DNA from: an uncultured Gemmatimonadaceae bacterium
GTDB lineage: Bacteria; Gemmatimonadota; Gemmatimonadetes; Gemmatimonadales; GWC2-71-9
Assembly (NCBI GenBank): GCA_964348295.1
Contig: CAYGBV010000013.1
Coordinates: 5,993 to 69,992, forward strand
Length of the DNA stretch: 64,000 nt
Direction of reading: 5' to 3'
Numbering within the stretch: the first letter of the stretch is position 1; each line of letters opens with the position of its first letter. The position numbers were made by a program, and so were the translations under genes. Positions 1 through 64,000 of the stretch are shown piece after piece. Below the pieces are notes generated by a model. The model was not told the origin of the DNA. It saw nothing but the letters and a program-made list of their open reading frames with translations, and did not search any database.

Positions 1-545
1 TCCGGCGTGTCGGTGCGGATCATCGTCACGATGAGGTCCGCCGTGTCTCCGTTGGTCACCCACGTCTTCTCGCCGCTCAACACCCAGTCATCCCCGTCGC
101 GCACCGCCTGCGCCCGAATGCTTGCCGCGTCGGACCCGCTGTCCGCCTCGGACAGCGAGAACGCCGTCAGCACCTCGCCACGCGCCATGGGACGGAGCCA
201 CCGCTCCTTCTGCTCGGCGGTACCCCACTCGCTCAGCATGCTTACCGGGAGCGAGTTGTGCACCGAGAGCGTAATCGAGACGGCGGCATCCGCCGCCGCG
301 ATCTCCTCCAGCACCATCATGTAGGTCAGCGTGTCGAGCCCCAGGCCGTCGTACTCCTCGGGGATGGTCAATCCCAAGAAGCCCAGCTCGCCGAGCTGCC
401 GCACGATGTCGGCCGGGTAGGTGCTGGTCGCATCCCACTCGGCCGCGCGCGGCGCGATCTCGTTCTGAGCGAACTCCCGCGCCAGCGCCACTATCTCGCG
501 GCGCTCCTCATCGATCGTCTCGAGCAGCGGCTGGGCGACGGTCAC
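1..545 (-). CDS. Acyl-CoA dehydrogenase, N-terminal part (runs off window start)
   Basis: Not in ORF track. Manual translation from GTG 545 (GTGA overlap with hbd stop): [69 protein letters not shown]...[19 protein letters not shown], a classic ACAD N-terminus. Confidence 0.9.
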
Positions 546-1390
546 TTGCTGTAGTCGTAGAACCCGCGGCCGGTCTTCCTCCCCAGGTACCCGGCCACCA
601 CCATCTTGCGCAGCAGGGGGCAGGGCCGGTACTTCGAGTCACCCAGCCCCGTGTGCAGCACCTCCATGATCGAGAGGCACACGTCCAGCCCGATGAGATC
701 GGCCAGCGCGAGCGGCCCCATCGGGTGATTCATGCCCAGCTTCATCACCGTGTCCACCGCCTCGGGCTGCGCCACGCCCTCCATGACGCAGTAAACCGCC
801 TCGTTGATCATCGGCAGGAGCACACGGTTCGCAACGAAACCCGGATAATCGCTCACCTCGACCGGCGTCTTGCCCAGAGAAGTGGCGATCTCCATGACCG
901 TGGCCAGCGTCTCGTCGGAGGTGCCGAGTCCGCGAATGACCTCGACGAGCTGCATCATTGGCACCGGGTTCATGAAGTGCATCCCGATGACATTGGCGGG
1001 GCGCTTCGTATGAGCGGCGATCTCCGTAACTGAGATCGAGGAGGTGTTGGTGGCCAAGATGGCTTCCGCCGGGGCCACCGCATCCAGTTTCTCGAAGATC
1101 GAGAACTTGAGCTCCGGGCTCTCGGTCGCCGCCTCCACCACGAGCTCGGCCTTGGCGGCGGCATCGAGCTTGCCGGACGTCGCAATGCGCTCGAGCGCGG
1201 CGTCCCGATCTGCCTCCGTCAGGGCACCCTTCTTGATCTGCCGGTCCATGTTCTTCCGGATGGTCGCCAGCGCCTTCTCCAATTGCTTCTTATCAACGTC
1301 GATCAGCGCCACGTCCCACTCGTGCTGCGCGAACACGTGCGCGATCCCGTTCCCCATGGTGCCGGCACCAACCACTGCGATCCCTTTCAC
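542..1390 (-). CDS. hbd: 3-hydroxybutyryl-CoA dehydrogenase
   Basis: [14 protein letters not shown] Rossmann motif, [36 protein letters not shown]. Start trimmed to GTG 1390, overlapping upstream stop. Confidence 0.92.
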
Positions 1391-2214
1391 GTCCGTTCCC
1401 CCTCCCCGGCCCCCGCCACACGGCGGGTGAGCCAGAACAATGCCAGTCCCATCGCAACAGTGGCGCCGAGCCCGCCTTCCGGCCCGAACGCGCCGCCCGT
1501 CACCCAGGACGGGCCACCGGTTCGAAACCCCAGCAGGGGCAGCTCGAGAGCGATGCCGCTCACCGGCGCGTCGGCGCCGACGCCGAGCCCCGCATTCCAG
1601 CCCAGGTGCAGCCCCCAAGCAGCCGGCAGCCCACCCGGCGTGAAGAACGCGGCGCTCAGCACGAGCGATGCCAGCCCGATGTTCACCAACCCAAGCGGCG
1701 TCGCCTCGGGGTTTCCGAGGTGCGCCACTGCGAACACCGCCGCCAGTGACACACTCGCTCCGACCTTCCCCATCGCCCCGGTGAGACGCGCCAGCGGAAA
1801 GCCCCGGAACAACAGCTCCTCTGCCAGCGCCGCCACGGCCAGGGCCGCCAACACCTGCAGGGCCACCGCCAGGAAGGTGGTGAGCGGACCTCCGGTGAGC
1901 TCGATCCCGGCGCTCCCGAACAGCAAGACAAAGAGGAGCGCGGCGAGCGCCATGACGAGCCCGATCCCCATGCCGAGGCCGAAGGCCTTCGGGTCACGAT
2001 AGCGCCCGTGCCACCCCAGCATCTCCCAGCTCGCCAGCCGGTGACGAACCAGGAGCACGTTCACGAACAACGCTGCTACCACCAGCGGGGCCGTCTGCGC
2101 CGCGATCCCCATGGGGCCGGCTTTCCACGAGGCGGGAATCACGATGCTCAGGGGCACCGCGACCAAGGCCACCGCGAGGTAGAAGCCGACCAGCGCGGCG
2201 AGGGCCCGAAACAC
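1387..2214 (-). CDS. CPBP (Abi/CAAX protease-like) intramembrane metalloprotease
   Basis: [12 protein letters not shown] and WGLHLGWN motifs in a multi-TM protein; start approximate. Confidence 0.85.
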
Positions 2215-2225
2215 GACGCGCGCCC

Positions 2226-2795
2226 TTAGTGGAGCGCGCGCGTCGTCGCTGCGAACCGCCGGACGATCAGTCCGGCGATCACGACCTTCAGCAGGTCCAA
2301 CAGCAGAAACGGCAACGAGCCCCAGACGATCGCCGTCGCGAGGTCCCCGCTCAGGATCGCGAGTTGGGCGACCCCACCGAGGTGGATCACGCCCACGCCG
2401 GCCAGCATTGCGAGCGCCAGGCGCGCCCACGACCGGCCGTCACCGACTACCCGGCCCACGGCCGCTGCAGCCAACGGGGTCGCCAGCAGATACCCTCCGG
2501 TGGGGCCGAACAACCGCGCCACCCCTGGTGCGCCCAAGGGGGCGTATACCGGAACACCGGCGGCACCGAGCAGCAGATAGACTACCAGGCTGGCGGCGCC
2601 CAGCCGCGGCCCCAGGAGGCCACCCACGATGAGCACCGCCGGCACCTGCAGGGTCACGGGCACCGGCGTGCCGGGAAGTGGAATCGCCACCTGGGCGCCG
2701 ATGGCGACCAGGATCGCCCCCGCCAGGACGGCGAACGCCCGCCGCACCACCGCGGACGCTGTCACATCGACGTGTGCTATCCGGCTCTGACTCAT
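2226..2795 (-). CDS. bioY: Biotin transporter BioY
   Basis: AQVAIPLPGTPVPVTLQ, GPRLGAAS, LFGPTGGYL, PFLLLDLLK; ATG 2795 overlaps thiolase stop. Confidence 0.9.
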   Translation of the reverse strand: MSQSRIAHVDVTASAVVRRAFAVLAGAILVAIGAQVAIPLPGTPVPVTLQVPAVLIVGGLLGPRLGAASLVVYLLLGAAGVPVYAPLGAPGVARLFGPTGGYLLATPLAAAAVGRVVGDGRSWARLALAMLAGVGVIHLGGVAQLAILSGDLATAIVWGSLPFLLLDLLKVVIAGLIVRRFAATTRALH

Positions 2796-3988
2796 GCAGC
2801 TCGCTCCACGCTGAGTGCAACCGCGTTCCCGCCGCCCAGACACAGCGTCGCGAGCCCCGTGCTCGCGCCGCGGTCCCGCATCGCGTACAGCAGGGTCGTG
2901 AGGATGCGCGCTCCGCTGGCCCCGATGGGGTGCCCGAGCGCGACCGCCCCGCCGTTGACGTTCACGCGGTCCCAATCCCAACCCAGTCCGCGCCCGTCGG
3001 CGATGGCCTGCACGGCAAACGCCTCATTGGCCTCGATCAGGTCGTACGACCCGATGTCGGTCTTGGTCTTCTGCATCAGGTTCTGCACCGCCTTGATCGG
3101 CGCGAAGAACAGTTCCTTCGGCGGCCCGCCGCCCGCCGCGTAGCCGGTGACGCGGGCGATCACCTCGAGCCCGTGGGCCTCGGCGAAGGCCTGTGACGTC
3201 ACCACCAGCGCGCTGGCACCATCGTTCAGGCCCGGAGCGTTCCCGGCCGTGACGGATCCGTCCTTCTGGAACGCGGGCTTGAGCTTGCTGAGCGCCTCGA
3301 GCGAGGTCTCCTTGCGCGGGCCCTCATCGGTGTCTACCACCGTGACCTTGCCCTTGCGTCCCGCGATCTCCACCGGGACGATCTCCGCCGCGAACTTGCC
3401 GCTCTCCTGCGCGGCCACGGCCTTCCGGTGGCTATTGAAGGCGTACTCGTCCTGCTCCTCCCGCGTCACGCCCGCCTTCTCGGCCGTATACTCGGCGTAG
3501 CTGCCCATCACGTTGTCGCCGAAGGAGCACCACAGGCCGTCGTACTGCACGGCGTCCACCATCTGCTGGTTCCCGTACTTCACGCCACCGCGCATGCCGT
3601 ACACGTAGTGCGGCGCGGTGGACATGGATTCCTGACCACCCGCCAGGACGCACTGTGCATCGCCGGCCCGAATCGCCTGAGACGCCAGCATCACGGCCTT
3701 GAGGCCGGAGCCGCACACCTTGTTCACGGTCAGCGCGGGCACCTCGTCGGGTACTCCTCCGTGGATGGCCGCCTGACGGGCCGGGGCCTGGCCGGAGCCA
3801 CCCTGGACCACGTGCCCCATGATGATCTCGTCGATGGCGCTCCCATCGATCCCTGCACGGCTCATCGCCTCGCGCACCGCGATCGCGCCCAGCCGCGGAG
3901 CCGGGAGCGAGGCCAGGCCACCGAGGTAGCGGCCCACCGGCGTCCGCACGGCGCTGACGATGACCGGAGTCGTGTCTTTCTTAGCCAC
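2792..3988 (-). CDS. Acetyl-CoA C-acetyltransferase (thiolase)
   Basis: NKVCGSGLKA (catalytic Cys), NEAFA, GGAVALGHPIGASG, LCLGGG. Confidence 0.95.
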   Translation of the reverse strand: MAKKDTTPVIVSAVRTPVGRYLGGLASLPAPRLGAIAVREAMSRAGIDGSAIDEIIMGHVVQGGSGQAPARQAAIHGGVPDEVPALTVNKVCGSGLKAVMLASQAIRAGDAQCVLAGGQESMSTAPHYVYGMRGGVKYGNQQMVDAVQYDGLWCSFGDNVMGSYAEYTAEKAGVTREEQDEYAFNSHRKAVAAQESGKFAAEIVPVEIAGRKGKVTVVDTDEGPRKETSLEALSKLKPAFQKDGSVTAGNAPGLNDGASALVVTSQAFAEAHGLEVIARVTGYAAGGGPPKELFFAPIKAVQNLMQKTKTDIGSYDLIEANEAFAVQAIADGRGLGWDWDRVNVNGGAVALGHPIGASGARILTTLLYAMRDRGASTGLATLCLGGGNAVALSVERAA

Positions 3989-4117
3989 GGTTCGATCCTC
4001 CCATCTCTCCCGCCAATCCCGACGCTCGATCTAACTGTTTCGAGGCGTAACTATTTAATCGCTTGCAGTTTAACGGGGGGTACAGGGGGCCTCAACCTCA
4101 CTCCACCACCACCCTTC

Positions 4118-6061
4118 CTAGACTTCCAACGCCTTCGTGCGGATCTTCCCGACCACCCTCTCCCGGAACTCCTCGGTGGGCATGACCTCCTGCTTCTGCT
4201 TCGCTCCCCGCGCGCGAACGGCGACCGTCCCCTGCTCTACCTCGCGCTTCCCCACCACGGCTAGGTAGGGCACCTTCATCAGCTCGCCGTCGCGCACCCG
4301 GTAGTTGAGCGTGTCGTTGCGGTCGTCCACGCTGGAGCGGATGCCCGCCGCCCGGAGCGCGGCGTCAACCGCTCGGGCCGCCTCGGCCTGCTCCTCCGTA
4401 ATGGGCAGCACGCGTACCTGCTCCGGTGCGATCCACACGGGAAAGGCTCCGGCGAAGTGCTCGATGATGCACCCTACGAATCGCTCGAGCGTGCCGAGGA
4501 TGGCCCGGTGGATCATGACCGGGCGGTGCGGCTTATTGTCGGAGCCGGTGTACTCCAGGTCGAAGCGCTCGGGAAGCTGGTAGTCCAGCTGGATGGTGGT
4601 GCCCTGCCACTCCCGACCGATCGCGTCTTTCAGCTTGACGTCGATCTTGGGGCCGTAGAACGCACCGCCCCCCTCGTCCAGCCCGTAGGTCAGGTTGAGC
4701 CGCTTGAGCGCCCCTTCCAGGGCGCGCTCCGCCACTTCCCACGCCGCGTCGTCACCCATCTTCTTCACGGGTCGGGTCGCCAGGTCGATCCGGTACTCGA
4801 AGCCGAAGATCTTGTTGAGCACGAGATCAGTGAGGTCCAGCATGTCGAAGATCTCGTCCTCGATCTGATCCTCACGGCAGAAGATGTGGGCGTCGTCCAT
4901 CGTGAGCATGCGCACCCTGAGCAAACCGTGCAGGGTGCCAGACAGCTCGTTGCGGTAGACATTCGCCACCTCGGCCAGCCGGACCGGCAGATCGCGGTAG
5001 GATCGCTGCCGTGCCGCGTACACCAGCGTGTGCATCGGACAGTTCATCGGCTTGACCCGGTAGCGCACGTCCTCCGCATCACCCTCGCCCGCCGCCATTG
5101 ACGCGAACTGCTGTTCCTCGTAGTGCGGCAGGTGCCCCGAGCGGTAGAACAGCTCCTCCCGCGTGACGTGCGGCGTGAACACCAGGCTGTAGCCCCGCCG
5201 CAACAGCTCGTCTTCGATGAAGCGCCGCAGCTCATGCTGGATGATGGCACCCCGGGGGTGCCACAGGATCATCCCCGGTCCCACGTCCTCCTGAATGCTG
5301 AAGAGGTCGAGCTGCTTGCCGATCACCCGGTGGTCGCGCTTCTCGGCCTCCTCGAGGCGGTGCAGATAGGCCTCCAGGTCGCCCTTCTTGAACCAGGCGG
5401 TCCCGTAGATGCGCTGCAGCATCTGGCGGGTGGAGTCACCGCGCCAGTACGCCCCGGCGGCGTGGAGCAGCTTGAAGTGCTGCACGCGGCCGGTGCTCGG
5501 AACGTGGGGACCGCGGCACAGGTCCACGAACGGCCCGTCGGTGTAGACCGAAATGGTCTCGTCGTCCCCCAGCTCCTCCAGACGCTCCAGCTTGAGGGGG
5601 TCGTCCTTGAACCGCTTGCGCGCGTCCTTGCGGTCTACCTCCTCGCGCAGCATGCGGTAATCGGCCTGCGCCACCTCCTGCATCTTCCGCTCAATGGCCC
5701 GGAGGTCGTCGGGGGTGAACGGCCGGGGCACGTCGAAGTCGTAGTAGAACCCGTCTTCGATCGCGGGGCCGAAGCCGATCTTCGCCTCGGGAAACAGCTC
5801 CCGTACCGCAGTAGCCAGCACGTGCGCCGCCGTGTGCCGCAAGACCTCCAGCGCTGCTGCGTCGTCCTCGGTGATGATCTCCAACGCGGTGTCGCCGGGC
5901 AGCGGGCGGTCGAGATCCCACACGTCACCGTTCACACGGGCGGCCACCGCCGCTCGCGCAAGGCGTGGCCCGATGGCCTCGGCCACGGCACGCGCCGTCG
6001 TGCCGGCGGGCTCGGTCCGGACCGATCCGTCGGGCAAGGCGATCTTGATGCTGTCAGGCAT
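4118..6061 (-). CDS. thrS: Threonine--tRNA ligase
   Basis: TGS domain (IKIALPDGS), RHTAAHVLA, DLCRGPHV, KPMNCP, YGPKID, HRAILG; start trimmed to ATG 6061. Confidence 0.97.
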   Translation of the reverse strand: MPDSIKIALPDGSVRTEPAGTTARAVAEAIGPRLARAAVAARVNGDVWDLDRPLPGDTALEIITEDDAAALEVLRHTAAHVLATAVRELFPEAKIGFGPAIEDGFYYDFDVPRPFTPDDLRAIERKMQEVAQADYRMLREEVDRKDARKRFKDDPLKLERLEELGDDETISVYTDGPFVDLCRGPHVPSTGRVQHFKLLHAAGAYWRGDSTRQMLQRIYGTAWFKKGDLEAYLHRLEEAEKRDHRVIGKQLDLFSIQEDVGPGMILWHPRGAIIQHELRRFIEDELLRRGYSLVFTPHVTREELFYRSGHLPHYEEQQFASMAAGEGDAEDVRYRVKPMNCPMHTLVYAARQRSYRDLPVRLAEVANVYRNELSGTLHGLLRVRMLTMDDAHIFCREDQIEDEIFDMLDLTDLVLNKIFGFEYRIDLATRPVKKMGDDAAWEVAERALEGALKRLNLTYGLDEGGGAFYGPKIDVKLKDAIGREWQGTTIQLDYQLPERFDLEYTGSDNKPHRPVMIHRAILGTLERFVGCIIEHFAGAFPVWIAPEQVRVLPITEEQAEAARAVDAALRAAGIRSSVDDRNDTLNYRVRDGELMKVPYLAVVGKREVEQGTVAVRARGAKQKQEVMPTEEFRERVVGKIRTKALEV

Positions 6062-6215
6062 GGAGGATGGTCGTGGTCCAGGCAGACCCCAGGAGCGGGT
6101 CCATATCTCCGGCGAACCGGAGGAACAGCAAGACGCCCGCCAGGATCGCCGCCGCAATCACGAAGGAGACCCAGAACGCACGTCGGCTGACGAACTGGCG
6201 GCCGCTGTCCGGCAT
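6054..6215 (-). CDS. Small single-TM membrane protein, 53 aa, upstream ORF coupled to thrS
   Basis: Below ORF-track cutoff. MPDSGRQFVSRRAFWVSFVIAAAILAGVLLFLRFAGDMDPLLGSAWTTTILHA*; stop overlaps thrS ATG (ATGCCTGA). Confidence 0.65.
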   Translation of the reverse strand: MPDSGRQFVSRRAFWVSFVIAAAILAGVLLFLRFAGDMDPLLGSAWTTTILHA

Positions 6216-6221
6216 GCTAGA

Positions 6222-6230
6222 AGTATACCA
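6222..6230 (-). promoter_or_regulatory. Extended -10 promoter (TGgTATACT) 6 nt before ATG 6215; likely leaderless uORF-thrS transcript
   Basis: Minus strand reads TGGTATACT-TCTAGC-ATG; no Shine-Dalgarno. Confidence 0.55.
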
Positions 6231-6248
6231 AAGGGATTCGTTGCGCCT

Positions 6249-6254
6249 TATAAT
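6249..6254 (+). promoter_or_regulatory. Consensus -10 box (TATAAT) of the divergent BON-valS promoter
   Basis: Perfect TATAAT in an AT-rich patch between divergent genes. Confidence 0.45.
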
Positions 6255-6292
6255 TGTACCCAGGACGGTTTACCGGTGCCACGGGAGGGACT

Positions 6293-6730
6293 CTGATACG
6301 CGTCAAGCACGAAGACAGTGACTGGTTGGGCGTCGCGCTCTCCACGGCGGCCGGCCTCGGGATCGGGCTGCTCGCCGGCCTCGTGGCGAGCGAGTTCCTG
6401 GGCGAGGTCAACTCTGACCGGGTGAGGCGCGTGGTACGCCGGCTGCGCCGCGGCGCAGGGTCGGCTGCCCCACAGGACCCGCGGCTGTTGGAGCGCGCCG
6501 TAGTCGCCGCCCTGGGTGAGAACGCTCAGACCAGGCACTTGATCGTCGCTGCTCGGGCGCTCGGCGACGGTGTAGTCGAGCTCACGGGAACCGCTCCGGA
6601 CCCCGAGGCGCGGCGACTTGCCGGCGAAGTCGCGCGGGGTGCAGAGGGGGCGGACGTCATCGTCAACCGGATCCTCGTCGAGGGGGACGACGTCCCCCGG
6701 CGGCACTCGGCGCCCTCCAGCGTGAGCTGA
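6293..6730 (+). CDS. BON domain protein with N-terminal membrane anchor
   Basis: TM helix then LERAVVAALGEN...VVELTGTAPDPEARRLAGEVARGAEGADVIVNRILV (BON). Start uncertain: track TTG 6254 overlaps the -10 box; GGGAGG precedes CTG 6293. Confidence 0.75.
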   Translation: MIRVKHEDSDWLGVALSTAAGLGIGLLAGLVASEFLGEVNSDRVRRVVRRLRRGAGSAAPQDPRLLERAVVAALGENAQTRHLIVAARALGDGVVELTGTAPDPEARRLAGEVARGAEGADVIVNRILVEGDDVPRRHSAPSSVS

Positions 6731-6793
6731 GGCTCGCGGGGCGGCGCCGCACCGGCCGCACGCAACGGGTTCACCCAACATCCTCGAACGTCC

Positions 6794-9487
6794 ATGACCA
6801 CGAAGACGGAACTCGCCTCGAAGTACGATCCGTCTGCGATCGAGCGCGAGACCTACCAGCGCTGGATCGACGCCGGCGTGTTCACGGCCTCACCAGAGTC
6901 CGAGCGGGACCCGTACGTCATAGTCATTCCGCCGCCCAACGTGACCTCCGTGCTCCACATGGGCCACGGACTCAACAACACGCTGCAGGACGTCCTGATC
7001 CGGTTCGAGCGGATGCGGGGACGAGAGGCGCTATGGCTGCCGGGGACCGACCACGCCGGGATCGCCACGCAAAACGTGGTGGAGAGGCAGCTCGCCGAGG
7101 AGGGCAAGAGCCGCCACGACATCGGGCGCGAGGCCTTTGTGGATCGCGTCTGGGAGCACGTGCGTCACACCGGCGGCACCATCCTGGAGCAGCTCAAGGC
7201 CATCGGCTGCTCCTGCGACTGGACCCGCACACGCTTCACCCTGGACGAGGGCTACTCCCAGGCGGTGCGGAGAGTCTTCGTGGAACTGTACAACCAGGGC
7301 CTCATCTACCGCGGCTACCGGGTGATCCACTGGTGCCCGCGCTGCCACACCTCGCTGTCCGACGAAGAGGCGGAGTTCCGGGAACGGGACGACTACCTGT
7401 ACTACATCCGGTATCCGGTGGTGAGGGACGGGGCCGGCGGGAGCGACGGCAGCGTTATCGTTGCGACTACTCGCCCCGAGACGATGTACGGCGACATCGC
7501 CCTGGTGCACCACCCGGAGGACGAGCGCTTCGGGCACCTGACGGGGAAGTCGGTGACGCTCCCCCTCTCGAACGTCCCGATCCCGATCGAGACGAGCACC
7601 TATGTGGAGCGGGACTTCGGTACGGGAATGCTCAAGGTGACGCCGGCGCACGATCCGCACGACTTCGAGATCGCTGGCGAGCTGCCCGGGGAGCACGACA
7701 CGCCCGTGGTGATCGACGCCGACGCCCGGATGGCGGACGACCCGAGGGTACCCCCGGCAGTCCGGGGTCTGGACCGCGATGCCGCGCGGGCCAAGACGGT
7801 CGAGCTGCTCGAGGCCGAGGGGCTGCTCGAGAAGATCGAGCCGTACCGGCACGCGGTGCGCCACTGCTACCGCTGTCACACGGTGGTGGAGCCGCGGCTC
7901 TCGAACCAGTGGTTCGTGAGCATGATGCCGCTGGCCGAGCCGGCGCTCGACGCCTACCGCGCCGGACGGTTGCGCTTCGTTCCGGAGCGCTGGGGCAAGG
8001 TGTACGAGAGCTGGCTCACCGAGATCCGCGACTGGAACATCTCGCGGCAGCTCTGGTGGGGGCATCAGATCCCTGCCTGGTACTGCGAGGCGGACGGCTG
8101 CGAGCACGTGACCGTCGCCATGGAGCCCCCCTCGGCCTGCGAGGCGTGTGGCGGCGCAGTGCGCCAGGACGAGGACGTGCTGGACACCTGGTTCTCGTCG
8201 TGGCTCTGGCCCTTCGCTACCATGGGCTGGCCCGCAGGCACCCGCGACCTGGCGCGGTTCTACCCGGGTCACACGCTCGTCACCGCACCGGACATCATCT
8301 TCTTCTGGGTCGCCCGCATGGTGATGGCGGGGTACCACTTCCTGGAGGAGCGGCCCTTCGCGACGGTCTATCTCAACGGCGTCGTGCGCGACCCCCAACA
8401 CCGGGCCTTCTCCAAGTCCCTGGGGAACGGAATCGACCCGCTCGACGCGGTCGAGCGCTACGGCGCCGACGCGCTGCGCTACACCGTGGTGTCGGGCGCG
8501 GCCGCAGGCACCGACGTCATCATGGACCGCGACGCAATGGATGCGACGTTCGCCGCAGGGCGCAACTTCGCCAACAAGCTGTGGAACATGGGCCGTCTGA
8601 TGCTGTCGGCGGTGGACGACGCTACGCCCCCGCCGGAGTCGCTCGATCCGGCGCAGTTAGAGCTGGCCGACCGCTGGATCTTGTCACGGTGCCAGCGCGT
8701 CGTGGCACAAACGACGGAGGCCTTGGAGCGCTTGCGCCTCAACGACGCCGCCGGCCTGGTCTACCACTTCATGTGGGACGAGCTGGCCGACTGGTACCTG
8801 GAGCAGGTCAAGCCGCGGCTGTACGGCTCGGCAGTCGGCGGCGAGCTGGCAGCGGCGATCGTGGTCCAGGTGTTCCAGACGGCGCTGCGGTTGCTGCACC
8901 CGATCATGCCGTTCCTCTCGGAGGAGCTGTGGCGGCATCTTCCCGGTGAGCGGGAGCCGTTGCTCGCCACCGCGGCCTGGCCGGTGCCGCAGCAGGCGTG
9001 GGTGGACGAGGAGGCCGAGGACCTGTTCGCGCGGGTGCAGGCGCTGGTGACCGCCGTGCGCGCCGTCCGCGCCGAGTACGGCGTGGCGCCGGGCACCGAC
9101 GTGCGCGCGTTCGCGCGTCCGGCCAGCGCCGAGGCGCTGCAGGCGCTCAACGCCGAGCAACGGACGATCGAGCGTCTGGCGAAGTTGAGCCACCTCACCA
9201 CGGAGGAGCCCCCCGATGAGGTCGGCGCGCACCAGGTGCTGCCGGACGGCTCCTCGGTGTTCGTACCGCTGGGCGACGCCATCGACGTACAGCAGGAGTG
9301 CGAGCGCCTCAGCGCGGAACTGGAGCGCATGGACAAGCAGCTCGCGGGCGTGGCGGCCAAGCTCGCCAACGAGCAGTTCATCACCCGTGCCCCCGCCGAA
9401 GTCGTGGAGCGAGAGCGGGAGAAGGAGCGGGCGTGGCGCGAGCAGCGCGAAACGCTGGCCGACAAGCTGCGCGCCTTGGGCTGCTAG
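6794..9487 (+). CDS. valS: Valine--tRNA ligase
   Basis: PPPNVTSVLHMGH (HIGH-like), DHAGIATQ, WNISRQLWWGHQIP, FSKSLGN (KMSKS-like), C-terminal coiled coil. Confidence 0.97.
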   Translation: MTTKTELASKYDPSAIERETYQRWIDAGVFTASPESERDPYVIVIPPPNVTSVLHMGHGLNNTLQDVLIRFERMRGREALWLPGTDHAGIATQNVVERQLAEEGKSRHDIGREAFVDRVWEHVRHTGGTILEQLKAIGCSCDWTRTRFTLDEGYSQAVRRVFVELYNQGLIYRGYRVIHWCPRCHTSLSDEEAEFRERDDYLYYIRYPVVRDGAGGSDGSVIVATTRPETMYGDIALVHHPEDERFGHLTGKSVTLPLSNVPIPIETSTYVERDFGTGMLKVTPAHDPHDFEIAGELPGEHDTPVVIDADARMADDPRVPPAVRGLDRDAARAKTVELLEAEGLLEKIEPYRHAVRHCYRCHTVVEPRLSNQWFVSMMPLAEPALDAYRAGRLRFVPERWGKVYESWLTEIRDWNISRQLWWGHQIPAWYCEADGCEHVTVAMEPPSACEACGGAVRQDEDVLDTWFSSWLWPFATMGWPAGTRDLARFYPGHTLVTAPDIIFFWVARMVMAGYHFLEERPFATVYLNGVVRDPQHRAFSKSLGNGIDPLDAVERYGADALRYTVVSGAAAGTDVIMDRDAMDATFAAGRNFANKLWNMGRLMLSAVDDATPPPESLDPAQLELADRWILSRCQRVVAQTTEALERLRLNDAAGLVYHFMWDELADWYLEQVKPRLYGSAVGGELAAAIVVQVFQTALRLLHPIMPFLSEELWRHLPGEREPLLATAAWPVPQQAWVDEEAEDLFARVQALVTAVRAVRAEYGVAPGTDVRAFARPASAEALQALNAEQRTIERLAKLSHLTTEEPPDEVGAHQVLPDGSSVFVPLGDAIDVQQECERLSAELERMDKQLAGVAAKLANEQFITRAPAEVVEREREKERAWREQRETLADKLRALGC

Positions 9488-10638
9488 CTGCGCTGGCCGG
9501 CTGCGCCGTCATCGAGGATCCCCCGGGCGGCCCGCCGGACTTCGAGCCGCCCGTCGTTCTCAGTATCACGCCCGATTCCGGAGCGGTGGTCCCTGAGCTG
9601 GACGACGCGCTGGTGATCCAGTTCGACGAGGTCATCAGCGAGACGTCGGGGGGCGGCCTGGAGAACATCATCCGGTTATCCCCCCGTGCCGAGGAACTCG
9701 AGGTCCGCTGGAAGCGGACGGCCATTCACGTCGAGCCCAAGGGCGGCTGGTTTCCCGGGGTCGTGTACCACGTCGTGCTCGAGCCGGGCGTCGTCGACCT
9801 GCGCAACAACCGCATGGAGGAAGGTCGGACGGTGGTCTTCTCGACCGGCGGCCCGGTTCCCGCGACGCTGATCTCGGGCGCGGTGCTCGACTGGGAGAAC
9901 GCCCGCCCTGCGCGACTCGCCTTGATCGAGGCGGTGCTCCTCCCCGATTCGCTGGTCTACACGGCCACGGCCGACTCACTGGGCTTCTACCGGCTCGGCG
10001 CGATCCCGCCAGGCAGCTACCTGGTGAGCGCCACCGTGGACGACAACAACAACCGACGGCGCGAGCCGCGCGAGCCGTTCGACTCGGTGACGGTCGCCCT
10101 CGACTCACTCGCCTCACACATGTTCTGGACCTTCTCCCGCGACACTGCCGGCCCCCAGGTGCGGCGGGTGTCCCTGGCAGACAGCATGACCATAGAGGTG
10201 CAGTTCAGCCTGAGCCTGGACACCGTGCCGCACGGGCCCGAAGCCGCGGCGGTGTGGGCGCTGCCCGACACGATTCCGGTGGTGGTAGCCGGCGTGTGGG
10301 AGAAGGCGGTCTACGACTCGGTGGCGGCGGAGGAGGCGGCCGCCCGGGCCCCGGTCGACACGCTGGCCGCCGACACACTGGCCGCCGACACGGCGGCGAC
10401 GGACACGACGGCAGCGCGCCAGCCGGCAGCGGCAACCCGCGGGCCCCAGATCCCACAGGCGTTGGCCGAGCTCCTCACCACGCGACCCGCGCTGAGCAAC
10501 GTCTGGTACATCCGCATGGCCCAGCCGCTCACACCGGGCGGCCGCTATCTGATTGAGGGACGGGCACGGAGTATCGGCGGCTCGGTGGGCGAGTCGTCGT
10601 CCGTCCTCATCATGCCCGCCCCGCGCGATTCGACGTGA
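9433..10638 (+). CDS. Ig-like (Big_5-type) domain lipoprotein
   Basis: AAGGAG RBS then GTG 9433; lipobox LAGC; CAVIEDPPGGPPDFEPPVVLSITP typical of FCB Ig-like lipoproteins. Confidence 0.75.
   Translation: MARAARNAGRQAARLGLLAALAGCAVIEDPPGGPPDFEPPVVLSITPDSGAVVPELDDALVIQFDEVISETSGGGLENIIRLSPRAEELEVRWKRTAIHVEPKGGWFPGVVYHVVLEPGVVDLRNNRMEEGRTVVFSTGGPVPATLISGAVLDWENARPARLALIEAVLLPDSLVYTATADSLGFYRLGAIPPGSYLVSATVDDNNNRRREPREPFDSVTVALDSLASHMFWTFSRDTAGPQVRRVSLADSMTIEVQFSLSLDTVPHGPEAAAVWALPDTIPVVVAGVWEKAVYDSVAAEEAAARAPVDTLAADTLAADTAATDTTAARQPAAATRGPQIPQALAELLTTRPALSNVWYIRMAQPLTPGGRYLIEGRARSIGGSVGESSSVLIMPAPRDST
10357..10416 (+). repeat. Short intragenic tandem repeat encoding DTLAA-DTLAA-DTAAT-DTTAA
   Basis: 15-nt imperfect units GACAC(G/A)CTGGCCGCC. 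Confidence 0.7.
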
Positions 10639-12005
10639 GCGACGCTCGCCGCAGGCTCCCCGCCGTCAACGCGCTCCTCGCCCAGGCCGAGGAGGCGGGA
10701 CTCCTGGCCGAGGCGCCACGGCCCGTGGTGGTGGACGCCATCCGCGCGGCGCTGGCCGAGGCGCGGCAGCGCGGCGGCGAAGCTCCCGCCACGGGGTGGC
10801 TCGGTGCGATCGCGGCGCGCGTGAGCGAACGGTCGCGGCGCTCCCTCAAGCGCGTGATCAATGCCACGGGTGTCGTGCTCCACACGAATCTGGGGCGCGC
10901 GCCGCTGGCCGACGCTGCCGTGAAGGCCGTGGACATGGCCCTGGGCTACAGCACTCTGGAGCTCGACCTGGGGGCGGGTACCCGCGGGTCGCGCCAGGAT
11001 CACACCCGGGAGCTGCTCTGCGAGCTGACGGGCGCGGACGCCGCTCTCGTGACGACCAACGCAGCGGCAGCCCTCCTGCTGATGCTCAACAGCTTGGCGG
11101 AGGGCGGCGAGACCATCGTGTCGCGCGGCGAGCTGGTGGAGATCGGCGGCGCGTTTCGCATTCCGGAGATTCTCACCAAGAGCGGCAGCGTGCTGGTTGA
11201 GGTGGGTACCACCAACCGCACCCGGCTCGGAGACTACGAGCTCGCAGTGAGCCCCAGGACGCTCCTCATCCTCAAGGTGCACCGGTCCAACTTCCAGCTC
11301 ACAGGATTCGTCACCGAGCCGTCGGTCCACGAGCTGGTAGCGCTGGGCGAGCGCCGTGGAATCCCGACCCTGCACGACGTCGGAAGCGGACTGCTGCTGC
11401 CGCTCGATGCCTACGGCCTGAGCGGTGAGCCCCTCGTGCAGGCCAGCGTCGCGGCCGGTGCTACGGTGGTGTTCTCGGGAGACAAGCTGCTGGGCGGACC
11501 CCAGGCGGGGATCGTGGTGGGGCCAGCCGCGGAGGTGGAACGCGCCGCCCGCAACCCGCTGGCGCGCGCGTTGCGACCCGACAAGACGACGCTGGCGGCG
11601 CTGGAGGCCACACTTGCCATCTACCGCGACCCCGATCGGGCGGTGCACGAGATCCCCGCTTTGGCCATGCTCACCACCGACGAGACCACGCTCAAGCGGC
11701 GGGCACGCAAGCTCGCGCGGCAGCTTCCGGGAGCCCGCACCGAGCCCGGGGCCTCAGCCGTCGGGGGCGGGGCATTCCCCGGATGCGACCTGCCGACCAC
11801 GCTCGTCACCCTCGCGGTGGACTCGTGCGACGCTTTCCTCGCGGCCCTGCGGGCGCACGATCCGCCCGTGATCGCGCTGGCGCGGGAGGAGCGGGTGGTG
11901 TTTGACGTCAGGACGATACGCGACGACGAGGTCAGGATCGTGGCTGACGCCGTAGCCGCGGCTCGGGGGAACGGTGAGACAGATCATCCCGGGCGAACGA
12001 CGTGA
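10635..12005 (+). CDS. selA: L-seryl-tRNA(Sec) selenium transferase
   Basis: VINATGVVLHTNLGRAPL, SRGELVEIGGAFRIP, EVGTTNRT, KVHRSNF, FSGDKLLGGPQAG (PLP Lys). Confidence 0.95.
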   Translation: MSDARRRLPAVNALLAQAEEAGLLAEAPRPVVVDAIRAALAEARQRGGEAPATGWLGAIAARVSERSRRSLKRVINATGVVLHTNLGRAPLADAAVKAVDMALGYSTLELDLGAGTRGSRQDHTRELLCELTGADAALVTTNAAAALLLMLNSLAEGGETIVSRGELVEIGGAFRIPEILTKSGSVLVEVGTTNRTRLGDYELAVSPRTLLILKVHRSNFQLTGFVTEPSVHELVALGERRGIPTLHDVGSGLLLPLDAYGLSGEPLVQASVAAGATVVFSGDKLLGGPQAGIVVGPAAEVERAARNPLARALRPDKTTLAALEATLAIYRDPDRAVHEIPALAMLTTDETTLKRRARKLARQLPGARTEPGASAVGGGAFPGCDLPTTLVTLAVDSCDAFLAALRAHDPPVIALAREERVVFDVRTIRDDEVRIVADAVAAARGNGETDHPGRTT

Positions 12006-12032
12006 GCGCACTTGGTGGGGAGAAGCGCCGAG

Positions 12033-12051
12033 CCGTTCCCTGTTCCCCGTC
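12033..12051 (-). repeat. GACGGGGAACAGGGAAC motif, inverted partner of 14346-14362
   Basis: 16/17 identity to reverse complement of 14346-14362. Confidence 0.5.
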
Positions 12052-12125
12052 TCTGCTAGACGTCCCCCGCCCCATTCCTTATATACAGATAGGAGCGCGC
12101 TCACTTCTTTCCGGTAGGCGCCATC

Positions 12126-12773
12126 ATGATGCGCGTCGCGGTTCTCGCCTCCGGTGGGGGCACCAATCTCCAGGCATTACTGGACACCTGTCAGGGGTCG
12201 GCCCCGGCCCGGGTCGTCGTGGTGATCAGCAACAAGGCGACGGCGGGAGCGCTGGAGCGGGCCCGCAAGGCGAATGTGGCGACGGAGGTACTCGACGACC
12301 CGAGTGACGGCGCAGGGATCATCGCGCTGCTCCGCTCGTACGACACCGACCTCGTGGTCCTGGCCGGGTACCTCAAGCTGGTTCCCGAGGTAGTGGTGCA
12401 GGCCTACGAGAACCGGATGCTCAACATCCACCCGGCGCTGCTGCCGTCGTTCGGCGGACCGGGGATGTACGGACACCACGTGCACGAGGCGGTGCTCGCC
12501 TCGGGGGCGACGGTCTCCGGCCCCACGGTGCACATCGTGACCGCCGAGTACGACCGCGGCCCGATCGTGGCGCAGTGGCCGGTGCCGGTCGCCGCAGACG
12601 ACACACCGGAATCGCTGGCCGCCCGCGTGCTCAAAGTGGAGCACCAACTCCTCCCGGCCGTGGTGCTGGCGGCGGCGCGGGCGGGGCGCGTGGTGCGGTT
12701 GGTCGGCAAGGAAGGCGCGTTTGATGGAAGCACGAACCCGGGCCCCGTGGCCGACGTTCTCACGTCGTCATGA
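12126..12773 (+). CDS. purN: Phosphoribosylglycinamide formyltransferase
   Basis: AVLASGGGTNLQA, LNIHPALLPSFGG, SGPTVHIV. Confidence 0.95.
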   Translation: MMRVAVLASGGGTNLQALLDTCQGSAPARVVVVISNKATAGALERARKANVATEVLDDPSDGAGIIALLRSYDTDLVVLAGYLKLVPEVVVQAYENRMLNIHPALLPSFGGPGMYGHHVHEAVLASGATVSGPTVHIVTAEYDRGPIVAQWPVPVAADDTPESLAARVLKVEHQLLPAVVLAAARAGRVVRLVGKEGAFDGSTNPGPVADVLTSS

Positions 12774-12803
12774 GGCTCGATCACTAGTAGCCAAGGAGGA
12801 CGG

Positions 12804-14333
12804 GTGGCGCGGGCACTGATCTCGGTATCGGACAAACGGGGGGTCACACAGTTCGCGCGCGGGCTGACCGATCTCGGGTGGGAGATCGTGTCCACGGGTG
12901 GGACGGCGCAGGTGCTCGCTCAGGCCGGGATCACCGTGACGGCCATCGAGCAGATCACGGGGTTCCCGGAGATCATGGACGGGCGGGTCAAGACGCTGCA
13001 CCCTGCGGTCCACGCGGCTCTGCTGGCGCGCCGCGACGCGCCGGAGCACCTCGACCAACTCGAGGCCCACGGCCTCACGCCCATCGACCTCGTGGCCGTG
13101 AACCTCTACCCGTTCCGTGAGACGGCCGGCAAGCCCAATGTGAAGCTCGAGGAGGCCATCGAGCAGATCGACATCGGCGGCCCGTCCATGCTTCGCTCGG
13201 CGGCCAAGAACCATCAGTTCGTGCTGCCGGTGGTGGACCCGCGTGACTACGATCGCGTGCTTGAGGCGGTGGAGAAGAACCAGGTGACGCCCGAGCTCCG
13301 CCTGGAGCTCGCGGCCAAGGTGTTCAGCCACACGGCAGCGTACGACGCGGCCATAGCCCAGTTCCTCACGAAGGACGCCGACGCGCTCCCGCCCATGATG
13401 GGCCTCGCGCTGCACCGGGTGCAGACCCTGCGCTACGGCGAGAATCCGATCCAGCGCGCAGCGCTGTACACGACCGGCGAGGGCCGCGGGTTCGACGAGC
13501 TGCGGCAGCTGCATGGCAAGGAGCTCTCGTTCAACAACCTGCTGGACCTCGAGGGCGCAGTGATGGCCATCGCACCGTGGCCCGACCGGCCGGCCTGCGC
13601 CATCATCAAGCACACCACGCCTTGTGGGATCGCCGTGGGGACCACCGTCGAGGACGCATACCGACGCGCCTTGGCGACCGACTCCAAGTCGGCCTTCGGC
13701 TCCGTCGTCGCCTTCAACACCATCGTTGACGCCGCGACCGCCGAGGCCATGCACGACCTCTTCGTCGAGGTGGTCGTGGCGCCGCGGTTCCACGACGATG
13801 CCGTGGCGGTGTTCCAGCGCAAGAAGAACCTCCGCGTGGTCGAGCTACCACTGCCCGACAGCCGGCCGGCCCTCGACTTCAAGCGCGTGCGCGGCGGCTT
13901 CTTGGTGCAGGACCGCTTCACCGCCTCGGCCGACGAGTCCATGTGGACCGTGGCCACGAGCCGCAAACCCGATGAGGCCGAGTGGCGCGACCTGCGCTTC
14001 GCCTGGGCCGCCGTGGCAGCGGTCAAGTCGAACGCGATCCTGCTCGCCAAAGACGAGGCTGCGATCGGGATCGGCGCCGGGCAGATGAGCCGGGTGGACG
14101 CGGCCTTCCTGGCCGCGCACAAGGCCCGAGACGCCGGGCACGACCCCCAGGGAGCAGTGCTGGCGTCGGACGCGTTCTTCCCGTTCGCCGATGGTGTCGA
14201 GCAGGCTGCCGAGGCCGGGATCACGGCCGTCATCCAGCCGGGAGGCTCGGTGCGGGACGACGAGGTGATCGCGGCGGCGAACGAGCGCGACGTCGCAATG
14301 GTGCTCACCGGAAGCCGCCAGTTCAGACACTAG
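12804..14333 (+). CDS. purH: Bifunctional AICAR formyltransferase / IMP cyclohydrolase
   Basis: RALISVSDK, GRVKTLHP, IDIGGPSM, LRYGENP, KHTTPCG, ASDAFFPF. Confidence 0.97.
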   Translation: MARALISVSDKRGVTQFARGLTDLGWEIVSTGGTAQVLAQAGITVTAIEQITGFPEIMDGRVKTLHPAVHAALLARRDAPEHLDQLEAHGLTPIDLVAVNLYPFRETAGKPNVKLEEAIEQIDIGGPSMLRSAAKNHQFVLPVVDPRDYDRVLEAVEKNQVTPELRLELAAKVFSHTAAYDAAIAQFLTKDADALPPMMGLALHRVQTLRYGENPIQRAALYTTGEGRGFDELRQLHGKELSFNNLLDLEGAVMAIAPWPDRPACAIIKHTTPCGIAVGTTVEDAYRRALATDSKSAFGSVVAFNTIVDAATAEAMHDLFVEVVVAPRFHDDAVAVFQRKKNLRVVELPLPDSRPALDFKRVRGGFLVQDRFTASADESMWTVATSRKPDEAEWRDLRFAWAAVAAVKSNAILLAKDEAAIGIGAGQMSRVDAAFLAAHKARDAGHDPQGAVLASDAFFPFADGVEQAAEAGITAVIQPGGSVRDDEVIAAANERDVAMVLTGSRQFRH

Positions 14334-14345
14334 GACCATTGAGCC

Positions 14346-14362
14346 GACGGGGAACGGGGAAC
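14346..14362 (+). repeat. GACGGGGAACGGGGAAC motif downstream of purH
   Basis: See partner at 12033-12051. Confidence 0.5.
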
Positions 14363-14447
14363 CGGGAGCGCGGAGTGGACCGCCCCGTTACCCTCACACG
14401 CCGTCCAATCTCAACTCTACGCATTACCAGGGATCACGTAGCGCCGC

Positions 14448-16907
14448 ATGACGGGTAGCGACACGCACGCCGCAGCGCTGAGGGCACGCCCGCCGTACCT
14501 GCTCGCCGGGGTGGTGTTTCTCGTCGTACTGGGGATCTACCTCCTGAGCATCGCCCCCACGACGCAGTTCTGGGACACCGCCGAGTATATCTCCGCCGCC
14601 AAGGTACTCGGCATCCCGCACCCGCCCGGGAATCCACTCTTCGTGTTGCTGGCGCACGTGTGGGGCATGATCCCGCTGGTGGAACACTACGCGCTGCGCA
14701 TCAACCTGTTCGCCGCCGTCACGAGCGCCCTGGCTTCCGGCCTGCTCTTCCTGGTGGCGGAGCGGTTCCTGCGCAACATCGTGCCCGAGGTTCGCTGGGC
14801 CCGGATCGGAGCGGCATTTGCCGGCGTGCTGGTGGGCGCGACCTCGTTCACCGTGTGGAGCCAGTCGGTGGTGAACGAGAAGGTGTACACGCTGAGCCTG
14901 CTCTCGATCGCGCTGGTTCTGTGGCTCGCTGTCCACTGGGGGGACGAGCCCGCCGGCGAGCGGCGGGACCACTGGCTGGTCCTCATCGTGTACCTGCTGG
15001 CGTTGAGCGCCACGAACCACCTAATGGGCCTGCTGGCCGTGCCCGCGTTGCTGGTGTACGCCGAGGCGGCCGAGGCGGAGGATAACCTGTGGACTCGGGT
15101 GCTGGGTGCCGCAGCGCTGCTGGCCGGCGCCGCCGTCGCCGCGATGCTGTTCCTCGCCTGGCACCGTGACCATCGGGATCTCGTCTCCCTGGTGGTCGCC
15201 GTGGTGCTGCTGGCCGGAGTCACGTGGCCCACGTTCCGCCTGCACACGAGTCCCCTCACCCGCATCGGGATCGCGGCGGCCGTTGCCGGGGTGGCGCTGG
15301 GCATCATTCTGGAGTCGTGGGGCACGCGGGAGGCGCTACCCATCGTGCTCGCGCTCGCTCTCGTGGCCGCGCTTGTGGTCTTCGCTATGCGCAGCGGCAA
15401 CGCCAGGCTCGTGCTGGTCTCCCTCGGCGTGGTCGCCGTGGGCGTGAGCGTGTTCGTGTTCCTCCCGCTCCGGGCACAGCACTACCCGGCCATCAACGAA
15501 GGGGAGCCGGCCACCCGTGACGCGCTGCTCCGCGTGCTGAGCCGGGACCAGTACCAGAAGGGACCGCTCATTCCGCGCCAGGCGGACCTGTTCTGGCAGT
15601 ACGCGAACTACGTGCAGTATTTCACCTGGCAGTTCGCCCACGACTGGGGGTACCGGGTCCGCAACCTGCTGGCACTGCTGTTCGCGGCACTGGGGCTGCT
15701 GGGCGCCGTGCGCCAGTGGCAGCGAGACCGGCGGGGCGCCCTGGCCATGACGGCCCTCATGGTGACGGTGACGGTCCTGCTCGTGTTCTACCTCGACTTC
15801 AAGTACGGCTACTCGATCCGCCCGGGCGCGAGCCTGCTGCGGGAGGTGCGCGAGCGGGACTACTTCTTCATCGCCTCATTCCAGCTCTGGGGCGTGTGGG
15901 TCGCGCTCGGCCTGGGCGCGTGGATGGCGTCGTTCGCCAAGACGTTCGGCGAACGGCTCCAGAACGGGAAGGCATGGCTCGTGGGATCGCCGATCCTCCT
16001 GGCGGGGATCATCCCGCTGTTGGGCAACCACCTCAGCGCCTCGCGCGCCGGCGAGTGGCTGCCGCGCGACTTTGCGTGGGACCTGCTGCAGTCGGTGGAG
16101 CCCTACGCGATCTTAGTCACGGCCGGGGACAACGACACGTTCCCCCTGTGGTACATGCAGGAGGTGGAGGGCGTCCGGCGGGACGTGCTGGTCGCGAACC
16201 TCTCCCTGATGAACACCGACTGGCACGTGCGGCAGCTCAGGCGGCGGCAGCTCTTCCCGTTCGATACGGCGAGCGCCATCGCGCTATACCGCGACCGGGA
16301 TTGGACCCCGCCCGAAGAGCCGCCGCTCAGTCTGAGCTACGACCGGATCGACTCCCTGCCGTTCTTCTTCCAGATCACCGAGCCGAGCGTGTTCCGCGCC
16401 GGCAGCCTGCGCGTCGCGCTGGAGCCACAGGTGCTGCAGCGGGCCGACATCATCACGCTGCAGCTGATCCAGGACAATATCGGCAAGCGGCCCATCTACA
16501 TCTCGCGCACCACCGGTGGCTACGGCGACGCGTTCGGGCTCAACCCGTTCCTCCTGGGCCAGGGCATGGCGCGCAAGCTGATGCCCGACTCCATTCGGGC
16601 CGTGCCGGGCGTGGTGCCGATCCGCACCCTCGGCTGGGTGGACATGGACCGCCACGAGAGCCTGCTGTTCGACGTCTATCACCCCGAGAGCGCGGCCCGC
16701 CACCGGCCCACCGGCTGGGTGGACACCCCGTCGGAAGGGATCCTCTCACTCTACGCCCTGGCCTACGCAGGATACGCCGAGTATGCGGCCGGGCTGCTCG
16801 CCGACTCAGCGACGACAGCCGCCGACTCGCTCCGCGAGGCGCGGGCCTCCGTGGCGAGCGAGCTGGCCGATCGGATCTTCCGGCAGACGAGCTACTTCCG
16901 CGACTAG
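14448..16907 (+). CDS. DUF2723 multi-TM protein (GT-C fold, TMEM260-like putative glycosyltransferase)
   Basis: WDTAEYI...LGIPHPPGNPLF, VRERDYFF, GDNDTFPLWY motifs. Confidence 0.85.
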   Translation: MTGSDTHAAALRARPPYLLAGVVFLVVLGIYLLSIAPTTQFWDTAEYISAAKVLGIPHPPGNPLFVLLAHVWGMIPLVEHYALRINLFAAVTSALASGLLFLVAERFLRNIVPEVRWARIGAAFAGVLVGATSFTVWSQSVVNEKVYTLSLLSIALVLWLAVHWGDEPAGERRDHWLVLIVYLLALSATNHLMGLLAVPALLVYAEAAEAEDNLWTRVLGAAALLAGAAVAAMLFLAWHRDHRDLVSLVVAVVLLAGVTWPTFRLHTSPLTRIGIAAAVAGVALGIILESWGTREALPIVLALALVAALVVFAMRSGNARLVLVSLGVVAVGVSVFVFLPLRAQHYPAINEGEPATRDALLRVLSRDQYQKGPLIPRQADLFWQYANYVQYFTWQFAHDWGYRVRNLLALLFAALGLLGAVRQWQRDRRGALAMTALMVTVTVLLVFYLDFKYGYSIRPGASLLREVRERDYFFIASFQLWGVWVALGLGAWMASFAKTFGERLQNGKAWLVGSPILLAGIIPLLGNHLSASRAGEWLPRDFAWDLLQSVEPYAILVTAGDNDTFPLWYMQEVEGVRRDVLVANLSLMNTDWHVRQLRRRQLFPFDTASAIALYRDRDWTPPEEPPLSLSYDRIDSLPFFFQITEPSVFRAGSLRVALEPQVLQRADIITLQLIQDNIGKRPIYISRTTGGYGDAFGLNPFLLGQGMARKLMPDSIRAVPGVVPIRTLGWVDMDRHESLLFDVYHPESAARHRPTGWVDTPSEGILSLYALAYAGYAEYAAGLLADSATTAADSLREARASVASELADRIFRQTSYFRD

Positions 16908-16910
16908 TAC

Positions 16911-18017
16911 CTAAGCGGCGACCTCGAGCACCGGATCGCCCAGCACGTCCATGCGCGGCGCCACGCCGAGCCCAGGCGCAGCTGTCGCGCTCATCCGGCC
17001 TTCCACGCGCCGCGGGGCGCCCTCCGCCGTGCTCACGGTGACGTAGCTGTTGAAGTCGGTGGCCGTGAAGCGCAGCTCCTGCGGTGTGCTGTGCGCCAGG
17101 TGCGCGATGGCGGCGGTCGTGACGTCACCGCCCCAACTGTCCTCGATCGTCATGGCGACGCCCAGAGAGACGCAGAGATCCCGCGCCAGCCGCGCCAGGG
17201 TGAGGCCGCCCAGCTTGCTGATCTTGAGGTTGACCACGTCCATCGCGCCGTCGGCGTGCGCGCGGGCCAGCCCCGGTATGCCGGTCACCGACTCGTCGAG
17301 CACGAAGGGGTGATCGATGTGCCGCCGCACGGCGAGGCACTCCTCGTAGCTGAGGCAGGGCTGCTCGATGTACACGTCCACGTCGCGCACCCCCCGGGCC
17401 ACGCGCAGTGCCTGGTGCGAGAGCCACCCCGTGTTGGCATCGGCCACGAGCACGTCCCCACGGTCCAGCTTGGCAGCCACCGCGCGAATGCGCTCGACGT
17501 CTTGCTCCGGCTCCCCGCCCACCTTGAGCTGGAACCGGCGGTAGCCTTCTGCGCGATACTGCGCCACGCGTTCGGCCATTGCCGCCGGGGTGTCCTGCGA
17601 GATCGCGCGGTAGAGCACCACGTCGTCGCCGAAGCGGCCGCCCAGCAAGGTGCACACGGGCTGCCGCGTCGCCTGACCCAGGATGTCCCAGCACGCCATG
17701 TCGATCGGTGACTTGACGTAGGGATGCCCCTGCAACGCGCCATCCATCAGCCGGTTGATCACCGCGAGCTCGGTCGGGTCGTGCCCCAGCAGCGCGGGCG
17801 CCACCTGCTCCACCCCGGTCCGCACCCCGGACGCGTACGCCGGCAGGTATGCCGGGCCGAGCGGACAGACCTCGCCGTGCCCCACGAGCCCGGCGTCCGT
17901 TTCGACGCGCACCAGCGTGCTGTCGAACACGGAGACCGACTTCCCGCCCGACCAGGCGTACGTTCCCTCCCGCAAAGGGAGATCCACCTGGTAGGCCGCG
18001 ATCCGCGTGATCCTCAT
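16911..18017 (-). CDS. Enolase-superfamily (MR/MLE) enzyme, most like cis-3-hydroxy-L-proline dehydratase
   Basis: N-terminus [22 protein letters not shown]...[14 protein letters not shown]; QLKVG, DANTG, IEQP, LDES, NLKISK. Confidence 0.75.
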
Positions 18018-18165
18018 CGGCTCACCCCCGTCACTGACCCGGATAAGCTACTCTCCCGGGCCCAATCTTGGCCAAAGCAACCTCAACTGTCGCATTAACT
18101 TGACGCCGGGCCGGCGGCAAGCAAATTCTGCCTGTTCATCTCTCGAGAGCGCTCATCCCGTGTGC

Positions 18166-19725
18166 ATGACGTCAGCTCCACTTCGACGGCGCCGCTGGGC
18201 CCGCCGCGGGCTCGCCGTGGCCGCCTGCGCCAGTCTCGCCGCGACCGCCGCCCGGGCGCAAGACCCGGTAGGGGCGGTGCGGGAGTATCGCGTCGCCCAC
18301 GAGGCCCGGGTAGTCGCCGAGCTGCGCGACCTGCTATCCATCCCCAACGTGGCCGCCGACCTCCCCAACATCCGCCGCAATGCTGAACGGCTGGTCGCCA
18401 TGCTGGAGCGCCGTGGGGTGACGGCCCGCACGCTGGAGACCGGCGGTCCTCCCATCGTGTACGGCGAGATCGGCGACCCCTCGCAGCCCGCGATCCTGTT
18501 CTACTGCCACTACGACGGGCAGCCCGCCGACCCGAGCACCTGGGCACAGGATGATCCCTGGGCACCGGTGCTGCGCAGCGGCGCGATCGAGGAGGGGGGA
18601 GAGGTCATCCAGCAATGGCCCGCCGACGGCGAGCGCTACCCCGGAGAGTGGCGCCTCTACGCCCGCTCCGCGTCGGACGACAAGGCACCCATCGTGGCGC
18701 TGATGCAGATGCTCGACGCGTGGCGCGCGGCGGGGATCGCGCCCCCCAACCGGATCAAGTTCCTGTTCGAGGGCGACGAGGAGGCCGGGTCGAGCTACCT
18801 GGCAGAGACGGCCCGCAACCACCGCGAGCTCCTGACGGCCGATCTCGCGATCATGGCCGACGGCCCGATCCACCCGTCGAGCCAGCCCACGGCCATGTTC
18901 GGGCTGCGGGGAATCGTGGACGTCACCCTCACCCTCTACGGCCCCATCCGTCCGCTCCACTCGGGCCACTACGGGAACTGGGCTCCCAACCCTGCCATGC
19001 GTCTGGCTCAGCTGCTCGCCACCATGAAGGGGCCGAACGGCGAGGTGCTCGTCGAGGGCTGGGAAGACGACGTGCTTCCCCTGGGACCGGCGGAGCACGC
19101 GGCGTTCGCCGCCTACCCGCACGACGACGAGCAGCGCCGGCAGCAGTTCCAGCTGGGCTCGCTCGACGGGGGCGGAGACACGCGGCTCGAGCTGATAGCG
19201 CGGCCCTCGCTCAACGTGCGCGGGCTCAAGAGCCTGTTCGTAGGGAGCGAGGTTCGCACGCTCGTCCCGGACGTGGCGATCGCCGAGCTCGACCTGCGGC
19301 TCGTGGCGGGCAACCGGCCCGAGCGGCAGGTGGAGAAGCTCGTACGGCACATCCAGGCCCAGGGCTACACCGTGGTGCGCGAGGACCCCGACTCCACGCA
19401 TCGCGTCAGCACGCCGCGACTCATCAAGGTGGAGTCGCTCGGCGGCTATCCACCCGGGCGCACACCGCTCGATCATCCTGCCGCCCGGGCCCTGATCGAG
19501 GCGTTGGGGCGCGCCGACCTGGGCGAGCCCGTGGTCGTTCCCACGATGGGCGGGAGCGGTCCGGCATATGTATTCACCGAGGTGCTCGAGGTGCCCTTTG
19601 CGGCGCTGCCCACGGTGAACCACGACAACAACCAGCACGCGGCGAACGAGAACGTCCGGCTGGCGAATCTGTTCCGCGCGATGGAGATCTTGGCGGCCGC
19701 AGCGGCGGCCGACGTCGAGCGCTGA
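18166..19725 (+). CDS. Exported M20/M25/M40 family metallopeptidase
   Basis: Signal peptide (ARA-QD), YCHYDGQP, ARSASDDK, EGDEEAGS, HAANEN; start trimmed to ATG 18166. Confidence 0.88.
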   Translation: MTSAPLRRRRWARRGLAVAACASLAATAARAQDPVGAVREYRVAHEARVVAELRDLLSIPNVAADLPNIRRNAERLVAMLERRGVTARTLETGGPPIVYGEIGDPSQPAILFYCHYDGQPADPSTWAQDDPWAPVLRSGAIEEGGEVIQQWPADGERYPGEWRLYARSASDDKAPIVALMQMLDAWRAAGIAPPNRIKFLFEGDEEAGSSYLAETARNHRELLTADLAIMADGPIHPSSQPTAMFGLRGIVDVTLTLYGPIRPLHSGHYGNWAPNPAMRLAQLLATMKGPNGEVLVEGWEDDVLPLGPAEHAAFAAYPHDDEQRRQQFQLGSLDGGGDTRLELIARPSLNVRGLKSLFVGSEVRTLVPDVAIAELDLRLVAGNRPERQVEKLVRHIQAQGYTVVREDPDSTHRVSTPRLIKVESLGGYPPGRTPLDHPAARALIEALGRADLGEPVVVPTMGGSGPAYVFTEVLEVPFAALPTVNHDNNQHAANENVRLANLFRAMEILAAAAAADVER

Positions 19726-19730
19726 AGACG

Positions 19731-22574
19731 ATGCCATCGGTCCTCTATCGACTATGTGAAGCGCTGCTACCCGACTACGAGGTGGAGGGCGAGATCGCCA
19801 GCGGCGGCATGGGCATGGTGTTCCTCGCTCGGGATGTGGCGCTGGACCGCATGGTGGCCATCAAGATCATTCGACCCGAGATGGCCACCGCCGAGGCCAC
19901 CGATCGTTTCGTCAAGGAAGCCCGCATGCTGGCCAGCGTGCGCCACCCCAACGCCGTCGCGATCCATCGGGCGGGAGAGGCCAAGGGCTTCTTCTATTAC
20001 GTCATGGATCTGGTGGAGGGCGAGACGCTGGAGCGCCGGCTCAGGAAGCACGGACCGCTCTCGCGTGACGAGGCCACAAAGCTGGGTCGCGACCTGCTGG
20101 ACGCGCTGGAGGCGGTACACAGGGCCGGCGTGATTCACCGGGACATCAAGCCCACCAACATCTTCCGCCAAGGCGGCCGCTGGCTGCTGGCTGACTTTGG
20201 GATCTCGACGACCGCTGGGTCCCAGCCCGCTGCGCGGCCCGGCCCCGTCGGCGTCTCGGGCACGCCGGGTTACATGCCCCCCGAGCAGGCGTTCGGGTGG
20301 GAAGTGACACCCAGAACGGACCTCTATGCCGTCGGAATGGTGCTCTACGAGGCCCTCACGGGCCGCCGCTGGGAGGCGTTGCTCCCCGACGAGCAGGGCG
20401 ACTGGTCCGGCGTAGCGCACAGCCTCCAGCCTATCCTCAAGAAGGCGCTGGCCTGGGAGCCCGGGGACCGCTGGCCCGACGCCCGCTCGTTCCGCCATGC
20501 CTTGTGGCGCACCCGCACGACCAAGTACCGGCGCCGCACGTTGATCCTCACGGTCTCCGGACTCGCCGCGGGTGCGGCGATCGCGTACGTGGCAGCGGGT
20601 GGCCGGGCGGCGCCAGGCGAGCTGCCCTACGCGGACCTGGCGGTGCTTCCCTTCGACGTGCGGGGTGAGGCCGATCCCGATCTCGGATGGAACCTCGCGG
20701 GCCTCGCGCGCTTCGACCTTGAGACTTTCCTCAGGCTCACACCCACCCACGCCGTGATAGCGTGGCGGGACTCGACGGGCGAGGAGGCCGTCTTGCGCGA
20801 CGCACCCAGCCAGCTGCGGGCGCGCTATGTGGCCACCGGCATCGTGGAGCAGCTCGACGACAGCGCGGCGATTCACCTCTCGGTCGTGGACTCCGCAGGC
20901 CGCGTACACTCCGCCGGCACCGTGCGCGGGCCCGCAGCCGATCTGGCAGGCGTGGGACAACGCATCAGCCTGGACCTCGCGCGCATCGCGGCGCCGGACC
21001 GCTACCTCGACGAGTACCGTCCCGCGCCGGCGCTCAGCGGCCAGAGCAACGAGGGCCTGCGGGCGTTCCTCGCAGGCGAGCGCGCGTTTCACGGCAACGC
21101 GTGGCGCACTGCGGTGGATCATTACCGCGCCGCCATCGAGCTCGACCGCGAGTTCCCCCTGGCGGAGTGGCGCCTGGCCGAGGCGTGGCGCTGGCTGCTG
21201 ACCGGCGATCCCCCGCCGGTGGATCTTGCCCGGCTGCTGGCGGAGCACCGCGACGAGCTGGGCGAGCTGGACCGGCGTCTCATCGAGGCGCAGTTGGCGC
21301 CCAGCCTGGAAGAGCGGTTGCAGCGCTACGAGGAGGCGGTGGCCGAGTTCCCCCGGGACGGGTATGCCACCTACCTCTACGGCGAAGAGATCATGCACCG
21401 TGGCCCCCTGGCCGGGGTGCCGCTCGACTCGGCCGCTGTGCTACTGGAGGCGGCGGTGGCGAAGGCGCCGCGCTCGGGACCCGCGTGGGAGCATCTCGTG
21501 TGGGTGGCGATGCGCCTCGGCAGGCAGGAGGACGCGCGCCGCGCCCTGGATCGGTTCTGGCAGGTGGCGGCGCCGGAGGAGGAGGTCGATATCTTCCAGC
21601 CCCCGCTGCTGGAGCTAGCCTACCAGGCGCTATTCGAGCCCGAGCAGGCGGGGCCGCCGCCCGACGAGCTGCTGCTCTCCCCCGTCCTCATCGCGAACTT
21701 CCGCACTGCAGCCGGGATGGGAGCGTACGCGGTGCAGGCGTACATAGCGGGGTTGATCCTGGCCGATCCGCGCGCCGACGATGGTGCCAGGGCAATCGCG
21801 TCTGAGGGAGCCGGTCTCGCGCTGTTCGCCCTGGGCCGCGTGGCGGAGGCGCTGCGCGCGCTCGACGCGGCGGCGGCATTGTTCGGCACGCTCGCGGCAG
21901 CGATCGAGAGCGCGGAGTGGCGCGTGGTCGCCCCGGCACTGGGAGTCCCCGCCGTCAGTGACCAAGAGATTGCGGCGGGGCGGAACGCCCTGGAGCAACT
22001 CCTACAAGATGACAGCTTAGCCGCCCGGGCAGCGTGGGCGCTCGCGCTCGATGCATACGCGCGCGGTGACACGACGGCCGCAGCGGAGCTGCGAATGAGG
22101 CTGGGAACCCTCGCAGCCGACAGCGGTGCCGCGCGGCTCGCCACGCAGCTCGACGCCTTCGCTCACGCGGCGCGCCACCGCTGGGACCTGGCGCTCGACA
22201 CCTCAGAGCCGCTGCTCAGGCTCGACTCCGCGGGGCACCGCAGCGGCGATCCCTTCGCGCGAGCCGTGCTGCACTGGAAGCGCGGGGAGTGGCTGGAAAC
22301 ACTGGGCCGCCACGACGAGGCCGATCGGCAGCGGCTGTGGTACGAGCAGATGGAGATAAGGGAGGAGCTCTCGGGAGAGGCCGAAGCCGCCGAGATCGAT
22401 TGGGCCCTGGGACCCTACATGGAGTTTCTCCGCGCGCAGGCGGCGCTGGAGCGGGGCGACGACGCTGCGCTGTGCCGCCACGTGCTGCGCCTCGCTGCCC
22501 TGTGGGGTGAGCCCGACCCCGCCGTCGAACCGTGGGCGCAGCTCGTGCGCGAGCGCGCCGGGGAATGCCAGTGA
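19731..22574 (+). CDS. Membrane Hanks-type Ser/Thr kinase with TolB-N-like and TPR ectodomain
   Basis: GGMGMVF, VAIK, HRDIKPTN, ADFG, GTPGYMPPE; TM helix TLILTVSGLAAGAAIAYV; LAVLPF then TPR-like helices. Confidence 0.88.
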   Translation: MPSVLYRLCEALLPDYEVEGEIASGGMGMVFLARDVALDRMVAIKIIRPEMATAEATDRFVKEARMLASVRHPNAVAIHRAGEAKGFFYYVMDLVEGETLERRLRKHGPLSRDEATKLGRDLLDALEAVHRAGVIHRDIKPTNIFRQGGRWLLADFGISTTAGSQPAARPGPVGVSGTPGYMPPEQAFGWEVTPRTDLYAVGMVLYEALTGRRWEALLPDEQGDWSGVAHSLQPILKKALAWEPGDRWPDARSFRHALWRTRTTKYRRRTLILTVSGLAAGAAIAYVAAGGRAAPGELPYADLAVLPFDVRGEADPDLGWNLAGLARFDLETFLRLTPTHAVIAWRDSTGEEAVLRDAPSQLRARYVATGIVEQLDDSAAIHLSVVDSAGRVHSAGTVRGPAADLAGVGQRISLDLARIAAPDRYLDEYRPAPALSGQSNEGLRAFLAGERAFHGNAWRTAVDHYRAAIELDREFPLAEWRLAEAWRWLLTGDPPPVDLARLLAEHRDELGELDRRLIEAQLAPSLEERLQRYEEAVAEFPRDGYATYLYGEEIMHRGPLAGVPLDSAAVLLEAAVAKAPRSGPAWEHLVWVAMRLGRQEDARRALDRFWQVAAPEEEVDIFQPPLLELAYQALFEPEQAGPPPDELLLSPVLIANFRTAAGMGAYAVQAYIAGLILADPRADDGARAIASEGAGLALFALGRVAEALRALDAAAALFGTLAAAIESAEWRVVAPALGVPAVSDQEIAAGRNALEQLLQDDSLAARAAWALALDAYARGDTTAAAELRMRLGTLAADSGAARLATQLDAFAHAARHRWDLALDTSEPLLRLDSAGHRSGDPFARAVLHWKRGEWLETLGRHDEADRQRLWYEQMEIREELSGEAEAAEIDWALGPYMEFLRAQAALERGDDAALCRHVLRLAALWGEPDPAVEPWAQLVRERAGECQ

Positions 22575-24466
22575 CAATCGCCTGCCGCACACTCGGGCCC
22601 GTCGAGGTCACCGTCGACGGCGCCGCGCCGCCGCCGGAGATGCTGTGGCGCAAGAATCTCGCGCTCTTGGTGTACCTCGCGCACTCCCCCAAGCGGGCGC
22701 GCACGCGCGAGCACCTGATCGGGCTCCTGTGGGCCGAGAAGCCGGAGTCCTCCGCCCGTCATTCCCTGCGCGAAGCCATCCGGGTGCTGCGCCGCGCGGT
22801 GGGGGAAGACCAGCTCACCACCGAGCACGACCAGGTGCTGCTAGACGGGGACGCGGTGCAGCTCGACACCGAGCGGTTCGCGGCGCTGGAGCAGGAGGGT
22901 GCGTGGCACGAGGCCGCCGAGCTCGTAGCCGGCGACTTCCTCGAGGGGTTCAGCGTGCCGGACGCCTCGGCGTTCGAGGACTGGCTCGGCGCGGAGCGCC
23001 TCAAGTGGCGCCGCCGCGGTGTAACCGCGCGCGTCAACTGGGCGCAGGTGTTGCTGGACCGCGGACTGGTGACAGAAGCGGCTGAGACCGCGGCACGGGC
23101 GCTCGAGGTCGACCCCGGCGCCAATGGTGGCGTCCAGGTCGCCATGAAGGCACTGGCCATCACGGGTGATCGCAGCGGAGCGCTCGCGCGCTACGAGCAG
23201 TTCACCGCGCGGCTCGCGGAGATGGATGCCGCACCGGATGCCGACACCACCGCGCTGGCCGCGCGGGTCCGACAGGAACGGGTGTGGCGGCTCTCGGGTG
23301 ATGTCCCGACTGAGCCAGACCGCGGCGCCGAGTTGCGCCGCACCCCACTCGTGGGGCGCGAGCGAGAGCTGGAGCACCTGCTCGAGGCGCTGGAGACGTG
23401 CACGCGGGAGCGGCGCGCCACTGCGTGCATCATCGAGGCCGACTCGGGTCTCGGCAAGTCGCGTCTCGCCGAGGAGCTGCTCGCCAGAGCACGCCTCGAT
23501 GGCGCGGCCTCGGCCACCGTCCGGGCCGTGGAGGCGGATGTCGAGCATCCGTGGAGCGGCGCCATCGGGCTGGCCCGGGGAGGGCTGCTCGACGCGGCAG
23601 GCCTCGCGGCCGCTTCGCCCGCCGCCCTCGGAGCGTTCGCTACCGAGATCCCCGAGTGGGCAGACCGTTTCGGGGCCGGAACCGGCTCCGCGACGTCGCT
23701 CGGAGAGGCGCTGCGCGACGTGCTGCGAGCCATCACCGAAGAGCAAGCGGTGGTGCTGCTGCTGGACGACGCGCACTGGCTCGACCGCGATTCCCTGCTG
23801 GCACTGATCGCCGCCGTGCGCGACCTCGCCTCATTCCCCGTGCTGGTGCTGTTCGCCGTTCAACCGCAACAGCCCTGCCCCGAGCTGGACGACCTGCGCT
23901 CCCGGATCGGGCGGGACGTTCCGGGGATCACGGTCCGCCTGGAGGCCCTCGACCTGGAGGCGGTGCGGCAGCTCGCGGGTTGGGCGGTGCCGGCGTTCGC
24001 CGACGCCGAGCGTGACCGCCTCGCCCGGCGCGTGGCTGCCGACTCGGCGGGGCTCCCCCTGCTGGCCGTTGAGTTGCTGCACGCAGTGGCGTTGGGCCTG
24101 GATCTGGGAACCATCACCGGTGCGTGGCCCGAGCCCGCCAAGACGCTCGATCAGACCCTGCCTACCGACCTCCCCGACGCGGTCGTGGCAGCCGTTCGCG
24201 TGGGGTTCCGTCGCCTCACCAAGCAGGCACAACAGGTGCTGGCCGCGGCCGCCGTGCTGAGCGATCGCGTGGCGGTGGCTCGCCTGGAGCGCGCCACCGG
24301 GCTGGAGGGAGCCACACTCCTCGCCGCCCTGGACGAGCTCGAGTGGCAGCGCTGGCTCGCCGCCGAGCCGCGCGGCTACGCGTTCGTAGCGCGCATCGTG
24401 CGGGACATCGTTGCGCGCGACATGCTCACCGAGGGGCAACGGCAGCGGATTCTGGCGAGTGACTAG
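22571..24466 (+). CDS. SARP/AfsR-like regulator: winged HTH + BTAD + STAND-type ATPase
   Basis: LALLVYLA...REHLIGLLW...ARHSLR (wHTH), FEDWLGAER (BTAD), PLVGREREL, SGLGKSRL (Walker A), LLLDDAHWLD (Walker B); start 22565 or 22571. Confidence 0.85.
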   Translation: MTIACRTLGPVEVTVDGAAPPPEMLWRKNLALLVYLAHSPKRARTREHLIGLLWAEKPESSARHSLREAIRVLRRAVGEDQLTTEHDQVLLDGDAVQLDTERFAALEQEGAWHEAAELVAGDFLEGFSVPDASAFEDWLGAERLKWRRRGVTARVNWAQVLLDRGLVTEAAETAARALEVDPGANGGVQVAMKALAITGDRSGALARYEQFTARLAEMDAAPDADTTALAARVRQERVWRLSGDVPTEPDRGAELRRTPLVGRERELEHLLEALETCTRERRATACIIEADSGLGKSRLAEELLARARLDGAASATVRAVEADVEHPWSGAIGLARGGLLDAAGLAAASPAALGAFATEIPEWADRFGAGTGSATSLGEALRDVLRAITEEQAVVLLLDDAHWLDRDSLLALIAAVRDLASFPVLVLFAVQPQQPCPELDDLRSRIGRDVPGITVRLEALDLEAVRQLAGWAVPAFADAERDRLARRVAADSAGLPLLAVELLHAVALGLDLGTITGAWPEPAKTLDQTLPTDLPDAVVAAVRVGFRRLTKQAQQVLAAAAVLSDRVAVARLERATGLEGATLLAALDELEWQRWLAAEPRGYAFVARIVRDIVARDMLTEGQRQRILASD

Positions 24467-24527
24467 CTGCTTGCACCGGGTACCCGCGCCCCCCATCTTG
24501 CGGGAGGAGGAACTCACCGCCTAGAGC

Positions 24528-27500
24528 ATGTCTGCTCAAGAAAGCAGCTGTCTCGTCTGCAACAGTCCGCTTCCCGTGGGCGCCTCCTTCTGCCCCACGT
24601 GCGGCCGGGCCACGCCCCCCAGTGGCGTCAAGGCACCCCCGCCACCCATCGACGCCGAGACAACCACTACCGGTGACGAACGCTTCCGCCAGGTGAAGCA
24701 GGCCCTGGCTGACCGCTACGTCATCGAGCGGGAGATCGGTCGCGGCGGGATGGCGACCGTCTACCTGGCGCACGACTTGAAGCACAATCGGCACGTGGCG
24801 GTGAAGGTGCTGTCCCCGGAGCTTGCGACGGTCCTGGGACCGCAACGGTTCCTGCGGGAGATCGAGATCACCGCGCGGTTACAGCACCCGCACATCCTCC
24901 CCGTCCACGACTCCGGTGCGGCCAGCGGCTTGCTCTACTACGTGATGCCGTACGTGGAGGGAGAGTCGCTGCGCGACCGCATGAAGCGCGAGCGGCAGCT
25001 CCCGCTCGAGGAGGCGCTCCAGCTCATCCGCGAGGTGGCGGCCGCCCTGAGCTACGCGCATGCGCGCGACGTCGTGCATCGCGACATCAAGCCCGAGAAC
25101 ATCCTGCTCTCCGCCGGGCACGCCCAGGTAGCCGACTTCGGGGTGGCGCGCGCCATCAGCGCGGCGGGCAGCGAGACCATCACGCAGACGGGCGCCGTGG
25201 TGGGAACGCCGGCGTACATGGCGCCCGAGCAGGCCTCGGGTGGCGGGGAGATCGACGGACGCGCCGATCTCTACGCCCTCGCCGCGGTCGCCTGCGAATC
25301 CCTCACGGGGCAGCGCATGGAGATGTTCAGCGACGTGTCGTCGGCGGAGCGGGCGCTCCTCACCGTGCGGCCCGACCTGAACCCCAGTCAGGCCCGGGCG
25401 CTGGCCGCCCCCCTTGCGCTGGACCGGCAGCGGCGGCCGGCAACCGCCGACGACTGGCTGGACGCGCTCAAGCAGGCGGAGGGCACATCGCGCTCCGTCA
25501 AGTGGGCGGTCGGGCTCGTTGCCGCGGCACTGCTCGGTGCGCTCGGCGGGTGGTGGATCTGGGGGGTGCCGTGGGGCGGCGGCGGTGCGGGGGCGTCGTT
25601 TCCCACTATCGCCGTGCTCCCGTTCTCGGTGTCTGGAAGCGTCGAGGGCGTCGACCTCGCGACGGCGCTGCCCCAGGCATTCGAGGACCAGCTTCACTGG
25701 CTGCCGGAATACCGCGTGGTGAACACCGAGCGGGTGCGCAACGCCATTGCCGAGCACTTCCGGTCCACCGCTCCCGACCGCGATACCGTGACCGGCTACG
25801 TCGCCGCCAGCCTCGGAGCGTCGGAGATCCTGTGGGGGACGGTCGAGGTCGCGGCTGCCGGTGACCTGCGGATCGAGGTACAGGTGCGCGAGGGAGAGAC
25901 TCAGCGCCTGATCCGCACCGCGGATGCCGCGGGCCCGCCTGACAGCCTGTCGGCCATCGTGTCGAGCATAGTCTCCCACGCCTTCGCCGAACGCGTCGCC
26001 GGTGAGCGGGCCGGTTGGAATCCGGCACTGCCCACCGGGTTGCACGCGTTCAACGCGTATTACGAGGGGGACACCTACTTCCGACGCGCGGCCTACGACC
26101 TGGCGATCGAGCGGTTCAACGAGGTGATCCGGCTCGACTCGTCGTTCGCGCCCGCGTACTTCAAGCGCATGCTCGCCGAGGTCTTGCGCATCCAGCCGAC
26201 GCGGGCGACGGGCGCGGCGCGCTCCGCCCTGGATGCCGCACGCCGCTACAAGGACGGCCTTGATCCCACCACCCAGATGCTGATGGAGGGCTACGAGATT
26301 CTGGTCAGTGAGGGCGATCTCGAGCGGGCGCAAGAGGTGTTACAGGGCATCGTCGAGCAGCATCCCGACGCGGTGGATGCCTGGTTCATGCTCGGCTTCC
26401 TCAAGGTCTACTTCGGGACCCTCCTGGGAATCGAGCCCACCTCGGCACGCTGGGAGTTCCAGCAGGTGCACGAGCGAGACCCGGAGTTTGCCCCCGCCAT
26501 CGGCCAACTCGCCCTGATTGCGGTTCTCGACGAGGCCGATGCCGAAGCCCAGAGGTACATGGGTCAGTACCTGCAGATCGACAGCACCTCCGTCTGGGCG
26601 GAGCTGGTGCGCATGGTGGACTCGCTCCTCTACCAGGGATCGTCGGCGGCACTCAGCGTGACCGGCTCAGTCGACCGCCGACCACCCACCGTCCTCGAGA
26701 TGTTCGCCCTCTCTGCCGGCGACTTCGGGCAGCCCCTCTCACTCCGGGAGACGGCGCGCCTCGCGGTGCGCTCGCTGTGGCGACGCGCGACCACAGACAC
26801 CGACCGGAGCGTCGCCTTCCGCATGCAGATGGCCAGGCTGCTCGGCACCGGCCAGGCCGCGTCGGCGGACTCACTGATGCGGGTCGCCCGGCGGCGCGAT
26901 GTCGAGCGGAGTGACCTGGACAAGTGGATCGTGCTCACCGCCGTGACGGGCGTGGCGTCACTGGCAGATTCGGCAACTCAAGCCGCAGCGGCACGCAGGC
27001 TTCTGGCCCGCGACGGCGACGCGATAGCCCTCTGGCTCGCGGCCCGGTGGCACCGCGACCGGGACGCGGCGGCGGCGGCCGACGCGGCACGACGACTGCA
27101 AGCGCTGGCCGAAGACAGCGCAACTGCGACACCCGCCGAGCGAAGCCTGCGCGCCGATCTCGACGCCCTCGATCTGTTGGCGAGCGGTGATACGGCCGCC
27201 GCCCTGCGTACCTGGCGGGAGGCCACACAGCGCCACCGCATCGAGCACGTCACCTTCGGTCTGCTCGGGTCGATGTGGCCGCTGCGCCTCGAGCGCGCGC
27301 GGGTGGCTACTGCGTTCGAAGACTACGACGAGGTGCTGGTCGCCACCCGCAGCTTCGAGCACATGGCCGGATTCGTCGATCAGGTGGCCTGGCCGGAGGT
27401 GTGGCCGCTGCGTGCCGATGCATTCATCGCGATCGGGGAGGCATCCAGCGCTCGGCGCATCTACCGCACGCTCACCAGCGTCTGGCGCGACGCCAACGGC

Positions 27501-27581
27501 GAGCGCGCGGCGTTGCCCGACTCGGCGGCACAATGGCTCGAGCGGGTGCAGCGCATGCCAGACCGTCCTGTCTCGAACTAA
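24528..27581 (+). CDS. Membrane Ser/Thr kinase with N-terminal zinc ribbon and TPR ectodomain
   Basis: CLVC...CPTC; GRGGMATVY, VAVK, HRDIKPEN, ADFG, GTPAYMAPE; TM WAVGLVAAALLGALGGWWIW; IAVLPF. Confidence 0.9.
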   Translation: MSAQESSCLVCNSPLPVGASFCPTCGRATPPSGVKAPPPPIDAETTTTGDERFRQVKQALADRYVIEREIGRGGMATVYLAHDLKHNRHVAVKVLSPELATVLGPQRFLREIEITARLQHPHILPVHDSGAASGLLYYVMPYVEGESLRDRMKRERQLPLEEALQLIREVAAALSYAHARDVVHRDIKPENILLSAGHAQVADFGVARAISAAGSETITQTGAVVGTPAYMAPEQASGGGEIDGRADLYALAAVACESLTGQRMEMFSDVSSAERALLTVRPDLNPSQARALAAPLALDRQRRPATADDWLDALKQAEGTSRSVKWAVGLVAAALLGALGGWWIWGVPWGGGGAGASFPTIAVLPFSVSGSVEGVDLATALPQAFEDQLHWLPEYRVVNTERVRNAIAEHFRSTAPDRDTVTGYVAASLGASEILWGTVEVAAAGDLRIEVQVREGETQRLIRTADAAGPPDSLSAIVSSIVSHAFAERVAGERAGWNPALPTGLHAFNAYYEGDTYFRRAAYDLAIERFNEVIRLDSSFAPAYFKRMLAEVLRIQPTRATGAARSALDAARRYKDGLDPTTQMLMEGYEILVSEGDLERAQEVLQGIVEQHPDAVDAWFMLGFLKVYFGTLLGIEPTSARWEFQQVHERDPEFAPAIGQLALIAVLDEADAEAQRYMGQYLQIDSTSVWAELVRMVDSLLYQGSSAALSVTGSVDRRPPTVLEMFALSAGDFGQPLSLRETARLAVRSLWRRATTDTDRSVAFRMQMARLLGTGQAASADSLMRVARRRDVERSDLDKWIVLTAVTGVASLADSATQAAAARRLLARDGDAIALWLAARWHRDRDAAAAADAARRLQALAEDSATATPAERSLRADLDALDLLASGDTAAALRTWREATQRHRIEHVTFGLLGSMWPLRLERARVATAFEDYDEVLVATRSFEHMAGFVDQVAWPEVWPLRADAFIAIGEASSARRIYRTLTSVWRDANGERAALPDSAAQWLERVQRMPDRPVSN

Positions 27582-27609
27582 CGGCAGTCAGCCCGGCACT
27601 CGGGGGGCC

Positions 27610-30303
27610 ATGTCCCGCCGCGGCTTCGTATTCGGACTCTCGCCACGCATATGCTGGCGCGTCGCCGCCGGCATCGCGCTGGCCAGCCTGCCGCTGTCTC
27701 CCGCCGCCGCACAGCAAGCGAGCCTATCCGGAACCGTGACCGACTCGGCCTCGGGCGCCCCCGTCGATGGCGTTCGCGTGGACCTGCTCATCAACAGTGA
27801 CTTGATCTCGCGGGTGTACACCGATCAAGCGGGGGCCTTCCGGTTCGGCGCGCTCACCCCGGGCCGCTACGTAGCGGTCTTCACGCGCATCGGCCACCGC
27901 GGAAGGATCGAGGACTTCGAGCTCGCGGCGGGTCAGTCGCACACGCTCACCGTCGTGCTCGCGCCGCTGGCCTTCACGGTCAATCCCATCATCGTCACGG
28001 CCTCGCGCACCGAGCAAAAGGCGCTCGACGCGCCGGCCTCAGTGTCGGTGATCGAGACGCGCGCCATCGAGGAGCACAACGCGCTGACCGCGGTGGACCA
28101 CGTCGCCGCGGTAGCCGCCGTGGACTTCGCCCAGACGGGAGTCACCCAGCACGAGATCGTGGTACGAGGATTCAACAACGTGGCCTCCGGTGCCCTCCTG
28201 GCCCTGAGCGACTACCGCTACATCTCGGTCCCCTCACTGCGCATCAACGTCTTCAACTTCATCCCCGTCACCAACGACGATCTGGAACGGATCGAGGTGG
28301 TTCGAGGACCGGGTTCGGCCCTGTACGGCCCGAACAGCGCCAACGGCGTGATGCACCTGATCACGCGAACGCCGTTCGAGCATCCCGGTGGGGTGGTGTC
28401 GCTGGCCGGCGGCTCGGCACCCCTGGCGCAGGGCGCGGTGCGCTACGCCACCACCATCGGCGAGCACATCGGCCTCAAGCTGTCGGCCCAGTACCTGAGG
28501 GGCGAGGACTGGCAGTACGTGGACTCCACGGAGCAGGGGAACCGCGCCAGGGCCATCGCCCAGGGTGCGGACCCGGACACGCTGCTCATTGGCGCGCGGG
28601 ACTCGGTGGTGGAGCGGCTCTCGGGAGAGCTAAGGCTCGACTGGAGACTCACCGACCGAACCGAGTGGGTGACGGCGTTCGGACTGAACGACGCGCTCCG
28701 CAACGTCGACCTCACGCCCCTCGGTGCGGCCCAGGTCCAGGATTGGCGCTACTTCTACGCCCAGACCCGCCTGCGTCACGGGCGTCTCTTTGCCCAGGCC
28801 TTCGTGAACTGGAGCGATGCCGCCGACACCTATCTGCTGCGCAACGGCAACACGGTGCAGGACAACTCCTACATGGTAGTCGGGCAGGTACAGCACGGTT
28901 CGACGGTGGGCGATGCCACGAGCCTGATCTACGGCCTCGACTTCCAGAGCACCGTGCCGCGGACCGACAGCACCATTACCGGGCGCAACGAGGAAGACGA
29001 CCTGATCAACGAGGTCGGCGCGTACCTCCATGCCGAGGCGTCTCTCGCGCCCACGTTGCTGCTCGTTGCGGCCGCCCGCGTGGATTACCACAACCGGCTG
29101 GACGATCCGGTCTTCTCGCCGCGCGCCGCCTTGGTGTACCAGGCGGCGCCGGCGCACACGCTGCGGCTCACGTACAACCGCGCGTTCTCCACCCCGACTA
29201 CCAACAACCTGTTCCTGGATCTGTTCGCCGACTCGCTGCGAGCGCCTACCGGCGTGACCCTCCCCTACGCCGTGCGGCTGGAAGGCGTGCCGGAAACGGG
29301 CTACACGTTCCGGCGTGACTGCAATGGGCTCTGTATGCGCTCGCCGTTCACCCCAGCGAGCGTGGGGAGCCCCGGCGACTTCATCCCGGTAGACGCCACC
29401 CTGCTGTGGGGTCCGCTGGTGGACACGTTGCTCACCTTCGGGATCGATATCTCCGCCATTCCGGCTCCCGGCAGCGCCCAGGTCGCGACGAATCTGGCAC
29501 GGCTCGACATCTCCGGCCCCGTACCGATCTTCGACCCGGTCACGGACGTGAGCGACATCCCCTCACTCGAGCCCACCATAACCAACACCGTGGAGCTCGG
29601 GTACAAGGGGCTCGTGGGCGACTGGCTCAGTCTGGGCCTGGACGTCTACTACACCTGGAAGAACGACTTCGTGAGCGCCGAGCAGGTGGAGACCCCGAAC
29701 GCCTTCTTCGACCAGCCGTCCCTGGCGAGCTACCTGGCCAACTTCATGCCGGCCGACTCGGCGCAGAATCTGGCGAGCCTGATCGCGCTGGTGCCGGTGG
29801 GCACGGTGACCCCGCAGCAGGCACTCGACCCGTGGGACATCATGGTCACCTACCGCAATTTCGGCGAGATCACCCTGTGGGGGGCCGACGTCGACGTGGC
29901 CGCGTTCCTGTCGCGTGCGTGGGCGGCGCGCGCCACGTATTCGTGGGTCAGTCGCAACGAGTTCGCGGTCGTGAACGCCGTCGGGCGGCCCGACACGATC
30001 CCGCTCAACGCATCGGCCAACAAGGGCTCCCTCGCGCTGTCGTACCGCAACGACCGCTGGGGCCTGAGCGGCGAGATCCGGGGCCGCGCCGTGCAAGGCT
30101 ACCCGGTCATGTCGGGCGTGTACCAGGGAGACGTCGAGTCATACGGGGTGGTGGACCTCGCGCTCGCCTACCGACTGCCGGTTCGCACCGACATTCTGAT
30201 CTCGCTGGGCGCGCTCAACCTGCTGGACAACCGGCATCAGGAGTTCATGGGGGCGCCCGAGATCGGGCGGCTCGTGACGCTCAGGGCGCGGGTGGCGTTC
30301 TAG
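27610..30303 (+). CDS. TonB-dependent receptor with N-terminal carboxypeptidase-regulatory-like domain
   Basis: Signal peptide, IIVTASRTEQ, ERIEVVRGPGSALYGPNSANGV plug motif, C-terminal NLLDNRHQE...RVAF. Confidence 0.92.
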   Translation: MSRRGFVFGLSPRICWRVAAGIALASLPLSPAAAQQASLSGTVTDSASGAPVDGVRVDLLINSDLISRVYTDQAGAFRFGALTPGRYVAVFTRIGHRGRIEDFELAAGQSHTLTVVLAPLAFTVNPIIVTASRTEQKALDAPASVSVIETRAIEEHNALTAVDHVAAVAAVDFAQTGVTQHEIVVRGFNNVASGALLALSDYRYISVPSLRINVFNFIPVTNDDLERIEVVRGPGSALYGPNSANGVMHLITRTPFEHPGGVVSLAGGSAPLAQGAVRYATTIGEHIGLKLSAQYLRGEDWQYVDSTEQGNRARAIAQGADPDTLLIGARDSVVERLSGELRLDWRLTDRTEWVTAFGLNDALRNVDLTPLGAAQVQDWRYFYAQTRLRHGRLFAQAFVNWSDAADTYLLRNGNTVQDNSYMVVGQVQHGSTVGDATSLIYGLDFQSTVPRTDSTITGRNEEDDLINEVGAYLHAEASLAPTLLLVAAARVDYHNRLDDPVFSPRAALVYQAAPAHTLRLTYNRAFSTPTTNNLFLDLFADSLRAPTGVTLPYAVRLEGVPETGYTFRRDCNGLCMRSPFTPASVGSPGDFIPVDATLLWGPLVDTLLTFGIDISAIPAPGSAQVATNLARLDISGPVPIFDPVTDVSDIPSLEPTITNTVELGYKGLVGDWLSLGLDVYYTWKNDFVSAEQVETPNAFFDQPSLASYLANFMPADSAQNLASLIALVPVGTVTPQQALDPWDIMVTYRNFGEITLWGADVDVAAFLSRAWAARATYSWVSRNEFAVVNAVGRPDTIPLNASANKGSLALSYRNDRWGLSGEIRGRAVQGYPVMSGVYQGDVESYGVVDLALAYRLPVRTDILISLGALNLLDNRHQEFMGAPEIGRLVTLRARVAF

Positions 30304-30321
30304 GCAAAGGGGGAGGGACGA

Positions 30322-32115
30322 GTGAGGCTTCCATCTGTTGAACACGTGATCGGCTCGGCCCGCGCCACGCTGGTGCGGTTCCCGTTCGTGCTCGCCGCCG
30401 CGCTCGCCGCCGCGGTCTTTGGCGTGCTACTCGCTGATGACTCCGACCCGTGGGAGCGCTGGTTCTTCCCGGCCACCCTGGGCCTGCCGCTCCTGTTGGC
30501 ACTGGCACTCCTGGCCGAGAGGCGTGGCTGGCGTGGCGGGCGGCGCGTGCTGCTCGGAGCAGGCGGGTTCACCGTGCTGCTCGCCTTCGCCCTACTGTGG
30601 CCGCGGTGGTCGGAGCCCGTTGCCTTCACCCGCTGGTTCCAGCTCAGCGTGGGGTTCCATCTCCTGGTGGCGTTCCTCCCGTTCGCGGGGTACGACGAGC
30701 CCAACGGTTTCTGGCAGTACAACAAGGCGCTGTTCATCCGCTTCCTCACGGCCGGCGTATTCTCCGCCGTGCTGTACACCGGCCTCGCGATCGCCGTCGC
30801 CGCCCTGGACCAGCTCTTCGGGGTGGACGTGGCAGACGAGACCTACTTCCGGCTCTGGATGATCATCGCATTCCTGTTCAACACCTGGTTCTTCCTGGGC
30901 GGCGTTCCGCGGGATCTCGCGGCGCTCGAGCGGAGCGCCGACTACCCCACGGGCCTCAAGGTGTTCTCGCAGTACATCCTGGTCCCGATCGTGACGGTGT
31001 ACCTCGCCATCCTCATGGCATATCTGGTCAAGGTCATCGTCACCCAGGACTGGCCCAGCGGGTGGATCGGCTACCTGGTCTCGAGCGTCGCCACGCTGGG
31101 GATTCTGGCCCTGCTCCTCGTGTATCCGATCCGCGAGCGGGAAGAGAACCGCTGGATCGTGACCTACTCGCGGTGGTTCTACATCGTCCTGTTTCCCGCC
31201 ATCGTCATGCTGTGGCTGGCAATCTGGCAGCGCGTGAGCCAGTACGGGGTGACCGAGCGGCGCTACTTCCTCACGGTCCTATCTGTCTGGCTGACGGGAA
31301 TCGCCGTGTACTACACCGCGCGCGGCGCGCGACGGATCATCCTGATTCCCGCCTCACTGTGCGTCGTCGCGCTGGTCACCTTCTTCGGTCCGTGGTCGCC
31401 GTACGCCATCTCGCGGCGCAGTCAGACGCAGCGGCTGGAGGAAGTCCTGGTTCGCAACGAGCTGCTCGTAGGCGGCAGCGTGCGGCCCGCCACGCGCGAA
31501 ATCTCCTATGTCGACCGCAGGGAGATAAGTGCCGGCCTGCGGTATCTGATCGAGACGCACGGTACGGGCTCGATCGAGCCGTGGTTCGGCGAGTCGCTCG
31601 CCGCCATCGACACGGTGGGCCAGGGCCTGGGCCCCTCCGAACGCGGCGAGGCGGACGAGCGCACCCGGCTCATCACGGCATATCTGGGCGTGCCCTATGT
31701 GGGACGCTGGCAGAGGGGCGACGTCGAGCGGTTCGACTACTTCGTGCGGCGGAGCGAGCGGGCGATCGAGATCCGGGGCTACGACTATGCCGTACACGTG
31801 GACGGCATGCTGCACGACACGGCGGCGGTGACGAACGGGCTGCGTCTGTGGTACGACTCGACGGATGTGGCACTCCAGCTGGCACGGGAGAGCGACATCC
31901 TGGCCTCCGTCCCCCTGCTCCCGGTGCTGGAACGGGCCCAGCGGCACGCCGGCACGGGGGGAGACCGGAGCATCCCGCGCGACTCGCTGCTCGCGACCGA
32001 CGAGACGGCACGGGCGCGCGTGGCGGTCTACGTGACTGCAGTCTCCGGCGAGCGGCGCGAGGAGGGGGTCGCGCTGAGCTCGCTGTCGGCGGAGGTGTAT
32101 CTGGTGGTGCGGTGA
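30322..32115 (+). CDS. DUF4153-like multi-TM protein
   Basis: About 10 TM helices, RVSQYGVTERRY motif, soluble C-terminal domain. Confidence 0.75.
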   Translation: MRLPSVEHVIGSARATLVRFPFVLAAALAAAVFGVLLADDSDPWERWFFPATLGLPLLLALALLAERRGWRGGRRVLLGAGGFTVLLAFALLWPRWSEPVAFTRWFQLSVGFHLLVAFLPFAGYDEPNGFWQYNKALFIRFLTAGVFSAVLYTGLAIAVAALDQLFGVDVADETYFRLWMIIAFLFNTWFFLGGVPRDLAALERSADYPTGLKVFSQYILVPIVTVYLAILMAYLVKVIVTQDWPSGWIGYLVSSVATLGILALLLVYPIREREENRWIVTYSRWFYIVLFPAIVMLWLAIWQRVSQYGVTERRYFLTVLSVWLTGIAVYYTARGARRIILIPASLCVVALVTFFGPWSPYAISRRSQTQRLEEVLVRNELLVGGSVRPATREISYVDRREISAGLRYLIETHGTGSIEPWFGESLAAIDTVGQGLGPSERGEADERTRLITAYLGVPYVGRWQRGDVERFDYFVRRSERAIEIRGYDYAVHVDGMLHDTAAVTNGLRLWYDSTDVALQLARESDILASVPLLPVLERAQRHAGTGGDRSIPRDSLLATDETARARVAVYVTAVSGERREEGVALSSLSAEVYLVVR

Positions 32116-32171
32116 CGCGGCGCGTGAGCCAGGTCACCGCTGCACCAGCCGCACGGCACCACATGTGATAC

Positions 32172-32960
32172 GTGCCCGATAACGATACCCCGGACCGCAG
32201 GCAGGGCGATCGCCGCCGCGGGAGCGAGCAGCGCGCGGGAGGGTCGCGGCGCTCCGGCCACGACCGGCGCGCCAAGGAGCCTCCGAGCCCCGAGGCGTCC
32301 ACCCGCAGCGGCAAGGAGCGCAGAACCCGCGTGCGGCGCGCCGGTCGGCGGCGACGGCGCTGGGACCGGCGCGTCGGGGAGCACCACGACAACCCTGCGG
32401 TCTACTCGCGGGACGAGATCACACGCATCCGCAAGTTGCTGGTGAGCACTCGCGTGCCGTTCACCTGCCCCCGATGCGACGGCGCGTTACACCAGGGCGA
32501 CCCCATCATCGGCAACGGGTGCACCCTGCGGCCCGTGCGCTGTGAGGCCTGCCATCGCAGTACCACCATACCGGACTACGTTGTCGTGCGCGCACTGGTG
32601 GTTGACGACGACGAGCCGGTCCGTGAGGGTCTGGCGACCATCCTGAGGGGAGCCGGCCATGAGGCGGTGGCCACGGCAGACGGGAGCGCGGGCGTTCGCG
32701 CCTGCGGGACGGACTCGCCCGACGTTGTCTTCGTGGACATCGCGTCGGTGCGAGCCGAGGTGGAAGTCATCGCGCAGGCCCGCAAGGCGTTCCCCGATGT
32801 CAAGGTGATCGCCGTGGGAGGCCGGCAGCGCCGCGGAGCCGGTGATCCGCTGGCCATCGCGGGCACGCTGGGCGTGCAGGCAACACTGCGGCGGCCATTC
32901 ACGCCGCACGACGTGCTGCGGGCGGTGGATGTGGCGCTCGGCCTGGTACGGGCCGATTAG
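32172..32960 (+). CDS. Atypical response regulator: Arg-rich N-terminus, zinc ribbon, receiver domain
   Basis: DRR repeats; CPRC...CEAC; [10 protein letters not shown]...DVVFVDI...LRRPF. Confidence 0.65.
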
Positions 32961-34699
32961 CGTTGCCTGCGGGCCTCGGCCGCTTCCCGTGCGGCGACCT
33001 TAGCCCACGTATCCCTGAGCGTCACCGTCCGGTTGAACACCGGGGCGCCGGGCTGCGAGTCCTCGTCTGCGATGAAGTAGCCCTGCCGCTCGAACTGGTA
33101 GCGGGTGCCGGGCGGGTCATCCGCCACGCTGGGCTCGATGCGGCTCTCGTTCAGCACGACGAGTGACTCGGGGTTGAGGTAGTCGGTGAACTGCGTCCCC
33201 TCCTCCACATCGTCCGGGTTCGCGGTGACGAAGAGGCGGTCGTATAGCCGCACCTCGCAGGGGAGCGAATGCGCGGCCGAGACCCAGTGGATGGTGCCCT
33301 TCACCTTGCGGCCGTCGGGGGTGCCGCTCTTGGTCTCGGGGTCGTAACTGCAGTGCAGCTCGGTGATCTCGCCCGTCTTGGGGTCCTTGATGACCTCCTC
33401 GCACTTGACGATGTACCCATAGCGCAGCCGCACCTCGCGTCCCGGCGCGAGACGGAAGAACTGCTTGGGCGGGTCCTCCATGAAGTCGTCCCGCTCGATA
33501 TAGATCTCGCGTGAGAACGGGAGCGGGCGGGAGCCCTCCCTGGGGATGTCCCTGGGATAGTACGGGGCGTCCAGCTGCTCGACCTGCCCCTCGGGATAGT
33601 TGGTGATCACCACCTTTAGCGGCCGCAGCACGCACAACACCCGGGGGACCTTGGGGTTGAGGTCGTCGCGAATCGCCCACTCGAGCTTCTCGATGTCCAC
33701 CCGGCTGTCGGTCTTGGCCACGCCCACTAGATCGCAGAACTTACGGATCGCATCCGGCGTCACGCCGCGGCGCCTGAGTCCGGCGATGGCCGGCATGCGG
33801 GGATCGTCCCAGCCGCCCACGTACCCCTCCTCCACCAGCCGGATCAGCCGGCGCTTGCTGAGCACCGTGTAGTCCAGGTTGAGCCGGGCGAACTCGGTTT
33901 GCGCGGTGCGCGGCCGCTCGATCCCGACCGCGTCCAGCACCCACTCGTACAGCTCGTTGTTGTCCTTGAACTCCAGCGTACAGAGCGAGTGCGTGATGTC
34001 CTCGATCGCGTCGGAGAGGCAGTGCGTGTAGTCGTACAGCGGGTAGAGGCACCACTCGTCACCGCGGCGGTAGTGGCTGGCGTGCCGGATGCGGTACAGC
34101 ACGGGGTCGCGCATCAGCATGTTGGGATGCGCCATGTCGATCTTGCCCCGCAGCACGTGCTCCCCGTCTGCGAACTCCCCGGCCTTCATGCGGCGGAACA
34201 GGTCGAGGTTCTCTTCGGGGGAGCGGTCGCGGTAGGGGCTGGGCTTGCCCGGCTCGGTCACCGTGCCGCGGTACTGCCTGATCTCCTCCTCGGACAGGCT
34301 GTCCACGTAGGCGAGGCCCTTCTCGATCAGCAGCTCGGCCCACTCATACAGCTGCTCGAAGTAGTCCGAGGCGTGGTACATGCGGTCGTCCCAATCGTAT
34401 CCCAGCCACGCGACGTCCCGCTTGATGGCCTCGACGTACTTCATGTCCTCCGTTTCGGGGTTGGTGTCGTCGAACCGGAGGTTGCAGGTGCCGCCGTGCT
34501 CCAGCGCCAACCCGAAGTTGAGGCAGCACGACTTGGCGTGTCCGATGTGGAGATAGCCGTTCGGCTCGGGCGGAAACCGGGTCGCGACCCGGCCGCCGTA
34601 TTTGCCCGTGCGCCCGTCCTCCTCGACCATCGACCGAATGAAGTCGAGGCCGGGCTTGCGGAGGCCTTCGCTCTTCTCGGGTGCTCGCTCTTCTGGCAC
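32957..34699 (-). CDS. glnS: Glutamine--tRNA ligase (no YqeY tail)
   Basis: [63 protein letters not shown]. Confidence 0.95.
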
Positions 34700-34822
34700 A
34701 TGGCCTCCTTACCCCGCATCGGCCGCGACATCGCGGAACCGGCCCGCACGGTCCTTTAATCTGTCGCGGAAGTTAGCCTCCGGGGCAAGGCCTGCGTGGC
34801 TAACGGCGGCCAGTGCTATGCA

Positions 34823-37800
34823 TCAGGCCTGCCGCACGCCATAGAAGGCCGCATACAGCGTCGGCACGACCACCATCGTGAGCAACGTCGCGACGCCCAG
34901 GCCGAACATGATCGTGACCGCCATCGAGACGAAGAACGCGTCCGGTACCAGCGGCAGCATGCCGAGGATCGTGGTAGCCGCCGCCATCCCCACCGGCCGG
35001 AGTCGGCTCACCGCTGCCTGCAGGATCGCGCTGAAGTCGGACTGGTCGGTGCCGCGCTGCACGTTGATCTCGTCGATCAACACGATCGCGTTCTTGATGA
35101 GCATCCCGGAGAGGCTCATGAAGCCGAGCAACGCCATGAACCCGAACGGCTGGGCGGTGACGAGTAGACCCAACGTGACGCCGATGAGTGCGAGGGGCAC
35201 CACGAGCCAGATGACGGCGGTCTGCTTCAGCGAGTTGAACAGGGCGACGGTGATCAGCACCATCAGCAGCACGAAGACGGGGAACGACGCGGCCAGGGAC
35301 GCCTGCGCCCTGCGACTATTCCGGTACTCGCCCCACCACTCCAGCGTGTAGCCCTCGGGCAGCTCGATCGCCTCGACCGCCGGTCGCACCTTGGCGAGCA
35401 TAGGGGGCGCCTCGCCCACCCGTGGGTCGGCCAGCACCGTGATCGCGCGCTTGCGGTTCATGCGAATGACGATCTCGTCCTCGAAGGTGGTCTCGAAGTC
35501 CGACACGACCTGGCGCAGCGGGATCGCTCGACCGGCGGCGGGGCTGTAGATCTGGATGTTGCCGATGCTGCTGACGTCGGCGCGCTCCGCCTCCGGGGCG
35601 CGCGCTATGATCGGCAGCAGCTCGTCGCGCTCCCGGTACACGCCAAACGACGCGCCCTCGAAGCCCGCGAGCAGCGCCGTGGCGATATCGGTGCGGGTGA
35701 TGCCCGCGAGGTTGGCCTGCTCCTCTGCGACGACCGGACGCACGACCTTGACCCGCTCGCGCCAGTCGGTCCGTACCCCGTAGAGATTGGGCTCCGCCCG
35801 GAATATCGCCTCCGCCTGCGCGGCGAGGCCGCGGAGCACGTCCGGATCCGGCCCGAAGAACCGCGCCTGGATCTTGCCGGGATCACCGGGGCCCAGAATG
35901 AACTTCCGCGTCTGCACCATGGCTCCCGGGTACGCCTCCTCGAGATGCTCCTGAAACTGCAGCATCATCCGGTCGATGAGGCGGTAGTCGTCCACGTCCA
36001 CCAGGAACTGCGCGTACGCAGGGTTCTCCTTCTCCGGTGTGTAGGTCAGGAGGAAGCGCATCGCACCGTTCCCGACAACGGCGGAGACTGTCGTGACGCC
36101 CTCCTGGTCCATGATCCACTGCTCGATCTCGGCCACGTCGCGCTCGGTGCTTCCGATCTGGCTCCCCTGCGGCAGCCAGTAGTCAATCATGAACTGCGGC
36201 CGCGTGGAGTTCGGGAAGAAACTCTGCTCGACCCTGCCGAACCCGACCAGCGCGATGACGAATACGCCCACCACCACGGCCATCGTGATTGCCCGGCGTC
36301 GAATGGCGCCGCCCAGCAGACCGCGGAACTTCGTGTAGAACGCGCCGCCGTACGGGTCGGAGGCCGCCTCCCCCGGCTTCGGCAGCTTCGGCTTGAGCAC
36401 CATGATCCCGAGGAGCGGTGTCACGGTCACGGCGGTCACCCAGCTCAGCAGCAGCGAGATCAGGATCACGGTGTACAGCGAGCGCGTGTACTCGCCGGTG
36501 GCGTCCTGCGACGTACCGATCGCCGCGAACGCGAGAATCGCGATCACCGTTGCGCCCAGGAGCGGCCAGGCAGTCTGCTGCACGGTTTCGACCGCCGCCC
36601 GGACCTTCTCGACTCCCTGCTGCATCTTCACCAGCATCCCGTCCACAACCACGATGGCGTTGTCCACCAGCATGCCCAGGGCGATGATCAGCGCGCCGAG
36701 GGAGATGCGCTCCAGCACCACTCCCATGCGCGGCATGATGATGAACGAGCCCGCAATGGTGAGGAACAGGATGAACCCGATCAGCAGGCCGGATCTAAGG
36801 CCCATGAACAAGAGGAGCACCACCACAACGATGGCGACGGCCTGCAGCAGGCTGACCAGAAAGCCGTTGATGGCCGTGGTCACCGCCGCCGACTGGAGGG
36901 AGATGATGCCGACCTGCATCCCCAACGGGATCTGGGGCAGAAGCTCCCGGAATCGGGCGGCAACTCCCTCGCCCATGGTGACCACGTTGCCGTCGGGCAC
37001 GGTGGAGATGCCGAGGCCGACGGCCGAGCTCCCGTTGTACCGGATCAACTGCTTGGGCGGGTCCCGGTAACCCCGGCGGATGGCGGCGATGTCCCGCAGG
37101 TAGATCTGCGCGCCACCGGGCTGGCCAGCAATCAGCAACGATCCGAAGTCGTCAACGGAGTCGAACAGCCCTGTCGGGTCGATGGTGATGAAGTCGGGAC
37201 CCACTTCGACGTGGCCCGCGTACGCGGCGAGGTTCCTGGAGCGCAATCCCTCGGCGACCGCTGCCGTGGAGATGCCGAGCTGCGACATCCGGTCCCGATC
37301 CAGCTCGACGTAGACGACCTCAGGCTGCACGCCGAAGAAATCGATCTTCGCAACGTCCTGTACGAGCAGCAGCTCCCGCCGCAGCAGCTTGGCCACATCA
37401 TACAGCTCGGCGTAGCTGTACCCCTCTCCGTACAGCGCGAGGAACACCCCGTAGACGTCACCGAAGTCGTCGTTGACGATGGAAGGTCCGGCACCAGGCG
37501 GCAGATCACGCTGGGCATCGTTCACCTTGCGCCTGAGCTCGTCCCATACCTGCGGGAGCGTCTCTTTGTCGTACCGGTCCTTGATCGTGGCGGTGACGAT
37601 CGACAGCCCGCGCGTGGACCGCGACTCGACCTCGAGGAGCTGCTTGAGCTTCTGCACCGCGATCTCGATTACGTCGGAGACTTCTTCCTCGACCTCCGTC
37701 GCGGAAGCACCCGGATAGGGAGTGATGATCAGGGCGTCCTTGATCGTGAACTCCGGGTCCTCGAGCCGGCCCATGCCGGTGTACGAGATGATCCCGCCGA

Positions 37801-37867
37801 CGACCAGAACGACAGTGAGAACGAGCGTGGTAACCCGGTTCTCGATGCAGAATTGGGTGATCTTCAT
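34823..37867 (-). CDS. RND efflux transporter permease (AcrB/D/F family)
   Basis: 1014 aa, two TM blocks, LGMLVDNAIVV, IKNAIVLID, SRLRPVGM. Confidence 0.95.
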   Translation of the reverse strand: MKITQFCIENRVTTLVLTVVLVVGGIISYTGMGRLEDPEFTIKDALIITPYPGASATEVEEEVSDVIEIAVQKLKQLLEVESRSTRGLSIVTATIKDRYDKETLPQVWDELRRKVNDAQRDLPPGAGPSIVNDDFGDVYGVFLALYGEGYSYAELYDVAKLLRRELLLVQDVAKIDFFGVQPEVVYVELDRDRMSQLGISTAAVAEGLRSRNLAAYAGHVEVGPDFITIDPTGLFDSVDDFGSLLIAGQPGGAQIYLRDIAAIRRGYRDPPKQLIRYNGSSAVGLGISTVPDGNVVTMGEGVAARFRELLPQIPLGMQVGIISLQSAAVTTAINGFLVSLLQAVAIVVVVLLLFMGLRSGLLIGFILFLTIAGSFIIMPRMGVVLERISLGALIIALGMLVDNAIVVVDGMLVKMQQGVEKVRAAVETVQQTAWPLLGATVIAILAFAAIGTSQDATGEYTRSLYTVILISLLLSWVTAVTVTPLLGIMVLKPKLPKPGEAASDPYGGAFYTKFRGLLGGAIRRRAITMAVVVGVFVIALVGFGRVEQSFFPNSTRPQFMIDYWLPQGSQIGSTERDVAEIEQWIMDQEGVTTVSAVVGNGAMRFLLTYTPEKENPAYAQFLVDVDDYRLIDRMMLQFQEHLEEAYPGAMVQTRKFILGPGDPGKIQARFFGPDPDVLRGLAAQAEAIFRAEPNLYGVRTDWRERVKVVRPVVAEEQANLAGITRTDIATALLAGFEGASFGVYRERDELLPIIARAPEAERADVSSIGNIQIYSPAAGRAIPLRQVVSDFETTFEDEIVIRMNRKRAITVLADPRVGEAPPMLAKVRPAVEAIELPEGYTLEWWGEYRNSRRAQASLAASFPVFVLLMVLITVALFNSLKQTAVIWLVVPLALIGVTLGLLVTAQPFGFMALLGFMSLSGMLIKNAIVLIDEINVQRGTDQSDFSAILQAAVSRLRPVGMAAATTILGMLPLVPDAFFVSMAVTIMFGLGVATLLTMVVVPTLYAAFYGVRQA

Positions 37868-37870
37868 GGG

Positions 37871-38974
37871 CTACGACCTGCCCTCTGGGCCCTCGAGCCG
37901 CCGCACCGGATCGCCTTCCCGCAGGTTCGCCACGCCGGTCACGGCGACCAGATCGCCGTCGGCGAGGCCTCGCACCACCTCGACCTCGGCGCCGAACATC
38001 GCACCGATCTCGACCGGGGCGCGGGAAACCGTCATGGCCACCGGATCCACCTTCCACACGGACGTCTGCCCGTCGTCCGCCGCGAACACGGCGTTCGCCG
38101 GCAGGCGCTGTACGGTCGTTCCCGGCTGACCCAAGCGGCGCACGATCATGCGCGCCGTCATGCCCGGGACCAAAGCAATGTCGCTGGGCGGCTCGAAGCG
38201 GAACGTCACCTCGAAGGTGCGCGTCACCGGGTCGGCCTGTGTCGCGACCTCCGTGAGCCAGGCGGGGAACCGTCGGTCGGGAAACGTGGATACGGTACCT
38301 TCTGCATCTATCCTCAGAGGAGTGCGCGTCGATTCCACCGCCTGCCGGGCCACCAAAGCGTCGCCCTCCGGCACGGCGATCACTATCTCCAGATTGCGAT
38401 CGTCGTTGAGCAGCAGCACCGTCTCCTTGGCCTGCACGTTCTGGAAGGCATCCACGAAGGTGCGCGCCACACGGCCGGCGAACGGTGCCACGAGCCGGGT
38501 ATCATCGACCGCCTTCTGCGACGTGCGCAACCGCGCCTCCGCCACTTCGAACTGCGCCTGCCTGAGCTGGAGCTCCTGCAGCGTTACGGCGTCGGCGGCG
38601 TACAGCTCCTGATAGCGCCGATAGTCCGCACGGGCCGCTTCGAGGCTGGCGGCGTCCGCATCGCGTTGCGCCTCGTAGTTGCGCGCATCGAGCCGCGCTA
38701 GCAGCTGGCCCCGTCTCACCCATTGTCCCTGCACGACCGGCATCGCGACGATGAGTCCGGGGACCTCGAAGGCCAGCTCGGCCCGCTCCGCCGCTTCGAC
38801 CGTCCCCGGGTATTCCCGTACGCCGGAGACACCGCCGAAGCCGATTTCGATCATCTTGACCGGACGGGCGACCGCCTGCTCCGGCGGCGGCTCACCGCCG
38901 CAGCCGGGAACGAACGCGCCGAACGTGGCGAGGAGCACAAGCGTGCGCAACCTCGAGCAGCGTTTCAAATCCAT
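37871..38974 (-). CDS. RND periplasmic adaptor (MFP), lipoprotein
   Basis: Lipobox VPGC, hairpin helices, LVAPFAGRV, DPVTRTFEV. Confidence 0.92.
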   Translation of the reverse strand: MDLKRCSRLRTLVLLATFGAFVPGCGGEPPPEQAVARPVKMIEIGFGGVSGVREYPGTVEAAERAELAFEVPGLIVAMPVVQGQWVRRGQLLARLDARNYEAQRDADAASLEAARADYRRYQELYAADAVTLQELQLRQAQFEVAEARLRTSQKAVDDTRLVAPFAGRVARTFVDAFQNVQAKETVLLLNDDRNLEIVIAVPEGDALVARQAVESTRTPLRIDAEGTVSTFPDRRFPAWLTEVATQADPVTRTFEVTFRFEPPSDIALVPGMTARMIVRRLGQPGTTVQRLPANAVFAADDGQTSVWKVDPVAMTVSRAPVEIGAMFGAEVEVVRGLADGDLVAVTGVANLREGDPVRRLEGPEGRS

Positions 38975-39010
38975 GGCTTCAATCCGTGGTCCTGTAGTCT
39001 GTGCACTGTG

Positions 39011-41431
39011 CTACTCCATGCCGCGCTCGCGCAGGTAGTCTCCCAGGCGCTGAATGAACGCCTCGCGCGAGGCCTCGTCGAGAAACAGGTCGATCTGGCC
39101 GGCCGCCCGCTGCACGGCCATGAAGTCAGTGATGAAATCGTACAGCGTATTGGCCGCGTCGAGCTCGGCAACGAGCGCCGTGTTCTGGGCGTCGAGCAGG
39201 CTGAGGATGCCGGTTACGCCCCCCGCGTAGGCAGTCCGCACGAGCTCGTAGTTACCCTGTGCTGCGGTAGCGGCCTCCCGCGCCAACTCCAGGCGCACCC
39301 GGGACGACAGCAGGCGCTGCAGCTCGTCGCGCATCGCCTCCTCAACCCGCTGCGCCTGCGAGGTGCGCTGATACTCGAGGCTGAACAGGCTCTGTTGGGC
39401 CCGCTCCTTTGCCGCGGTGCGCGAGCCGCTACCGAACAGCAAGTAGCGGGCACTCAGCGAAATCGACCAGCGCCAGGGGTCGGCCTCCCCTTCAGGCACC
39501 AGGCCGGGAGGCAGACCACCGCCCGAGAAGTCCGAGCCGGCGCCCCCCTCCAGCAACCGGTTCGAGAGACGCGCATCGAGAAAGAACTCAGGCAGCCAGA
39601 AGGACCGGTTGGCGGCCGTCACCGCGCGCTCCTGGCCCCCGATCAGCGCATCAAGCGCCCGCAGCTCCGGCGACGTTACCAGCGCTTCGGCAATCATGAA
39701 GTCCTGGAAGCCGTCGAAGCGCTGCGGGTCGTCCAGCAGCCGCGTCAGGGCGTCCTCCGCCCAGCGGATCACCGGATCTTCGAGCTCATCCTCGGGGGTG
39801 GCGACATCCTCGCCGAGTGCTCGGTGCAGCAGGCGGTTGAGCCGTATCTCGGCAACTGCCCGCGCGGCCGCCGCGCCGACCACCCCCTGGCGGTCCTTGG
39901 AGACCTGCGCCTGCCAGCGCAGCACCTCCCCCGGAGTCGCCGCTCCCGTCTGCCGCCGCACATCGGCCAGGTCCAGGTTCGTGCGCGTGAACGCGAGGTT
40001 CTCCCGCCGGATCTGCTCGGTCGTCTTGCGGCGTAGCACGGTCAGATAGGCGTCGGCCGCCTCGAATGACACGTCGAGCCGCAGCGACGCGTAGTCCTCC
40101 TCCCGCGCACGCTGCAGCGACTGCTGAATAGTCCGATCCGCCCACGCGCGGTCGGCATACACGACCTGCGAAAGCCCCACCGAGCCCAGCAGCTGCCTCT
40201 GGGGCAGGACCCCGAGGCTGCGGGCCGCCCGGTCTTCGTCGATGATCGTGCCCGAGAATGCCAGATCGAGCTGCGGCAGGAGGCGTGACGTCGCGGTCTT
40301 CACGTCCTGCGCGGCCGCCTGCACAGCGCGCTCGAACGACGCGAGATCCTGATTCTGCGCCAGCGCCTCCCGCACGATCGAGTCGAGCGACTGCGGCTCG
40401 GGTTGCACCCCGGGCCGCTCCTCGATGAGTCGCGCGTCGCTCAGCATTGTCCACGACGGATACACCCCGATGGCGCGCGCGGTCTGCATATTGACGATCA
40501 AGCGCTCCTGCGGCACGAACGTCACGCGCAACTGCCCCGGTGCATCGCCCCGGAGGATCTGTTCTACGGTGAGCGCCGTCAGCCGAGCGAGCTGGAACGT
40601 GAAGGAGTCCGGGCGCCGCGCCAGCAGGATGCCCTGGCGAACCTCGGCCTCCCCGAACCAGGAGAGGCTCGGCAGCCCGAGCTCAATCAGTCCATCTGCC
40701 AGCTGCTCGAACGCCGCGCTCGAGACCCGCGACAGTGGCAGCACGTACACTGCGTCCGCCCCAGCGACCTCGATTGCGTCGAGCGCGAGTTGAACATCGT
40801 CGCCCACCGGAACGACCACCGCCTCGGCTCCGGCTTGCGCCACCAGCTGCTCGACGCGGCTGTCCAGGGCCGGCATCTCGGCGACCGCAGATGCACTCAC
40901 GAGCACGGCGAGGCGCTGAAAGGCGACCACCTCGGCCAGCGTGGCGAGATCCCGGTTCTCGGGTCGCGTGAGGTACACGAAGTTGGACACCCCGGAGGCA
41001 GCGCCCTGTCGGGGGATGTCCTGTAGCGAGGGGTCGAGCACGAAGGGGGCGACGACCGGCTTGGCGAGTCGCGGATGGTCGGCAGCCACCTGTGCACCCA
41101 TGGTACCGACGACCACTACCACGTCCACCCGATCCATGAGCTGATCGAGCGCCGCACGGATGCCGGCCTGCGTATGATCGCCGGCCAACCTCACATCCCC
41201 CCCGATGCGCACCTCGAACCGGTTCTCGAGAAGCACCGCCGTCTCCCGCTCGATCTGGTCCAACAGCTCGCCGAAGCGGAGAAACGGGCCGTCGGTCAGG
41301 ATGCCGATCGTCACCGGTGTCCGCTCTTGGGCGGCGGCCGTCGGGGCGACCGAGCCAATCCCGAGTGCAGCCAGCACCGCAAGCAGGAGACGGGTAGCCA
41401 ACGGATGTTCAGCGGACAGGCGAACTCCCAT
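39011..41431 (-). CDS. TolC-family outer membrane protein fused to an N-terminal ABC substrate-binding-like domain
   Basis: Signal peptide; about 330 aa periplasmic-binding-like region ending LIVNMQTARAIGV; OEP repeats (ALAQNQDL, SRLLPQLDL, SFWLPEF, YAGGVTGILSLLDAQ). Start 41431 or 41461, not 42325. Confidence 0.8.
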   Translation of the reverse strand: MGVRLSAEHPLATRLLLAVLAALGIGSVAPTAAAQERTPVTIGILTDGPFLRFGELLDQIERETAVLLENRFEVRIGGDVRLAGDHTQAGIRAALDQLMDRVDVVVVVGTMGAQVAADHPRLAKPVVAPFVLDPSLQDIPRQGAASGVSNFVYLTRPENRDLATLAEVVAFQRLAVLVSASAVAEMPALDSRVEQLVAQAGAEAVVVPVGDDVQLALDAIEVAGADAVYVLPLSRVSSAAFEQLADGLIELGLPSLSWFGEAEVRQGILLARRPDSFTFQLARLTALTVEQILRGDAPGQLRVTFVPQERLIVNMQTARAIGVYPSWTMLSDARLIEERPGVQPEPQSLDSIVREALAQNQDLASFERAVQAAAQDVKTATSRLLPQLDLAFSGTIIDEDRAARSLGVLPQRQLLGSVGLSQVVYADRAWADRTIQQSLQRAREEDYASLRLDVSFEAADAYLTVLRRKTTEQIRRENLAFTRTNLDLADVRRQTGAATPGEVLRWQAQVSKDRQGVVGAAAARAVAEIRLNRLLHRALGEDVATPEDELEDPVIRWAEDALTRLLDDPQRFDGFQDFMIAEALVTSPELRALDALIGGQERAVTAANRSFWLPEFFLDARLSNRLLEGGAGSDFSGGGLPPGLVPEGEADPWRWSISLSARYLLFGSGSRTAAKERAQQSLFSLEYQRTSQAQRVEEAMRDELQRLLSSRVRLELAREAATAAQGNYELVRTAYAGGVTGILSLLDAQNTALVAELDAANTLYDFITDFMAVQRAAGQIDLFLDEASREAFIQRLGDYLRERGME

Positions 41432-41677
41432 GAGGCCTCTGGGTAAGTGTCCGTTACTCATACGGCTTCTGTCATTTGGGCTGAAGTACGGCCCGTGACG
41501 GCGAAGAGCTATACCCTCTTGGTGGTATGCGGGAGCGAAGGGGGCAGCATACACCGGGCGGACCCGTCTCGTCAACGCGCCGCGATTCGAGATCGGCATC
41601 AGTGGCGCCGCGGCGCAGGTAGACAAACGGCGCGCATCCGTCGATCTTTGGGCGGCAAACTGCAAAGGAGCCTCGGC

Positions 41678-42250
41678 ATGTATTCCGTTCGCGTTCCAGT
41701 TCTGGCGGCCGTCGCCGTCATCACGCTCACGACCACCGCGCTGGCACAGGAGGCCAAGTTCGTTGGCATCTCCGGCGGAGCTACGCTGGGCGACCTCAAT
41801 GGCGGCGTGACCAACACCGACAACCGCTGGGGCGGTACCGCCGGGGTGTTCTTCGGCTACCGCAGGTGGTACACGATCGGCGTGCTCGAGGCCAACTGGG
41901 TACAGAAGGGTGGCGGGGACACCCGCATCGACTACATCGAGGTTCCGTTCCTCGTTGGCGGCGGGACCACGACGGACGCCGGGATCCTGTTCCGGCTCTA
42001 CACGGGGCTGGGAATCGCCTTCCCCATCGGCTGTAACTCCACCTCGACCTCCGAGCTCCAGAACTGCGACCTGAAGAAGAGCCCCGAGTGGGCGTGGCCC
42101 ATCGGCCTGCTCGTCGGGCGCGAAATCGGCGGCCCTCGCTTCGCGGCCATCGACGCGCGCTACTCGATCGGCATCTCGGACGCGTTCGATAACGCGATAT
42201 CCTCGAATCGCTCCTGGCAGTTCCGCCTGTACGTGGGTCAGCGACTCTGA
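41678..42250 (+). CDS. Small outer membrane beta-barrel protein
   Basis: Signal peptide (ALA-QE), alternating Gly/aromatic strands, DARYSIG, C-terminal strand QFRLYVGQRL. Confidence 0.7.
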   Translation: MYSVRVPVLAAVAVITLTTTALAQEAKFVGISGGATLGDLNGGVTNTDNRWGGTAGVFFGYRRWYTIGVLEANWVQKGGGDTRIDYIEVPFLVGGGTTTDAGILFRLYTGLGIAFPIGCNSTSTSELQNCDLKKSPEWAWPIGLLVGREIGGPRFAAIDARYSIGISDAFDNAISSNRSWQFRLYVGQRL

Positions 42251-42282
42251 TCCGGCGCCGCGCAGCGGGCGCGCCAACCAGA

Positions 42283-42311
42283 AAGGGCGAGCGCACGGCG
42301 CGCTCGCCCTT
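42283..42311. terminator. Hairpin between convergent genes, likely bidirectional terminator
   Basis: AAGGGCGAGCGC-ACGGC-GCGCTCGCCCTT, perfect 12-bp stem. Confidence 0.7.
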
Positions 42312-42337
42312 GGCACATCCGGCACCGCGGTGGGCCG

Positions 42338-43738
42338 CTAGCCTCTCAGCCCGGCCACGAACTTGTCGAGCAGCGTGCTGGGGAACGTCCCGCCCGACTC
42401 GAGTATGTCGCGATACCGCGTGAGCGCGTCGGCCACCTCGTAGAAGTCGCGCGGCACCCGCTCGGCGCGCCCTCCCTTCCCTTGCCTCGCCTGCTCGGCC
42501 GAGGTGCGCTGCAGCAGGTCCTCCAACTCCTCGGTGTCGCGGCCCTTGATCATCGCCAGCGCCGCGCCGGCCAGGAGCAGGTGGGGCAGCGCCGAGCCGT
42601 CGGGCAACCGGAACTCCACGGTGGCGGGCGTTACCACCCGACCGGTCCCGTCGGTGGCCACCACCGGCAGGCGAATCAGTGCCTGGCGGTCGTAGTCGCC
42701 CCACACGATGGTGCTGGGTGCCTCCTTGGCCTGGCGGATACGGACGAAGGAGCCCTCTACCCGGTTGCCGAACGCCATGAGGGCACCACCCATCTGCACC
42801 AGCCCACCGATGAGCCACCGGGCGCCATCGGTAAGCGTGCCGTCCTCGTGCTTGACGGGCAGCACCTCGCCGTCCTTGACGGGCGCCAGGTGGAAGTGGA
42901 GTCCGTTCCCAGCGTGGCCCTCGAGCATCATCGGGCCCGTGGCGCAGCGCATGCCCTTCCGGTGCGCCAGGTTCCGCAGCACCCATTGGGTGAGCAGAAT
43001 CCCGTCGGCGGCTTCGGGCAGCGGCGCCAGGGAGAGCTCGATCTCGTGCTGCTCCCAGATGACGCCTCCCGCCTCGCTCGCCTCGATGTAGCCCACCTCG
43101 CTGTGTCCGTACTTGACCGGCACCGCGAGGTCTGCCAGCAGCGCGAGCGCCTTGCGCCGCAACCCTTCTCCGAACACGAATGGGGAGCTGGCGTGGTAGC
43201 CCCGGTCGTCGGCGCCGTAGATGTCCGACTCGTCGCGTCGCTTGCCGAGGAAGTACTCGACCTCACCGAGGGCCCAGAGCTCGACGCCCGCGGTCTCCTT
43301 GAGCTGCCGCACGGCGCGGCGCAGGATCGTGTCGGGCGAGGCCGCCAACGGCTTTCCGTCCCGGTCCGCGTGCCCGCACATCAGCACCAGCGTCGGGAGC
43401 GACGCGAACGGATCGAGGAACGCGGTCCCCACGCGGGGCCGCAGCACGATGTCGGACCGGTCGGGCGGAATCCCGGCGCGCGGGAACAGGCTCGAGCCGT
43501 CGGCCCGCTCGCCGCCCTCGATGATGTCCTCGAGCTGCTGCGCGCTGCGCGGCACGAAATCCAGCGTCTTGAGCCAGCCGTCGCCGCCCACGTGCATCAG
43601 GCTCACGACTTGAATGCCGCGGGCCCGCACCAGCTCCACCAGATCGGCCGCGGTCCACGCGGCGCGTGGCTTGTCCAGCTCGTCCTCCAGGCTCATTCCC
43701 CGCGGCACTGGCGTGCGCGGCCGTGTTTCTTCACTCAT
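42338..43738 (-). CDS. Glutamine synthetase-family protein (Bacteroidota-like GS I variant)
   Basis: DGSSLF, GEVEYF, HSEVG, QHEIE, GNGLHFH, EAP, DRQALIRLP, VEFRLPD; ATG 43738 overlaps gatD stop. Confidence 0.88.
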   Translation of the reverse strand: MSEETRPRTPVPRGMSLEDELDKPRAAWTAADLVELVRARGIQVVSLMHVGGDGWLKTLDFVPRSAQQLEDIIEGGERADGSSLFPRAGIPPDRSDIVLRPRVGTAFLDPFASLPTLVLMCGHADRDGKPLAASPDTILRRAVRQLKETAGVELWALGEVEYFLGKRRDESDIYGADDRGYHASSPFVFGEGLRRKALALLADLAVPVKYGHSEVGYIEASEAGGVIWEQHEIELSLAPLPEAADGILLTQWVLRNLAHRKGMRCATGPMMLEGHAGNGLHFHLAPVKDGEVLPVKHEDGTLTDGARWLIGGLVQMGGALMAFGNRVEGSFVRIRQAKEAPSTIVWGDYDRQALIRLPVVATDGTGRVVTPATVEFRLPDGSALPHLLLAGAALAMIKGRDTEELEDLLQRTSAEQARQGKGGRAERVPRDFYEVADALTRYRDILESGGTFPSTLLDKFVAGLRG

Positions 43739-45129
43739 CGCCACACCTTCTCCAGGAACTCCTGAATCTCCGGCACCCCACCCTGGAACACCAGGTACCC
43801 GTCGTGCGGCTCGCGTGCCGTGGTCTCGCCGGCGACGGGCGTCATCATGAGCTGCTTCACCGCCTCCGGATCGTCGGGGTGTGCCCCCAGCGCCCACCCC
43901 AGCTTAACGAACGCCACCTCGGGCAGCATGTTGGCGAGCGGGATGACGCCGAGCTCCAGGATCTCGCGCCCCGTCTCGTACACCTGCATCTGCACGAAGC
44001 CCCACAGGGTCTGGAGCGTCATGTACATGTGCACGCCGGCGGCGTGCGCCCGCCCCAGCGCCGGATAGATAGTACGATTGACGTGCCCCAGGCCCGTGCC
44101 CGCGATCACAATTCCCTTGTAGCCCTTCTCCACCAACGCATCCACTACGTCGGCGTGCATGCCCGGGTAGTAGTACAGCATCGTGACCCGCTCGTCGTAC
44201 ACCGCCTGGACCGTGACGTCGCAGTCGTTGCGGCGCCGCTGCCAGTCGTCCTTGAGCGGGGTGATCGTGCCCTTCTCCACCATGGCGAGGGGAACGTCCC
44301 CCAGCGTGCGGAACGTGCTGCGGTAGGAGCTGTGCATCTTGCGCACCCGCGTGCCGCGGTGCAGCAGGTTGTAGCGGTCCGAGGTGGGGCCGAACATGCA
44401 CACCATCACCTCGGCGATCGGCCCGCGCGCCGCCGTCCACGTGGCATTGATGAGGTTCTGCGCCGCGTCGGACGACGGCCGGTCGGAGGAGCGCTGCGAG
44501 CCCACCATGACGACGGGCACCGGCGGCCGCTGCACCATGAACGACAGCGCCGCCGCCGTGTGGTGCATCGTGTCGGTGCCGTGGCCGATCACCACGCCGT
44601 CCCAGCCGTCGCGAATCGCCTCGCCCACTTTCTCGGCGAGGATGAGATACTGCTCGGGCCCCATGTTCTCGCTGAACACGCCGAACAGCTTCTCCGTCTC
44701 GAGGTTGCAGATGTCGGCCAGCTCGGGCACCGAGCCGTAGAGCTCCCCGGGGCTGAACGCCGGGATCACCGCGCCCGTGCGGTAGTCGAGCCGCGACGCG
44801 ATGGTGCCGCCCGTGCCGAACAGCTTCACGCGCGGCTTCACCGGATCGGTGGGGAACTCCTTCTCGGGGATCTTGTAGCGCGCCTCGCGGTAGCCGGTCT
44901 CTTCCATCACGAGGATGGTGTCGAACCTGAGCCCCACGTTGTAGCCGCTCCCCAGCTTGAGCACCAGGTGCGCGTCGTCGCTGGTCTCCGAGCGCGGCAG
45001 GATCAGCCCCTCGAAGTCGCCGCGGGTGGTGCGGGCCTTCACCTCGCTCCACACCTTCACTCCGAACCGCTTCATCACCTCGAGGGTGGGTCCGCGGTAT
45101 CCCTTGTATTGGTCCTTGCCGCCGCTCAT
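43735..45129 (-). CDS. gatD: Glu-tRNA(Gln) amidotransferase subunit D (archaeal-type, asparaginase fold)
   Basis: GatD-specific N-domain (YKGYRG...EGLILPRSETSDDAHLVLKLGSGYNVG), TGGTIASRLDYRTGAV, SENM, HGTDTMH, GSQRSSDRPSSDA, HRGTRVRKMHSS, AFVKLGWALG. Confidence 0.92.
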   Translation of the reverse strand: MSGGKDQYKGYRGPTLEVMKRFGVKVWSEVKARTTRGDFEGLILPRSETSDDAHLVLKLGSGYNVGLRFDTILVMEETGYREARYKIPEKEFPTDPVKPRVKLFGTGGTIASRLDYRTGAVIPAFSPGELYGSVPELADICNLETEKLFGVFSENMGPEQYLILAEKVGEAIRDGWDGVVIGHGTDTMHHTAAALSFMVQRPPVPVVMVGSQRSSDRPSSDAAQNLINATWTAARGPIAEVMVCMFGPTSDRYNLLHRGTRVRKMHSSYRSTFRTLGDVPLAMVEKGTITPLKDDWQRRRNDCDVTVQAVYDERVTMLYYYPGMHADVVDALVEKGYKGIVIAGTGLGHVNRTIYPALGRAHAAGVHMYMTLQTLWGFVQMQVYETGREILELGVIPLANMLPEVAFVKLGWALGAHPDDPEAVKQLMMTPVAGETTAREPHDGYLVFQGGVPEIQEFLEKVWR

Positions 45130-47213
45130 GCCACCGTCTCCGGCACGGCGTCCTCGAGCGCCTGTGTCAGCCGCCGCCGTACGTCGGTCGGGTCGAGCCG
45201 GCCCAGGAACCCGGGCATGACCGCACCCATCGCCCAGCGCAGCACACCGTCGCGTGACGCGGTCGTGAGCGACTGTGCCTCGACCACCACGTCGGTCAGG
45301 CGGCGCGTGAGCTCGTCCGCGTCGTGGGCACGGCCCCGGTAGCGCGCCAGCAGCTCGTGTGCCGCGACCTCGGGTCGCTCGATGAGCGCATCCAGCATGC
45401 GGTCCAGCGCTTCTACCCGGATCTCACCCTTCTCGATGGCAAGCACCATGGGCGCGAGGCGCTCGGGCGCGGGCAGCGCCGCCGCATCCCGCGTGAGCCG
45501 CCCCTGCCGGCGGTGGTGCGGCAGCCGCTTCTGGAACGCGTTGGCGAGCCGGCGCGCCACGTCACCGGCCGCGGGCGCGAGCGCGTCGAACAGATCGGCC
45601 CACTCCGCCCGGGCGAGTCGCCGCGCCATTCGGAGTTCTAGCCCCAGCTTCTCGTAGCGCGCCTCACGCGCCCATGGCGTCTCGGCGATCTGCTCGCGCA
45701 CCTCGGCCACCAGCGCGTCGGCAATGGGCAAGGGCGGCGTGTCGGTATCGGGGTACATGCGGTCCGGCCCCGGCAAAATGCGCTCGAACCCGTTGGTACC
45801 GTCGTCGAACGCCTGGCGCGTCTCCGAGGGCACGCCGACCAGGGCGTCCTGGCACCGGATCAGCACCTCGCGCGCCGCGGTGGCCGCGTCCTCTTCCGTG
45901 CCCCACACGACGACGATCGCGTCACCCGTCTCGGCCTTGAGCTGCTTGCGCAACTCGCGCCACTCGCGCGGGTCGAGCCCGTAGTCCTTGATGTCGGAGT
46001 GGATCATGAACGGGCGGTGCTCCGGACACGCGATCACGCGCACCCGGTCGGCGATCTCGCGGGCGAAGGTCACGCCGGGCTGGGTGCGGTGATTGAGCAA
46101 ACCATCGAAGCCGGGGAGCCGCACCGCAGCGATCGTCTCCCCCCGCTCCAGCGCGTCGCGCATCGGTTGAAAGTCGGAGTGAGCGAGCGCGGTGCCAGCG
46201 TCCACCACCTGGTCGCTCACCTCCCACGGCAGCCCACCCTCCGGAGTGGTGAGCATGTCGTCCCCCACCTCGCGCCGCACCAGCTCGGCCTTCACCCTGA
46301 GCAGGTTGAGCTGGCGGAACGCCTCGGTGTGGACCAGGAGCGGCAAGTGCTTGTGGTTGTCCACCCCCTTGAGCTCCACTCGCCGCCCGCCCGCCACCGA
46401 GACGTTGGTGTCCTGCCGTGCCGCTCCCGGGCCGCGCCGCACCTTCCCCGTGGCCTGCGCGATGGCCGCCAGCAGGCGCCCTCCCGCACGGACCTCCCAG
46501 GGAGTCAGCAGGTCGGGCTCGGTGACCGTCTCGGTAAGCGGCATCCCCAGGCGGTCGGTCTTGAACGTGATGCGGTGGCCGATGTCGGTCACCTCACGGC
46601 AGGAGTCCTCCTCCAGCGAGAGCTGCCGGATCCTGAGCTCCCGGTCCACGCCTAGCTCCGGCACCCGGAACGGCACCGTGCCCGTGAGCCCCACCATGGC
46701 CGTGCGCTGGAAGCCCGTGGGGATCGAGCCGTCCAGGTACTGCTTGCGCATCACGTGTAGCTCGGACACCAGGTTCAGATTGCAGAGCTGCGCGATCTCA
46801 ACCGCGATCCGCACCGCCTCTTCGTCGAGCTCGAACGGCGGCGTGTCGTCCATCTCGTAGGTGCAGACCGTGCCGCGCTCCAGCCGGTACACGATCTCCT
46901 TCTTGGTCTTGAACTCCATGAGCGCGGTGCCGTCGTACTCGCCCAACTCGCTCAAGGTGGGGCGCATGTGGCGCAGTACCTCGGCGTCGTACACGGTCAC
47001 CCGCCGGCCCGCCGGACAGCGGCAGAACAGCTTGGACGTGGTGCGGAGCTGCTGGTGGACCTCGACGCCGGACATGAATCCCACGGCGTCGTAATCGCCG
47101 GGCGTCATGTCGGCCAGGTCCTTGTCGCGGAAGTCCAGCGCCGGCTCCCGGCGGGGGTTCAGATCCGCCGGGGGGCGCGGGCCGGACTGGTTGGCGTTGT
47201 CGTCGTCGCTCAT
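45126..47213 (-). CDS. gatE: Glu-tRNA(Gln) amidotransferase subunit E (archaeal-type)
   Basis: GVEVHQQL..KLFC, RPTLSELGEYD, MRK...DGS..TGFQRT, LEED, DRLGMPL.E, KVRRG.G..RQD.NVS..GG.RVELKGV, AspRS-like insertion, GVPSETR, LPGPDRMYPDTDTPP, tail WAMGAVM; start trimmed to ATG 47213. Confidence 0.92.
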   Translation of the reverse strand: MSDDDNANQSGPRPPADLNPRREPALDFRDKDLADMTPGDYDAVGFMSGVEVHQQLRTTSKLFCRCPAGRRVTVYDAEVLRHMRPTLSELGEYDGTALMEFKTKKEIVYRLERGTVCTYEMDDTPPFELDEEAVRIAVEIAQLCNLNLVSELHVMRKQYLDGSIPTGFQRTAMVGLTGTVPFRVPELGVDRELRIRQLSLEEDSCREVTDIGHRITFKTDRLGMPLTETVTEPDLLTPWEVRAGGRLLAAIAQATGKVRRGPGAARQDTNVSVAGGRRVELKGVDNHKHLPLLVHTEAFRQLNLLRVKAELVRREVGDDMLTTPEGGLPWEVSDQVVDAGTALAHSDFQPMRDALERGETIAAVRLPGFDGLLNHRTQPGVTFAREIADRVRVIACPEHRPFMIHSDIKDYGLDPREWRELRKQLKAETGDAIVVVWGTEEDAATAAREVLIRCQDALVGVPSETRQAFDDGTNGFERILPGPDRMYPDTDTPPLPIADALVAEVREQIAETPWAREARYEKLGLELRMARRLARAEWADLFDALAPAAGDVARRLANAFQKRLPHHRRQGRLTRDAAALPAPERLAPMVLAIEKGEIRVEALDRMLDALIERPEVAAHELLARYRGRAHDADELTRRLTDVVVEAQSLTTASRDGVLRWAMGAVMPGFLGRLDPTDVRRRLTQALEDAVPETVA

Positions 47214-47331
47214 GGGCCGAGAAAGATATCGTCGAGACGGTGTAGTTGCCTGCCAGCAGGCCCTTGCGGCCATGGCGTGCCCTATCTAGGCTTATCCCGA
47301 CAACAATCATCCCCATTGATCCGAAACAGGC

Positions 47332-48246
47332 ATGTCGATCCGACCCGTCAAGCGAGTCATCCAGTCGCAGCCGACCCTGGAGGGCGCCGGTGTCCGGCTG
47401 CGGCGCGCCTTCGGGTTCGGCGACACGTCCGACTACGACCCGTTTCTGCTGCTGGACGACTTCCGCAACGAGAATCCCGACGACTACCTCGCGGGCTTTC
47501 CGTGGCACCCGCATCGCGGCATCGAGACCATCACGTACGTGCTCGCGGGCACGGTGGAGCACGGCGACAGCCTGGGCAACAGCGGCGCGCTGGGCGCCGG
47601 TGACGTGCAGTGGATGACGGCCGGCCGTGGCATCCTGCACCAGGAGATGCCGCAGGGCGATCCCAAGGGGCGGATGCACGGCTTCCAGCTCTGGGCCAAC
47701 CTTCCCTCGTCGCTCAAGATGACCGAGCCGCGCTACCAGGACGTCTCCTCGGCCGACATTCCTGAGGTCACCGACGACGACGGCACGCACGTGCGGGTCA
47801 TCTGCGGCAGCTTCTGGGGCAAGACCGGTCCGGTAGACGGCATCGCGGCCGACCCCCGTTACCTCGACGTGTGGGTCCCGCCCGGCACGCGCAAGACGCT
47901 GCCCGTCGAGACCTCACGCCACGCATTCGCCTACGTGTTCGACGGCGCGGGCAGCTTCCGTGACGCATCGCAGCCGCGCGACGTGCGCACCGACCAGGTG
48001 GGCGAGCCGGTCACAGCAGAGTCGGCAGCAGCAAAGGAAGAAGAAGTAGCGAACCGCTCGCTCGTGCTGTTCGACCGCGGCGACGAGGTCACGGTCCAGG
48101 CCGGTGAGCAGGGCATCCGTTTCCTGCTCGTCTCGGGCAAGCCCATCGAGGAGCCCGTGGCGTGGTACGGCCCCATCGTGATGAATACGCAGCAGGAGCT
48201 GCAGCAGGCGTACGCGGAGCTGCGGGAGGGGACGTTCATCCGGTAG
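47332..48246 (+). CDS. Pirin family protein
   Basis: DPFLLLDDF, FPWHPHRGIETIT, WMTAGRGILHQE, YGPIVMNT. Confidence 0.93.
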   Translation: MSIRPVKRVIQSQPTLEGAGVRLRRAFGFGDTSDYDPFLLLDDFRNENPDDYLAGFPWHPHRGIETITYVLAGTVEHGDSLGNSGALGAGDVQWMTAGRGILHQEMPQGDPKGRMHGFQLWANLPSSLKMTEPRYQDVSSADIPEVTDDDGTHVRVICGSFWGKTGPVDGIAADPRYLDVWVPPGTRKTLPVETSRHAFAYVFDGAGSFRDASQPRDVRTDQVGEPVTAESAAAKEEEVANRSLVLFDRGDEVTVQAGEQGIRFLLVSGKPIEEPVAWYGPIVMNTQQELQQAYAELREGTFIR

Positions 48247-48383
48247 CTGCCCATGTCCCGGACTGCGCGGCGAATCCCTACTTGACAACCCACGCACCAA
48301 CTGGCCTCATCAGGCAGCGACACACGAAACTCCAACCCATTTGCATTCGCGCTGCATCAATGTCCAAAGGAGGAACCACAACC

Positions 48384-49940
48384 ATGAGGAGACTATCCAC
48401 GGCGGCTGCCACACTGCTGCTCACCGCAGTGTGCGTGACGCCGGCATTCGCTCAGGACAGGCCCAACATCCTGGTGGTCTGGGGCGACGACATCGGGCAG
48501 TCCAACATCAGCGCCTACACGATGGGGTTGGTGGGCTACCGGACGCCCAACATCGACCGCATCGCCAACGAAGGCATGATCTTCACCGACTACTACGGCG
48601 AGCAGAGCTGCACGGCCGGCCGCTCCTCGTTCATCACGGGCCAGAGTGTGTTCCGGACCGGCCTATCCAAGGTGGGCCTCCCCGGAGCCGACCTTGGGCT
48701 GCAGATCGAGGATCCCACAATCGCCGTCTTCCTGAAGGATCTGGGCTACGCCACGGGCCAGTTCGGCAAGAACCACCTGGGCGACCGGGATGAGTTCCTG
48801 CCCACCAACCACGGCTTCGACGAGTTCCTCGGCAACCTGTACCACCTCAACGCTGAGGAGGAGCCGGAGAACGAGGACTACCCGGGCGATGTGGTGCTGC
48901 GCGACGGCCGTACCTTCCACGAGGCCTTCGGACCCCGCGGAGTGATCCACAGTTGGGCCGACGGCCGCATCGAGGACACGGGTCCGCTCACGAAGAAGCG
49001 CATGGAGACGGTGGACGACGAAACGGTCGAGGCGGCACTCCGCTTCATTCGGGACGCCCATGCCGCAGGAACGCCGTGGTTCGTGTGGTGGAACGGCACC
49101 CGGATGCACTTCCGCACACACGTCAAGGAGGAGCTGCGGGGGATCTCCGGGCAGGACGAGTACGCGGACGGAATGGTCGAGCACGACATGCACATCGGCC
49201 AGTTCCTCGACCTGCTCGACGAGCTGGACATCGCGGACAACACCATTGTCTTCTACAGCACCGACAACGGCCCGCACATGAACACGTGGCCCGACGCTGC
49301 CTGGTCGCCATTCCACGGGGAGAAGAACACCAACTGGGAGGGCGGCTGGCGGGTGCCGGCGATGGTGCGCTGGCCCGGCAGGATCGCTCCAGGGTCGGTG
49401 AACAACGAGGTCGTGCATCACATGGATTGGCTCCCGACTTTCGCTGCGGCGGCGGGCAAGGACAACATCAAGGAAGACCTGCTCGACGGTTACCGCTCCA
49501 GGGCCATGGACAGGTCATACAAGGTGCATCTGGACGGCTACAACATCCTGCCGCTGCTCACGGGTGAGACCGACGAGAGCCCGCGCCATGAGATCTTCTA
49601 CTTCTCCGACACCGGCGACCTGACGGCGCTGCGCTACGCGGACTGGAAGCTCGTCTTCATGGAACAGCGTTCGGATGCCGGTCTCCGCGCTTGGATTGAC
49701 CCCTGGATCCCGCTCCGCGTGCCGCTGGTCTTCAACCTGCGGCGCGACCCGTATGAGCGGGCCATCGAGACGTCCAATACCTACTACGACTGGCTCATCG
49801 ACCGTGTCTTCCTGCTGGTACCCGCACAACAGTACGTCGCGAGGTTCCTGCAGACGTTCCAGGAGTTCCCGCCGCGCCAGACGCCCGCGAGCTTCAGCAT
49901 CGACCAAGTGATGGAGAAGCTCGTACCGCCGTCGCACTAG
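48384..49940 (+). CDS. Exported arylsulfatase (Cys-type formylglycine sulfatase)
   Basis: AAGGAGG RBS, signal peptide, WGDDIG, SCTAGRSSFITG (CxxxR), GKNHLG, STDNG. Confidence 0.93.
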   Translation: MRRLSTAAATLLLTAVCVTPAFAQDRPNILVVWGDDIGQSNISAYTMGLVGYRTPNIDRIANEGMIFTDYYGEQSCTAGRSSFITGQSVFRTGLSKVGLPGADLGLQIEDPTIAVFLKDLGYATGQFGKNHLGDRDEFLPTNHGFDEFLGNLYHLNAEEEPENEDYPGDVVLRDGRTFHEAFGPRGVIHSWADGRIEDTGPLTKKRMETVDDETVEAALRFIRDAHAAGTPWFVWWNGTRMHFRTHVKEELRGISGQDEYADGMVEHDMHIGQFLDLLDELDIADNTIVFYSTDNGPHMNTWPDAAWSPFHGEKNTNWEGGWRVPAMVRWPGRIAPGSVNNEVVHHMDWLPTFAAAAGKDNIKEDLLDGYRSRAMDRSYKVHLDGYNILPLLTGETDESPRHEIFYFSDTGDLTALRYADWKLVFMEQRSDAGLRAWIDPWIPLRVPLVFNLRRDPYERAIETSNTYYDWLIDRVFLLVPAQQYVARFLQTFQEFPPRQTPASFSIDQVMEKLVPPSH

Positions 49941-49959
49941 GGCTCGTGACGCGCATCAA

Positions 49960-49990
49960 GGACCGGGGATCCACCAGGGGTCCCCGGTCC
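49960..49990 (+). terminator. Probable rho-independent terminator after sulfatase
   Basis: GGACCGGGGATCC-ACCAG-GGGTCCCCGGTCC stem-loop followed by TCTCGCTT. Confidence 0.65.
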
Positions 49991-50121
49991 TCTCGCTTAC
50001 CGACGTCGGTACCGGCTCAGATCTTAGGCTATCTCGTTGGCAGCGGAGCCGACAGCCCAAGCCTGAACGCCGACCGACGCTTTCCTAAACCACCCATTCC
50101 AAAGACCCAAGGAGCGAGACA

Positions 50122-50688
50122 ATGACCAATGGCAACCCCATCGCCGACGTGGCGAAAGTCGGCGCCGCCGGAAGCAGCATGTGGGGGATCGTACTGCTGA
50201 TCCTCGGCGTGCTCGCCATCTTCGCGCCGTTCGTAGCGGGAACAGCCACAGTGATTACCATCGGCGTGATCCTCATTGCCGCGGGACTCGTGACGATCGT
50301 CGGGGCATTCGGCGCCCGCACGGGCGGCGCCGGAGTGCTGGCGTTCCTGTTGGGCATCATGATGGCGTTGGCCGGTTTGGTGATCTTGGCGCGGCCGCTG
50401 CTCGGCCTGGCATCGATCACGGCGGTGCTGGCCTTCTACTTCGCCTTCGACGGCATCGTCGACATCATCGCCGGCTTCAGGGCACGCCCCACCAGGGAAT
50501 GGTGGTGGCCGGTGTTCGTCGGCATCGTGTCGCTACTCCTCGCCTTCCTCATCTGGCGACAGTGGCCGACATCCGCTGCATGGTTCGTCGGCGTTGTGGT
50601 GGGCGTGCGCCTGATGTTTGCCGGTTGGGGAATGCTGATGATTGGAAGTGTCCAGGCGGCCGTGGCTGACACGATCGAAGGCGGGTGA
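50122..50688 (+). CDS. HdeD/DUF308 family membrane protein
   Basis: WGIVLLILGVLAIFAP, FAFDGIVDII, WPTSAAWFVGVVVGV; six TM helices. Confidence 0.88.
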   Translation: MTNGNPIADVAKVGAAGSSMWGIVLLILGVLAIFAPFVAGTATVITIGVILIAAGLVTIVGAFGARTGGAGVLAFLLGIMMALAGLVILARPLLGLASITAVLAFYFAFDGIVDIIAGFRARPTREWWWPVFVGIVSLLLAFLIWRQWPTSAAWFVGVVVGVRLMFAGWGMLMIGSVQAAVADTIEGG

Positions 50689-51740
50689 ACATGTTGAGGA
50701 TGCTCCGCTTGATTCTGGTCGGCATTCTCGGCCTGGGCGTCCCGGTGTTCAAGGCAACCACGGCCCTGGCAGCGTCGCTGGCGTTGGCCGGGATGCTGCT
50801 CTCGGCCTGCGCCGGCCCGGGCGACCCCCTCCCCTCCTGGAACGATGGCCCCGCGAAGCAGTCCATCACGGACTTCGTGGACCGCGTCACCGATCCGGCT
50901 AGCCCCGACTTCGTGCCGGAGCCCGAGCGCATCGCCGTGTTCGACAACGACGGCACGCTCTGGGCAGAGCAGCCGCTCTACTTCCAGCTCCTGTTCGCGC
51001 TAGACCGGGTGCGGGCATTGGCCGATGAGCGCCCCGAATGGCAGGGACGGCAGCCGTTCCAGGCGATCGTCGAGGACGACCGGGAAGCGCTCGGCCGCCT
51101 GACACTCCACGATGTGGTGCAGGTCGTGATGGCGACGCATGCCGGCCTGACGGTGGACGAGTTCAACCGGCACGTCGCGGACTGGCTGGAGACGGCCCGC
51201 CATCCGCGGTTCAATCAGCCGTTCCATCACCTGACCTACCAGCCGATGCGGGAGGTGCTCGACTACCTGCGGGCCAACGGGTTCAAGACGTTCATCGTCT
51301 CGGGTGGCGGGATGGACTTCATCCGGGTGTTCGCCGAGGAGGTCTACGGCATCCCCCCGGAGCAGGTCATCGGCTCGATGGGGCAGACCGCGTTCGAGGT
51401 GTGGGACGAGGGCCCCGTGCTCGTGAAGCAACCCGAGATCAGCTTCGTGGATGACAAGGCCGGCAAGCCGGTCGGCATCCACCGCTTCATCGGGCGACGC
51501 CCCATTGCGGCCTTCGGCAACTCGGACGGCGACCTGCAGATGCTGCAGCACACCGCAGCCGGTGAAGGCCCGAGTTTGATGGTCCTGCTGCACCACGATG
51601 ACGCCGAGCGGGAATGGGCCTACGATCGGGAGTCGCACGTGGGGCATCTCGATGCGGCCCTGGACGAGGCGCACGAGCGCGGCTGGACGGTGATCTCGAT
51701 GCAGAACGATTGGAGCCGGGTGTTCGCGTTCGGGGAGTGA
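50685..51740 (+). CDS. HAD-family hydrolase, probable lipoprotein
   Basis: Lipobox LSAC; PLPSWND, FDNDGTLW (motif I), IVSGGG, GNSDGD. Confidence 0.88.
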   Translation: MNMLRMLRLILVGILGLGVPVFKATTALAASLALAGMLLSACAGPGDPLPSWNDGPAKQSITDFVDRVTDPASPDFVPEPERIAVFDNDGTLWAEQPLYFQLLFALDRVRALADERPEWQGRQPFQAIVEDDREALGRLTLHDVVQVVMATHAGLTVDEFNRHVADWLETARHPRFNQPFHHLTYQPMREVLDYLRANGFKTFIVSGGGMDFIRVFAEEVYGIPPEQVIGSMGQTAFEVWDEGPVLVKQPEISFVDDKAGKPVGIHRFIGRRPIAAFGNSDGDLQMLQHTAAGEGPSLMVLLHHDDAEREWAYDRESHVGHLDAALDEAHERGWTVISMQNDWSRVFAFGE

Positions 51741-51843
51741 GCCGCGGGACCGACCAACCCAAACGAGCGGCGGCGCCTCGCGGCAGAGATCGAACGATTA
51801 GCAAAGCGGTTGGATGCACTTGACGCCTAGCAAGCTGCAAACG

Positions 51844-54800
51844 ATGAGCGCTCACGGCAGCGGCTCCACGACGGTCAGCGTGGAACGGCGTCTCTTACGG
51901 CGCGCCGCCCTGCTGATTGCGGCACTCCCAGTTCTCCTGCCGACCCTCGACATCACGCCGGCCGCCGCGCAGGACGTTCCGCCCGACAAGGGCGGGATGG
52001 TGTACTCGCTCGGGATGCCACCCGTGTGGAAAGGAGACGCCGGCGCCACGATAGGCCCCTACGATCCGGGGCAGAACGGCCGCCTGAACACGCTCGTCAG
52101 CATGGGCCTGCGCCGCAATCTGGGGAGTCCAGTCGTCGGGCTCGCCGCGCTCGGTGTGGAGGGGTATGCCGGAATGCGGGGAGAACAGGTCGACGGCGGC
52201 GGCCGCGCCCTGTTCATGGTCCCGGCACTACACTTCACGATCGGCGCCGATTTCAACGTGCGCGACGAGGCATTCGACCTGCTGCTGCGTCTGGAGCTGC
52301 CGATCCGCCGGGGTGGCATCCTGGGCCGTGGCACGCAGCTCCGCATCGACTACGTCCCGACCCGCGGCAACACCCTCGGCGTCGGCGTGGGCGTCCCGTT
52401 GTGGGGCCGCAACATCGGTGCCACCCGGCCCAAGCGCAATACTGTGAAGCTGGAGCAGCCGCCGGCCGAGCGGATAGCCCTCGAGCAACCTTCACCGGGG
52501 CTCGACGAGTCCCTCTCCGAGCTGCACGAAGGCGCCCGCTGGATCACGCTGCTGGCGATGCCGCTCACCGATCACGGCGGCGCCGATCCACAGGAAGCGT
52601 TCGGGCGGAGCGTGGCGCAGCTCGAGGCCCACATTGGAGCCGGCCGCTCGCTCAATGAAGAGATCCGTCTGTATCACGCCGAGCTGGACCGCGCTTTCTC
52701 CATCGCGGCCGCGGGCCGCTCCCTACCGCGAGGGGAGAGCACCGCGCAGGGCCGCGCGGCGAGCGCCGCGGCGCGAAGGATCCTGCTCGACGACGTGGTG
52801 CTCCCCTACAACCGGCTCCTGGGCCAGCGCAAGTCCAACGACGCGCTCGACCAGTTCGCGGCGGTCGGGCACGCGGAGTACGCCCGCTGGGTGCTCACCG
52901 AGTCCGGACTCCCGGAGGACCGCTTCCGCGAGGTCTTCTTCGTGTTCCAGACGCTCGTGGACATCGCCGAGGAAGTCAGGGTACTGCAGCGCGAGCGCTG
53001 GAAGGACTCCCGCTTCGTGTGGGTACCACTGCAGCTCGGACTGCGACCGGACGAACACGACACGCAAGCTGAGATCGACGCCATCCTCGAGCGCGCGGTG
53101 GGCGAGCAGTTCACCCGCGGCAATCACGTGTGGTACGTCAGGAACGAGGACTTCCAGCTCCAGATGGCCCGCTCCGTGCTGGAGGCCAAGGAGTATCACG
53201 TGCTGTGGATCCACGATTTCCGCGGCAAGGTCGGAGGCAGGCCGGACGAGATCGCGGGCGCGCAGACTCTCATCTACCTGAACGCGCTGACGCGCCGCGT
53301 GCGCGAGTACGACGAGACCGGAGTGCTGCCGTCTTACTTCATCTTCATCGATCAGCACTACTTCGAGCTGAACGACAGTCGCTACTTCTTCCGTGTGTTG
53401 CACGACCCGCTGGACCATGAGCTGCGCATGCCGGAGGGTTACGAGGAGTGGGAGCGGCGGCTGGCCGCCGCACAGGACAGCCTGCGGCAGGCCGTGGACG
53501 AGTCCGTGCTGCTGCGGGTGCGCCGGCGCCAGTACGGTGAGAACTGGCTCAAGAACCGGATCAAGGTGCACATCAACGTCACGAACCCGTCGGACTTCTC
53601 CTTCAACAGCTTTCACATGGCCGGGATCATCCCGCTGCCCGACAACATCATGCGGGACCACCGCAAGATCGCTTTCTACGACGTTACGGAGGACGATCCC
53701 TACCGCGGCCTCGCCATGTACACGGGCATGGGCATCAGTGATCACTACGCCGGCGCGGGCTGGGAGGATCGTGCCATCATGGTCCAGGGACCATCGGCGC
53801 TGTCGGTGAAGGATGCGGCCCGGCACCTGCTGCGCGCGCAGGGGCTCACGGAAGCGGAGATGCCACTCTCCCTCCGGGCGAAGCCCAAGCCGGCTGACTA
53901 CGACGCGCGGGTCGAAGCCGAGCGGCAGGCGATCGAGAGCGAGTGGCTGGTGGATCCGGGAAGCGTGCTGGAGCTGCACAACGAGACCGGCTTCCAGGCG
54001 AAGCAGATCGACGTCGCCAAGGCGGTGATCTACAGCCTGATGCCGAGCGGCTCGGTGCTCAAGATCCCCGACTCACTGTGGCAAAGCTACGTCTACGCCT
54101 CCCTGCTCGTCGGTAGCGCGCTGCGCGGATGCAAGGTGCTGATCTTCGCGCCCGCCCTGGCATCGGCGCCGAGCTCGGCCGCACCGACCATGGCCCGCGC
54201 CCACGGGTTGTTCAGCGCGCTGGTCTACTGGCGGAACGAGCTGGCGGACGAGTTCCTGGCCGAGGGAGGCCTTCTCAAGATCGGTCTTTATGCGCCTCGT
54301 TCCGGCGTGGGCGACCTGCGTGGCCGCATCATCCAGGCACGCGAGACCAGGGTAGCCGCCCTGGCGGATCTCTACCCGGGCAATCCGGTGGTGCAGGCGG
54401 TGCTCGACAGCATGGAATACATCCTTGACGAGGTCGGATACGAAACCGAGTACCTCATCGCTGCCGATACGACGGAGCGGCCCAAGCTGCACCTCAAGGC
54501 CAACTTCGTCATTTCCGGGGAGGCGTGGGATGCCCTGTACGACCGTCCGGAGTGGGGCCCGGTGGTGCGCGAGTACCTGAAGTACGTGGCGCGCGAGACC
54601 GGTCGCGTGGAGAGCCGGGTCGACGCACGGGAAGCTCCACAGGCGCTACAGGAGGCCTTCGCGGAAATGATTCGCGGCATGCTGGACGACCACCCCGCGG
54701 CGCGGCAGGAGCAGTGGCTCGCCTACCTCACCGTCGGGTCCGTGAACATGGATTATCGCAGCATGGTGATGGACGGCGAGGTGATGATCACGGTCTCCGG

Positions 54801-54948
54801 GTGGGGGGCGGCGGTCGGTCTCATGGACTTCATGCTCCTCGTCGGGCTGTGTGAGTGGATCGAGGATCAAGCCGGTCTCGACGCGCTGCTGCCGCCGCCC
54901 TCGGGGGCCACGCGCAGGATGGCGAACCTGATGAAGTTGATGCTATGA
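51844..54948 (+). CDS. Large exported phospholipase D-superfamily protein with N-terminal beta-barrel-like region
   Basis: Signal peptide; HRKIAFYD (HKD1), WEDRAIMVQGPSA, HLKANF (degenerate HKD2), VGSVNMDYRS. Confidence 0.6.
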   Translation: MSAHGSGSTTVSVERRLLRRAALLIAALPVLLPTLDITPAAAQDVPPDKGGMVYSLGMPPVWKGDAGATIGPYDPGQNGRLNTLVSMGLRRNLGSPVVGLAALGVEGYAGMRGEQVDGGGRALFMVPALHFTIGADFNVRDEAFDLLLRLELPIRRGGILGRGTQLRIDYVPTRGNTLGVGVGVPLWGRNIGATRPKRNTVKLEQPPAERIALEQPSPGLDESLSELHEGARWITLLAMPLTDHGGADPQEAFGRSVAQLEAHIGAGRSLNEEIRLYHAELDRAFSIAAAGRSLPRGESTAQGRAASAAARRILLDDVVLPYNRLLGQRKSNDALDQFAAVGHAEYARWVLTESGLPEDRFREVFFVFQTLVDIAEEVRVLQRERWKDSRFVWVPLQLGLRPDEHDTQAEIDAILERAVGEQFTRGNHVWYVRNEDFQLQMARSVLEAKEYHVLWIHDFRGKVGGRPDEIAGAQTLIYLNALTRRVREYDETGVLPSYFIFIDQHYFELNDSRYFFRVLHDPLDHELRMPEGYEEWERRLAAAQDSLRQAVDESVLLRVRRRQYGENWLKNRIKVHINVTNPSDFSFNSFHMAGIIPLPDNIMRDHRKIAFYDVTEDDPYRGLAMYTGMGISDHYAGAGWEDRAIMVQGPSALSVKDAARHLLRAQGLTEAEMPLSLRAKPKPADYDARVEAERQAIESEWLVDPGSVLELHNETGFQAKQIDVAKAVIYSLMPSGSVLKIPDSLWQSYVYASLLVGSALRGCKVLIFAPALASAPSSAAPTMARAHGLFSALVYWRNELADEFLAEGGLLKIGLYAPRSGVGDLRGRIIQARETRVAALADLYPGNPVVQAVLDSMEYILDEVGYETEYLIAADTTERPKLHLKANFVISGEAWDALYDRPEWGPVVREYLKYVARETGRVESRVDAREAPQALQEAFAEMIRGMLDDHPAARQEQWLAYLTVGSVNMDYRSMVMDGEVMITVSGWGAAVGLMDFMLLVGLCEWIEDQAGLDALLPPPSGATRRMANLMKLML

Positions 54949-55141
54949 GCGTGGCGGGAGGAAGCGGGTTTTCGGGTTCAGGGTAGGCGTTCAGCCACGC
55001 AAAGATCCGCACCTCGGGGCAACGCCCCGACACTTAGGCCTACCCTCTAGGGCAGTACATTCGAGCCACACCGGCACTCCCAAGCACTGGAAATCGTAGC
55101 TTCTGGAGCCAGATCGGTCTTGAAGACGGTGGACCTTGCCG

Positions 55142-55179
55142 TAATAACGCTTGACGTTATTAACGCACTGCGCTACTAT
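55142..55179 (+). promoter_or_regulatory. higBA sigma70 promoter with overlapping palindromic operator
   Basis: TTGACG (55151-56), 17 nt, TACTAT (55174-79); TAATAACG-N5-CGTTATTA at 55142-55162; GTG start 7 nt after -10 suggests a leaderless mRNA. Confidence 0.75.
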
Positions 55180-55185
55180 TGCTAG

Positions 55186-55467
55186 GTGATCAAGAGCTTC
55201 CGGGACCGCGACACCGAGCGCGTCTTCCACCGGGAGCGCGTCCGCCGGTGGCCGGGGCCATTCCTCCGAGCGGCCCTGCGGAAGCTGTTGCTGCTCGACG
55301 CTGCAGAGACCCTGCACGACCTGCGGGTCCCGCCTGGCAACCGGCTCGAGACGCTGCGGGGAGCGCGAGAGGGGCAACACAGCATACGGATCAACGATCA
55401 GTGGCGGATCTGCTTCCGCTGGCGCGATGGAGACGCCTACGACGTCGAGATCGTTGACTACCACTAG
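55186..55467 (+). CDS. higB: RelE/HigB family toxin
   Basis: MIKSF, LRVPPGNRLE.L, QHSIRINDQWRICF, VEIVDYH. Confidence 0.93.
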   Translation: MIKSFRDRDTERVFHRERVRRWPGPFLRAALRKLLLLDAAETLHDLRVPPGNRLETLRGAREGQHSIRINDQWRICFRWRDGDAYDVEIVDYH

Positions 55468-55475
55468 GGGGAAAG

Positions 55476-55775
55476 ATGGCGTCGAAGAAGCTGCCGCCGA
55501 TCCATCCCGGCGAGATCCTGCTGGAGGAGTTCCTCGAGCCGCTGGAGATCAGTCAGTACCGGGTGGCGAAGGACATCAGCGTGCCGCCGCGGCGCATCAA
55601 TGAGATCGTGCACGGTACCCGCGCGATCACGGCCGACACGGCGCTGCGGCTGGCCCGCTACTTCGGCACCTCGGAGCGCTTCTGGATGAACCTGCAGACC
55701 CGCTACGACCTGGAGGTGGAGAAGGACCGTCTCGCCGGCCGACTCGAGAAGGAGGTGCTGAAACGCGCCGTCTGA
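55476..55775 (+). CDS. higA: HigA family antitoxin (HTH)
   Basis: PIHPGEILLEEFL, RINEIVHG.RAITADTALRLARYFGTS..FWMNLQ. Confidence 0.95.
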   Translation: MASKKLPPIHPGEILLEEFLEPLEISQYRVAKDISVPPRRINEIVHGTRAITADTALRLARYFGTSERFWMNLQTRYDLEVEKDRLAGRLEKEVLKRAV

Positions 55776-55776
55776 G

Positions 55777-58116
55777 CTACCGCCCGCCCCGCCCCGCCAG
55801 CTCCCGCTCCACGAACTCCTTCACCTGCCGCCCGATCGGGTTGTCGGGGTGCAGCGTGATCATGCGGTCCGCCAGCGTGAGCGCGCGCCGTAGCTGGTCA
55901 CGCTTTACGTAGTGATCGGCCAGGGCGAAGAGGAAATCAAAGTTCTCCGGCTCGGCGTCCAGGGCGCGGCGCAGGGCGACCTCGGCCTCGCGCATGCGGT
56001 CCACCGCCTGCAGCGCTAAGCCATAGTTATAGTGCGCCCGTGCCCGCTCGGGCATCCCCGCCGAGGCGCGCCCCAGGAACTCCACCGCCTCGTCCACCCG
56101 CTCCATCTCGGCCAGCAGCAGCCCCAGGGAGTACGCGGCCTCGTGCTGCTCCGGATAGTCCTCGACCAGCTCGCGCAGCAGCACCTCGGCCTCGTCGTTG
56201 CGGCCCTGCGAGTTGAGCAGCACGGCGAGGTTGGACTTGGCCGGATAGAACAGGTCGTCGATCTCGAGCGCCGTGCGGTAGTACCGCTCGGCGCGGGCGG
56301 CGTCTCCCAGCCGCGCGTACAGGTTGCCCAGGTTGTGCCCCGCGAACGCGAAGTCGAGCGAGTAGGCCATGGTGCGCGCGTATTCCTCGAGCGCCGCCGT
56401 GCGCTGTGCCTGCTGGTACGGCTGGAGCATCGCGGTCGGTGCGTCCGCCAGCCGCACCGCGGCTTCGATGCGCACGGCCCGCACCGGGTCGAACAGCAGG
56501 GGCGCTACGAGCTCGACGTACCGCTCGGGCGTCGCCGCGCTCGCACTGGAGAGCGCGGTGTAGCGGATCAGCGGGTCCTCGTCCTGCAGCGCCAGGTTGA
56601 AGGCCTCCGTGCTCTCCTCGGCGGGGTAGCCGCTCAGGTAGTCCAGCGCGGTGGCGCGCACGATGGCGGGGTACAGCGGGTCGGCCGCCATCTCGATGAG
56701 CTGCTCGCGCGCTTCGGGCCGCCCGGCGCGGGCCGCGGCGAACACCTGCCCGTAGTGCGGCCGCTTCGCCTCGCCGTACCACTGCGTGTAGTAGCGCAGC
56801 GACCACGCCAGGGGCTGGTCGTCGTGGCAGCCGCTCGCGGTACAGGCGTTGGGCGCGCCCATCTCGCGCGACAGATCGGGCCGCGGCAGGCGCAGGCTGT
56901 GGTCGGCCCGCCAGTCCACCACCATGTACGGCTGCTCCACCATGTGGCAGCTCACGCACAGGGCGGCGTCACTGGGCTCGCCCCCGTACACCTCTTGATG
57001 GAAGTGGTGGTCGTAGCTGTCGTAGACGTCGGCCCGGTGACACTGCGTGCACAGCGCGTTCCCCTCCTCGTGCAACTGGAGGCTGTGTACATCGTGGCAG
57101 TCACTGCAGCGCACGTCGTTGCGGTACATCTTGCTCTGTACGAACGAGCCGTAGACGTAGACCTCCTCCAGGATCTGCCCGTCGGCGTGATACAGCCCTT
57201 CGCGCAGCACCGCGGGCAGGGCGTGGTCCAGCAGCTCGGCGCTGCGGTGGTCGTAGTTTCCCAGCTCCGTGCGGCGCGAGTGGCACGGTGCGCACAGCGC
57301 CACCTGCTCGGCGCTGGTGATGTCGCCGGTCGGCACCACGAGGTCGTAGTACTCCACTGCCGGGCGCGCCATGGGAGGCAGCTCCGCCCACGCCACGTGT
57401 CGCGAGCCCGGGCCGTGGCACGCCTCGCAGCTCACGTCGATCTCGGACCACGTGGTCTCGAAGTCCTGGGAGGCCGCGTCGTAGCCCTTGATCAGGTTGG
57501 TCGAGTGGCACTCGGCGCACATCCCGTTCCAGTTCTGCGCGCCGCGGGTCCAGTGCAGCCAGTCATCGGGCGGGATGTCCTGTCCGGGATAGAGAAAGAA
57601 CCACTCCTCGCGCTCGGTGTCCCACGCGACCGACAGGGCCTGCAGCCGCCCGCCGGGGAATGGAATCAGATACTGCTGCAGCGGCTCCCACCCGAACGTG
57701 TAGGTGATCTCGTACTCCGCGGCTTCACCGTCGGGGCCTTCGGCCCACACGTAGTACTTCCCGTCGCGCCGGTAGAAGCGCGTCGTGTCGCCGCGGTACA
57801 CGAAGACTGCATCATCGAAGTCGCCCCGCACCGTGCTGTCGCTCGCGACCGTCATGGCGTGGTCGTGATCCGAGCCCTGCCACGCCTCGTACGCCTGCTC
57901 GTGGCAGGAGATGCACTGGTCCCGACCCACGAACGCGGCGGGTGCCGCGGTGGCAGCTCCTCGCTCGGTGGTTGCGAAGCGCTCCTTCACCAGATAGAGC
58001 GGCAACGACAGCACGATCACCGCCGTGGCGACGACGCCGGCCGTGATCCAGCGCTGCAGGTCGGCCCCGTCGGCCGCCGACGGCGGCGTGCCCGTGTCGC
58101 GCTGCTCGTCGCTCAC
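55777..58116 (-). CDS. Membrane-anchored multiheme c-type cytochrome with HEAT/TPR C-terminus
   Basis: Seven CxxCH (CISCH, CAECH, CEACH, CAPCH, CSDCH, CTQCH, CVSCH) plus CTASGCH; TPRs (HNLGNLY, YSLGLLL, YNYGLAL). Confidence 0.88.
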   Translation of the reverse strand: MSDEQRDTGTPPSAADGADLQRWITAGVVATAVIVLSLPLYLVKERFATTERGAATAAPAAFVGRDQCISCHEQAYEAWQGSDHDHAMTVASDSTVRGDFDDAVFVYRGDTTRFYRRDGKYYVWAEGPDGEAAEYEITYTFGWEPLQQYLIPFPGGRLQALSVAWDTEREEWFFLYPGQDIPPDDWLHWTRGAQNWNGMCAECHSTNLIKGYDAASQDFETTWSEIDVSCEACHGPGSRHVAWAELPPMARPAVEYYDLVVPTGDITSAEQVALCAPCHSRRTELGNYDHRSAELLDHALPAVLREGLYHADGQILEEVYVYGSFVQSKMYRNDVRCSDCHDVHSLQLHEEGNALCTQCHRADVYDSYDHHFHQEVYGGEPSDAALCVSCHMVEQPYMVVDWRADHSLRLPRPDLSREMGAPNACTASGCHDDQPLAWSLRYYTQWYGEAKRPHYGQVFAAARAGRPEAREQLIEMAADPLYPAIVRATALDYLSGYPAEESTEAFNLALQDEDPLIRYTALSSASAATPERYVELVAPLLFDPVRAVRIEAAVRLADAPTAMLQPYQQAQRTAALEEYARTMAYSLDFAFAGHNLGNLYARLGDAARAERYYRTALEIDDLFYPAKSNLAVLLNSQGRNDEAEVLLRELVEDYPEQHEAAYSLGLLLAEMERVDEAVEFLGRASAGMPERARAHYNYGLALQAVDRMREAEVALRRALDAEPENFDFLFALADHYVKRDQLRRALTLADRMITLHPDNPIGRQVKEFVERELAGRGGR

Positions 58117-58661
58117 GCGCGCGTCACCTGCGTCGGCTCATAGGCACGACGCTTCTGCAGGTTGGCGGTGTTCACCTTCACGACGCGGTTCTCGATGCGC
58201 ACCTCGTAGAGATCCAGCGCGCGTGGCGCCGGCGGGTTCACCACGTCGCCGTGGATGTCGAACGCGGAGGCGTGACACGGACAGACGAAGCGGTGCTCTT
58301 CGTCCACCCAGGGCACGGTGCATCCCAGATGCGTGCACTCGCGAGAGACGGCAAGGAAGCCGCCGTCGGCCAGCCGCACCAGGTAGAAGCGTCCCTGCGG
58401 GAAGGCGGTCACCGAATCGGGCTCGAATCGGTCCACCGGCCCGGCCACCACTACGCCCGTGGTCTCCTCGCGCCGACGCGCGCGGCGCGGCCTGAGGAAG
58501 TCCACCACCACCCACGCGCCCTCGGCCAGCATTACGCCGAGCAGCCCGAGCCACGCGGCCCACAGGAAGCGGCGGCGGCCGCCCGATGAACCGGGCGTCT
58601 GCGTCGCTCGATCGCGCTGCGGTTCGCCGCGCTCCCCCTTGCTCCGCTTGCGCTGGGCCAT
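58113..58661 (-). CDS. Rieske 2Fe-2S protein
   Basis: RRRFL Tat-like anchor, CTHLGC, CPCHAS; start ATG 58661. Confidence 0.92.
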   Translation of the reverse strand: MAQRKRSKGERGEPQRDRATQTPGSSGGRRRFLWAAWLGLLGVMLAEGAWVVVDFLRPRRARRREETTGVVVAGPVDRFEPDSVTAFPQGRFYLVRLADGGFLAVSRECTHLGCTVPWVDEEHRFVCPCHASAFDIHGDVVNPPAPRALDLYEVRIENRVVKVNTANLQKRRAYEPTQVTRA

Positions 58662-58663
58662 CA

Positions 58664-60067
58664 CTACGAGCCCCACGGCCACACGAGCGCCATGCCCGGA
58701 CCGCGGAACCACACGCCGGTCGCGGTGAGCGCCGCGAAGGCCACGAACAGGAAGACGAACGCCGCCTGGATCGCCTCGTTGCGGGTGGCGCCGATGCGGC
58801 GGCGCGCCACCAGGTAGAGCCCCGCGAGCACTCCTCCGAGAACGGCGACCGGGAGCACACCCTCGCTGAGCGCCGCCGGCAGGCCCGACAGCCAGCCGCC
58901 GAAATCGATCACGAACTCGTCGAGCACGACCCACAGCGGCGTGAGCACTGCGGCCAGCAGCGCCGCCCACAGCGCGAGGCGCCGGCCCTTGAGCGACGCG
59001 AACCAGATGCCCGAGGTGTCCTCGTCGTAGCGCACGTAGGGGATGAGCAACAGGGCGACGACCCCTACCAGCGGTAGCAGCACCACCGCGAATACCGGGT
59101 GGAAGTGCAGCAGCAGCTCCTGGATGCCAACGAAGTACCACGGGGCCTTGGCCGGGTTGGGACTCATGCCGGGATTGGCCGCCGCATCCAGGGGGGCCGC
59201 GACCAGCGCCGCGAACACCATGACGAACGCCACCAGGATCAGCGCCACCACGAACTCCCTGAGCAGCAGGTACGGCAGCCCCAGCACCTTCTCCGGCGAT
59301 TCCTCCACGGGCTCCCCTGGCGCGCGCGGCACCACCACGCCCTTGGCCTTGCGCACCCGCCAGAAGTGGAATCCCATGAGCAGCACGATCGTGACCGGCA
59401 CGATGGTCGTGTGCAGCGTGTAGAACGTGATGAGCGTGGCACGGCCGATCTCCCGGCCGCCCCGCACCACGCGCTGCAGCCACTCGCCCGCCAGCGGCAC
59501 GTAGCCGATCATCCCGGTGGAGATCGTCACCGCCCAATACGAGAGCTGGTCCCACGGCAGCAGGTAGCCGGTGAAGTTGGAGGCCAGCACGCACAACAGC
59601 AGCCCGAGCCCGAGCACCCAGTTGAACTGGCGCGGCGGGTGGTAGGCGCCGGTGAAGTACACCCGCAGCAGGTGCAACACCACGACCGCGATCAGGAAGT
59701 TGGCGCTCCAGTGGTGCACGCTCCGCACCAGCCGCCCGAACAGCACCTCGCGCTCGAGGCCCAGCACGGAGGCATACGCGCCCTCGGGCGAGGGCTCGTA
59801 GCCGAACATCATCAGCACACCGGTGGAGATCAGCAGCAGCACCAGCACGAGCGACATCCCGCCGAGCCCGAAGGTGTGCGTGTAGCTCAACGTTTTCGCG
59901 GGCACCCGCACCGGCCGGAAGTGCAGCACGAAGTTGTTGAACACGATCCACTTGCGGTCGCGATCCGAACGGGGCCGGATCGGGCCGCGGAAGATGGAGC
60001 GCCACACCCGACCGAGCAGGCCGGGCGCGACTTCGGCGGAGCGGTTCTCTGGATCGGTGTGCGTCAT
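58664..60067 (-). CDS. Cytochrome b/b6 fused with subunit IV
   Basis: SVHHWSAN...LHLLR, GYLLPWDQLSYWA, TLH...FHFWRVRK, APWYF. Confidence 0.92.
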   Translation of the reverse strand: MTHTDPENRSAEVAPGLLGRVWRSIFRGPIRPRSDRDRKWIVFNNFVLHFRPVRVPAKTLSYTHTFGLGGMSLVLVLLLISTGVLMMFGYEPSPEGAYASVLGLEREVLFGRLVRSVHHWSANFLIAVVVLHLLRVYFTGAYHPPRQFNWVLGLGLLLCVLASNFTGYLLPWDQLSYWAVTISTGMIGYVPLAGEWLQRVVRGGREIGRATLITFYTLHTTIVPVTIVLLMGFHFWRVRKAKGVVVPRAPGEPVEESPEKVLGLPYLLLREFVVALILVAFVMVFAALVAAPLDAAANPGMSPNPAKAPWYFVGIQELLLHFHPVFAVVLLPLVGVVALLLIPYVRYDEDTSGIWFASLKGRRLALWAALLAAVLTPLWVVLDEFVIDFGGWLSGLPAALSEGVLPVAVLGGVLAGLYLVARRRIGATRNEAIQAAFVFLFVAFAALTATGVWFRGPGMALVWPWGS

Positions 60068-60163
60068 TCGCAGCGTGCTTGGTGGGCTTCAAGATACTCC
60101 GGCGCCACCCATCGCACCAAAAGGCCGTGGTCGGTTGCGTGATCGCCCCGTCGGTGTCAACCT

Positions 60164-61606
60164 ATGCGTCCCATGCGCAAACGTACCCGCTGGCTCATCG
60201 CCCTCGGCACCGTGCTGTTCCACGTGCTCGGGTTCTTCTCTTCGATCCACGCGGTGATGAGCACCCGCACCTCGCAGGGTGCCATCGCCTGGGCCGTAAC
60301 GCTCAACACGATTCCCTGGGTCGCGGTGCCAGCCTACTGGGTGTTCGGCCGCAGCAAGTTCCGCGGCTACGTCACCGCCCGGCAGGAGGGGGACGCCGAG
60401 ATCCAGCACGTGGTGCGCGCGGCCGCCACCGCCGAAGCCCCATTCTTCTCCACCCTGGGCGACGAGTACACCGCGGTGCGGGCCGCCGAGCTGCTCGCCA
60501 AGATCCCGGTGCTGACCGACAACAGCGCCGAACTGCTGGTGGACGGTGACGCGACCTTCGCCAGCATCTTCGAGGGGATCGAGCAGGCCGAGGATTACAT
60601 CCTCGTCCAGTTCTACATCCTGCGGGACGACGAGCTGGGGCGCGAGCTCCAGCAGCGTTTGATCGCCAGGGCCCGGGAGGGCGTGCGCGTCTACTTCCTG
60701 TATGACGAGGTCGGGAGCCACGGCCTGTCGCGCCGCTACCGCAGGGAACTGGAGGACGCCGGCGGACAGATTCGCGACTTCCACAGCCGCAAGGGGCCGT
60801 GGAACCGCTTCCAGCTCAACTTCCGCAACCACCGCAAGATCGTTGTGGTGGACGGCCGGGCGGCGTGGCTCGGCGGGCACAACGTGGGCGTCGAGTACCT
60901 GGGGCAGGACCCCGACTTCGGCCCGTGGCGCGACACGCACATCAAGCTGGTGGGGCCGGCCGTGCAGCCGGTGCAGCTCTCGTTCTTCGAGGACTGGCAC
61001 TGGGCCACCGACCAGGTGCCGCAGCTCGAGTGGACGCCCACGCCGGCCGGGGGCGGCACGGCGCACGTGCTCGTCGTGCCCACCGGACCCGCCGACACGC
61101 TGGAGACCGCAGGGCTGATGTTCACCCACGCAATCCACTCGGCAGAGGAGCGGATCTGGATCGCCAGTCCCTACTTCGTGCCCGACGAGGCGGTGATGGC
61201 CGCGCTCCAGCTGGCCGGTCTCAGGGGGGTGGACGTGCGGATCCTGATCCCCGACAACCCCGACCACCTCATGGTCCACCTCGCCGCCTTCACCTACTTC
61301 CGGGAGGCGTCACACACCGGGGTTAAGATCTACCGCTACGAGGAAGGCTTCATGCACCAGAAGGCGATGCTGGTGGACGGCGCGACGTCTGCGATCGGCA
61401 CCGCCAACCTCGACAACCGCTCCTTCCGCCTCAACTTCGAGATCACGGCCTTCGTACTGGACAGCGCCTTCGCCGGCGGGGTGGAGCAGATGTTCCTGGC
61501 GGACTTCGCCCGGTCACACGTGATGGTACCGAGCGACTACAACGACCGCTCTTTCTGGTTCAAGCTGGCGGCGCGCCTGTCACGCCTGGCGGCGCCGATT
61601 CTGTAG
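60164..61606 (+). CDS. cls: Cardiolipin synthase
   Basis: Two HKD motifs (NHRKIVVVD, MHQKAMLVD), WRDTH, GTANLDNRSF. Confidence 0.93.
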   Translation: MRPMRKRTRWLIALGTVLFHVLGFFSSIHAVMSTRTSQGAIAWAVTLNTIPWVAVPAYWVFGRSKFRGYVTARQEGDAEIQHVVRAAATAEAPFFSTLGDEYTAVRAAELLAKIPVLTDNSAELLVDGDATFASIFEGIEQAEDYILVQFYILRDDELGRELQQRLIARAREGVRVYFLYDEVGSHGLSRRYRRELEDAGGQIRDFHSRKGPWNRFQLNFRNHRKIVVVDGRAAWLGGHNVGVEYLGQDPDFGPWRDTHIKLVGPAVQPVQLSFFEDWHWATDQVPQLEWTPTPAGGGTAHVLVVPTGPADTLETAGLMFTHAIHSAEERIWIASPYFVPDEAVMAALQLAGLRGVDVRILIPDNPDHLMVHLAAFTYFREASHTGVKIYRYEEGFMHQKAMLVDGATSAIGTANLDNRSFRLNFEITAFVLDSAFAGGVEQMFLADFARSHVMVPSDYNDRSFWFKLAARLSRLAAPIL

Positions 61607-61608
61607 CG

Positions 61609-62031
61609 TCAGCTCACGTCCCGGAACGGATTCACCACCTCGAGCCCGTCGATGCGCCACCCGTCCTGCAGGTCCTCGGTGTAGAGCACGGCACAGCCGC
61701 CGGCACGCGCCGCGCGGACCACCAGGGCATCCCAGAACCCGATCGCGTGCAGCCGGTGCAGGTCGATCGCGGCGAGGATGTCCCGCAGATCGACGATGAC
61801 CAAGTCCAGCCGGCCGAACAGCTCGACCTTGCGACGCGCAATCTCCGGCGGGACGCCGAGCTTGCGCGTGGCGGCCACGAAGTACTCCTGCAGCACCTGC
61901 GTAGAGAGCACTCCCCCGCCTGAGAGGCGCGACCGCTCGAGCAGCTCGAGCGCTCGCTCCTGCTTCGCCGGCGCGTCGTGGTCGTCGGTATAGACCAGGA
62001 CGTTGGTGTCGAAGAAGCTACGGACGCTCAT
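61609..62031 (-). CDS. PIN-domain (VapC-like) toxin
   Basis: FFDTNVLVY, STQVLQEY, FWDALVV, LYTEDLQDG; start ATG 62031. Confidence 0.9.
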   Translation of the reverse strand: MSVRSFFDTNVLVYTDDHDAPAKQERALELLERSRLSGGGVLSTQVLQEYFVAATRKLGVPPEIARRKVELFGRLDLVIVDLRDILAAIDLHRLHAIGFWDALVVRAARAGGCAVLYTEDLQDGWRIDGLEVVNPFRDVS

Positions 62032-62245
62032 GCAGCTCGTCCCGGTCGAGGCGCCGGCCGCGGGAGCGGCCACCGCCCTCTCTCGAGAGACGGCGCAGCT
62101 CGTCCACCTCCTGCGCACGGCGATCGCGCCCCGTGAGCTGCTCCAGGTACTCGCGCACCAGCTGGTTCAGGCTCTTGCCCATGGCGCGCGCAGCCTGGCG
62201 GGCGTCCCTCAACAGGTCGTCATCGATGGCAAGGGTGATGTTCAC
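62018..62245 (-). CDS. Ribbon-helix-helix antitoxin (VapB-like)
   Basis: NITLAIDDDLL..AR..A...GKSLNQLVREYL; overlaps PIN gene start. Confidence 0.85.
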   Translation of the reverse strand: MNITLAIDDDLLRDARQAARAMGKSLNQLVREYLEQLTGRDRRAQEVDELRRLSREGGGRSRGRRLDRDELHERP

Positions 62246-62263
62246 GAGGTCCTCACGGAATCC

Positions 62264-62300
62264 GTGTACACATAATACGTGTCAGGAGCCGTAAGGTCAA
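62264..62300 (-). promoter_or_regulatory. vapBC promoter with palindromic operator
   Basis: Minus strand TTGACC, 17 nt, TATTAT; GTGTACAC palindrome at 62264-62271. Confidence 0.65.
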
Positions 62301-62341
62301 CGGTCACAACGAGCTAGGCTGCTGCTGGTAGGACGGCGGAG

Positions 62342-64000
62342 CTAATCCACCACCACCGGCTGGCTCGTGCGCGGCCCCTTCTTCACGGCCCGGTCCTCTG
62401 CGGGCAGCTCGAGGTTGGTGATCTCGCCGGTCACCTCGTAGTCGTACTCCGGGTACTCGTACAGCGGCATGCGGGGCTCGGTCTGTCCAATCGAGTAGCC
62501 GTACACGCCCTCGTACTCCGGGACCTTCTCGCCCATCGCGTTCAGCTGCCCCAGGTACTCCCCGATGGATTTCGACTCGACCACGATCACCTTGCCCATC
62601 CGGTCGATGATGGGGCTGTGTGCCCGGGTCCGGTCGTGATCGAACTCCAGCACGCGGCGGCCGTAGCGGGTGATGCCGATGACCCGGAATGTCAGGCTCT
62701 TGCCCACCGCGGGGAGGTTGAGCACGCTGCGGTCGGTGGCGAGGAACGGCACGCAGCACTTGCCCCGTAAGTCGCTGACGTCGTGCACCATGGACTCGGC
62801 CCGCTCCGGCAGCTGGCGAATCACTTCGTGGTACCGCTCGGGAATCCGGCCGATGACCTTCTCTTCCATCTCCTCCTGCACCACGCGGGCCACCGGCGCG
62901 AAGTTGGACTGCGCCTCGCGGTAGCCCTTGACCACGAAAGTGTAATACGGCAGCACGCCGATCTCGTTCAGGACCTCCCGCAGCTTCGCGGTGTGGCCCC
63001 GCCGCGACGCGGCGGCGGTGAACACGAGCTGGTTGTTGACGATCCATCCGGCCGAGAGCAGCCGCGCGATCGCCTCGCGCGCCTCGGGGGTCACCTCCAT
63101 GGGCGACTCGATGTGGGTCTGGATCACGAACTGCCGCACGCCCACCTCGGAGGCCTTCTCCTTGAAGCGGCGCAGGATCACCGCCAGCTCCGGCGTGATA
63201 CGCTGCGGCAGGTAGGCCGGCAGGCGGGTTCCCAGCCGGACCCGCACCATCTCGGCGTACTTCTCCCCCGCCTTGCGCTTCGCGTTGGCCTTGCGCTTGG
63301 CGTTGGCCATCTCATAGATCGCGTCGAGGATGCGCTCCAGGTGCTTGTCGGTGCTCATCAGCGCATCTCCGCCCGTGACCAAGATGTCCCTGAGCTGAGA
63401 GTCTTCCTCGAAGTACTTCATCAGCTCGTCGAGCTTCTTGGGCCAGCTGGTCTTGGGCGCGAGCTCGTCGAGATCGAAGTCGAGCTGCCCCTGCTGGAAC
63501 CCGTACATCCGCTGGCACGAGGCGCACAGCCCGCCGCAGGCGCGTCCGGTGGTGTCCGGGATCAGGATTGCCACGTCGGGGTAGCGCCGATGCACGTTGT
63601 CGTATGGTGGGAGCAGCCACCCGGCGGCGTTGGGCTTGCCGGGCTCGACCTCGTCCTCCTTCTCCCACGCACGGATGTGGCCGAACTCCTCCACCAGCTG
63701 GCTGCTGTAGACCACGTAGTGCCGGATCGCCAGGTCCGCGCCGATCGCGAAGTACGGCACCCGCACGTGCAGCAGGGACATGTAGTACGGATTCACGAAG
63801 AAGGGGATGCCGGCGTCGCGCGCCCTGTAGAGCACCTTCATGGTGTCGGGATCGAGCGAGTTCCCCAGCATCTCGTTCAACAACTCGGGCGAGCGCACCG
63901 CGAAGCGCAGGTGGAACTGCGTGTCGTCCCACCACTCCAGCGCGCGGTGGAACTTGTCGTCGCGCGACATGCCGTCCTCGAACTTGAACCTCTGGCTCGC
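62342..64000 (-). CDS. KamA-family radical SAM aminomutase-like protein, long form (5' end outside window)
   Basis: RRYPDVAILIP, CGGLCASC (CxxxCxxC), DILVTGGDAL, VRLGTR, NQLV, PAVGKS; frame open to window edge. Confidence 0.85.
   Translation of the reverse strand, partial: ASQRFKFEDGMSRDDKFHRALEWWDDTQFHLRFAVRSPELLNEMLGNSLDPDTMKVLYRARDAGIPFFVNPYYMSLLHVRVPYFAIGADLAIRHYVVYSSQLVEEFGHIRAWEKEDEVEPGKPNAAGWLLPPYDNVHRRYPDVAILIPDTTGRACGGLCASCQRMYGFQQGQLDFDLDELAPKTSWPKKLDELMKYFEEDSQLRDILVTGGDALMSTDKHLERILDAIYEMANAKRKANAKRKAGEKYAEMVRVRLGTRLPAYLPQRITPELAVILRRFKEKASEVGVRQFVIQTHIESPMEVTPEAREAIARLLSAGWIVNNQLVFTAAASRRGHTAKLREVLNEIGVLPYYTFVVKGYREAQSNFAPVARVVQEEMEEKVIGRIPERYHEVIRQLPERAESMVHDVSDLRGKCCVPFLATDRSVLNLPAVGKSLTFRVIGITRYGRRVLEFDHDRTRAHSPIIDRMGKVIVVESKSIGEYLGQLNAMGEKVPEYEGVYGYSIGQTEPRMPLYEYPEYDYEVTGEITNLELPAEDRAVKKGPRTSQPVVVD

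Follow-up and report, generated by a model that had tools for sequence, protein, structure and literature searches.

Organization of the glnS–gatDE Region

The window, that is, the whole stretch of 64,000 nucleotides that was analysed, comes from a soil-type Gemmatimonadota bacterium. As shown in Table 1, gatE, gatD and a gene of the glutamine synthetase family (GS-like gene) form one translationally coupled operon about 9 kb upstream of glnS on the same strand, with ATGA overlaps between gatE and gatD and between gatD and the GS-like gene. A G+C-rich hairpin is the probable terminator of this operon, judging from direct reading of the sequence; it was not among the matches of a generic terminator scan because its run of T residues is short. 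Genes of an RND efflux system lie between the operon and glnS. The OEP domain of the outer-membrane component covers residues 877–1065 of a long open frame, and the protein has a long N-terminal periplasmic part and a likely start at 41461 with a signal peptide.

Table 1. Genes and other features of the glnS–gatDE region, with positions in the window.
Feature	Position	Strand	Basis
glnS, glutaminyl-tRNA synthetase (GlnRS), 580 aa	32957..34699	-	TIGR00440 and Pfam
RND inner-membrane pump, AcrB family	34823..37867	-	Pfam ACR_tran, E 4e-153
RND membrane-fusion protein, HlyD family	37871..38974	-	Pfam HlyD_D23 and HlyD_3
Outer-membrane efflux protein, OEP/TolC-like, ~816 aa from likely start	39011..41461	-	Pfam OEP
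G+C-rich hairpin, 12-bp stem, AAGGGCGAGCGC-GCCGT-GCGCTCGCCCTT, then TCTGGTT	42283..42311	-	Direct sequence reading
Glutamine-synthetase-family (GS-like) gene, 466 aa	42338..43738	-	Pfam Gln-synt_C and Gln-synt_N
gatD, asparaginase-type amidase subunit of GatDE	43735..45129	-	TIGR02153 and Pfam
gatE, tRNA-dependent kinase/amidotransferase subunit	45126..47213	-	NF003107 and Pfam

The preliminary description had reported an uninterrupted glnS with core motifs about 9 kb from gatDE and, with it, two routes to Gln-tRNA(Gln) in one genome that seem redundant. All of this was borne out. GlnRS scored 739 bits against TIGR00440 in the profile search (cut-off 426), and Pfam recovered all three class Ic domains, tRNA-synt_1c and both C-terminal domains; the protein is the short form without the YqeY tail. 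The start codon is GTG, with an AAGGAGG ribosome-binding site just before it, and the HIGH and LSKR motifs are intact. Alignment to 1O0B showed the E. coli specificity residues R30, Y211, S227, C229, F233, Q255 and D235, and a Val in place of E. coli L136. With a dN/dS of 0.12–0.15 within the genus, the glnS of the window is canonical, intact and under purifying selection.

Both GatDE subunits exceeded the NCBI equivalog cut-offs and have full domain sets. GatD scored 483 bits against TIGR02153 (cut-off 324) and 476 bits against NF003217 (cut-off 310), contained the GatD_N, Asparaginase and Asparaginase_C domains, and matched 2D6F_A (383 bits) and 1ZQ1_A (382 bits) over its full length. The catalytic set, namely the TGGT threonine, HGTDT and the lysine of VRKMH, was present in the alignment to these chains. 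GatE, whose longest open frame extends to 47273, scored 479 bits against NF003107 (cut-off 456) and 415 bits against TIGR00134 (cut-off 320), contained GatB_N, the GAD insertion and the GatB_Yqey tail, and matched 1ZQ1_C (302 bits) and 2D6F_C (290 bits). In the alignment to 2D6F and 1ZQ1, its three Mg2+ ligands correspond to H73 and to one glutamate in each of LEED and PLTE; the M. thermautotrophicus ligands are H15, E157 and E184, and the catalytic residues of GatDE are named in the same work (PMC2330236).

The GS-like protein scored 146 bits against TIGR00653, below the cut-off of 429 for the GlnA equivalog, and the motifs EVEYF, NGLHFH and EFRLPD were visible in a weak PDB match. A second, closer GlnA candidate is located on contig C5 of the same genome. 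The same GS-like gene follows gatD in G003, G006, G007, G010, G009, G120, G181 and the Eisenbacteria locus L030, and a GS-family gene after gatD was found in at least four lineages. The dN/dS values within the genus were 0.10–0.12 for gatD, 0.18–0.19 for the C-terminal two thirds of gatE, and 0.13–0.20 for the GS-like gene. All four genes, gatE, gatD, the GS-like gene and glnS, are intact and under purifying selection, with dN/dS of 0.10–0.20. The GatDE of the window is best explained as a functional representative of a large, strongly conserved GatDE branch in bacteria.

Linkage and History of the Locus

Four further genomes of the genus show the same 9-kb spacing on one strand. Furthermore, glnS is the immediate neighbour of gatD or gatE in 7 of the 80 bacterial gatDE loci, plus G131, and adjacency was seen in L018, L020, L021, L038, L074, L028, L035 and L206. 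Because the spacing recurs and such abutting loci exist against a chance expectation of about 0.6% (10-kb neighbourhood, genome of 3.4 Mb), the proximity of glnS and gatDE is beyond chance. In related Gemmatimonadales, glnS lies directly after gatD, and gltX is divergent and lies before gatE. The divergent gltX was found in four loci (L018, L020, L021 and L038) and is the ortholog of the only GluRS gene of the window's genome. No RND block was present between gatD and glnS in these four loci or in L074 and L206. Since gatD is followed directly by glnS in these relatives, the gap in the window is an insertion: the ancestral Gemmatimonadales cluster is gltX <> gatE–gatD–glnS, into which the GS-like gene and the RND efflux operon were inserted in the window. 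The present 9-kb distance is what is left of a direct gatE–gatD–glnS linkage, a point absent from the preliminary description. Neither aspS nor asnS was found near gatDE in the 88 loci examined, and the linked genes indicate a connection with the charging of glutamine and glutamate.

Linkage may instead mark gatDE as a passenger that arrived in a block with glnS (and gltX) and that, with little function left today, is retained by linkage and lost only slowly. The GatDE label is strongly clustered on the GlnRS tree (11 changes versus 39 in shuffles), and carriers branch below a 21-member clade of non-carriers, as repeated loss after joint arrival predicts. The main split of the GatD tree was not rejected by the GlnRS data (AU p = 0.084), gatD of the genus member G009 is split over two frames, and GlnRS-only genomes are common in Gemmatimonadota. 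However, the gatDE dN/dS of 0.10–0.19 is equal to or below that of glnS, GatD is 67–86% identical across many phyla with intact genes in hundreds of genomes, and direct glnS linkage occurs in only about 10% of loci. A passenger role is very improbable.

Co-Occurrence of GatDE and GlnRS

Of 50 bacteria with GatDE, sampled from about 20 phylum-level groups, 47 had GlnRS, 49 had AsnRS and 24 had GatB. Two of the three carriers without GlnRS (G066 and G077) are clearly incomplete assemblies, since GluRS was also undetectable there. Among 201 Gemmatimonadota, GlnRS was present in 10 of 12 GatDE carriers versus 41% of non-carriers (p = 0.005), and all eight carrier genera had it. Coexistence of GatDE and GlnRS is general among the carriers, beyond this genome. 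The preliminary description had considered that most bacterial gatDE carriers might lack glnS and that this glnS might be recent or inactive. The counts show the opposite for the carriers, and the glnS of the window has a conserved position in the genus, low dN/dS and a complete set of specificity residues; the redundancy puzzle therefore stands.

Both GatB and GatD were absent from 26 GlnRS-bearing Gemmatimonadota genomes, so no amidotransferase is required beside GlnRS in this phylum. None of the sampled genomes had GatDE as the sole route to any aminoacyl-tRNA. As the pairing with GlnRS is near-universal among the sampled carriers, the GatDE route is a conserved extra. GatDE has been described as archaea-only and as an archaeal signature protein (PMC2811023, PMC2330236), and no paper on bacterial GatDE was found in a literature search. 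Since bacterial GatDE nearly always occurs with GlnRS and AsnRS, the textbook logic, in which a missing synthetase is the reason for retaining an amidotransferase, fails here.

Charging Inventory and Substrate Recognition

The inventory proposed in the preliminary description gave a single GluRS, AsnRS, no GatB, and two tRNA-Gln genes, UUG on contig C19 and CUG on contig C30. No GatB above the cut-off was found in the window's genome and 10 others of the genus, where the matches were GatE only; GatB was found in almost every other genus of the family and of the order, and 7 of 8 GlnRS-bearing non-carrier relatives retain GatCAB. The genome also has one AsnB-family gene, the only one in the genus, which passed the generic model (388 bits, cut-off 267) and fell below the AsnB equivalog (256 bits, cut-off 499). 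This gene adjoins one for a multi-pass membrane protein, which by eye only looks like an ArnT-like glycosyltransferase.

The studied archaeal GatDE is specific for Glu-tRNA(Gln), and the GXXAXGX tail motif of its GatE is implicated in discrimination against Asp-tRNA(Asn) (PMC2811023). The archaeal enzyme recognises A1-U72 of tRNA(Gln) (PMC2330236). GatE of P. abyssi and M. thermautotrophicus has GMGAMG at the tail motif; the aligned place in the window GatE reads RDGVLRW, and GXXAXGX was found in none of about 60 aligned bacterial GatE copies. Behind EIKGV, the bacterial GatE clade carries basic residues in place of the acidic Q(E/D)LD segment. Both tRNA-Gln genes of the window's genome have U1-A72 and A73, and its tRNA(Asn) also has U1-A72. 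Given a U1-A72 tRNA(Gln) and a remodelled GatE tail, recognition must differ from that of the studied enzymes. That Asp-tRNA(Asn) is no substrate of GatDE, as the preliminary description has it, holds for the archaeal enzyme, but is not a given here, where GXXAXGX is missing from the aligned bacterial GatE.

As the main alternative to the role proposed below, bacterial GatDE might amidate Asp-tRNA(Asn), alone or beside Glu-tRNA(Gln), and replace GatCAB in the one task left to it where GlnRS is present, namely tRNA-dependent synthesis of asparagine as in Deinococcus, Thermus and Bdellovibrio, although we consider this unlikely. The absence of GXXAXGX from the bacterial GatE copies, a U1-A72 pair in both tRNA(Gln) and tRNA(Asn), the disappearance of GatCAB from this genus and its retention in non-carrier relatives, and the subthreshold score of the only AsnB-family gene are consistent with it, and an amidotransferase retained beside GlnRS and AsnRS has a precedent (PMC4206432). 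If GatDE can replace GatCAB only where GlnRS covers glutamine, its association with GlnRS would follow. Because AsnRS occurs throughout the order, its presence is uninformative here. On the other hand, gatDE is linked to glnS, gltX and a GS relative but never to aspS or asnS, and GatB is present in about 45% of carriers, so that GatDE would be redundant for Asn in those genomes. The existence of an AsnB-family gene in the genus and the specificity of the archaeal enzyme for Glu-tRNA(Gln) (PMC2811023) also argue against it. The fuller version, in which bacterial GatDE has ceased to be a glutamine enzyme of the archaeal kind, lost the tail motif, adapted to U1-A72, acts on Asp-tRNA(Asn) or both substrates and replaces GatCAB, is marginally less probable. 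Action on Asp-tRNA(Asn), if true, would explain the GlnRS tie, the GatCAB loss in the genus and the remodelled recognition segments together.

The remodelled tRNA-recognition segments would also fit a GatDE that works outside routine translation on a tRNA-bound or other gamma-glutamyl substrate, for example in nitrogen sensing or for another amide. GatDE is nowhere the sole aminoacyl-tRNA route in the sampled genomes, and its downstream partners are lineage-specific and act in Glu/Gln/Asp handling: the variable third gene, GS-like in the window and a Glu/Asp transporter gene (sodium:dicarboxylate symporter) in L011 and L013, would feed GatDE. However, the whole GatDE architecture is intact, including the tRNA-binding GAD insertion, the YqeY-like tail and the catalytic residues, and archaeal GatD needs Glu-tRNA(Gln) for its activity (PMC2330236). 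Beyond gatE–gatD, no neighbour is conserved widely enough to mark another pathway, and we regard such a role as improbable.

Proposed Role of GatDE

The explanation we tentatively prefer, as a possibility, is that bacterial GatDE acts as an accessory amidotransferase for Glu-tRNA(Gln) alongside GlnRS and, in the window's organism, draws on a glutamine supply of its own. GatDE would be neither the sole nor the principal source of Gln-tRNA(Gln) but would act in parallel to the canonical GlnRS, converting Glu-tRNA(Gln) from the cell's single GluRS as a second or clean-up route, and would have taken GatCAB's place in the genus. GatE would phosphorylate the glutamate on tRNA(Gln), GatD would free ammonia from Gln or Asn, and GatE would use this ammonia to form Gln-tRNA(Gln). 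The GS-like protein would make glutamine at GatDE from glutamate, ATP and ammonium, and this local supply would make the GatDE route workable when free glutamine is too low for GlnRS. Gene identity, catalytic residues, operon structure, purifying selection, gene linkage and the pairing with GlnRS are direct observations, and we infer three elements: the GatDE substrate, the mischarging of tRNA(Gln) by GluRS and the provision of donor by the GS-like protein.

Among the four roles suggested in the preliminary description (repair, backup at low glutamine, an isoacceptor-specific role and another substrate), none stood out from the rest. The coupling of the GS-like gene to gatD favours a low-glutamine or private-donor role. 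The 3-70 pair of the tRNA-Gln genes (C3-G70 in CUG and G3-C70 in UUG, both with A73) may be a weak hint of an isoacceptor role. Archaea that possess both GatDE and GatCAB use the former for Gln and the latter for Asn (PMC2330236), a division of labour that by homology would support a Gln role for bacterial GatDE. Against the accessory route, a GatDE plus GluRS that suffices, as it does in archaea, predicts some carriers without GlnRS, and only 3 of 50 were seen.

Once solved, the role of GatDE would show a condition-dependent second route to Gln-tRNA(Gln), clearance of mischarged Glu-tRNA(Gln) after GatCAB loss, or a change of substrate. The locus supplies a concrete gene set for direct tests, namely gltX, gatE, gatD, the GS-like gene and glnS.

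Comparison with Known Systems

The archaeal GatDE enzymes (M. thermautotrophicus, 2D6F, with tRNA-Gln; P. abyssi, 1ZQ1) share with the window the two subunits and their domain order, the Thr nucleophile and Thr-Asp-Lys triad of GatD, the three Mg2+ ligands of GatE and the adjacency of the genes. In contrast, the window belongs to a bacterium that also has GlnRS and AsnRS; GatDE is not the sole route there, and the tRNA(Gln) has U1-A72, not A1-U72. The window GatE lacks GXXAXGX, the Q(E/D)LD segment is basic in the bacterial clade, and a GS-family gene has joined the window operon.

GatCAB occurs beside both GlnRS and AsnRS in Deinococcus radiodurans, Thermus thermophilus and Bdellovibrio bacteriovorus (PMC4206432). 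As in the window's organism, an amidotransferase is retained there despite complete direct-charging synthetases, and many relatives of that organism, with GatCAB beside GlnRS and AsnRS, are in the same state. However, the GatCAB of those three bacteria serves asparagine synthesis via a non-discriminating AspRS, whereas the window's genus lacks GatCAB and has the GatDE type instead, linked to glnS and gltX.

Glutamine transamidosomes are formed by GluRS2 and GatCAB in Helicobacter pylori and by ND-GluRS and GatCAB in Thermotoga maritima (PDB 3AL0). The genomic and functional pairing of a GluRS gene with an amidotransferase resembles the four loci in which gltX is divergent from gatE. H. pylori and T. 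maritima lack GlnRS, whereas the window's organism has it, and unlike their dedicated GluRS, its single GluRS must serve tRNA(Glu) too.

Identity and organization of gatE, gatD and glnS

The gene identities proposed in the preliminary description were borne out, with family scores, domains and key residues in agreement for GlnRS, GatD and GatE. GlnRS scored 739 bits against TIGR00440 (cut-off 426) and 950 bits against the Deinococcus-type GlnRS/YqeY fusion model, yet it had no YqeY tail. In E. coli GlnRS, residues R30, Y211, S227, C229, F233, Q255 and D235 are involved in glutamine binding and glutamate rejection. All of them were kept when the window GlnRS was aligned to the E. coli enzyme, and L136 was replaced by Val. 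GlnRS as the source of Glu-tRNA(Gln) was unsupported, because the glutamate-rejecting residues of the E. coli enzyme are all kept.

GatD and GatE, the subunits of the archaeal-type Glu-tRNA(Gln) amidotransferase, scored 483 bits (cut-off 324) and 479 bits (cut-off 456) against the NCBI equivalog models, and both contained complete domain sets. GatD matched both solved archaeal GatD chains over the full length (383 and 382 bits) and kept the Thr nucleophile and the Thr-Asp-Lys triad. GatE kept the three Mg2+ ligands that, when mutated, inactivate the enzyme of M. thermautotrophicus (PMC2330236). Within the genus, dN/dS was 0.10-0.12 for gatD, 0.18-0.19 for gatE, 0.13-0.20 for the glutamine synthetase (GS)-like gene and 0.12-0.15 for glnS; neither the GlnRS nor the GatDE route is decaying. 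In genome G009 of the same genus, gatD was split over two reading frames (locus L211:3112-3696 and 3732-4484), the result of a frameshift or of faulty assembly, and the adjoining gatE and GS-like genes appeared intact.

Features of the gatDE-glnS region and of related genes elsewhere in the same genome (C##, contigs outside the window)
Feature	Location	Position	Strand	Product or remark
gatE	window	47213 (or 47273) to 45126	-	GatE subunit
gatD	window	45129-43735	-	GatD subunit
GS-like	window	43738-42338	-	glutamine-synthetase family
hairpin	window	42311-42283		12-bp, G+C-rich, 3' of the GS-like stop codon
OEP-like	window	41461-39011	-	outer-membrane efflux protein
MFP	window	38974-37871	-	membrane-fusion protein
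AcrB-type	window	37867-34823	-	RND pump
glnS	window	34699-32957	-	GlnRS
tRNA-Gln	C19	33300-33370
tRNA-Gln	C30	8750-8823
tRNA-Glu(CUC)	C53	4834-4907		33 nt upstream of tRNA-Glu(UUC)
GluRS gene	C19	6856-8160		435 aa
AsnB-family gene	C20	48489-50330		only one of the genus

As shown in the table, the region 32957-47273 of the window is a single run of minus-strand genes. ATGA overlaps joined gatE to gatD and gatD to the GS-like gene. glnS, located 124 nt past the pump gene, had its own ribosome-binding site (AAGGAGG). G+C was 64-72% across the window, with a compositional break at neither locus. In the RND operon, the outer-membrane factor had about 500 residues of N-terminal periplasmic sequence before the OEP domain; this part matched no Pfam family, and the stop-to-stop frame of the gene extended to 42325. 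The sequencing runs containing the locus were DNA runs only.

Aminoacylation genes of the genome and the genus

The assembly, 3.4 Mb in 74 contigs at 92% completeness, was bacterial and included a bacterial tmRNA, and the nearest GatD relatives were labelled Gemmatimonadales or Gemmatimonadota. It encoded GlnRS, one GluRS, one bacterial-type AspRS, an AsnRS split across two contig ends, one AsnB-family protein, tRNA-Gln(UUG), tRNA-Gln(CUG), tRNA-Asn and two tRNA-Glu; no GluQRS was found in this genome. The bacterial-type amidotransferase GatCAB was scored by its GatB subunit. GatB was found neither in this genome nor in the 10 other genomes of the genus, and it was present in nearly all other genera of the family and order (E ~1e-150). 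Of the 11 genomes in the genus, 7 contained GatD; the other four were 73-84% complete, and two of them contained GatE fragments.

The AsnB-family protein passed TIGR01536 (388 bits) and failed the AsnB equivalog (256 against 499 bits), and its best model, an exosortase-type amidotransferase, was likewise below cut-off. This assignment is ambiguous, and the protein may not be a housekeeping asparagine synthetase. Its gene adjoined one for a large multi-pass membrane protein that, by eye only, resembles an ArnT-type glycosyltransferase.

Both tRNA-Gln genes encoded U1-A72 and A73, with pair 3-70 being G3-C70 in the UUG species and C3-G70 in the CUG species. The first pair of tRNA-Asn was U1-A72 as well. 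The model substrate of GlnRS, E. coli tRNA-Gln, has the discriminator G73. The first pair of tRNA-Glu(CUC) was a G1-U72 wobble, not G1-C72. The only GluRS was about 40 residues shorter, without the zinc-binding/SWIM insertion that the E. coli-type enzyme (PDB 8I9I) has close to the acceptor arm of the tRNA. Its PDB matches included discriminating and non-discriminating kinds among the best, with equal scores. Arg358 is a known marker of GluRS discrimination, but an unreliable one. The short GluRS type also occurred in several GatDE-bearing genomes (carriers) of Gemmatimonadota, Aminicenantes and Fibrobacteres. It was rejected as a marker of GatDE carriers, since most carriers without GatB had the long type.

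Coexistence of GatDE and GlnRS across bacteria

When one genome of each prokaryote species was scanned, a GatD 67-86% identical to that of the window was encoded at over 593 bacterial loci. The hosts belonged to Gemmatimonadota, Eisenbacteria, Acidobacteriota, Planctomycetota, Myxococcota, Krumholzibacteriota, Zixibacteria, Ignavibacteria, Fibrobacteres, Aminicenantes, Calditrichota, Fermentibacteria and others. Among 50 carrier genomes picked for spread, GlnRS above cut-off was found in 47, AsnRS in 49, GatB in 24 and GluRS in 47, with two full-length GluRS copies in about 12. The three carriers without GlnRS were G061, G066 and G077; GatB was present in G061 and G066, and G066 and G077 are incomplete, as GluRS was undetectable there too.

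An even sample of 201 Gemmatimonadota genomes (98 genera) provided background frequencies. GatD was rare (12/201 genomes, 8/98 genera), and GlnRS and GatB were present in 87 and 154 genomes, respectively. GlnRS was found in 10 of 12 carriers and in 77 of 189 non-carriers (Fisher p=0.005), or, by genus, in 8/8 carrier and 46/90 non-carrier genera (p=0.008). The preliminary description had pointed out that GatDE stands about 9 kb from a full GlnRS gene. This coexistence was upheld, across phyla and within Gemmatimonadota: given 47/50 and 10/12, most carriers do possess glnS.

Neither GatB nor GatD was found in 26 of the 87 GlnRS-bearing Gemmatimonadota; therefore no amidotransferase is compulsory beside GlnRS, and the idea that one is always needed was rejected. 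Neither GlnRS nor GatB was found in 13 of the 189 non-carriers, which is biologically impossible and thus gives a false-negative rate of about 7%. Two closely related genomes of genus g42, G217 and G243 (loci L209 and L210), contained gatD without glnS (E<=1e-100) or gatB (E<=1e-60), and their congeners G178 and G181 do possess glnS. If true, GatDE would be the sole route to Gln-tRNA(Gln) in G217 and G243. The double absence is probably due to incompleteness or thresholds, and it is no evidence for a GatDE-only bacterium, because the 13 non-carriers also show neither route.

Many Gemmatimonadota GlnRS genes encoded a C-terminal extension of 210-240 aa ending in GLLGFFxGQVMRxTRGKADP (L212-L219, L223-L227, L028:4864-7368 and L035:5551-7938). 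The extension is a GatB/YqeY tail, as in Deinococcus GlnRS; the window GlnRS is the short form. Tailed GlnRS was found in all 8 amidotransferase-free genomes examined of families f7 and f8, in carriers G185, G234, G045 and G051 and in some GatB-bearing genomes. That tail-less GlnRS needs the GatE or GatB tail in trans was rejected, since G019, G168 and G086 had short GlnRS without any amidotransferase; GlnRS-YqeY fusions occurring both with and without GatDE or GatCAB further countered it.

Gene linkage and history of the locus

Across 80 loci, gatE-gatD was the only universally conserved unit. glnS was located directly 3' of gatD in six loci (L018, L020, L021, L038, L074 and L206 of G131) and directly 5' of gatE in one deltaproteobacterial and one Planctomycetota locus (L028 and L035). 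A divergent gltX lay upstream of gatE in L018, L020, L021 and L038; all four encoded the short GluRS type (e.g., L018:3897-5177 and L020:6370-7662), 65-79% identical, without gaps, to the only GluRS of the window's genome. glnS and gatD lay 8.5-9.3 kb apart in four genomes of the window's genus (G003, G006, G007 and G009). The simplest reading is an ancestral cluster of divergent gltX and gatE-gatD-glnS that later gained the GS-like gene and the RND operon by insertion, with gltX being relocated.

Throughout the genus, gatD was followed by the GS-like gene (78-88% identity), as it also was in G181 (another genus), G120 (another family) and an Eisenbacteria chromosome (63-72% identity). In two Gemmatimonadaceae loci its position was occupied by a sodium:dicarboxylate (glutamate/aspartate-type) symporter gene, 4 nt after gatD (L011:11393-12643 and L013:11384-12607). 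Genes for a beta-lactamase-fold protein, an MFS transporter or a histidine kinase were found 3' of gatD elsewhere. None of the loci had an asparagine synthetase gene in this position.

In the GlnRS tree (117 sequences), the GatDE label required 11 changes versus 39 when shuffled. In the half with class-level Gemmatimonadota, carriers branched below a well-supported clade of 21 non-carriers, consistent with both having been present together and gatDE having been lost later. The GlnRS of the window's genus was sister to that of the carriers G178 and G181 (95*). The GatD tree had two well-supported halves, one joining all class-level Gemmatimonadota with Eisenbacteria, Planctomycetota, Myxococcota and others. 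The trees differed in places, and the GatD split was not significantly rejected by the GlnRS data (AU test, p=0.084). Host amino-acid composition (high-G+C versus low-G+C) may shape the split too. G024 (L003), from family f3 of the same order, contained GatDE, GatCAB and GlnRS together; its GatD formed a long branch within the opposite half of the GatD tree, and its GlnRS grouped with GlnRS from a different class of Gemmatimonadota. This suggests separate acquisitions within one order (G024 and G022, both f3).

Proposed function of bacterial GatDE

On the grounds of homology, intact chemistry and gene linkage (glnS, gltX and a relative of GS), our tentative best reading is that GatDE acts as a Glu-tRNA(Gln) amidotransferase alongside GlnRS. 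The single GluRS would mischarge tRNA(Gln), and GatDE would amidate the resulting Glu-tRNA(Gln), standing in for GatCAB in the window's genus. The GS-like protein kept the GS metal and ATP motifs (EVEYF, NGLHFH and EFRLPD); coupled to GatDE, it could regenerate the amide donor from ammonium, and the route might then run even at scarce free glutamine. Two of the four roles raised in the preliminary description, repair of mischarged tRNA and a backup at low glutamine, match this reading. Alone, it leaves the near-absence of GlnRS-less carriers unexplained.

In the main rival reading, which is rather unlikely, bacterial GatDE acts on Asp-tRNA(Asn). This would account for its association with GlnRS, for GatCAB having been lost in the genus and for the missing GatE tail motif; against it stand the gene linkage, with no aspS or asnS near gatDE in any locus, and GatB still being present in 45% of carriers. 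A role of GatDE outside translation, or gatDE as a passenger, is less likely still.

Comparison with archaeal GatDE

GatDE has been stated to be exclusive to archaea (PMC2811023, PMC2330236), and our literature search found no description of a bacterial GatDE. The background frequencies, the genus-wide GatCAB loss, the locus reconstruction, the selection estimates and the missing tail motif are added here. The window's proteins belong to the GatDE family by score and chemistry, but they depart from the studied enzymes in three features of context or recognition. The GatE tail motif GXXAXGX, implicated in archaea in excluding Asp-tRNA(Asn) (PMC2811023), was present in 0 of about 60 bacterial GatE sequences, most of which had a conserved R-W or D-W instead; the tail reads GMGAMG in P. 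abyssi and M. thermautotrophicus and RDGVLRW in the window. Following the EIKGV strand, the two archaeal enzymes have an acidic segment, Q(E/D)LD, and all of the bacterial branch a basic one (xxHR or RIPxIP). A1-U72 and the D-loop are what archaeal GatDE recognizes (PMC2330236), whereas the tRNAs of the window's genome have U1-A72. Taken at the sequence level, the tail, the segment after EIKGV and the U1-A72 tRNAs are signs of a putatively altered substrate recognition relative to the archaeal enzymes.

Follow-up and report, generated by a model that had tools for sequence, protein, structure and literature searches.

GatDE, an enzyme that forms glutamine on its tRNA, is treated as an archaeal signature in reviews published between 2008 and 2022 (PMC2330236, PMC2811023, PMC9499178). 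An earlier note on the 64,000-nucleotide stretch of DNA analyzed here (the window), which comes from an uncultured Gemmatimonadaceae bacterium, described an intact archaeal-type GatDE pair in a bacterial chromosome. Are these genes truly GatD and GatE, do they belong to the bacterium, and what might they do in a genome that also encodes GlnRS?

The gatE–gatD operon and the identity of its products

All three genes of the locus lie on the minus strand. Read from its second ATG, gatE, the kinase/transamidase subunit, occupies 45126-47213 and encodes 695 aa; an alternative upstream ATG would give 45126-47273 (715 aa), and the size of most GatE homologues (688–701 aa) fits the shorter choice. The other two genes are gatD (43735-45129, 464 aa), the asparaginase-type amidase subunit, and a divergent glutamine-synthetase-family gene (GS-like; 42338-43738, 466 aa), the operon's third gene in the genus. 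Re-reading the open reading frames confirmed the overlapping pair reported in the earlier note at 45126-45129, where the gatD start overlaps the gatE stop in an ATGA (45129-45126). A second ATGA, at 43738-43735, joins the GS-like start to the gatD stop in the same way, and the three genes are translationally coupled via these two overlaps. Just 3' of the GS-like stop, we read by hand a G+C-rich hairpin followed by TTTCTGGTT (42282-42306, minus strand). This is a possible operon terminator and is treated as a candidate only; a consensus scan of 42000-47600 for promoters and terminators found none and did not list the hairpin either. A search of sequencing runs for RNA evidence returned DNA metagenomes only. 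The immediate neighbors are a pirin-like gene, a sulfatase, and a TolC-like/RND cluster. The flanks had been given as TolC/RND, an outer-membrane barrel, valS, and purH, which was right for the TolC-like/RND genes and partly wrong as a list of direct neighbors. The GlnRS gene, glnS (32957-34699, minus strand; TIGR00440 739 bits, cut-off 426), shares the strand of gatE at a distance of 10.4 kb.

With the NCBIfam HMMs, GatD scored 483 bits against TIGR02153 (gatD_arch, cut-off 324), and GatE scored 479 bits against NF003107 (cut-off 456) and 415 bits against TIGR00134 (cut-off 320). The comparison with GatB and asparaginase models that had been proposed for the pair therefore placed both proteins over the GatD/GatE equivalog cut-offs. 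GatB models reached at most 152 bits on GatE (cut-off 338), short of the GatB equivalog, and the specific asparaginase models NF006998, TIGR00520, and NF008304 reached at most 142 bits on GatD, under their cut-offs. GatD did exceed TIGR00519 (369 bits, cut-off 260.5), a broader model for the type I asparaginase subfamily, as expected of one of its members. Pfam domains were GatD_N (42 bits), Asparaginase (187), and Asparaginase_C (103) in GatD, and GatB_N (140), GAD, the AspRS-like insertion (36), and GatB_Yqey (29, cut-off 27) in GatE. Full-length alignment of GatE to the solved chains 1zq1_C and 2d6f_C gave 302 and 289 bits, and its paralogue GatB gave 68–76 bits; GatD gave 383 bits with 2d6f_A versus 142 bits with the best plain asparaginase. 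On the model scores and the GAD insertion, we rejected GatB of GatCAB as an identity for GatE. A free type I L-asparaginase is a stand-alone protein of about 330 aa that has neither the GatD N-domain nor a GatE partner. That identity was rejected for GatD, which carries GatD_N, is coupled to gatE, and aligns far better to the solved GatD.

The residues agree with what had been read from the letters alone. GatE contains EVHQQ at 51, LEED at 200, PLTE at 225, and ARQD at 265, and its insertion and tail were recovered by Pfam and by alignment to the solved chains; GatD has its N-terminal domain and the catalytic set TGGT at 106, HGTDT at 183, and RVRKMH at 261, identical in 2d6f_A and 1zq1_A. The Mg ligands of Methanothermobacter thermautotrophicus GatE, His15, Glu157, and Glu184 (PMC2330236), align to H53, E200 (in LEED), and E228 (in PLTE) of the 695-aa protein, and these residues are invariant across 27 bacterial-type sequences. 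The positively charged GatE loop at the first base pair (PMC2811023) is also kept, as KVRRG here and KVKRG in archaea. A G-x-x-A-x-G-x motif in the GatE tail has been implicated in Asp-tRNA(Asn) rejection (PMC2811023). It was not found in the window GatE, which has SRDGVLRW instead; archaeal-type tails mostly carry G-x-x-A before LMG, whereas bacterial-type tails share [KR][KR][WYF]. As judged from models, alignments, and residues, the gene pair was shown to be GatD and GatE with intact catalytic residues.

Authenticity, distribution, and ancestry of the bacterial genes

The evidence supports a chromosomal, bacterial, and non-chimeric locus. In the read-coverage check, contigs from an independent assembler tiled 38000-52000 at an even depth of 7–9x, with each gene junction spanned. 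The flanks are common to four other genomes of the genus, and G+C over the gatDE locus (0.68–0.70) equals that of the rest of the window. The earlier opinion that the composition is host-like and that the genes are not contamination has thus held up. The genes are also under purifying selection. The dN/dS of gatE, gatD, and the GS-like gene was 0.10–0.18 (0.13–0.16 for the last), neighboring genes fell in the same range, and five species of the genus keep the reading frames intact. Across phyla, GatD identity is 60–76%. Apparent gatD frameshifts were seen in a few genomes.

Species genomes of bacteria from about 15 phyla contain at least 597 loci for bacterial-type GatE; taxonomy was taken from the genome scan, since just 9 of 30 clusters came with an organism name. 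The synteny survey that the earlier note had called for showed gatE and gatD adjacent at almost every locus where the contig permits. Within the phylum (401 genomes), about 5% of species genomes carry GatE, in a patchy pattern, and GatE sequences from several of its families form a monophyletic clade. The window GatE is 31–38% identical to archaeal GatE versus 42–54% to GatE of other bacterial phyla. In trees rooted on four bacterial GatB sequences as the sole outgroup, IQ-TREE united archaeal GatE in one clade (100% SH-aLRT) that holds no bacterial-type sequence and left the bacterial type basal and paraphyletic, while FastTree made the two types sister clades (support 89 and 93). The proteins are neither GatB nor plain asparaginases, and GatE of the bacterial type falls outside archaeal GatE; on these trees, “archaeal-type” is a misnomer. 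The trees support the old bacterial presence proposed earlier, and the breadth of the distribution speaks against an isolated acquisition. PGAP and IMG already name such proteins GatE, yet we found no description of bacterial GatDE in the searchable literature; this large branch is annotated in databases and is not discussed in that literature.

A deeper history may be offered tentatively. GatDE would then not be an archaeal invention: the bacterial clade would be as old as the archaeal one and would derive from a GatDE that predates the split of Bacteria and Archaea. Parts of the FCB group, Planctomycetota, Acidobacteriota, and Myxococcota would have retained it, co-adapted to a tRNA(Gln) with U1-A72. 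In lineages with GlnRS, it would now serve, together with a linked glutamine synthetase, to rescue Glu-tRNA(Gln) produced by a GluRS whose discrimination was never complete. We regard this scenario, taken as a whole, as rather unlikely. Sheppard and Soll inferred GatDE for LUCA, as relayed in PMC9499178.

Routes to Gln-tRNA(Gln) and a proposed role beside GlnRS

The window genome has GlnRS, AsnRS, GlnA, and AsnB, and a search for GatB across it found none. By gene content, a GatDE route is therefore dispensable and not the sole route. This GlnRS best fits a Deinococcus-type model, whose YqeY tail is absent. GlnRS also exceeds its cut-off in most bacterial GatDE carriers, and the archaeal-style sole route does not apply here. 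In the family, 12 of the 14 GatE-positive genomes are without GatB and nearly all others have it, while 36/38 GlnRS-positive genomes keep GatB or GatE. All six GatE-positive genera fall within the 19 GlnRS-positive ones of 50 (hypergeometric p about 0.002), and AsnRS, surveyed in the family and the window genome, is near-universal in the family. Other arrangements occur. Five genomes (G149, G401, G413, G420, and G423), all MAGs, show neither GlnRS nor GatB, and GatDE might be their sole route; G149 is rated 95% complete. GatDE is accompanied by GatCAB, with no GlnRS, in one complete Phycisphaerales chromosome and one Caldisericia genome, an archaeal-like arrangement.

In the genome, each of the two tRNA(Gln) genes has U1-A72 with A73, not the A1-U72 that archaeal GatDE reads; U1-A72 and A1-U72 are both weak pairs, unlike G1-C72. 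Since tRNA(Glu-UUC) has G1-C72, first-pair discrimination between it and tRNA(Gln) would be possible. The tRNA(Asn) has U1-A72. The genome has one GluRS, of bacterial type, with Arg (R317, 435-aa numbering) at the position of Thermus thermophilus Arg358, the discriminating residue. However, the 30 short-type GluRS found in the phylum all have Arg there, and nine of them come from GatB-positive, GlnRS-negative genomes, whose GluRS must be non-discriminating; we consequently rejected the residue as a predictor of discrimination in this phylum. The window GluRS is closely related to the GluRS of such relatives.

In several lineages, the pair is linked to genes for tRNA(Gln) charging and glutamine synthesis. 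In three genera (G060, G206, and G059), glnS lies directly 3' of gatD, and in two of these relatives (G060 and G206) gltX is divergent from gatE-gatD-glnS. A GS gene adjoins gatE or gatD at 12 of 100 loci, in several phyla, and the GS linked in other phyla is of the ordinary GlnA type. The GS-like protein of the window shows Pfam Gln-synt_C (127 bits) and scores under the cut-off of every GS model (GlnA model 146 bits, cut-off 429). The canonical GlnA, on contig C5, scores 549 bits and is only 26% identical to it. The GS-like gene is conserved 3' of gatD in seven Gemmatimonadota genomes.

Comparative genomics favors a genuine Glu-tRNA(Gln) amidotransferase, and we consider it fairly probable that GatDE is a working enzyme of this kind, suited to bacterial U1-A72 tRNA(Gln), which replaces GatCAB alongside GlnRS. 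The substrate would come from mischarging by the single bacterial GluRS. GatE would bind Glu-tRNA(Gln) and phosphorylate the gamma-carboxyl with ATP at the Mg site His53/Glu200/Glu228. With Thr as its nucleophile, the asparaginase-type amidase GatD would free ammonia from Gln or Asn, and the ammonia would move to GatE, where the activated Glu would become Gln on the tRNA. For the amide donor, the co-translated GS paralogue is the probable source or regulator. In the genus, GatDE would act beside GlnRS in place of the lost GatCAB. Two observations count against this reading: the gene content leaves the route dispensable, and the tRNA(Gln) has U1-A72.

The same enzyme could instead have been repurposed, amidating another acyl-tRNA (e.g., Asp-tRNA(Asn)) or serving tRNA-dependent or -independent amidation outside translation, possibly with the operon's GS-family ligase. 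With every direct route present, GatDE is unneeded for translation. The archaeal tail motif tied to Gln/Asn discrimination is not kept, tRNA(Asn) has the same first pair as tRNA(Gln), and the GS-like paralogue of the operon is divergent, with a canonical GlnA encoded elsewhere in the genome. However, AsnRS and AsnB make tRNA-dependent Asn synthesis equally unneeded, which makes Asp-tRNA(Asn) amidation a weaker explanation for retention. The genes linked to gatDE are glnS, gltX, and GS genes rather than asnS, aspS, or biosynthetic clusters, and the GS linked in other phyla belongs to the ordinary GlnA type. GatE also conserves its catalytic and tRNA-acceptor elements, and in the family survey GatDE takes the place of GatB. 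We judge repurposing to be unlikely.

If GlnRS was acquired later, GatDE could be a transitional relic, the leftover of an older indirect pathway that is nearing loss and has little present function. Its patchiness in the phylum, the presence of GlnRS in most carriers, and the apparent gatD frameshifts would suit a relic. The low dN/dS and intact frames would not, nor would the monophyly of the clade across families, the coupling of all three genes, or the retention of an amidotransferase (AdT) in nearly every GlnRS-positive genome of the family, and we find this account improbable. It is very unlikely that the genes came from an archaeon by recent horizontal transfer, or that archaeal DNA reached a bacterial bin through an artefact of assembly or binning. 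While the best solved relatives and the model names are archaeal, the locus matches its host in G+C, is evenly tiled across all junctions, and shares its flanks with the other genomes of the genus; its GatE is closer to that of other bacterial phyla and lies outside the fully supported archaeal clade.

The absence of GatDE from bacteria has been used in arguments on the entry of glutamine into the code, the non-uptake of GlnRS by archaea, and the content of LUCA (PMC2330236, PMC2811023, PMC9499178). The data behind such arguments change with a bacterial clade that is deep, rich in species, and does not nest within archaea, and the question of GatDE in LUCA becomes testable by proper phylogenies. 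The system is also a natural experiment, in which one enzyme family meets a tRNA(Gln) whose first base pair is reversed, along with a bacterial-type GluRS. It poses a physiological question as well, namely why bacteria with GlnRS keep a second route that depends on tRNA, is often linked to glnS, and has a glutamine synthetase of its own. For annotation, the presence of GatDE is unusable as an archaeal marker in metagenome binning.

Comparison with known systems

The closest characterized systems are the archaeal GatDE of M. thermautotrophicus (2D6F, with tRNA(Gln)) and Pyrococcus abyssi (1ZQ1), which share the two subunits and the domain order. GatD has the N-domain and the type I asparaginase fold in both, and GatE has the cradle, AspRS-like insertion, helical domain, and YqeY-like tail. 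The Mg ligands, the Thr/Thr-Asp/Lys set, the positive first-pair loop, and gene adjacency are likewise common to them. Unlike its archaeal counterparts, the window GatE belongs to a separate clade at low identity, and its tail is without G-x-x-A; the host tRNA(Gln) has U1-A72 and the partner GluRS is bacterial. The operon includes a GS paralogue here, and glnS in relatives. Whereas reviews describe archaea as being without GlnRS (PMC2943598, PMC9499178), GlnRS coexists with GatDE here. One MAG labelled as Thermoplasmatota may be an exception to the archaeal absence of GlnRS.

GatCAB (Staphylococcus aureus 2DF4/3IP4; the Thermotoga maritima transamidosome 3AL0) would resemble the bacterial GatDE in its overall reaction on a U1-A72 tRNA(Gln), and GatDE fills its genomic niche in the family. 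Its GatB subunit, a paralogue of GatE, lacks the AspRS-like insertion; it reads U1-A72 through a 3-10 turn and carries a Lys-rich motif in its tail (PMC2811023). Unlike GatD, its GatA subunit is an amidase-family glutaminase and not an asparaginase. GatCAB also makes Asn-tRNA(Asn), whereas archaeal GatDE is Gln-specific. Deinococcus radiodurans, T. thermophilus, and Bdellovibrio bacteriovorus have an amidotransferase beside GlnRS and AsnRS (PMC4206432, PMC1865053). The window genome resembles them in combining GlnRS, AsnRS, and tRNA-dependent amidotransferase genes; however, their GatCAB serves tRNA-dependent asparagine synthesis, while the bacterium studied here has AsnB and an amidotransferase of the GatDE type.

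Identity and integrity of the locus

Three minus-strand ORFs, coupled through 4-base ATGA start/stop overlaps, make up the operon: gatE (45126–47213, with an upstream ATG at 47273 as an alternative start), gatD (43735–45129) and a glutamine-synthetase (GS)-family gene (42338–43738), referred to here as GS-like. Just 3′ of the GS-like gene, a G+C-rich hairpin and then TTTCTGGTT can be read from the sequence; the hairpin is absent from the output of a consensus terminator scan. Downstream of the operon lies a very long minus-strand ORF of up to 1104 aa (39011–42325), TolC-like in its C-terminal half and with no model match for its N-terminal half. An opposite-strand ORF of 267 aa (41447–42250) overlaps it.

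To identify the two proteins, we relied on NCBIfam models, Pfam domains and solved structures. GatD scored 483 bits against TIGR02153 gatD_arch (cut-off 324), and GatE scored 479 bits against NF003107 (cut-off 456) and 415 bits against TIGR00134 (cut-off 320), whereas GatB models reached at most 152 bits on the pair and specific asparaginase models at most 142 bits, all of the latter under cut-off. GatD also passes TIGR00519, a broader type I asparaginase subfamily model (369 bits, cut-off 260.5). It carries the GatD-specific N-domain and both asparaginase domains; GatE carries the GatB/E cradle, the AspRS-like GAD insertion and the YqeY-like tail. Among solved structures, GatD of M. thermautotrophicus and P. 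abyssi matched the window GatD at 383 bits and the best free asparaginase at 142, while two GatE chains matched the window GatE at 302 and 289 bits, bacterial GatB chains at 54–76 bits and mitochondrial GatB at 32 bits. M. thermautotrophicus GatE binds Mg through His15, Glu157 and Glu184 (PMC2330236), and H53, E200 and E228 are their aligned counterparts here; the TGGT, HGTDT and RVRKMH motifs of GatD are identical in the archaeal enzymes. The earlier note had read the pair as an intact GatDE rather than GatB and a plain asparaginase, and these matches therefore bear out its observations in every sequence detail.

The genome assembly (3.4 Mb, 74 contigs) is rated 92% complete and 0.6% contaminated, and the closest GatE relatives are labelled Gemmatimonadota by their sources. 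Contigs built from a public run by another assembler tile 38000–52000 at an even depth of 7–9×, crossing the TolC-like/GS-like, GS-like/gatD, gatD/gatE and gatE/pirin junctions, and the locus is thus non-chimeric. Because this run is probably the source sample of the genome itself, it checks the assembly only. That the locus also occurs independently is shown by the genomes of four other species in the genus, all with the order RND, MFP, TolC-like, GS-like, gatD, gatE; a pirin-like gene and a sulfatase come next in three of the four, and the sulfatase alone in G281. The host-like composition proposed earlier also held, with a G+C content of 0.68–0.70 at the locus and across the remainder of the window.

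Placement and distribution of bacterial GatE

The label "archaeal-type" did not survive phylogenetic analysis. In a FastTree phylogeny of 214 sequences with four GatB as the outgroup, the archaeal clade (78 rows, support 89) and a bacterial-type clade (132 rows, support 93) are sisters. In an IQ-TREE analysis of 61 rows under LG+C20, the archaeal GatE clade has 100% SH-aLRT support and the bacterial-type rows are paraphyletic at the base, with poorly supported branching order. Neither tree contains a bacterial sequence inside the archaeal clade, and the position of bacterial-type GatE outside it is solid. Equal antiquity of the two types is not, the root being a long branch to a narrow GatB outgroup. 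Gemmatimonadota GatE forms one clade (support 100) except for that of the surveyed genome G155, which clusters with Vicinamibacterales and therefore reflects a separate transfer between bacteria. In two Thermoplasmatota-labelled MAGs (loci L048 in G407 and L064 in G418), GatE is of the bacterial type and falls within the bacterial clade; a bacterial GlnRS (743 bits) and an archaeal-type GluRS match also occur in G407. Either an archaeon acquired bacterial genes or the bins are mixed.

Within the phylum, GatE exceeded the cut-off in 20 of 401 species genomes, spread over five families, and one further genome held a fragment; most of the remainder gave only the weak double match that GatB gives. 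A GatE search of 1.84 billion representative proteins returned three identity bands: Gemmatimonadota representatives at 61–70%, about 35 representatives at 42–54%, of which the named ones are bacterial MAGs, and a large set at 31–38% in which Heimdallarchaeota, Thorarchaeota, Thermoprotei, Parvarchaeota and Thermoplasmatota are named. A scan of one genome per species over 185,579 species confirmed at least 597 GatE loci. The best 80 of these are all from MAGs, drawn from Ignavibacteriota, Bacteroidota, Chlorobiota, Rhodothermota, Planctomycetota, Myxococcota, Acidobacteriota, Zixibacteria, KSB1, WOR-3, Caldisericota, Fermentibacterota, Krumholzibacteriota, Aminicenantes and others, along with two Thermoplasmatota-labelled MAGs. 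Among the matches listed, gatD adjoins gatE in most loci, and the GatD is 60–76% identical to that of the window. In four loci (L025 in G232, L033 in G059, L047 and L091), the gatD match is split in two in different frames, because of a frameshift in these genomes or a misassembly. In L114 (Myxococcales), L103 and protein P0057, GatE and GatD are apparently fused in single ORFs of about 970–1150 aa. Public pipelines already label these bacterial proteins GatE, so the sequences were not hidden; a full-text literature search found no report of GatDE in bacteria.

Aminoacyl-tRNA routes in the genome and its relatives

Judged by its gene content, this genome has every direct route, and no aminoacyl-tRNA depends on GatDE alone. 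A GlnRS (739 bits) lies in the window 10 kb away, and AsnRS (397 bits), canonical GlnA (549 bits), an AsnB-type asparagine synthetase (388 bits) and a single GluRS are present; neither GatB nor a second asparaginase was found in the genome. The GlnRS (32957–34699, minus strand) best fits a Deinococcus-type GlnRS/YqeY-fusion model (950 bits) and stops at model position 568 of 769, without the YqeY tail that is fused to GlnRS in the relatives G116, G167 and G279. One thought is that the tail-less GlnRS might depend on the YqeY-like tail of GatE. The GluRS, outside the window (C19:6856–8160), is a short form: relative to E. coli GluRS it is missing about 40 residues in the region of the zinc-binding insertion. 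Short and long types both occur in the family. ARAGORN reported 44 tRNA genes, tRNA-SeC among them, and a second "tRNA-Asp" of 96 nt (C19:30818–30913) that looks spurious.

AsnRS is near-universal in the family (374 of 401 genomes) and about 90% of family genomes retain GatB, probably for Gln rather than Asn. GlnRS occurs in 38 sampled family genomes: 25 retain GatB, 11 carry GatDE (two of these with GatB as well) and two have neither. GatB is missing from 12 of the 14 family genomes with GatDE, whereas nearly all others have it, and all six GatDE genera fall within the 19 of 50 genera with GlnRS (calculated chance about 0.002). Most simply read, the pattern means that a Glu-tRNA(Gln) amidotransferase is still required in lineages with GlnRS, with GatDE standing in for GatCAB. 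The GluRS here is 62–66% identical to that of relatives with GatB and without GlnRS, whose GluRS must therefore be non-discriminating. It carries Arg at the position equivalent to T. thermophilus Arg358, as does the GluRS of nine such relatives, so this residue is uninformative as a predictor of discrimination here. Outside the phylum, 31 of 46 carrier genomes had GlnRS over cut-off, 18 had GatB and four had neither. A complete Phycisphaerales chromosome and one Caldisericia genome have GatDE and GatCAB without GlnRS, which is the archaeal arrangement.

Gene order links GatDE with tRNA(Gln): glnS directly follows gatD in three genera of the family, and in G060 and G206 a divergent gltX adjoins gatE, giving gltX | gatE-gatD-glnS. 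At 12 of 100 loci, a neighbour of gatE or gatD is a GS gene. The divergent paralogue occurs at Gemmatimonadota loci and one other; five loci in Planctomycetota, Rhodothermota, Krumholzibacteriota and a Thermoplasmatota-labelled MAG have an ordinary GlnA-type GS, although one Rhodothermota copy is about 4 kb from gatE and not adjacent.

Proposed mechanism and alternatives

We favor, with some reserve, a working Glu-tRNA(Gln) amidotransferase beside GlnRS as the most likely mechanism. GatE would bind glutamylated tRNA(Gln) and use ATP at the conserved Mg site to activate the side chain, GatD would hydrolyse Gln or Asn, and the ammonia released would amidate the activated intermediate; the GS paralogue, as third gene under the same selection, may supply or gate the amide. 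The identity and integrity of the genes, the selection on them, their distribution and their linkage are direct results of the analysis, whereas we infer the tRNA substrate, mischarging by GluRS and a physiological reason for keeping two routes.

A repurposed specificity is the less probable alternative that we take most seriously. The first pair is U1-A72, the bacterial form, in both tRNA(Gln) genes (C19:33300–33370 and C30:8750–8823) and G1-C72 in tRNA(Glu-UUC). A positively charged GatE loop faces the first pair of the tRNA (PMC2811023), and this loop is conserved (KVRRG here, KVKRG in archaea). The bacterial-type tail has a basic-basic-aromatic motif throughout in place of the archaeal G-x-x-A. 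This replacement is the main ground in the sequences for a possible altered specificity, and it also fits a tail co-adapted to another form of tRNA elbow; the linkage to glnS and gltX points to tRNA(Gln). That the pair is a decaying relic seems improbable: Nei–Gojobori dN/dS between the window and the four same-genus genomes is 0.14–0.18 for gatE, 0.10–0.13 for gatD and 0.13–0.16 for the GS-like gene, the same range as in flanking genes. An artefact or a recent loan from archaea, for which the likeness to archaeal enzymes might speak, is scarcely credible beside the even tiling and the trees.

Compared with archaeal GatDE, the amidotransferase favored here has the same enzyme architecture. It differs in forming a separate bacterial clade, in its own tail motif, in the other first pair of its tRNA and in its bacterial partner GluRS, as well as in its coexistence with GlnRS and its linkage to glutamine synthetase.

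Follow-up and report, generated by a model that had tools for sequence, protein, structure and literature searches.

The gatE-gatD-GS-Like Operon

The window analyzed here is a stretch of 64,000 nucleotides from a soil-type bacterium of the phylum Gemmatimonadota. On its minus strand, open reading frame calling and translation reveal gatE, then gatD, then a gene for a glutamine synthetase (GS)-like protein, with an ATGA stop/start overlap at both junctions. The features of the locus are as follows.

45126-47273, minus strand: open reading frame of gatE, opened by the ATG at 47273; the likelier start is the ATG at 47213 (45126..47213), from which relatives align
43735..45129, minus strand: gatD, 464 amino acids; its start and the gatE stop overlap (ATGA, 45126-45129)
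42338..43738, minus strand: GS-like gene, 466 amino acids; its ATG overlaps the TGA stop of gatD at 43735-43738
42283..42311, minus strand: 12-bp GC-rich hairpin, 27 nt past the GS-like stop and followed by UCUGGUU
34823-42325: OEP-HlyD-AcrB efflux operon, inserted between the GS-like gene and glnS
32957..34699, minus strand: glnS, for a true glutaminyl-tRNA synthetase, downstream of the hairpin at a distance given as 3.6 kb; 739 bits on TIGR00440 (cut-off 426)

The junction between gatD and the GS-like gene reads ...gtg tgg cgATGAgtgaagaa, the TGA of the one overlapping the ATG of the other at 43735-43738. A preliminary description of this DNA had reported the overlap and a three-gene operon ended by a 12-bp hairpin, and both are borne out by the minus-strand reading frames, the two ATGA overlaps and the hairpin itself. 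The hairpin arms (AAGGGCGAGCGC and GCGCUCGCCCUU) enclose a GCCGU loop, and the local fold of the region reaches -42.3 kcal/mol (z = -2.85). This is the probable terminator of the operon; a strict terminator consensus scanner does not call it, because its T-run is weak. A search of positions 42000-47700 against Rfam returns no glutamine riboswitch, T-box or other element, and a scan of the operon region for sigma-70 consensus promoters finds none. The operon has a GC content of 0.70, within the 0.64-0.73 range of the window, and a recent foreign island was rejected on this ground. Estimates of dN/dS are 0.10-0.12 for gatD and 0.13-0.20 for the GS-like gene, indicating that the latter is under purifying selection.

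GatE, GatD, and the Host Genome

GatD reaches 483 bits on TIGR02153 (cut-off 324); its Pfam domains are GatD_N, Asparaginase and Asparaginase_C, and its sequence contains GTGGTIAS and HGTDT motifs. For GatE, NF003107 gives 479 bits (cut-off 456) and TIGR00134 gives 415 bits (cut-off 320); its domains are GatB_N, GAD and GatB_Yqey, and relatives match its 695-residue form from residue 1. These profile matches make gatD the asparaginase-family glutaminase subunit, and gatE the kinase/transamidase subunit, of an archaeal-type Glu-tRNA(Gln) amidotransferase. The family names originally given to these two proteins, and to the GS-like protein (127 bits on Gln-synt_C), are thus sound. Of the three proteins, GatD shows the strongest conservation, with 78-93% identity across phyla.

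The domain architecture is that of the archaeal GatDE of M. thermautotrophicus and P. abyssi, and both host genes pass the curated equivalog cut-offs. What differs is the setting: a bacterial host that has GlnRS and AsnRS and is missing GatCAB, and a GS gene joined into the operon. This combination of synthetases and missing GatCAB lay outside the reasoning of the preliminary description. We know of no linkage between GatDE and GS in archaea, and a literature search found none. The same search returned no paper describing this GS-like gene with GatDE, nor a bacterial or horizontally transferred GatDE accompanied by it. In reviews, GatDE is an archaeal signature enzyme, and extra GS-like paralogs are polyamine ligases.

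The model that best fits the GlnRS of the window's genome is NF011291, of the Deinococcus type. That its gene might be a mis-annotated archaeal-type GluRS is ruled out by a glnS equivalog score of 739 bits, against 328 for gltX_arch. The insertion of the efflux operon right after the GS-like gene is seen in this genus. The genome also encodes an AsnB-family enzyme, as do most GatDE genomes. On contig C5 there is a canonical GlnA (541.6 bits on the GlnA model), which rules out the GS-like gene as the sole housekeeping GS. Deinococcus, Thermus and Bdellovibrio combine GlnRS and AsnRS with GatCAB, and so have redundant direct and indirect routes (PMC4206432, PMC1865053). The host resembles them in that synthetases coexist with a tRNA-dependent amidotransferase; however, GatDE replaces GatCAB here, and while their GatCAB serves asparagine synthesis, AsnB or AsnA is available in the present genomes.

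The GS-Like Protein

In Pfam searches, the GS-like protein matches Gln-synt_C at 127 bits, and Gln-synt_N at 32.6 bits lies just below the cut-off of 33.4. It falls below the equivalog threshold of the GlnA model TIGR00653 (146.3 bits against 429.15), and even further below those of the curated ligase models (GGputSyn, 83.7 against 650; gln_synth_III, 82.8 against 469.6). Among PDB profiles, true type I GS (GSI) match at about 150 bits, and glutamate-methylamine and PuuA-like ligases at 52-58. Identity to known type I enzymes is 22-27%. An AlphaFold model (pLDDT 82, pTM 0.85) gives, in agreement with Pfam, the two-domain GS fold with its beta-grasp N-domain and catalytic domain, and the best 50 Foldseek matches of this model are all bona fide GS (TM 0.70-0.76). 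The type I structures from S. typhimurium (2GLS/1F1H), M. tuberculosis (2BVC) and B. subtilis (4LNF) are therefore its best matches in both sequence and structure, alike in fold, length, and metal, ATP, Arg321, flap and ammonium residues; in contrast to GlnA, the protein is a second copy, encoded in a gatDE (or asnA) operon.

Residue conservation was followed in 18 family members (61-88% identity) aligned to the S. typhimurium and GSI-alpha structures. Invariant in all 18 are D80/S82, E159/E161, Y181, E214, E232, H281/H283, R333, E339, R351, R356 and E375/R377. This covers the six metal ligands of the S. typhimurium enzyme, Glu129, Glu131, Glu212, Glu220, His269 and Glu357 (here E159, E161, E214, E232, H281 and E375), as well as the residues for ATP/phosphate and the glutamate carboxylate, His271, Arg321, Arg339, Arg344 and Arg359 (H283, R333, R351, R356 and R377). 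The ammonium site and flap residues Asp50', Ser53', Tyr179 and Glu327 are also kept (D80 and S82, Y181, and E339 within KEAP), and S83 is the family consensus within the ADGSS motif. The original reading, that most metal and ATP residues are retained, is therefore correct, and the strings it quoted, SFVRIRQAKEAP and DRQALIR, are found in the translation. The sole residue lost from the metal, ATP, glutamate and ammonium sites is Asn264, an alpha-amino contact in S. typhimurium GS. It is replaced by Ala276, so that GDNGSG reads GHAGNG with Gly265 kept. Ala stands at this position throughout the clade, whose Glu flap is QAKEAP where PGxEAP is usual, and Asn264 is lost in the wider clade as well. 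About 10 extra residues are inserted between the equivalents of Glu212 and Glu220. The adenylylation site Tyr397 has no Tyr at the aligned position (...SAEQARQGKGGRAERVP...), and the GSI-beta insertion is missing: alignments to GSI-beta break there and are continuous with GSI-alpha, which likewise has neither the insertion nor Tyr397.

Judged by its sequence, the protein is a deep-branching, intact-looking GSI-related paralog from an uncharacterized clade. Members of this clade occur in at least 257 species genomes, spread over Gemmatimonadota, Acidobacteriota, Eisenbacteria, Planctomycetota and other groups, and Bathyarchaeia and algae have relatives of it. The wider-clade members from Bathyarchaeia (P0133, P0138) and algae (P0126, whose name "Lengsin" is an automatic UniRef label) are 37-49% identical and share GH[AVP]G[ST]G in place of GDNGSG.

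Since the loss of Asn264 and the altered flap are clade-wide, the substrate could differ from that of a true GS. The GS-fold protein might be an ATP-dependent ligase whose substrate is not ammonia, or not free L-glutamate, for instance a gamma-glutamyl-amine ligase or an enzyme that amidates Asp/Glu with formation of ADP, and GatD would be its partner amidohydrolase; the pair would then make or recycle another amide compound. The sub-threshold GlnA score agrees with this, as do the strong conservation of GatD across phyla and one complete chromosome (L016/G319) in which the gatD-GS-like pair is intact without gatE. However, that is the only gatD-only genome seen, the ammonium site and Arg321 are invariant, and gamma-glutamyl-amine ligases score far below true GS, both as the GGputSyn model and as PDB structures. 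Enzymes of the GSI-gamma group have no N-terminal domain and act mostly on polyamines (PMC10799026). The GS-like protein does resemble the GSI-gamma and gamma-glutamyl-amine ligases (PuuA, Streptomyces GlnA2-4, 9QUR) as an extra GS-fold paralog scoring below the GlnA cut-off, but it keeps the beta-grasp domain and the Asp50' ammonium loop, and its match to these ligases falls well short of its match to true GS. We thus consider another substrate unlikely, and the preliminary suggestion of a ligase and amidotransferase making a different amide product has less support than its companion, a glutamine module.

Genomic Neighborhoods in Relatives

Neighborhoods were mapped by tblastn, yielding 71 informative loci from different species. 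The gene directly upstream of the GS-like gene is gatD in 28, asnA in 26 and another gene in 17, the last group having no conserved neighbors except among close relatives. The gatD-GS-like adjacency spans three phyla (Gemmatimonadota, Eisenbacteria and Terriglobia) and is far beyond chance. The preliminary description had allowed that the gene might rarely lie beside gatDE elsewhere and simply be the only GS of its genome; the recurrence of the adjacency in three groups and the canonical GlnA on contig C5 speak against both.

In Gemmatimonadota, gatE-gatD and asnA share one syntenic slot, Trbp-Nudix-[cassette]-GS-like. The two cassettes have been swapped repeatedly at this slot: at least 13 changes of upstream context (gatD, asnA or other) are required on the GS tree, and even closely related loci, L023/L025 among them, can have different contexts. 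An apparent Rosetta-stone fusion of AsnA and GS (P0125, 790 amino acids) was rejected: its N-terminal 330 residues have no Pfam match and look like a spurious high-GC extension of the reading frame. Three relatives that do not have the GS-like gene (L089, L092 and L095) carry glnS directly after gatD, and gltX <-> gatE-gatD-glnS clusters occur in relatives. Distant clade members in Bathyarchaeia lie, not by gatDE, but directly upstream of purine biosynthesis genes, including those for the glutamine amidotransferases purL/purQ and guaA, which is the behavior that would be expected of a real glutamine supplier.

The GS-like protein might also dock on GatD (or AsnA) for direct handover of glutamine or ammonia, as the fourth, ammonia-capturing part of a transamidosome-like complex. 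Translational coupling through the ATGA overlap is kept in many loci, in which the GatD match stops where the GS-like gene starts, and G319 retains the GatD-GS-like pair although it has no GatE. We nevertheless hold docking to be quite improbable: no residues that track the upstream partner were found in the GS-like proteins, near-identical ones occur in both contexts (one pair with differing partners differs at 29 of 442 sites), asnA is divergently oriented in 6 of its 26 loci, and a conserved partner is missing for many members of the family.

Co-Occurrence across Genomes

In a sample of 301 Gemmatimonadota genomes, seven of the eight with the GS-like gene have gatDE adjacent to it, and the association between the two is significant by genome (Fisher p = 9e-9) and by genus (p = 0.0025). 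Conversely, 12 of the 19 GatDE-bearing Gemmatimonadota in the sample do not have the GS-like gene. GatDE or AsnA is present somewhere in 26 of 28 GS-like genomes and in none of 20 control genomes. The two are near-exclusive among these 28 (GatE only 13, AsnA only 11, both 2, neither 2; p = 4e-4). It could be supposed that the slot is merely a recombination hot spot beside an ordinary second GS gene, so that adjacency has no meaning; the slot does accept different cassettes, the GS-like gene also occurs alone, and in this genus an insertion of the efflux operon follows it immediately. This is the least credible explanation, given that the partners are non-random (54 of the 71 loci, over several phyla, have gatD or asnA) and that GatDE or AsnA is so consistently present in the same genomes compared to controls.

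GlnRS is found in 25 of the 28 GS-like genomes. GatCAB has mostly been lost from GatDE genomes, with GatB missing in 13 of 19 against 1 of 20 controls. In three genomes with neither GlnRS nor GatB, GatDE is the only detectable path to Gln-tRNA. It is thus the genomic context, namely these three genomes and the gltX/glnS adjacency in relatives, that supports bacterial GatDE as a Glu-tRNA(Gln) amidotransferase. Similarly, the gltX <-> gatE-gatD-glnS clusters and the loss of GatB fit a canonical role in glutamine and tRNA(Gln) metabolism.

The exchange with asnA suggests another role. GatDE, fueled by the GS-like enzyme, might have taken over the conversion of Asp-tRNA(Asn) to Asn-tRNA(Asn), GlnRS covering glutamine and gatE-gatD being interchangeable with asnA. 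This would agree with the near-exclusive swap in one slot, the loss of GatCAB where GlnRS is present, and a U1-A72 pair in tRNA(Asn) as in tRNA(Gln). On the other hand, in a panel of 60 genomes that includes the window's own, AsnRS is found in 58 and the AsnB family in 52, so that GatDE being required through missing AsnRS or asparagine synthesis is ruled out as a necessity. AsnB is missing in the AsnA genomes G075 and G301-G303, which points to a simpler alternation of AsnA with AsnB. The gltX-gatE-gatD-glnS clusters and the three GatDE genomes without GlnRS or GatB point instead to tRNA(Gln), and archaeal GatDE is not known to act on Asp-tRNA(Asn). We therefore regard this route as very doubtful. 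In a broader form, the GatD-GS-like and AsnA-GS-like pairs might be an unrecognized two-enzyme amide-nitrogen system, through either such a GatDE takeover of asparagine supply, which would explain the repeated cassette exchange with asnA, or work by GatD and the GS-like enzyme independent of GatE, as in gatE-less G319, for instance in the transfer of amide nitrogen between asparagine and glutamine. This too we think rather unlikely.

A Model for the GS-Like Enzyme

In the reading that we prefer, with a probability of roughly 0.55, the GS-like protein is a genuine and catalytically competent GS isozyme, free of regulation, which feeds glutamine to GatD and GlnRS, as a general supplier of amide nitrogen and not as a GatDE-specific subunit. 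The enzyme would make glutamine from glutamate, NH4+ and ATP. GatD would then hydrolyze this glutamine and pass the ammonia to GatE, which would convert Glu-tRNA(Gln) to Gln-tRNA(Gln), while the nearby GlnRS would use the glutamine directly. With the GS-like gene probably co-transcribed and translationally coupled with gatE-gatD, the coupling would be metabolic and regulatory, the source of amide nitrogen being co-expressed with its consumer; this does not look like an obligate complex of GatDE and the GS-like protein. Since the same clade pairs elsewhere with asnA, the gene of the other ammonia-fixing amide synthetase, its conserved role would be the ammonia-capturing half of the provision of glutamine and asparagine to translation, in lineages where GlnRS has been gained and GatCAB mostly lost.

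The preliminary description had proposed a self-contained module leading from glutamate and ammonia to glutamine and Gln-tRNA. Its chemistry stands as the best reading, with the residues kept and true GS as the closest matches; the module is neither self-contained nor GatDE-specific, as shown by the 26 loci with asnA, the 17 where the gene stands alone, and the 12 of 19 GatDE genomes that do without it. Several observations weigh against the glutamine supplier. With a canonical GlnA in the genome, there is no evident need for a dedicated GS, and glutamine for GatD would by itself leave the repeated swap of gatE-gatD and asnA unexplained. The GlnA score, the Asn264 to Ala change, the QAKEAP flap, the GatDE genomes without a GS-like gene, and G319 count against it as well.

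Concluding Remarks

A bacterial operon ties GatDE firmly to an intact-looking GS from an uncharacterized clade, and comparative data join the GS-like gene, GatDE or AsnA, and GlnRS, usually with the loss of GatCAB. This also draws attention to a large GS clade of predicted activity. If the exchange of asnA and gatED reflects functional equivalence, the presumed role of bacterial GatDE would change. Together these data provide a testable picture of how the supply of glutamine and asparagine for translation may be rewired when bacteria leave the GatCAB pathway.

Operon organization and genomic setting

The nearest relatives of the window's genome (3.4 Mb, 92% complete, 68% GC) in public collections are Gemmatimonadota MAGs. 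The operon and its downstream flank comprise the following features:

45126-47213, minus strand: gatE, with an ORF open to 47273
43735-45129, minus strand: gatD, head to tail with gatE and the glutamine synthetase (GS)-like gene
42338-43738, minus strand: GS-like gene (glutamine-synthetase family, 466 aa), third of the head-to-tail trio
42283-42311, after the GS-like stop: 12-bp GC-rich hairpin (local fold -42.3 kcal/mol, z = -2.85)
34823-42325, minus strand: three-gene RND-type OEP-HlyD-AcrB efflux operon (OEP 1104 aa), between the GS-like gene and glnS
32957-34699, minus strand: true glnS (739 bits against a cut-off of 426), downstream of the efflux operon

The gatE/gatD and gatD/GS-like junctions are both ATGA stop/start overlaps, and a hairpin follows the last stop, which bears out the three-gene operon of the preliminary description; the motif strings quoted there are also present in the GS-like protein. 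A strict terminator scanner made no call on the hairpin. A divergent pirin gene lies upstream of the operon. GatD and GatE pass their curated archaeal equivalog cut-offs (483 bits against 324 and 479 against 456, respectively), whereas the third product, despite its GS domains, stays at 146 bits on the GlnA model, far below the cut-off of 429. The efflux operon separates the GS-like gene from glnS in the window's genus, and since glnS directly follows gatD in other genera, it appears to have been inserted into an older gatE-gatD-(GS)-glnS order. The window's GlnRS scores highest on the Deinococcus-type "GlnRS/YqeY fusion" model (950 bits, positions 13-568 of 769), with the YqeY tail itself missing.

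The GS-like protein

In an 18-member alignment, read by the residue roles of S. typhimurium GS, the known catalytic residues are invariant with one exception. The Asp50'/Ser53' loop (ADGSS), Glu129/Glu131 (GEVEY), Tyr179, Glu212, Glu220, His269/His271, Arg321, the Glu327 flap (KEAP), Arg339, Arg344 and Glu357/Arg359 are all kept, while Asn264 is replaced by alanine within a GHAGNG motif. Both the Tyr397 adenylylation site and the GSI-beta insertion are absent. The AlphaFold model (pLDDT 82, pTM 0.85) has bona fide GS for all of its best 50 Foldseek matches (TM 0.70-0.76), and dN/dS against congeners is 0.13-0.20. Taken with the wider clade described below, these features speak for a GS-type amide ligase that is active, in the simplest case a glutamine synthetase from a deep-branching, uncharacterised clade. 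The preliminary description had considered both GSI and gamma-glutamyl-amine ligases; the former is favoured by the Foldseek result and by a PDB profile search in which true GSI gave ~150 bits, and the latter fares poorly, as glutamate-methylamine ligase and PuuA-like proteins gave only 52-58 bits. Nor does the protein look like a GSI-gamma polyamine ligase, as classified in PMC10799026.

The gene is not the genome's sole housekeeping GS, as the preliminary description had allowed: a canonical GlnA (541 bits) is encoded on another contig (C5), making the GS-like gene a second GS-family copy. With glnS and an AsnRS gene both present, the genome encodes GatDE side by side with the two enzymes of direct charging. 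There is one AsnB-family gene, and searches of this 92%-complete genome found neither gatB nor asnA. The two tRNA(Gln) genes and the single tRNA(Asn) gene all have U1-A72. Outside the window, tRNA-Glu(CUC) (contig C53:4834-4907) carries U1-A72 and U73, an acceptor identity that bacterial tRNA(Gln) and tRNA(Asn) typically have; its neighbour tRNA-Glu(UUC) shows the customary G1-C72. The U1-A72 and U73 identity may bear on the range of tRNAs accepted by an amidotransferase.

The best-supported reading, to which we give a probability of about 0.55, takes the GS-like protein to be an unregulated GS isozyme that would fix ammonium into glutamine, which would then pass to the co-expressed GatD glutaminase and to GlnRS. 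The operon's structure and conservation, selection on the gene, the retained residues, the fold and the co-occurrence are observed; substrate, product and flux are inferred from them.

Conservation of the gatDE linkage

Close homologues number in the hundreds in a database search; the 120 listed show 64-100% identity, and most carry a Gemmatimonadota label. When one genome per species was scanned, 257 loci emerged, some of them in Acidobacteriota, Eisenbacteria, Planctomycetota, Verrucomicrobiota and unclassified bacteria. In 81 species loci mapped by tblastn with GatD, GatE, GlnRS and, added later, AsnA, the gene directly upstream is gatD in 28, asnA (aspartate-ammonia ligase; products about 270-356 bits on TIGR00669) in 26 and something else in 17, the flank being too short to tell in 10. 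In many gatD loci, the GatD match stops precisely where the GS-like gene starts, so conservation extends to the translational coupling.

GatE occurs in 19 of 301 sampled phylum genomes (12/127 genera) and the GS-like gene in eight, seven of them with gatDE adjacent (Fisher p = 9e-9 by genome, 0.0025 by genus). The pairing is thus not rare elsewhere, a possibility raised at the outset, and adjacency without meaning is very improbable. The link does not run the other way, since the GS-like gene is missing from 12 of the 19 genomes with GatDE. Several of the 12 (loci L089, L092, L095) have glnS directly after gatE-gatD and a divergent bacterial gltX upstream. At L092, a divergent 441-aa bacterial-type GluRS gene (Pfam; 10911-12236) adjoins gatE-gatD-glnS, so GluRS, GatDE and GlnRS form one cluster in some Gemmatimonadota; the equivalent place at L095 (about 10289-10579) gives only a weak tblastn match.

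Locus L016 (8412-11398) of the complete chromosome CP070792 (genome G319) has an intact, 85% identical gatD coupled to the GS-like gene and preceded by lipoate-protein ligase and M20 peptidase genes; gatE was found nowhere in this chromosome, and gatB and asnA are absent too. This gatD-GS pair, together with the loss of Asn264 in the clade, speaks for a ligase of different specificity with GatD as an amidohydrolase, which we consider unlikely. In CP070722 (L029, genome G320), only a C-terminal gatE piece (residues 424-692) lies beside gatD and the GS-like gene, and a second, full-length gatE is ~240 kb away on that chromosome.

Role of GatDE and alternation with asnA

Subject to the effect of MAG incompleteness on absence calls, gatB is present in 19/20 GatE-lacking controls and 6/19 GatDE genomes (absent in 13), and glnS in 2/20 and 16/19, respectively. 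This fits a displacement of GatCAB by GatDE in the canonical Glu-tRNA(Gln) role, usually beside an acquired GlnRS. In three genomes (G070, G149, G176; 93-96% complete), neither GatB nor GlnRS accompanies GatDE, which would then be their sole route to Gln-tRNA, a point that needs confirmation. AsnRS is universal among the genomes profiled.

In Gemmatimonadota, gatE-gatD and asnA occupy one and the same slot, in the order tRNA-binding-domain protein (Trbp) - Nudix - [gatE-gatD or asnA] - GS-like - GGDEF protein. The 120-aa tRNA-binding-domain protein (CsaA/Trbp111-like by eye) lies 2-4.7 kb upstream of the GS-like gene at eight loci (L012, L022, L023, L025, L028, L033, L036, L037), regardless of cassette. 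A divergent Nudix hydrolase adjoins it in 6/8; L037 has no Nudix match, and at L012 Nudix is upstream of Trbp. Among 28 genomes with the GS-like gene, 13 have GatE only, 11 AsnA only, two both and two neither (p = 4e-4); of the last two, one retains a remnant of asnA and the other gatD without gatE. GatE, AsnA and the GS-like gene were all absent from 20 control genomes of the same family.

Such interchangeability would be expected if GatDE served asparagine formation, but this is improbable: AsnB-family genes occur in most GatDE genomes and are absent from asnA-bearing Gemmatimonadota (G075, G301-G303), so the choice between AsnA and AsnB can account for the supply of asparagine, with no need for GatDE. 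The GS-like tree is largely phylum-coherent, and upstream context requires at least 13 changes on it. Very close pairs differ in context (L013/L014, L080/L062, and L023 with gatD against L025 with asnA, whose GS-like proteins differ at 29/442 residues). No alignment column was found to track the partner, which argues for a partner-independent enzymatic role, as judged from the alignment, rather than an obligate complex; a physical channelling complex is accordingly quite doubtful. Under the unregulated-isozyme reading, the pairing with asnA would follow if the enzyme were more generally the ammonia-capturing partner in operons making amide amino acids for translation. The cassette exchange remains the least explained observation.

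The wider clade and what is new

In an exhaustive representative search, the next relatives (37-49% identity) are algal transcripts, one labelled "Lengsin" by UniRef, Bathyarchaeia GS genes and one stand-alone bacterial GS. All share a GH[AVP]G motif, which makes the loss of Asn264 an old one, common to the whole clade. The Bathyarchaeia gene lies directly upstream of purE-purC-purM-purS-purL-purQ-guaA, a neighbourhood rich in glutamine amidotransferases. The algal transcripts P0126 (from the pelagophyte Aureoumbra lagunensis) and P0129 (whose cluster includes another MMETSP transcript) are 48-49% identical to the bacterial clade. Outside the family, no archaeal group and no other bacterial group comes as close, which suggests bacterial-algal transfer or else contamination. 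Two giant proteins, P0135 (4424 aa, six matched stretches) and P0195 (2757 aa), contain several related GS-like stretches.

Our literature searches turned up no account of bacterial GatDE operons, nor of linkage between GatDE and a GS gene. The closest parallels come from Deinococcus, Thermus and Bdellovibrio, which combine GatCAB with both GlnRS and AsnRS (PMC1865053, PMC4206432). A GS paralogue and a GatDE operon are each of a known kind, and it is their conserved combination that is new. The interest of this finding is otherwise moderate, but it would be raised if the equivalence of asnA and gatE-gatD is functional.

Follow-up and report, generated by a model that had tools for sequence, protein, structure and literature searches.

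A bacterial-branch GatDE amidotransferase in a Gemmatimonadaceae genome whose tRNA(Gln) genes carry U1-A72

The gatDE locus and its products

The window, by which we mean the whole 64,000-nucleotide stretch of DNA analysed, comes from an uncultured, soil-type Gemmatimonadaceae bacterium and carries overlapping gatE and gatD genes, followed by a glutamine-synthetase (GS)-family gene and, further downstream, by glnS. The features relevant to this analysis all lie on the minus strand:

45126..47213, minus strand: gatE, 695 aa; the open frame reaches 47273
46701..46748, minus strand: GatE motif 1, translated as RKQYLDGSIPTGFQRT, with Y159, I164 and P165
46398..46448, minus strand: GatE basic loop KVRRG followed by motif 2, GAARQDTNVS, translated as GKVRRGPGAARQDTNVS
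45201..45260, minus strand: GatE tail-domain segment, translated as ASRDGVLRWAMGAVMPGFLG
43735..45129, minus strand: gatD, 464 aa; its start overlaps the gatE stop
42338..43738, minus strand: GS-family gene, translationally coupled to gatD; likely start Met at about 43738
32957..34699, minus strand: glnS, encoding GlnRS (TIGR00440, 739.5 bits against a cut-off of 425.8; supported by Pfam)

The GatE ORF scored 478.8 bits with NF003107, a narrow margin over the cut-off of 456, and 414.9 bits with TIGR00134 (cut-off 319.6), whereas GatB equivalog models returned 118-152 bits against cut-offs of 315-338, the best reaching 152 of the 338 required. Pfam resolves a GatB_N domain split by a GAD insertion, together with GatB_Yqey (29 bits against 27). 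An identical 695-aa protein is present in the database, with a Gemmatimonadota host. Its AF2 model (pLDDT 91.9) matched 1zq1_C and 2d6f_D as best PDB folds, with target-normalised TM scores of 0.80-0.81, and the insertion gave weak AspRS fold matches in a PDB search with the same model. GatD scored 483 bits with TIGR02153 (cut-off 324), consists of GatD_N and asparaginase domains in Pfam, matches 2d6f_A with an E-value of 1.5e-113 and contains the TGGTIAS and HGTDTM motifs. The GS-family protein has Pfam Gln-synt_C and Gln-synt_N domains and falls under every NCBIfam GS equivalog cut-off. glnS lies about 9 kb downstream of gatDE on the same strand, with an RND efflux operon in between.

GatE has the expected kinase/transamidase set, comprising E-x-H, the Mg-binding Glu residues, LEED and R-x-D-x-N-x-S; the roles of the GatE catalytic residues, including the N and S of RQD.N.S as ATP ligands, have been described (PMC4027206). 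Residues E51, H53, E201, E202, R266, D268, N270 and S272 are invariant in 60 bacterial, Asgard and archaeal GatE sequences. Judged from its residues, the catalytic apparatus is complete: GatE has all its ATP and Mg ligands, and GatD its asparaginase triad motifs.

The closest structural references are the archaeal GatDE enzymes of M. thermautotrophicus (PDB 2D6F, with tRNA(Gln)) and P. abyssi (PDB 1ZQ1), which resemble the present pair at E-values of 1e-85 to 1e-113 and a target-normalised TM of 0.8. They share with it the two-subunit architecture, the cradle, AspRS-like insertion, helical and YqeY-like tail domains of GatE, the N-domain and asparaginase fold of GatD, and the ATP, Mg and asparaginase residues as well as a short basic loop. 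In contrast, this GatE is 32-35% identical to those of 2D6F and 1ZQ1, has Y, I and P in motif 1 in place of their V, N and T, lacks the G..A..G of the tail and is extended by about 40 aa at its N terminus. The setting also differs, in that the host is a bacterium with U1-A72 rather than A1-U72 tRNA(Gln), and GatDE coexists with GlnRS, whereas archaea rely on GatDE alone for Gln-tRNA.

A bacterial GatDE branch and the origin of its motifs

Reviews describe GatDE as exclusive to archaea and as recognising A1-U72, and our literature search for bacterial GatDE found no report and no experiment. Homologues are nevertheless abundant, with 2811 among 50%-identity representatives. In species-representative genomes, at least 599 stretches matched the patterns KQYLDGSI and RHMRPTLSE, and the best 80 of these were all bacterial, from Ignavibacteriota, Bacteroidota, Chlorobiota, Aminicenantes, Planctomycetota, Calditrichota, Cloacimonadota, Marinimicrobia and Myxococcota. 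gatE and gatD are adjacent in 70 of these 80 loci, where GatD is 64-75% identical to the protein described here, and in every Gemmatimonadota locus long enough to show both. In a GatB-rooted tree the bacterial GatE sequences were monophyletic (support 1.0), with a Heimdallarchaeota GatE as sister (support 0.915), inside an Asgard grade. The gatDE genes are intact and, on this phylogenetic evidence, belong to a large bacterial GatDE branch, to which Asgard archaeal GatDE is nearest.

A sequence-only reading of the locus had singled out two deviating GatE motifs, RKQYLDGSIPTG and GAARQDTN, and both strings occur exactly as quoted. The consensus against which they were set is essentially right for mainstream archaea: in the GatE of P. 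abyssi and of M. thermautotrophicus the corresponding stretches are RK(I/Q)VIDGSN.. and GTIRQDLN, the full equivalents being MRKIVIDGSNVSGFQRTA and RGLGTIRQDLNVS in the former and MRKQVIDGSNTGGFQRT and RGLGTIRQDLNIS in the latter. Fixed differences between bacterial and mainstream archaeal GatE amount to only 12 columns. Asgard GatE sequences (the Heimdallarchaeota cluster with TET29438.1, Hodarchaeales MHA2245723.1, Thor MFW9855810.1 and Odin MFW9990517.1) are 33-38% identical to this GatE and share Y119 and Y159 (9/9), P165 (7/9), D489 (8/9) and F127 with it; motif 1 reads RKQYLDGSIPTGFQRT or RKNYLDGSVP... They differ in retaining E123, in mostly lacking C205 and C396, in a motif 2 that is mostly G(T/S/A)(I/L/V), and in their archaeal hosts. 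The proviso that such substitutions might be common among archaeal GatE is therefore borne out for Asgard archaea and fails for mainstream archaea.

GatB of GatCAB (e.g. Staphylococcus aureus, PDB 3IP4) provides a second comparison. It shares the cradle fold, the chemistry and the Tyr and Pro of RK.Y....P.G with this GatE, Y159 and P165 occupying the same alignment columns in 8/8 GatB sequences, but it has no AspRS-like insertion and partners GatA and GatC rather than GatD. As the motif residues are near-invariant in the bacterial clade and shared by Asgard GatE, and the Tyr and Pro also by GatB, they are best read as retained ancestral states. By this comparison the motif substitutions are a lineage signature of the Asgard-plus-bacterial GatE branch, not a peculiarity of this gene; Tyr159, Ile164 and Pro165 are the ancestral, GatB-like residues, which mainstream archaea later changed to Val, Asn and Thr. 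Motif 1 is uninformative on any change of tRNA.

The proposal that the substitutions themselves allow GatE to read U1-A72 in place of A1-U72 is accordingly very unlikely. It draws on the invariance of motif 1 in 26 diverse bacterial GatE sequences, on the position of motif 2 straight after the loop beside pair 1-72, and on a few bacteria-specific columns (D123, C396, partly C205 and M83). However, motif 1 is identical in Heimdall and Hodarchaeales GatE and nearly so in Thor and Odin, its Tyr and Pro are also GatB states, and the motif 2 positions vary within both Asgard and bacterial sequences. The loop itself also argues against it. The 3-10 turn region of GatB is the reader of U1-A72 (PMC2811023), and bacterial GatCAB works on U1-A72 tRNAs. 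Two extra residues (NMEE or similar) lengthen this turn before GS.R.D.N.S in 8/8 GatB sequences and in none of the aligned GatE, including this one; all aligned GatE, bacterial ones included, instead place a short basic loop beside the pair, of archaeal length and charge here. The broader suggestion of a GatE adaptation to bacterial tRNA may still hold for the enzyme, but the motifs cited for it are no evidence, since Asgard GatE and GatB share their residues.

The tRNA(Gln) first base pair

Archaeal tRNA(Gln) has the A1-U72 pair recognised by GatDE, and bacterial tRNA(Gln) has U1-A72 (PMC2330236, PMC2811023); these papers support what the earlier reading had treated as established. That reading also saw no tRNA gene in the window, in agreement with ARAGORN (0 tRNAs in 64 kb) and Rfam (0 RNA families); the nearest, a tRNA-Ser at C13:70795, lies just outside. 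The tRNA(Gln) genes of the genome are one UUG and one CUG type, each with U1-A72 and A73. Its only A1-U72 tRNA is a normal tRNA(Trp). In tRNA(Glu) the first pair is G1-C72 or G1.U72, and the D-loop exceeds that of tRNA(Gln)(UUG) by one base; tRNA(Asn) has U1-A72 and G73. Among the loci inspected, only U1-A72 tRNA(Gln) was found in 11 GatDE-bearing relatives and in five GatDE-bearing bacteria of other phyla.

These data give no support to the idea that the genome hides an archaeal-style tRNA(Gln). At 92% completeness the assembly has an incomplete tRNA set, with tRNA-Ile among those missing, and an A1-U72 tRNA(Gln) might on that account sit in the unassembled part. Yet none occurs in the 11 relatives, or in GatDE-bearing closed chromosomes among the best tRNA(Gln)-model matches. 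Alternatively, gatDE could be a decaying recent import; against this, its composition is native (GC3 0.90-0.94, as in neighbouring genes), both frames are intact, the catalytic residues are invariant and 10 Gemmatimonadota genera have conserved the gene pair. We regard either version as extremely improbable.

The Glu-like 71-nt tRNA(Gln)(UUG) and the 74-nt CUG-type tRNA(Gln) were considered as markers of amidotransferase or GlnRS use and rejected; neither is informative because both occur throughout the phylum. No tRNA feature co-varying with GatDE was found, and relatives without an amidotransferase have the same two tRNA(Gln) types. Since all tRNA(Gln) on offer in the genomes examined is U1-A72, GatDE must accept this pair if the family chemistry is kept. 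The U1-A72 of the host lowers the expectation that the enzyme works exactly like archaeal GatDE; it does not lower its membership of the GatE family, which is by homology.

Genomic setting and the predicted substrate

The genome encodes GlnRS, AsnRS and an AsnB-family asparagine synthetase, all above cut-off, and our search of it returned neither GatB nor GatA above cut-off, and no GatCAB. Given this GlnRS, AsnRS and AsnB-type asparagine synthetase, GatDE is dispensable on paper. Co-occurrence with GlnRS is the rule, at 13 of 14 GatE-positive genomes in the phylum sample and about 64 of 74 GatDE-bearing genomes outside it. Within the family of the window, GatB is present in 2/9 GatE-positive genomes compared with 85/88 GatE-negative ones, and it is kept in 14 of the 16 that have GlnRS and lack GatE. 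From these presence patterns, an amidotransferase function appears to be needed and replaceable, with GatDE tracking GatCAB loss in this family.

Genomes in which GatDE might be the only route to Gln-tRNA were sought in the phylum, and all those so classed are MAGs. Three candidates that seemed to lack GlnRS and GatB (G149, G176 and G070) were reduced to G149 by GlnRS fragments at contig ends in the other two, and a lenient re-check recovered split GlnRS matches in closed genomes first scored negative; a GatDE-only route within the phylum was accordingly rejected. Elsewhere, GatDE occurs together with two GluRS in a Marinimicrobia MAG in which no GlnRS, GatA or GatB was found. The GluRS equivalent of T. 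thermophilus Arg358 was also tried as a discriminator; it is not diagnostic, because Arg is present in all forms compared (GatDE-bearing, GatCAB-only and GlnRS-only relatives), and the literature describes the discriminating-residue rule as not universal.

Gene order links gatDE to glutamine and glutamate charging in several genomes. In G060 and G059 glnS is directly next to gatD, with gltX also adjacent in G060, and in a Myxococcota MAG glnS neighbours gatE. Together with the replacement of GatCAB, this linkage provides comparative hints that the present GatDE may convert Glu-tRNA(Gln) to Gln-tRNA(Gln). Taken as a whole, the explanation that we favour as probable is that bacterial-branch GatDE serves as an auxiliary amidotransferase on bacterial Glu-tRNA(Gln), its predicted substrate. 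If the family chemistry is kept, GatDE would phosphorylate and then amidate the Glu carried by tRNA(Gln). Through its conserved short basic loop GatE would read a weak first pair, either A-U or U-A, in contrast to G1-C72 in tRNA(Glu), and its tail domain, in which archaeal RG-ERAF-GPLMG is replaced by bacterial ..R[WYF].MG and the archaeal G..A..G motif is lost here, may have been remodelled to read D-loop size. Acting beside GlnRS, the enzyme would clear or exploit Glu-tRNA(Gln) made by GluRS after the loss of GatCAB.

There is a small chance that in bacteria with both GlnRS and AsnRS GatDE instead serves another amidation, on Asp-tRNA(Asn) or a non-translational acceptor, with the tail domain as specificity switch. 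The first version, in which bacterial GatDE amidates Asp-tRNA(Asn), a U1-A72 tRNA in bacteria, for tRNA-dependent asparagine synthesis and so takes over a GatCAB job, is unlikely. It fits the association of GatDE with GatCAB loss in GlnRS-containing genomes, the U1-A72 and G73 of the host tRNA(Asn), and a tail motif implicated in rejecting Asp-tRNA(Asn) that is unconserved in the bacterial clade. GatCAB offers a precedent, as PMC4206432 describes Asn being made on tRNA in Deinococcus, Thermus and Bdellovibrio despite GlnRS and AsnRS. However, the present genome has AsnRS and the AsnB-family gene, AsnRS is found in 23 of the 24 GatDE-bearing genomes checked outside the phylum, archaeal GatDE is Glu-specific (PMC2811023), and the linkage of gatDE is to glnS and gltX rather than to aspS or asnS.

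The second version, that of another acceptor (another tRNA, a tRNA-like molecule or a carrier) or of moonlighting, for example in nitrogen handling with the GS-like protein, we consider highly unlikely. Redundancy with GlnRS, AsnRS and AsnB would be in keeping with it, as would two features of gene order: a GS-family gene lies 3' of gatD in the window, coupled to it, and in 3/13 related Gemmatimonadota loci, with a GS-like gene near gatE in two loci of other phyla, and in G060 a gene for an Asp/Glu racemase separates gatE from gatD. Against this, ORF clustering over 93 loci found no conserved neighbour other than gatD, the modelled GatE retains, at high model confidence, every domain of the tRNA-binding architecture, from cradle and insertion to the helical and tail domains, and no odd tRNA was found.

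The GatDE described here belongs to a large bacterial branch and meets only U1-A72 tRNA(Gln), without the GatB element that reads U1-A72. This makes it testable how amidotransferases read the first pair, and whether GatB and GatE came to such reading independently. It also raises the question of why bacteria already equipped with GlnRS retain GatCAB or GatDE and apparently exchange one for the other. The Asgard link, in turn, bears on the co-residence of a eukaryote-type GlnRS route and an archaeal indirect route in bacterial genomes.

The gatE locus

The window (G000:C13:5993-69992) belongs to a source assembly of 3.42 Mb in 74 contigs, with 67.7% G+C and 92% completeness, and its named homologues come from Gemmatimonadota or Gemmatimonadales.

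Features of the gatE locus
45126-47213, minus strand: gatE, 695 aa in the database call, coupled with gatD and the glutamine-synthetase-family gene
43735-45129, minus strand: gatD, overlapping the gatE stop
42338-43738, minus strand: glutamine-synthetase (GS)-family gene, the third of the three coupled genes
Downstream of the GS-family gene, before glnS: OEP/HlyD/AcrB efflux operon
32957-34699: glnS, after the efflux operon

GatE scores above both NCBIfam equivalog cut-offs for GatE, in the case of NF003107 narrowly (478.8 against 456), and GatD clears its NCBIfam cut-off comfortably. Confidence in the AF2 model of GatE is high (pLDDT 91.9), and the model matches the two solved GatE best and GatB next. 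ARAGORN and Rfam detected no RNA gene in the window, bearing out the sequence-only reading, which had seen no tRNA gene there.

The GS-family gene, translationally coupled to gatD, scores under every NCBIfam cut-off for GS equivalogs. Of 13 related Gemmatimonadota loci, 3 have such a gene after gatD, and one Rhodothermaceae and one Phycisphaerae locus have a similar one close to gatE; the product of the GS-family gene could supply the amide donor. A 1104-aa open frame (39011-42325, minus strand) has a Pfam match (OEP) confined to its last ~230 residues, and its long unmatched N-terminal part may belong to a second gene or reflect a frame extended too far.

Motifs and ancestry of GatE

Both strings quoted as deviant in the sequence-only reading are found exactly in the GatE translation, and the protein departs, as stated there, from the solved GatE of P. 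abyssi (1ZQ1) and M. thermautotrophicus (2D6F). The divergence is real but not peculiar to this GatE, being a lineage signature of an Asgard-plus-bacterial branch. A search of 50%-identity representatives returned 2811 GatE homologues, which group by identity into Gemmatimonadota (60-70%), a broad 'clade II' (42-54%) and an archaeal-like mass (31-38%). Aligned, 26 clade II sequences share the invariant columns R-K-Q-Y-L-D-G-x-I-P-x-G-F-Q-R-T and R-x-D-V-N-x-S. Patterns derived from this alignment match at least 599 stretches in species-representative genomes; the best 80 of these matches are all bacterial and span many phyla, with gatE and gatD adjoining in 70 of the 80 loci. Judged by cluster names, the same or nearly the same motif 1 (46701-46748, minus strand; Y159, I164, P165) occurs in Heimdallarchaeota, Hodarchaeales, Thorarchaeota and Odinarchaeota among the Asgard archaea; a control with the mainstream motif belongs to Thermoplasmatota.

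In a GatB-rooted FastTree phylogeny, a single quick tree with moderate deep supports, bacterial GatE is monophyletic (1.0) and has a Heimdall sequence as its sister (0.915) inside an Asgard grade, with 66 mainstream archaeal sequences on the other side. In a column scan, 56 bacterial and these 66 mainstream archaeal proteins are each fixed for different residues at just 12 positions. Y119, Y159, P165, D489 and F127 are common to bacterial and Asgard GatE, and Y159 and P165 also occur in 8/8 GatB; at position 164 GatB has Leu or Met, and Asgard GatE has Val or Ile. Bacteria alone have D123 and C396, and C205 and M83 appear outside bacteria in the Heimdall sequence alone. Since the motif 1 states are shared with Asgard archaea and GatB, we read them from the alignment as ancestral, GatB-like states retained by the Asgard-plus-bacterial branch, the mainstream archaea being derived. 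The motif 2 positions (TI versus AA) vary within Asgard and within bacteria, and the T of GAARQDTN is private to the source genome, relatives having V.

Three cysteines of GatE (C64, C66 and C117) hardly vary across the family, and two more, C205 and C396, are fixed in the bacterial clade alone (C205 with the Heimdall exception); they may form a metal or redox site peculiar to this clade.

First pairs of tRNA(Gln) and their recognition

The background to the sequence-only reading, A1-U72 for archaeal GatDE as against U1-A72 in bacteria, is upheld by published work: M. thermautotrophicus GatDE reads A1-U72 and excludes tRNA(Glu) by the larger D-loop of that tRNA, and U1-A72 is the pair recognised by bacterial GatCAB (PMC2330236, PMC2811023). 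That reading had proposed a genome-wide tRNA scan with inspection of pair 1-72. ARAGORN identified 44 tRNAs in the whole assembly, including those listed here.

First pairs of selected tRNAs in the source assembly
C19:33300-33370: tRNA(Gln)(UUG), U1-A72, A73
C30, 8750-8823, complement: tRNA(Gln)(CUG), U1-A72, A73
tRNA(Glu)(UUC): G1-C72
C53:4835-4906: tRNA(Glu)(CUC), first pair apparently a G1.U72 wobble; the ARAGORN drawing shows a stem of 8 bp with an additional U-A
tRNA(Asn): U1-A72, G73

A1-U72 begins tRNA(Trp) alone among the assembly tRNAs, which is normal for bacteria. Where pair 1-72 is read by an amidotransferase, the apparently weak first pair on tRNA(Glu)(CUC) is out of the ordinary. 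Because the tRNA set is incomplete (tRNA-Ile, for example, is missing), the check was widened to other genomes. In 11/11 GatDE-bearing Gemmatimonadota tRNA(Gln)(UUG) is U1-A72/A73. A tRNA(Gln) covariance model was also applied to five GatDE-bearing genomes from other phyla, including three closed chromosomes; all tRNA(Gln) among its top matches there are U1-A72, mostly with G73. The suggestion that the genome hides an archaeal-style tRNA(Gln) is not supported: none was found in the assembly, among the UUG isoacceptors of the 11 Gemmatimonadota or among the top matches in the five other genomes.

The two source tRNA(Gln) differ in build: the UUG species resembles tRNA(Glu) (71 nt, GUCC/GGAC D-stem, 7-nt D-loop, 4-nt variable loop), and the CUG species has 74 nt and a 5-nt variable loop; both have A73 instead of the G73 used by E. 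coli GlnRS. As a marker of pathway, tRNA(Gln) type was rejected, both types occurring phylum-wide irrespective of GlnRS, GatB or GatE.

Immediately before GS.R.D.N.S, S. aureus GatB has a 3-10 turn (K183-E186) that tells U1-A72 from G1-C72, and GatE has in its place a short, conserved, positively charged loop (PMC2811023). Two extra residues are present in 8/8 GatB and in no aligned GatE, and the basic loop is KVR(R/T)G in bacterial GatE versus KVKRG in archaeal. As the extra residues are restricted to GatB and the basic loop is found in all GatE, bacterial GatE has not converged on the GatB solution. Either the basic loop would read any weak first pair or specificity would reside elsewhere. 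Outside the cradle, the clearest clade-wide difference is the tail domain, a region of loose alignment; in 2D6F this domain of GatE lies near the tRNA D-loop.

GatDE in its aminoacylation setting

The source genome encodes one GatE, a bona fide GlnRS, AsnRS, one GluRS and an AsnB-family gene, and we found in it no GatB, no GatA above cut-off and no AsnA. Transamidation is formally needed there for neither Gln-tRNA nor Asn-tRNA. Across a 201-genome sample of the phylum, whose members are related so that co-occurrence tallies are patterns rather than statistics, GatE occurs in 14 genomes (10/98 genera); 156 have GatB and at least 88 have GlnRS. GlnRS accompanies GatE in 13 of the 14, two of these as contig-end fragments. 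Within the window's family, GatB is present in 2/9 genomes with GatE versus 85/88 without, and is kept in 14/16 that have GlnRS and lack GatE. These tallies take in a few genomes flagged unpublished (G057, G097, G157, G182), on which no single claim depends. Together these data suggest that an amidotransferase is still wanted alongside GlnRS, and that GatDE is able to replace GatCAB.

GatDE-bearing genomes outside the phylum have GlnRS in ~64/74, AsnRS in 23/24 and GatB in 8/24. GatDE occurs alongside two GluRS-like genes in one Marinimicrobia MAG that has no GlnRS, GatA or GatB, and in one FCB MAG neither GlnRS nor GatB was seen. Only these two come into question as genomes in which GatDE is the sole route, and both could be explained by the incompleteness of MAGs. 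The GluRS-like genes of the Marinimicrobia MAG (G217, Neomarinimicrobiota) lie at C39:6421-6801 and C6:7365-8159, the distance from one of them to tRNA(Gln)(UUG) (C6:5827-5897) being 1.5 kb; the arrangement is reminiscent of the GluRS1/GluRS2 system of Helicobacter, with GatDE in the role of amidotransferase.

The genes linked to gatDE point to Glu/Gln charging. In two Gemmatimonadota glnS adjoins gatD, in one Myxococcota MAG it is next to gatE, and the cluster of the relative G060 runs gltX, then gatE, a racemase-family gene, gatD and glnS. Clustering of ORFs at gatDE loci revealed no other conserved neighbours. Amidation of Asp-tRNA(Asn), the main rival, would have as its substrate a tRNA that also begins U1-A72, and we consider it unlikely.

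The G060 cluster (C52, 5034-12598) is compact, its gltX being of short form and divergent from gatE, with the Asp/Glu racemase-family gene between gatE and gatD. The only GluRS of the source genome, outside the window (G000:C19:6865-8148; L012:1156-2502), is likewise short (435-448 aa), and short GluRS lacks a ~43-residue Cys-rich insertion, a putative zinc-binding domain; in E. coli GluRS this insertion positions the acceptor arm. Three other GatDE-bearing relatives (G176, G149, G070) also have the short form, and the long form is found in G016 (GatCAB only), G058 (GlnRS only) and G033, in a small sample of related genomes. Short GluRS is common in Gemmatimonadota metagenomes.

The literature searched yielded no paper on bacterial GatDE. 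The core puzzle stands in a sharper form than first put: a GatDE with an archaeal-type first-pair loop occurs in bacteria with U1-A72 tRNA(Gln), usually beside GlnRS. The best reading of bacterial GatDE, which we hold to be somewhat probable, is that it works as an auxiliary amidotransferase on Glu-tRNA(Gln) and tolerates U1-A72.
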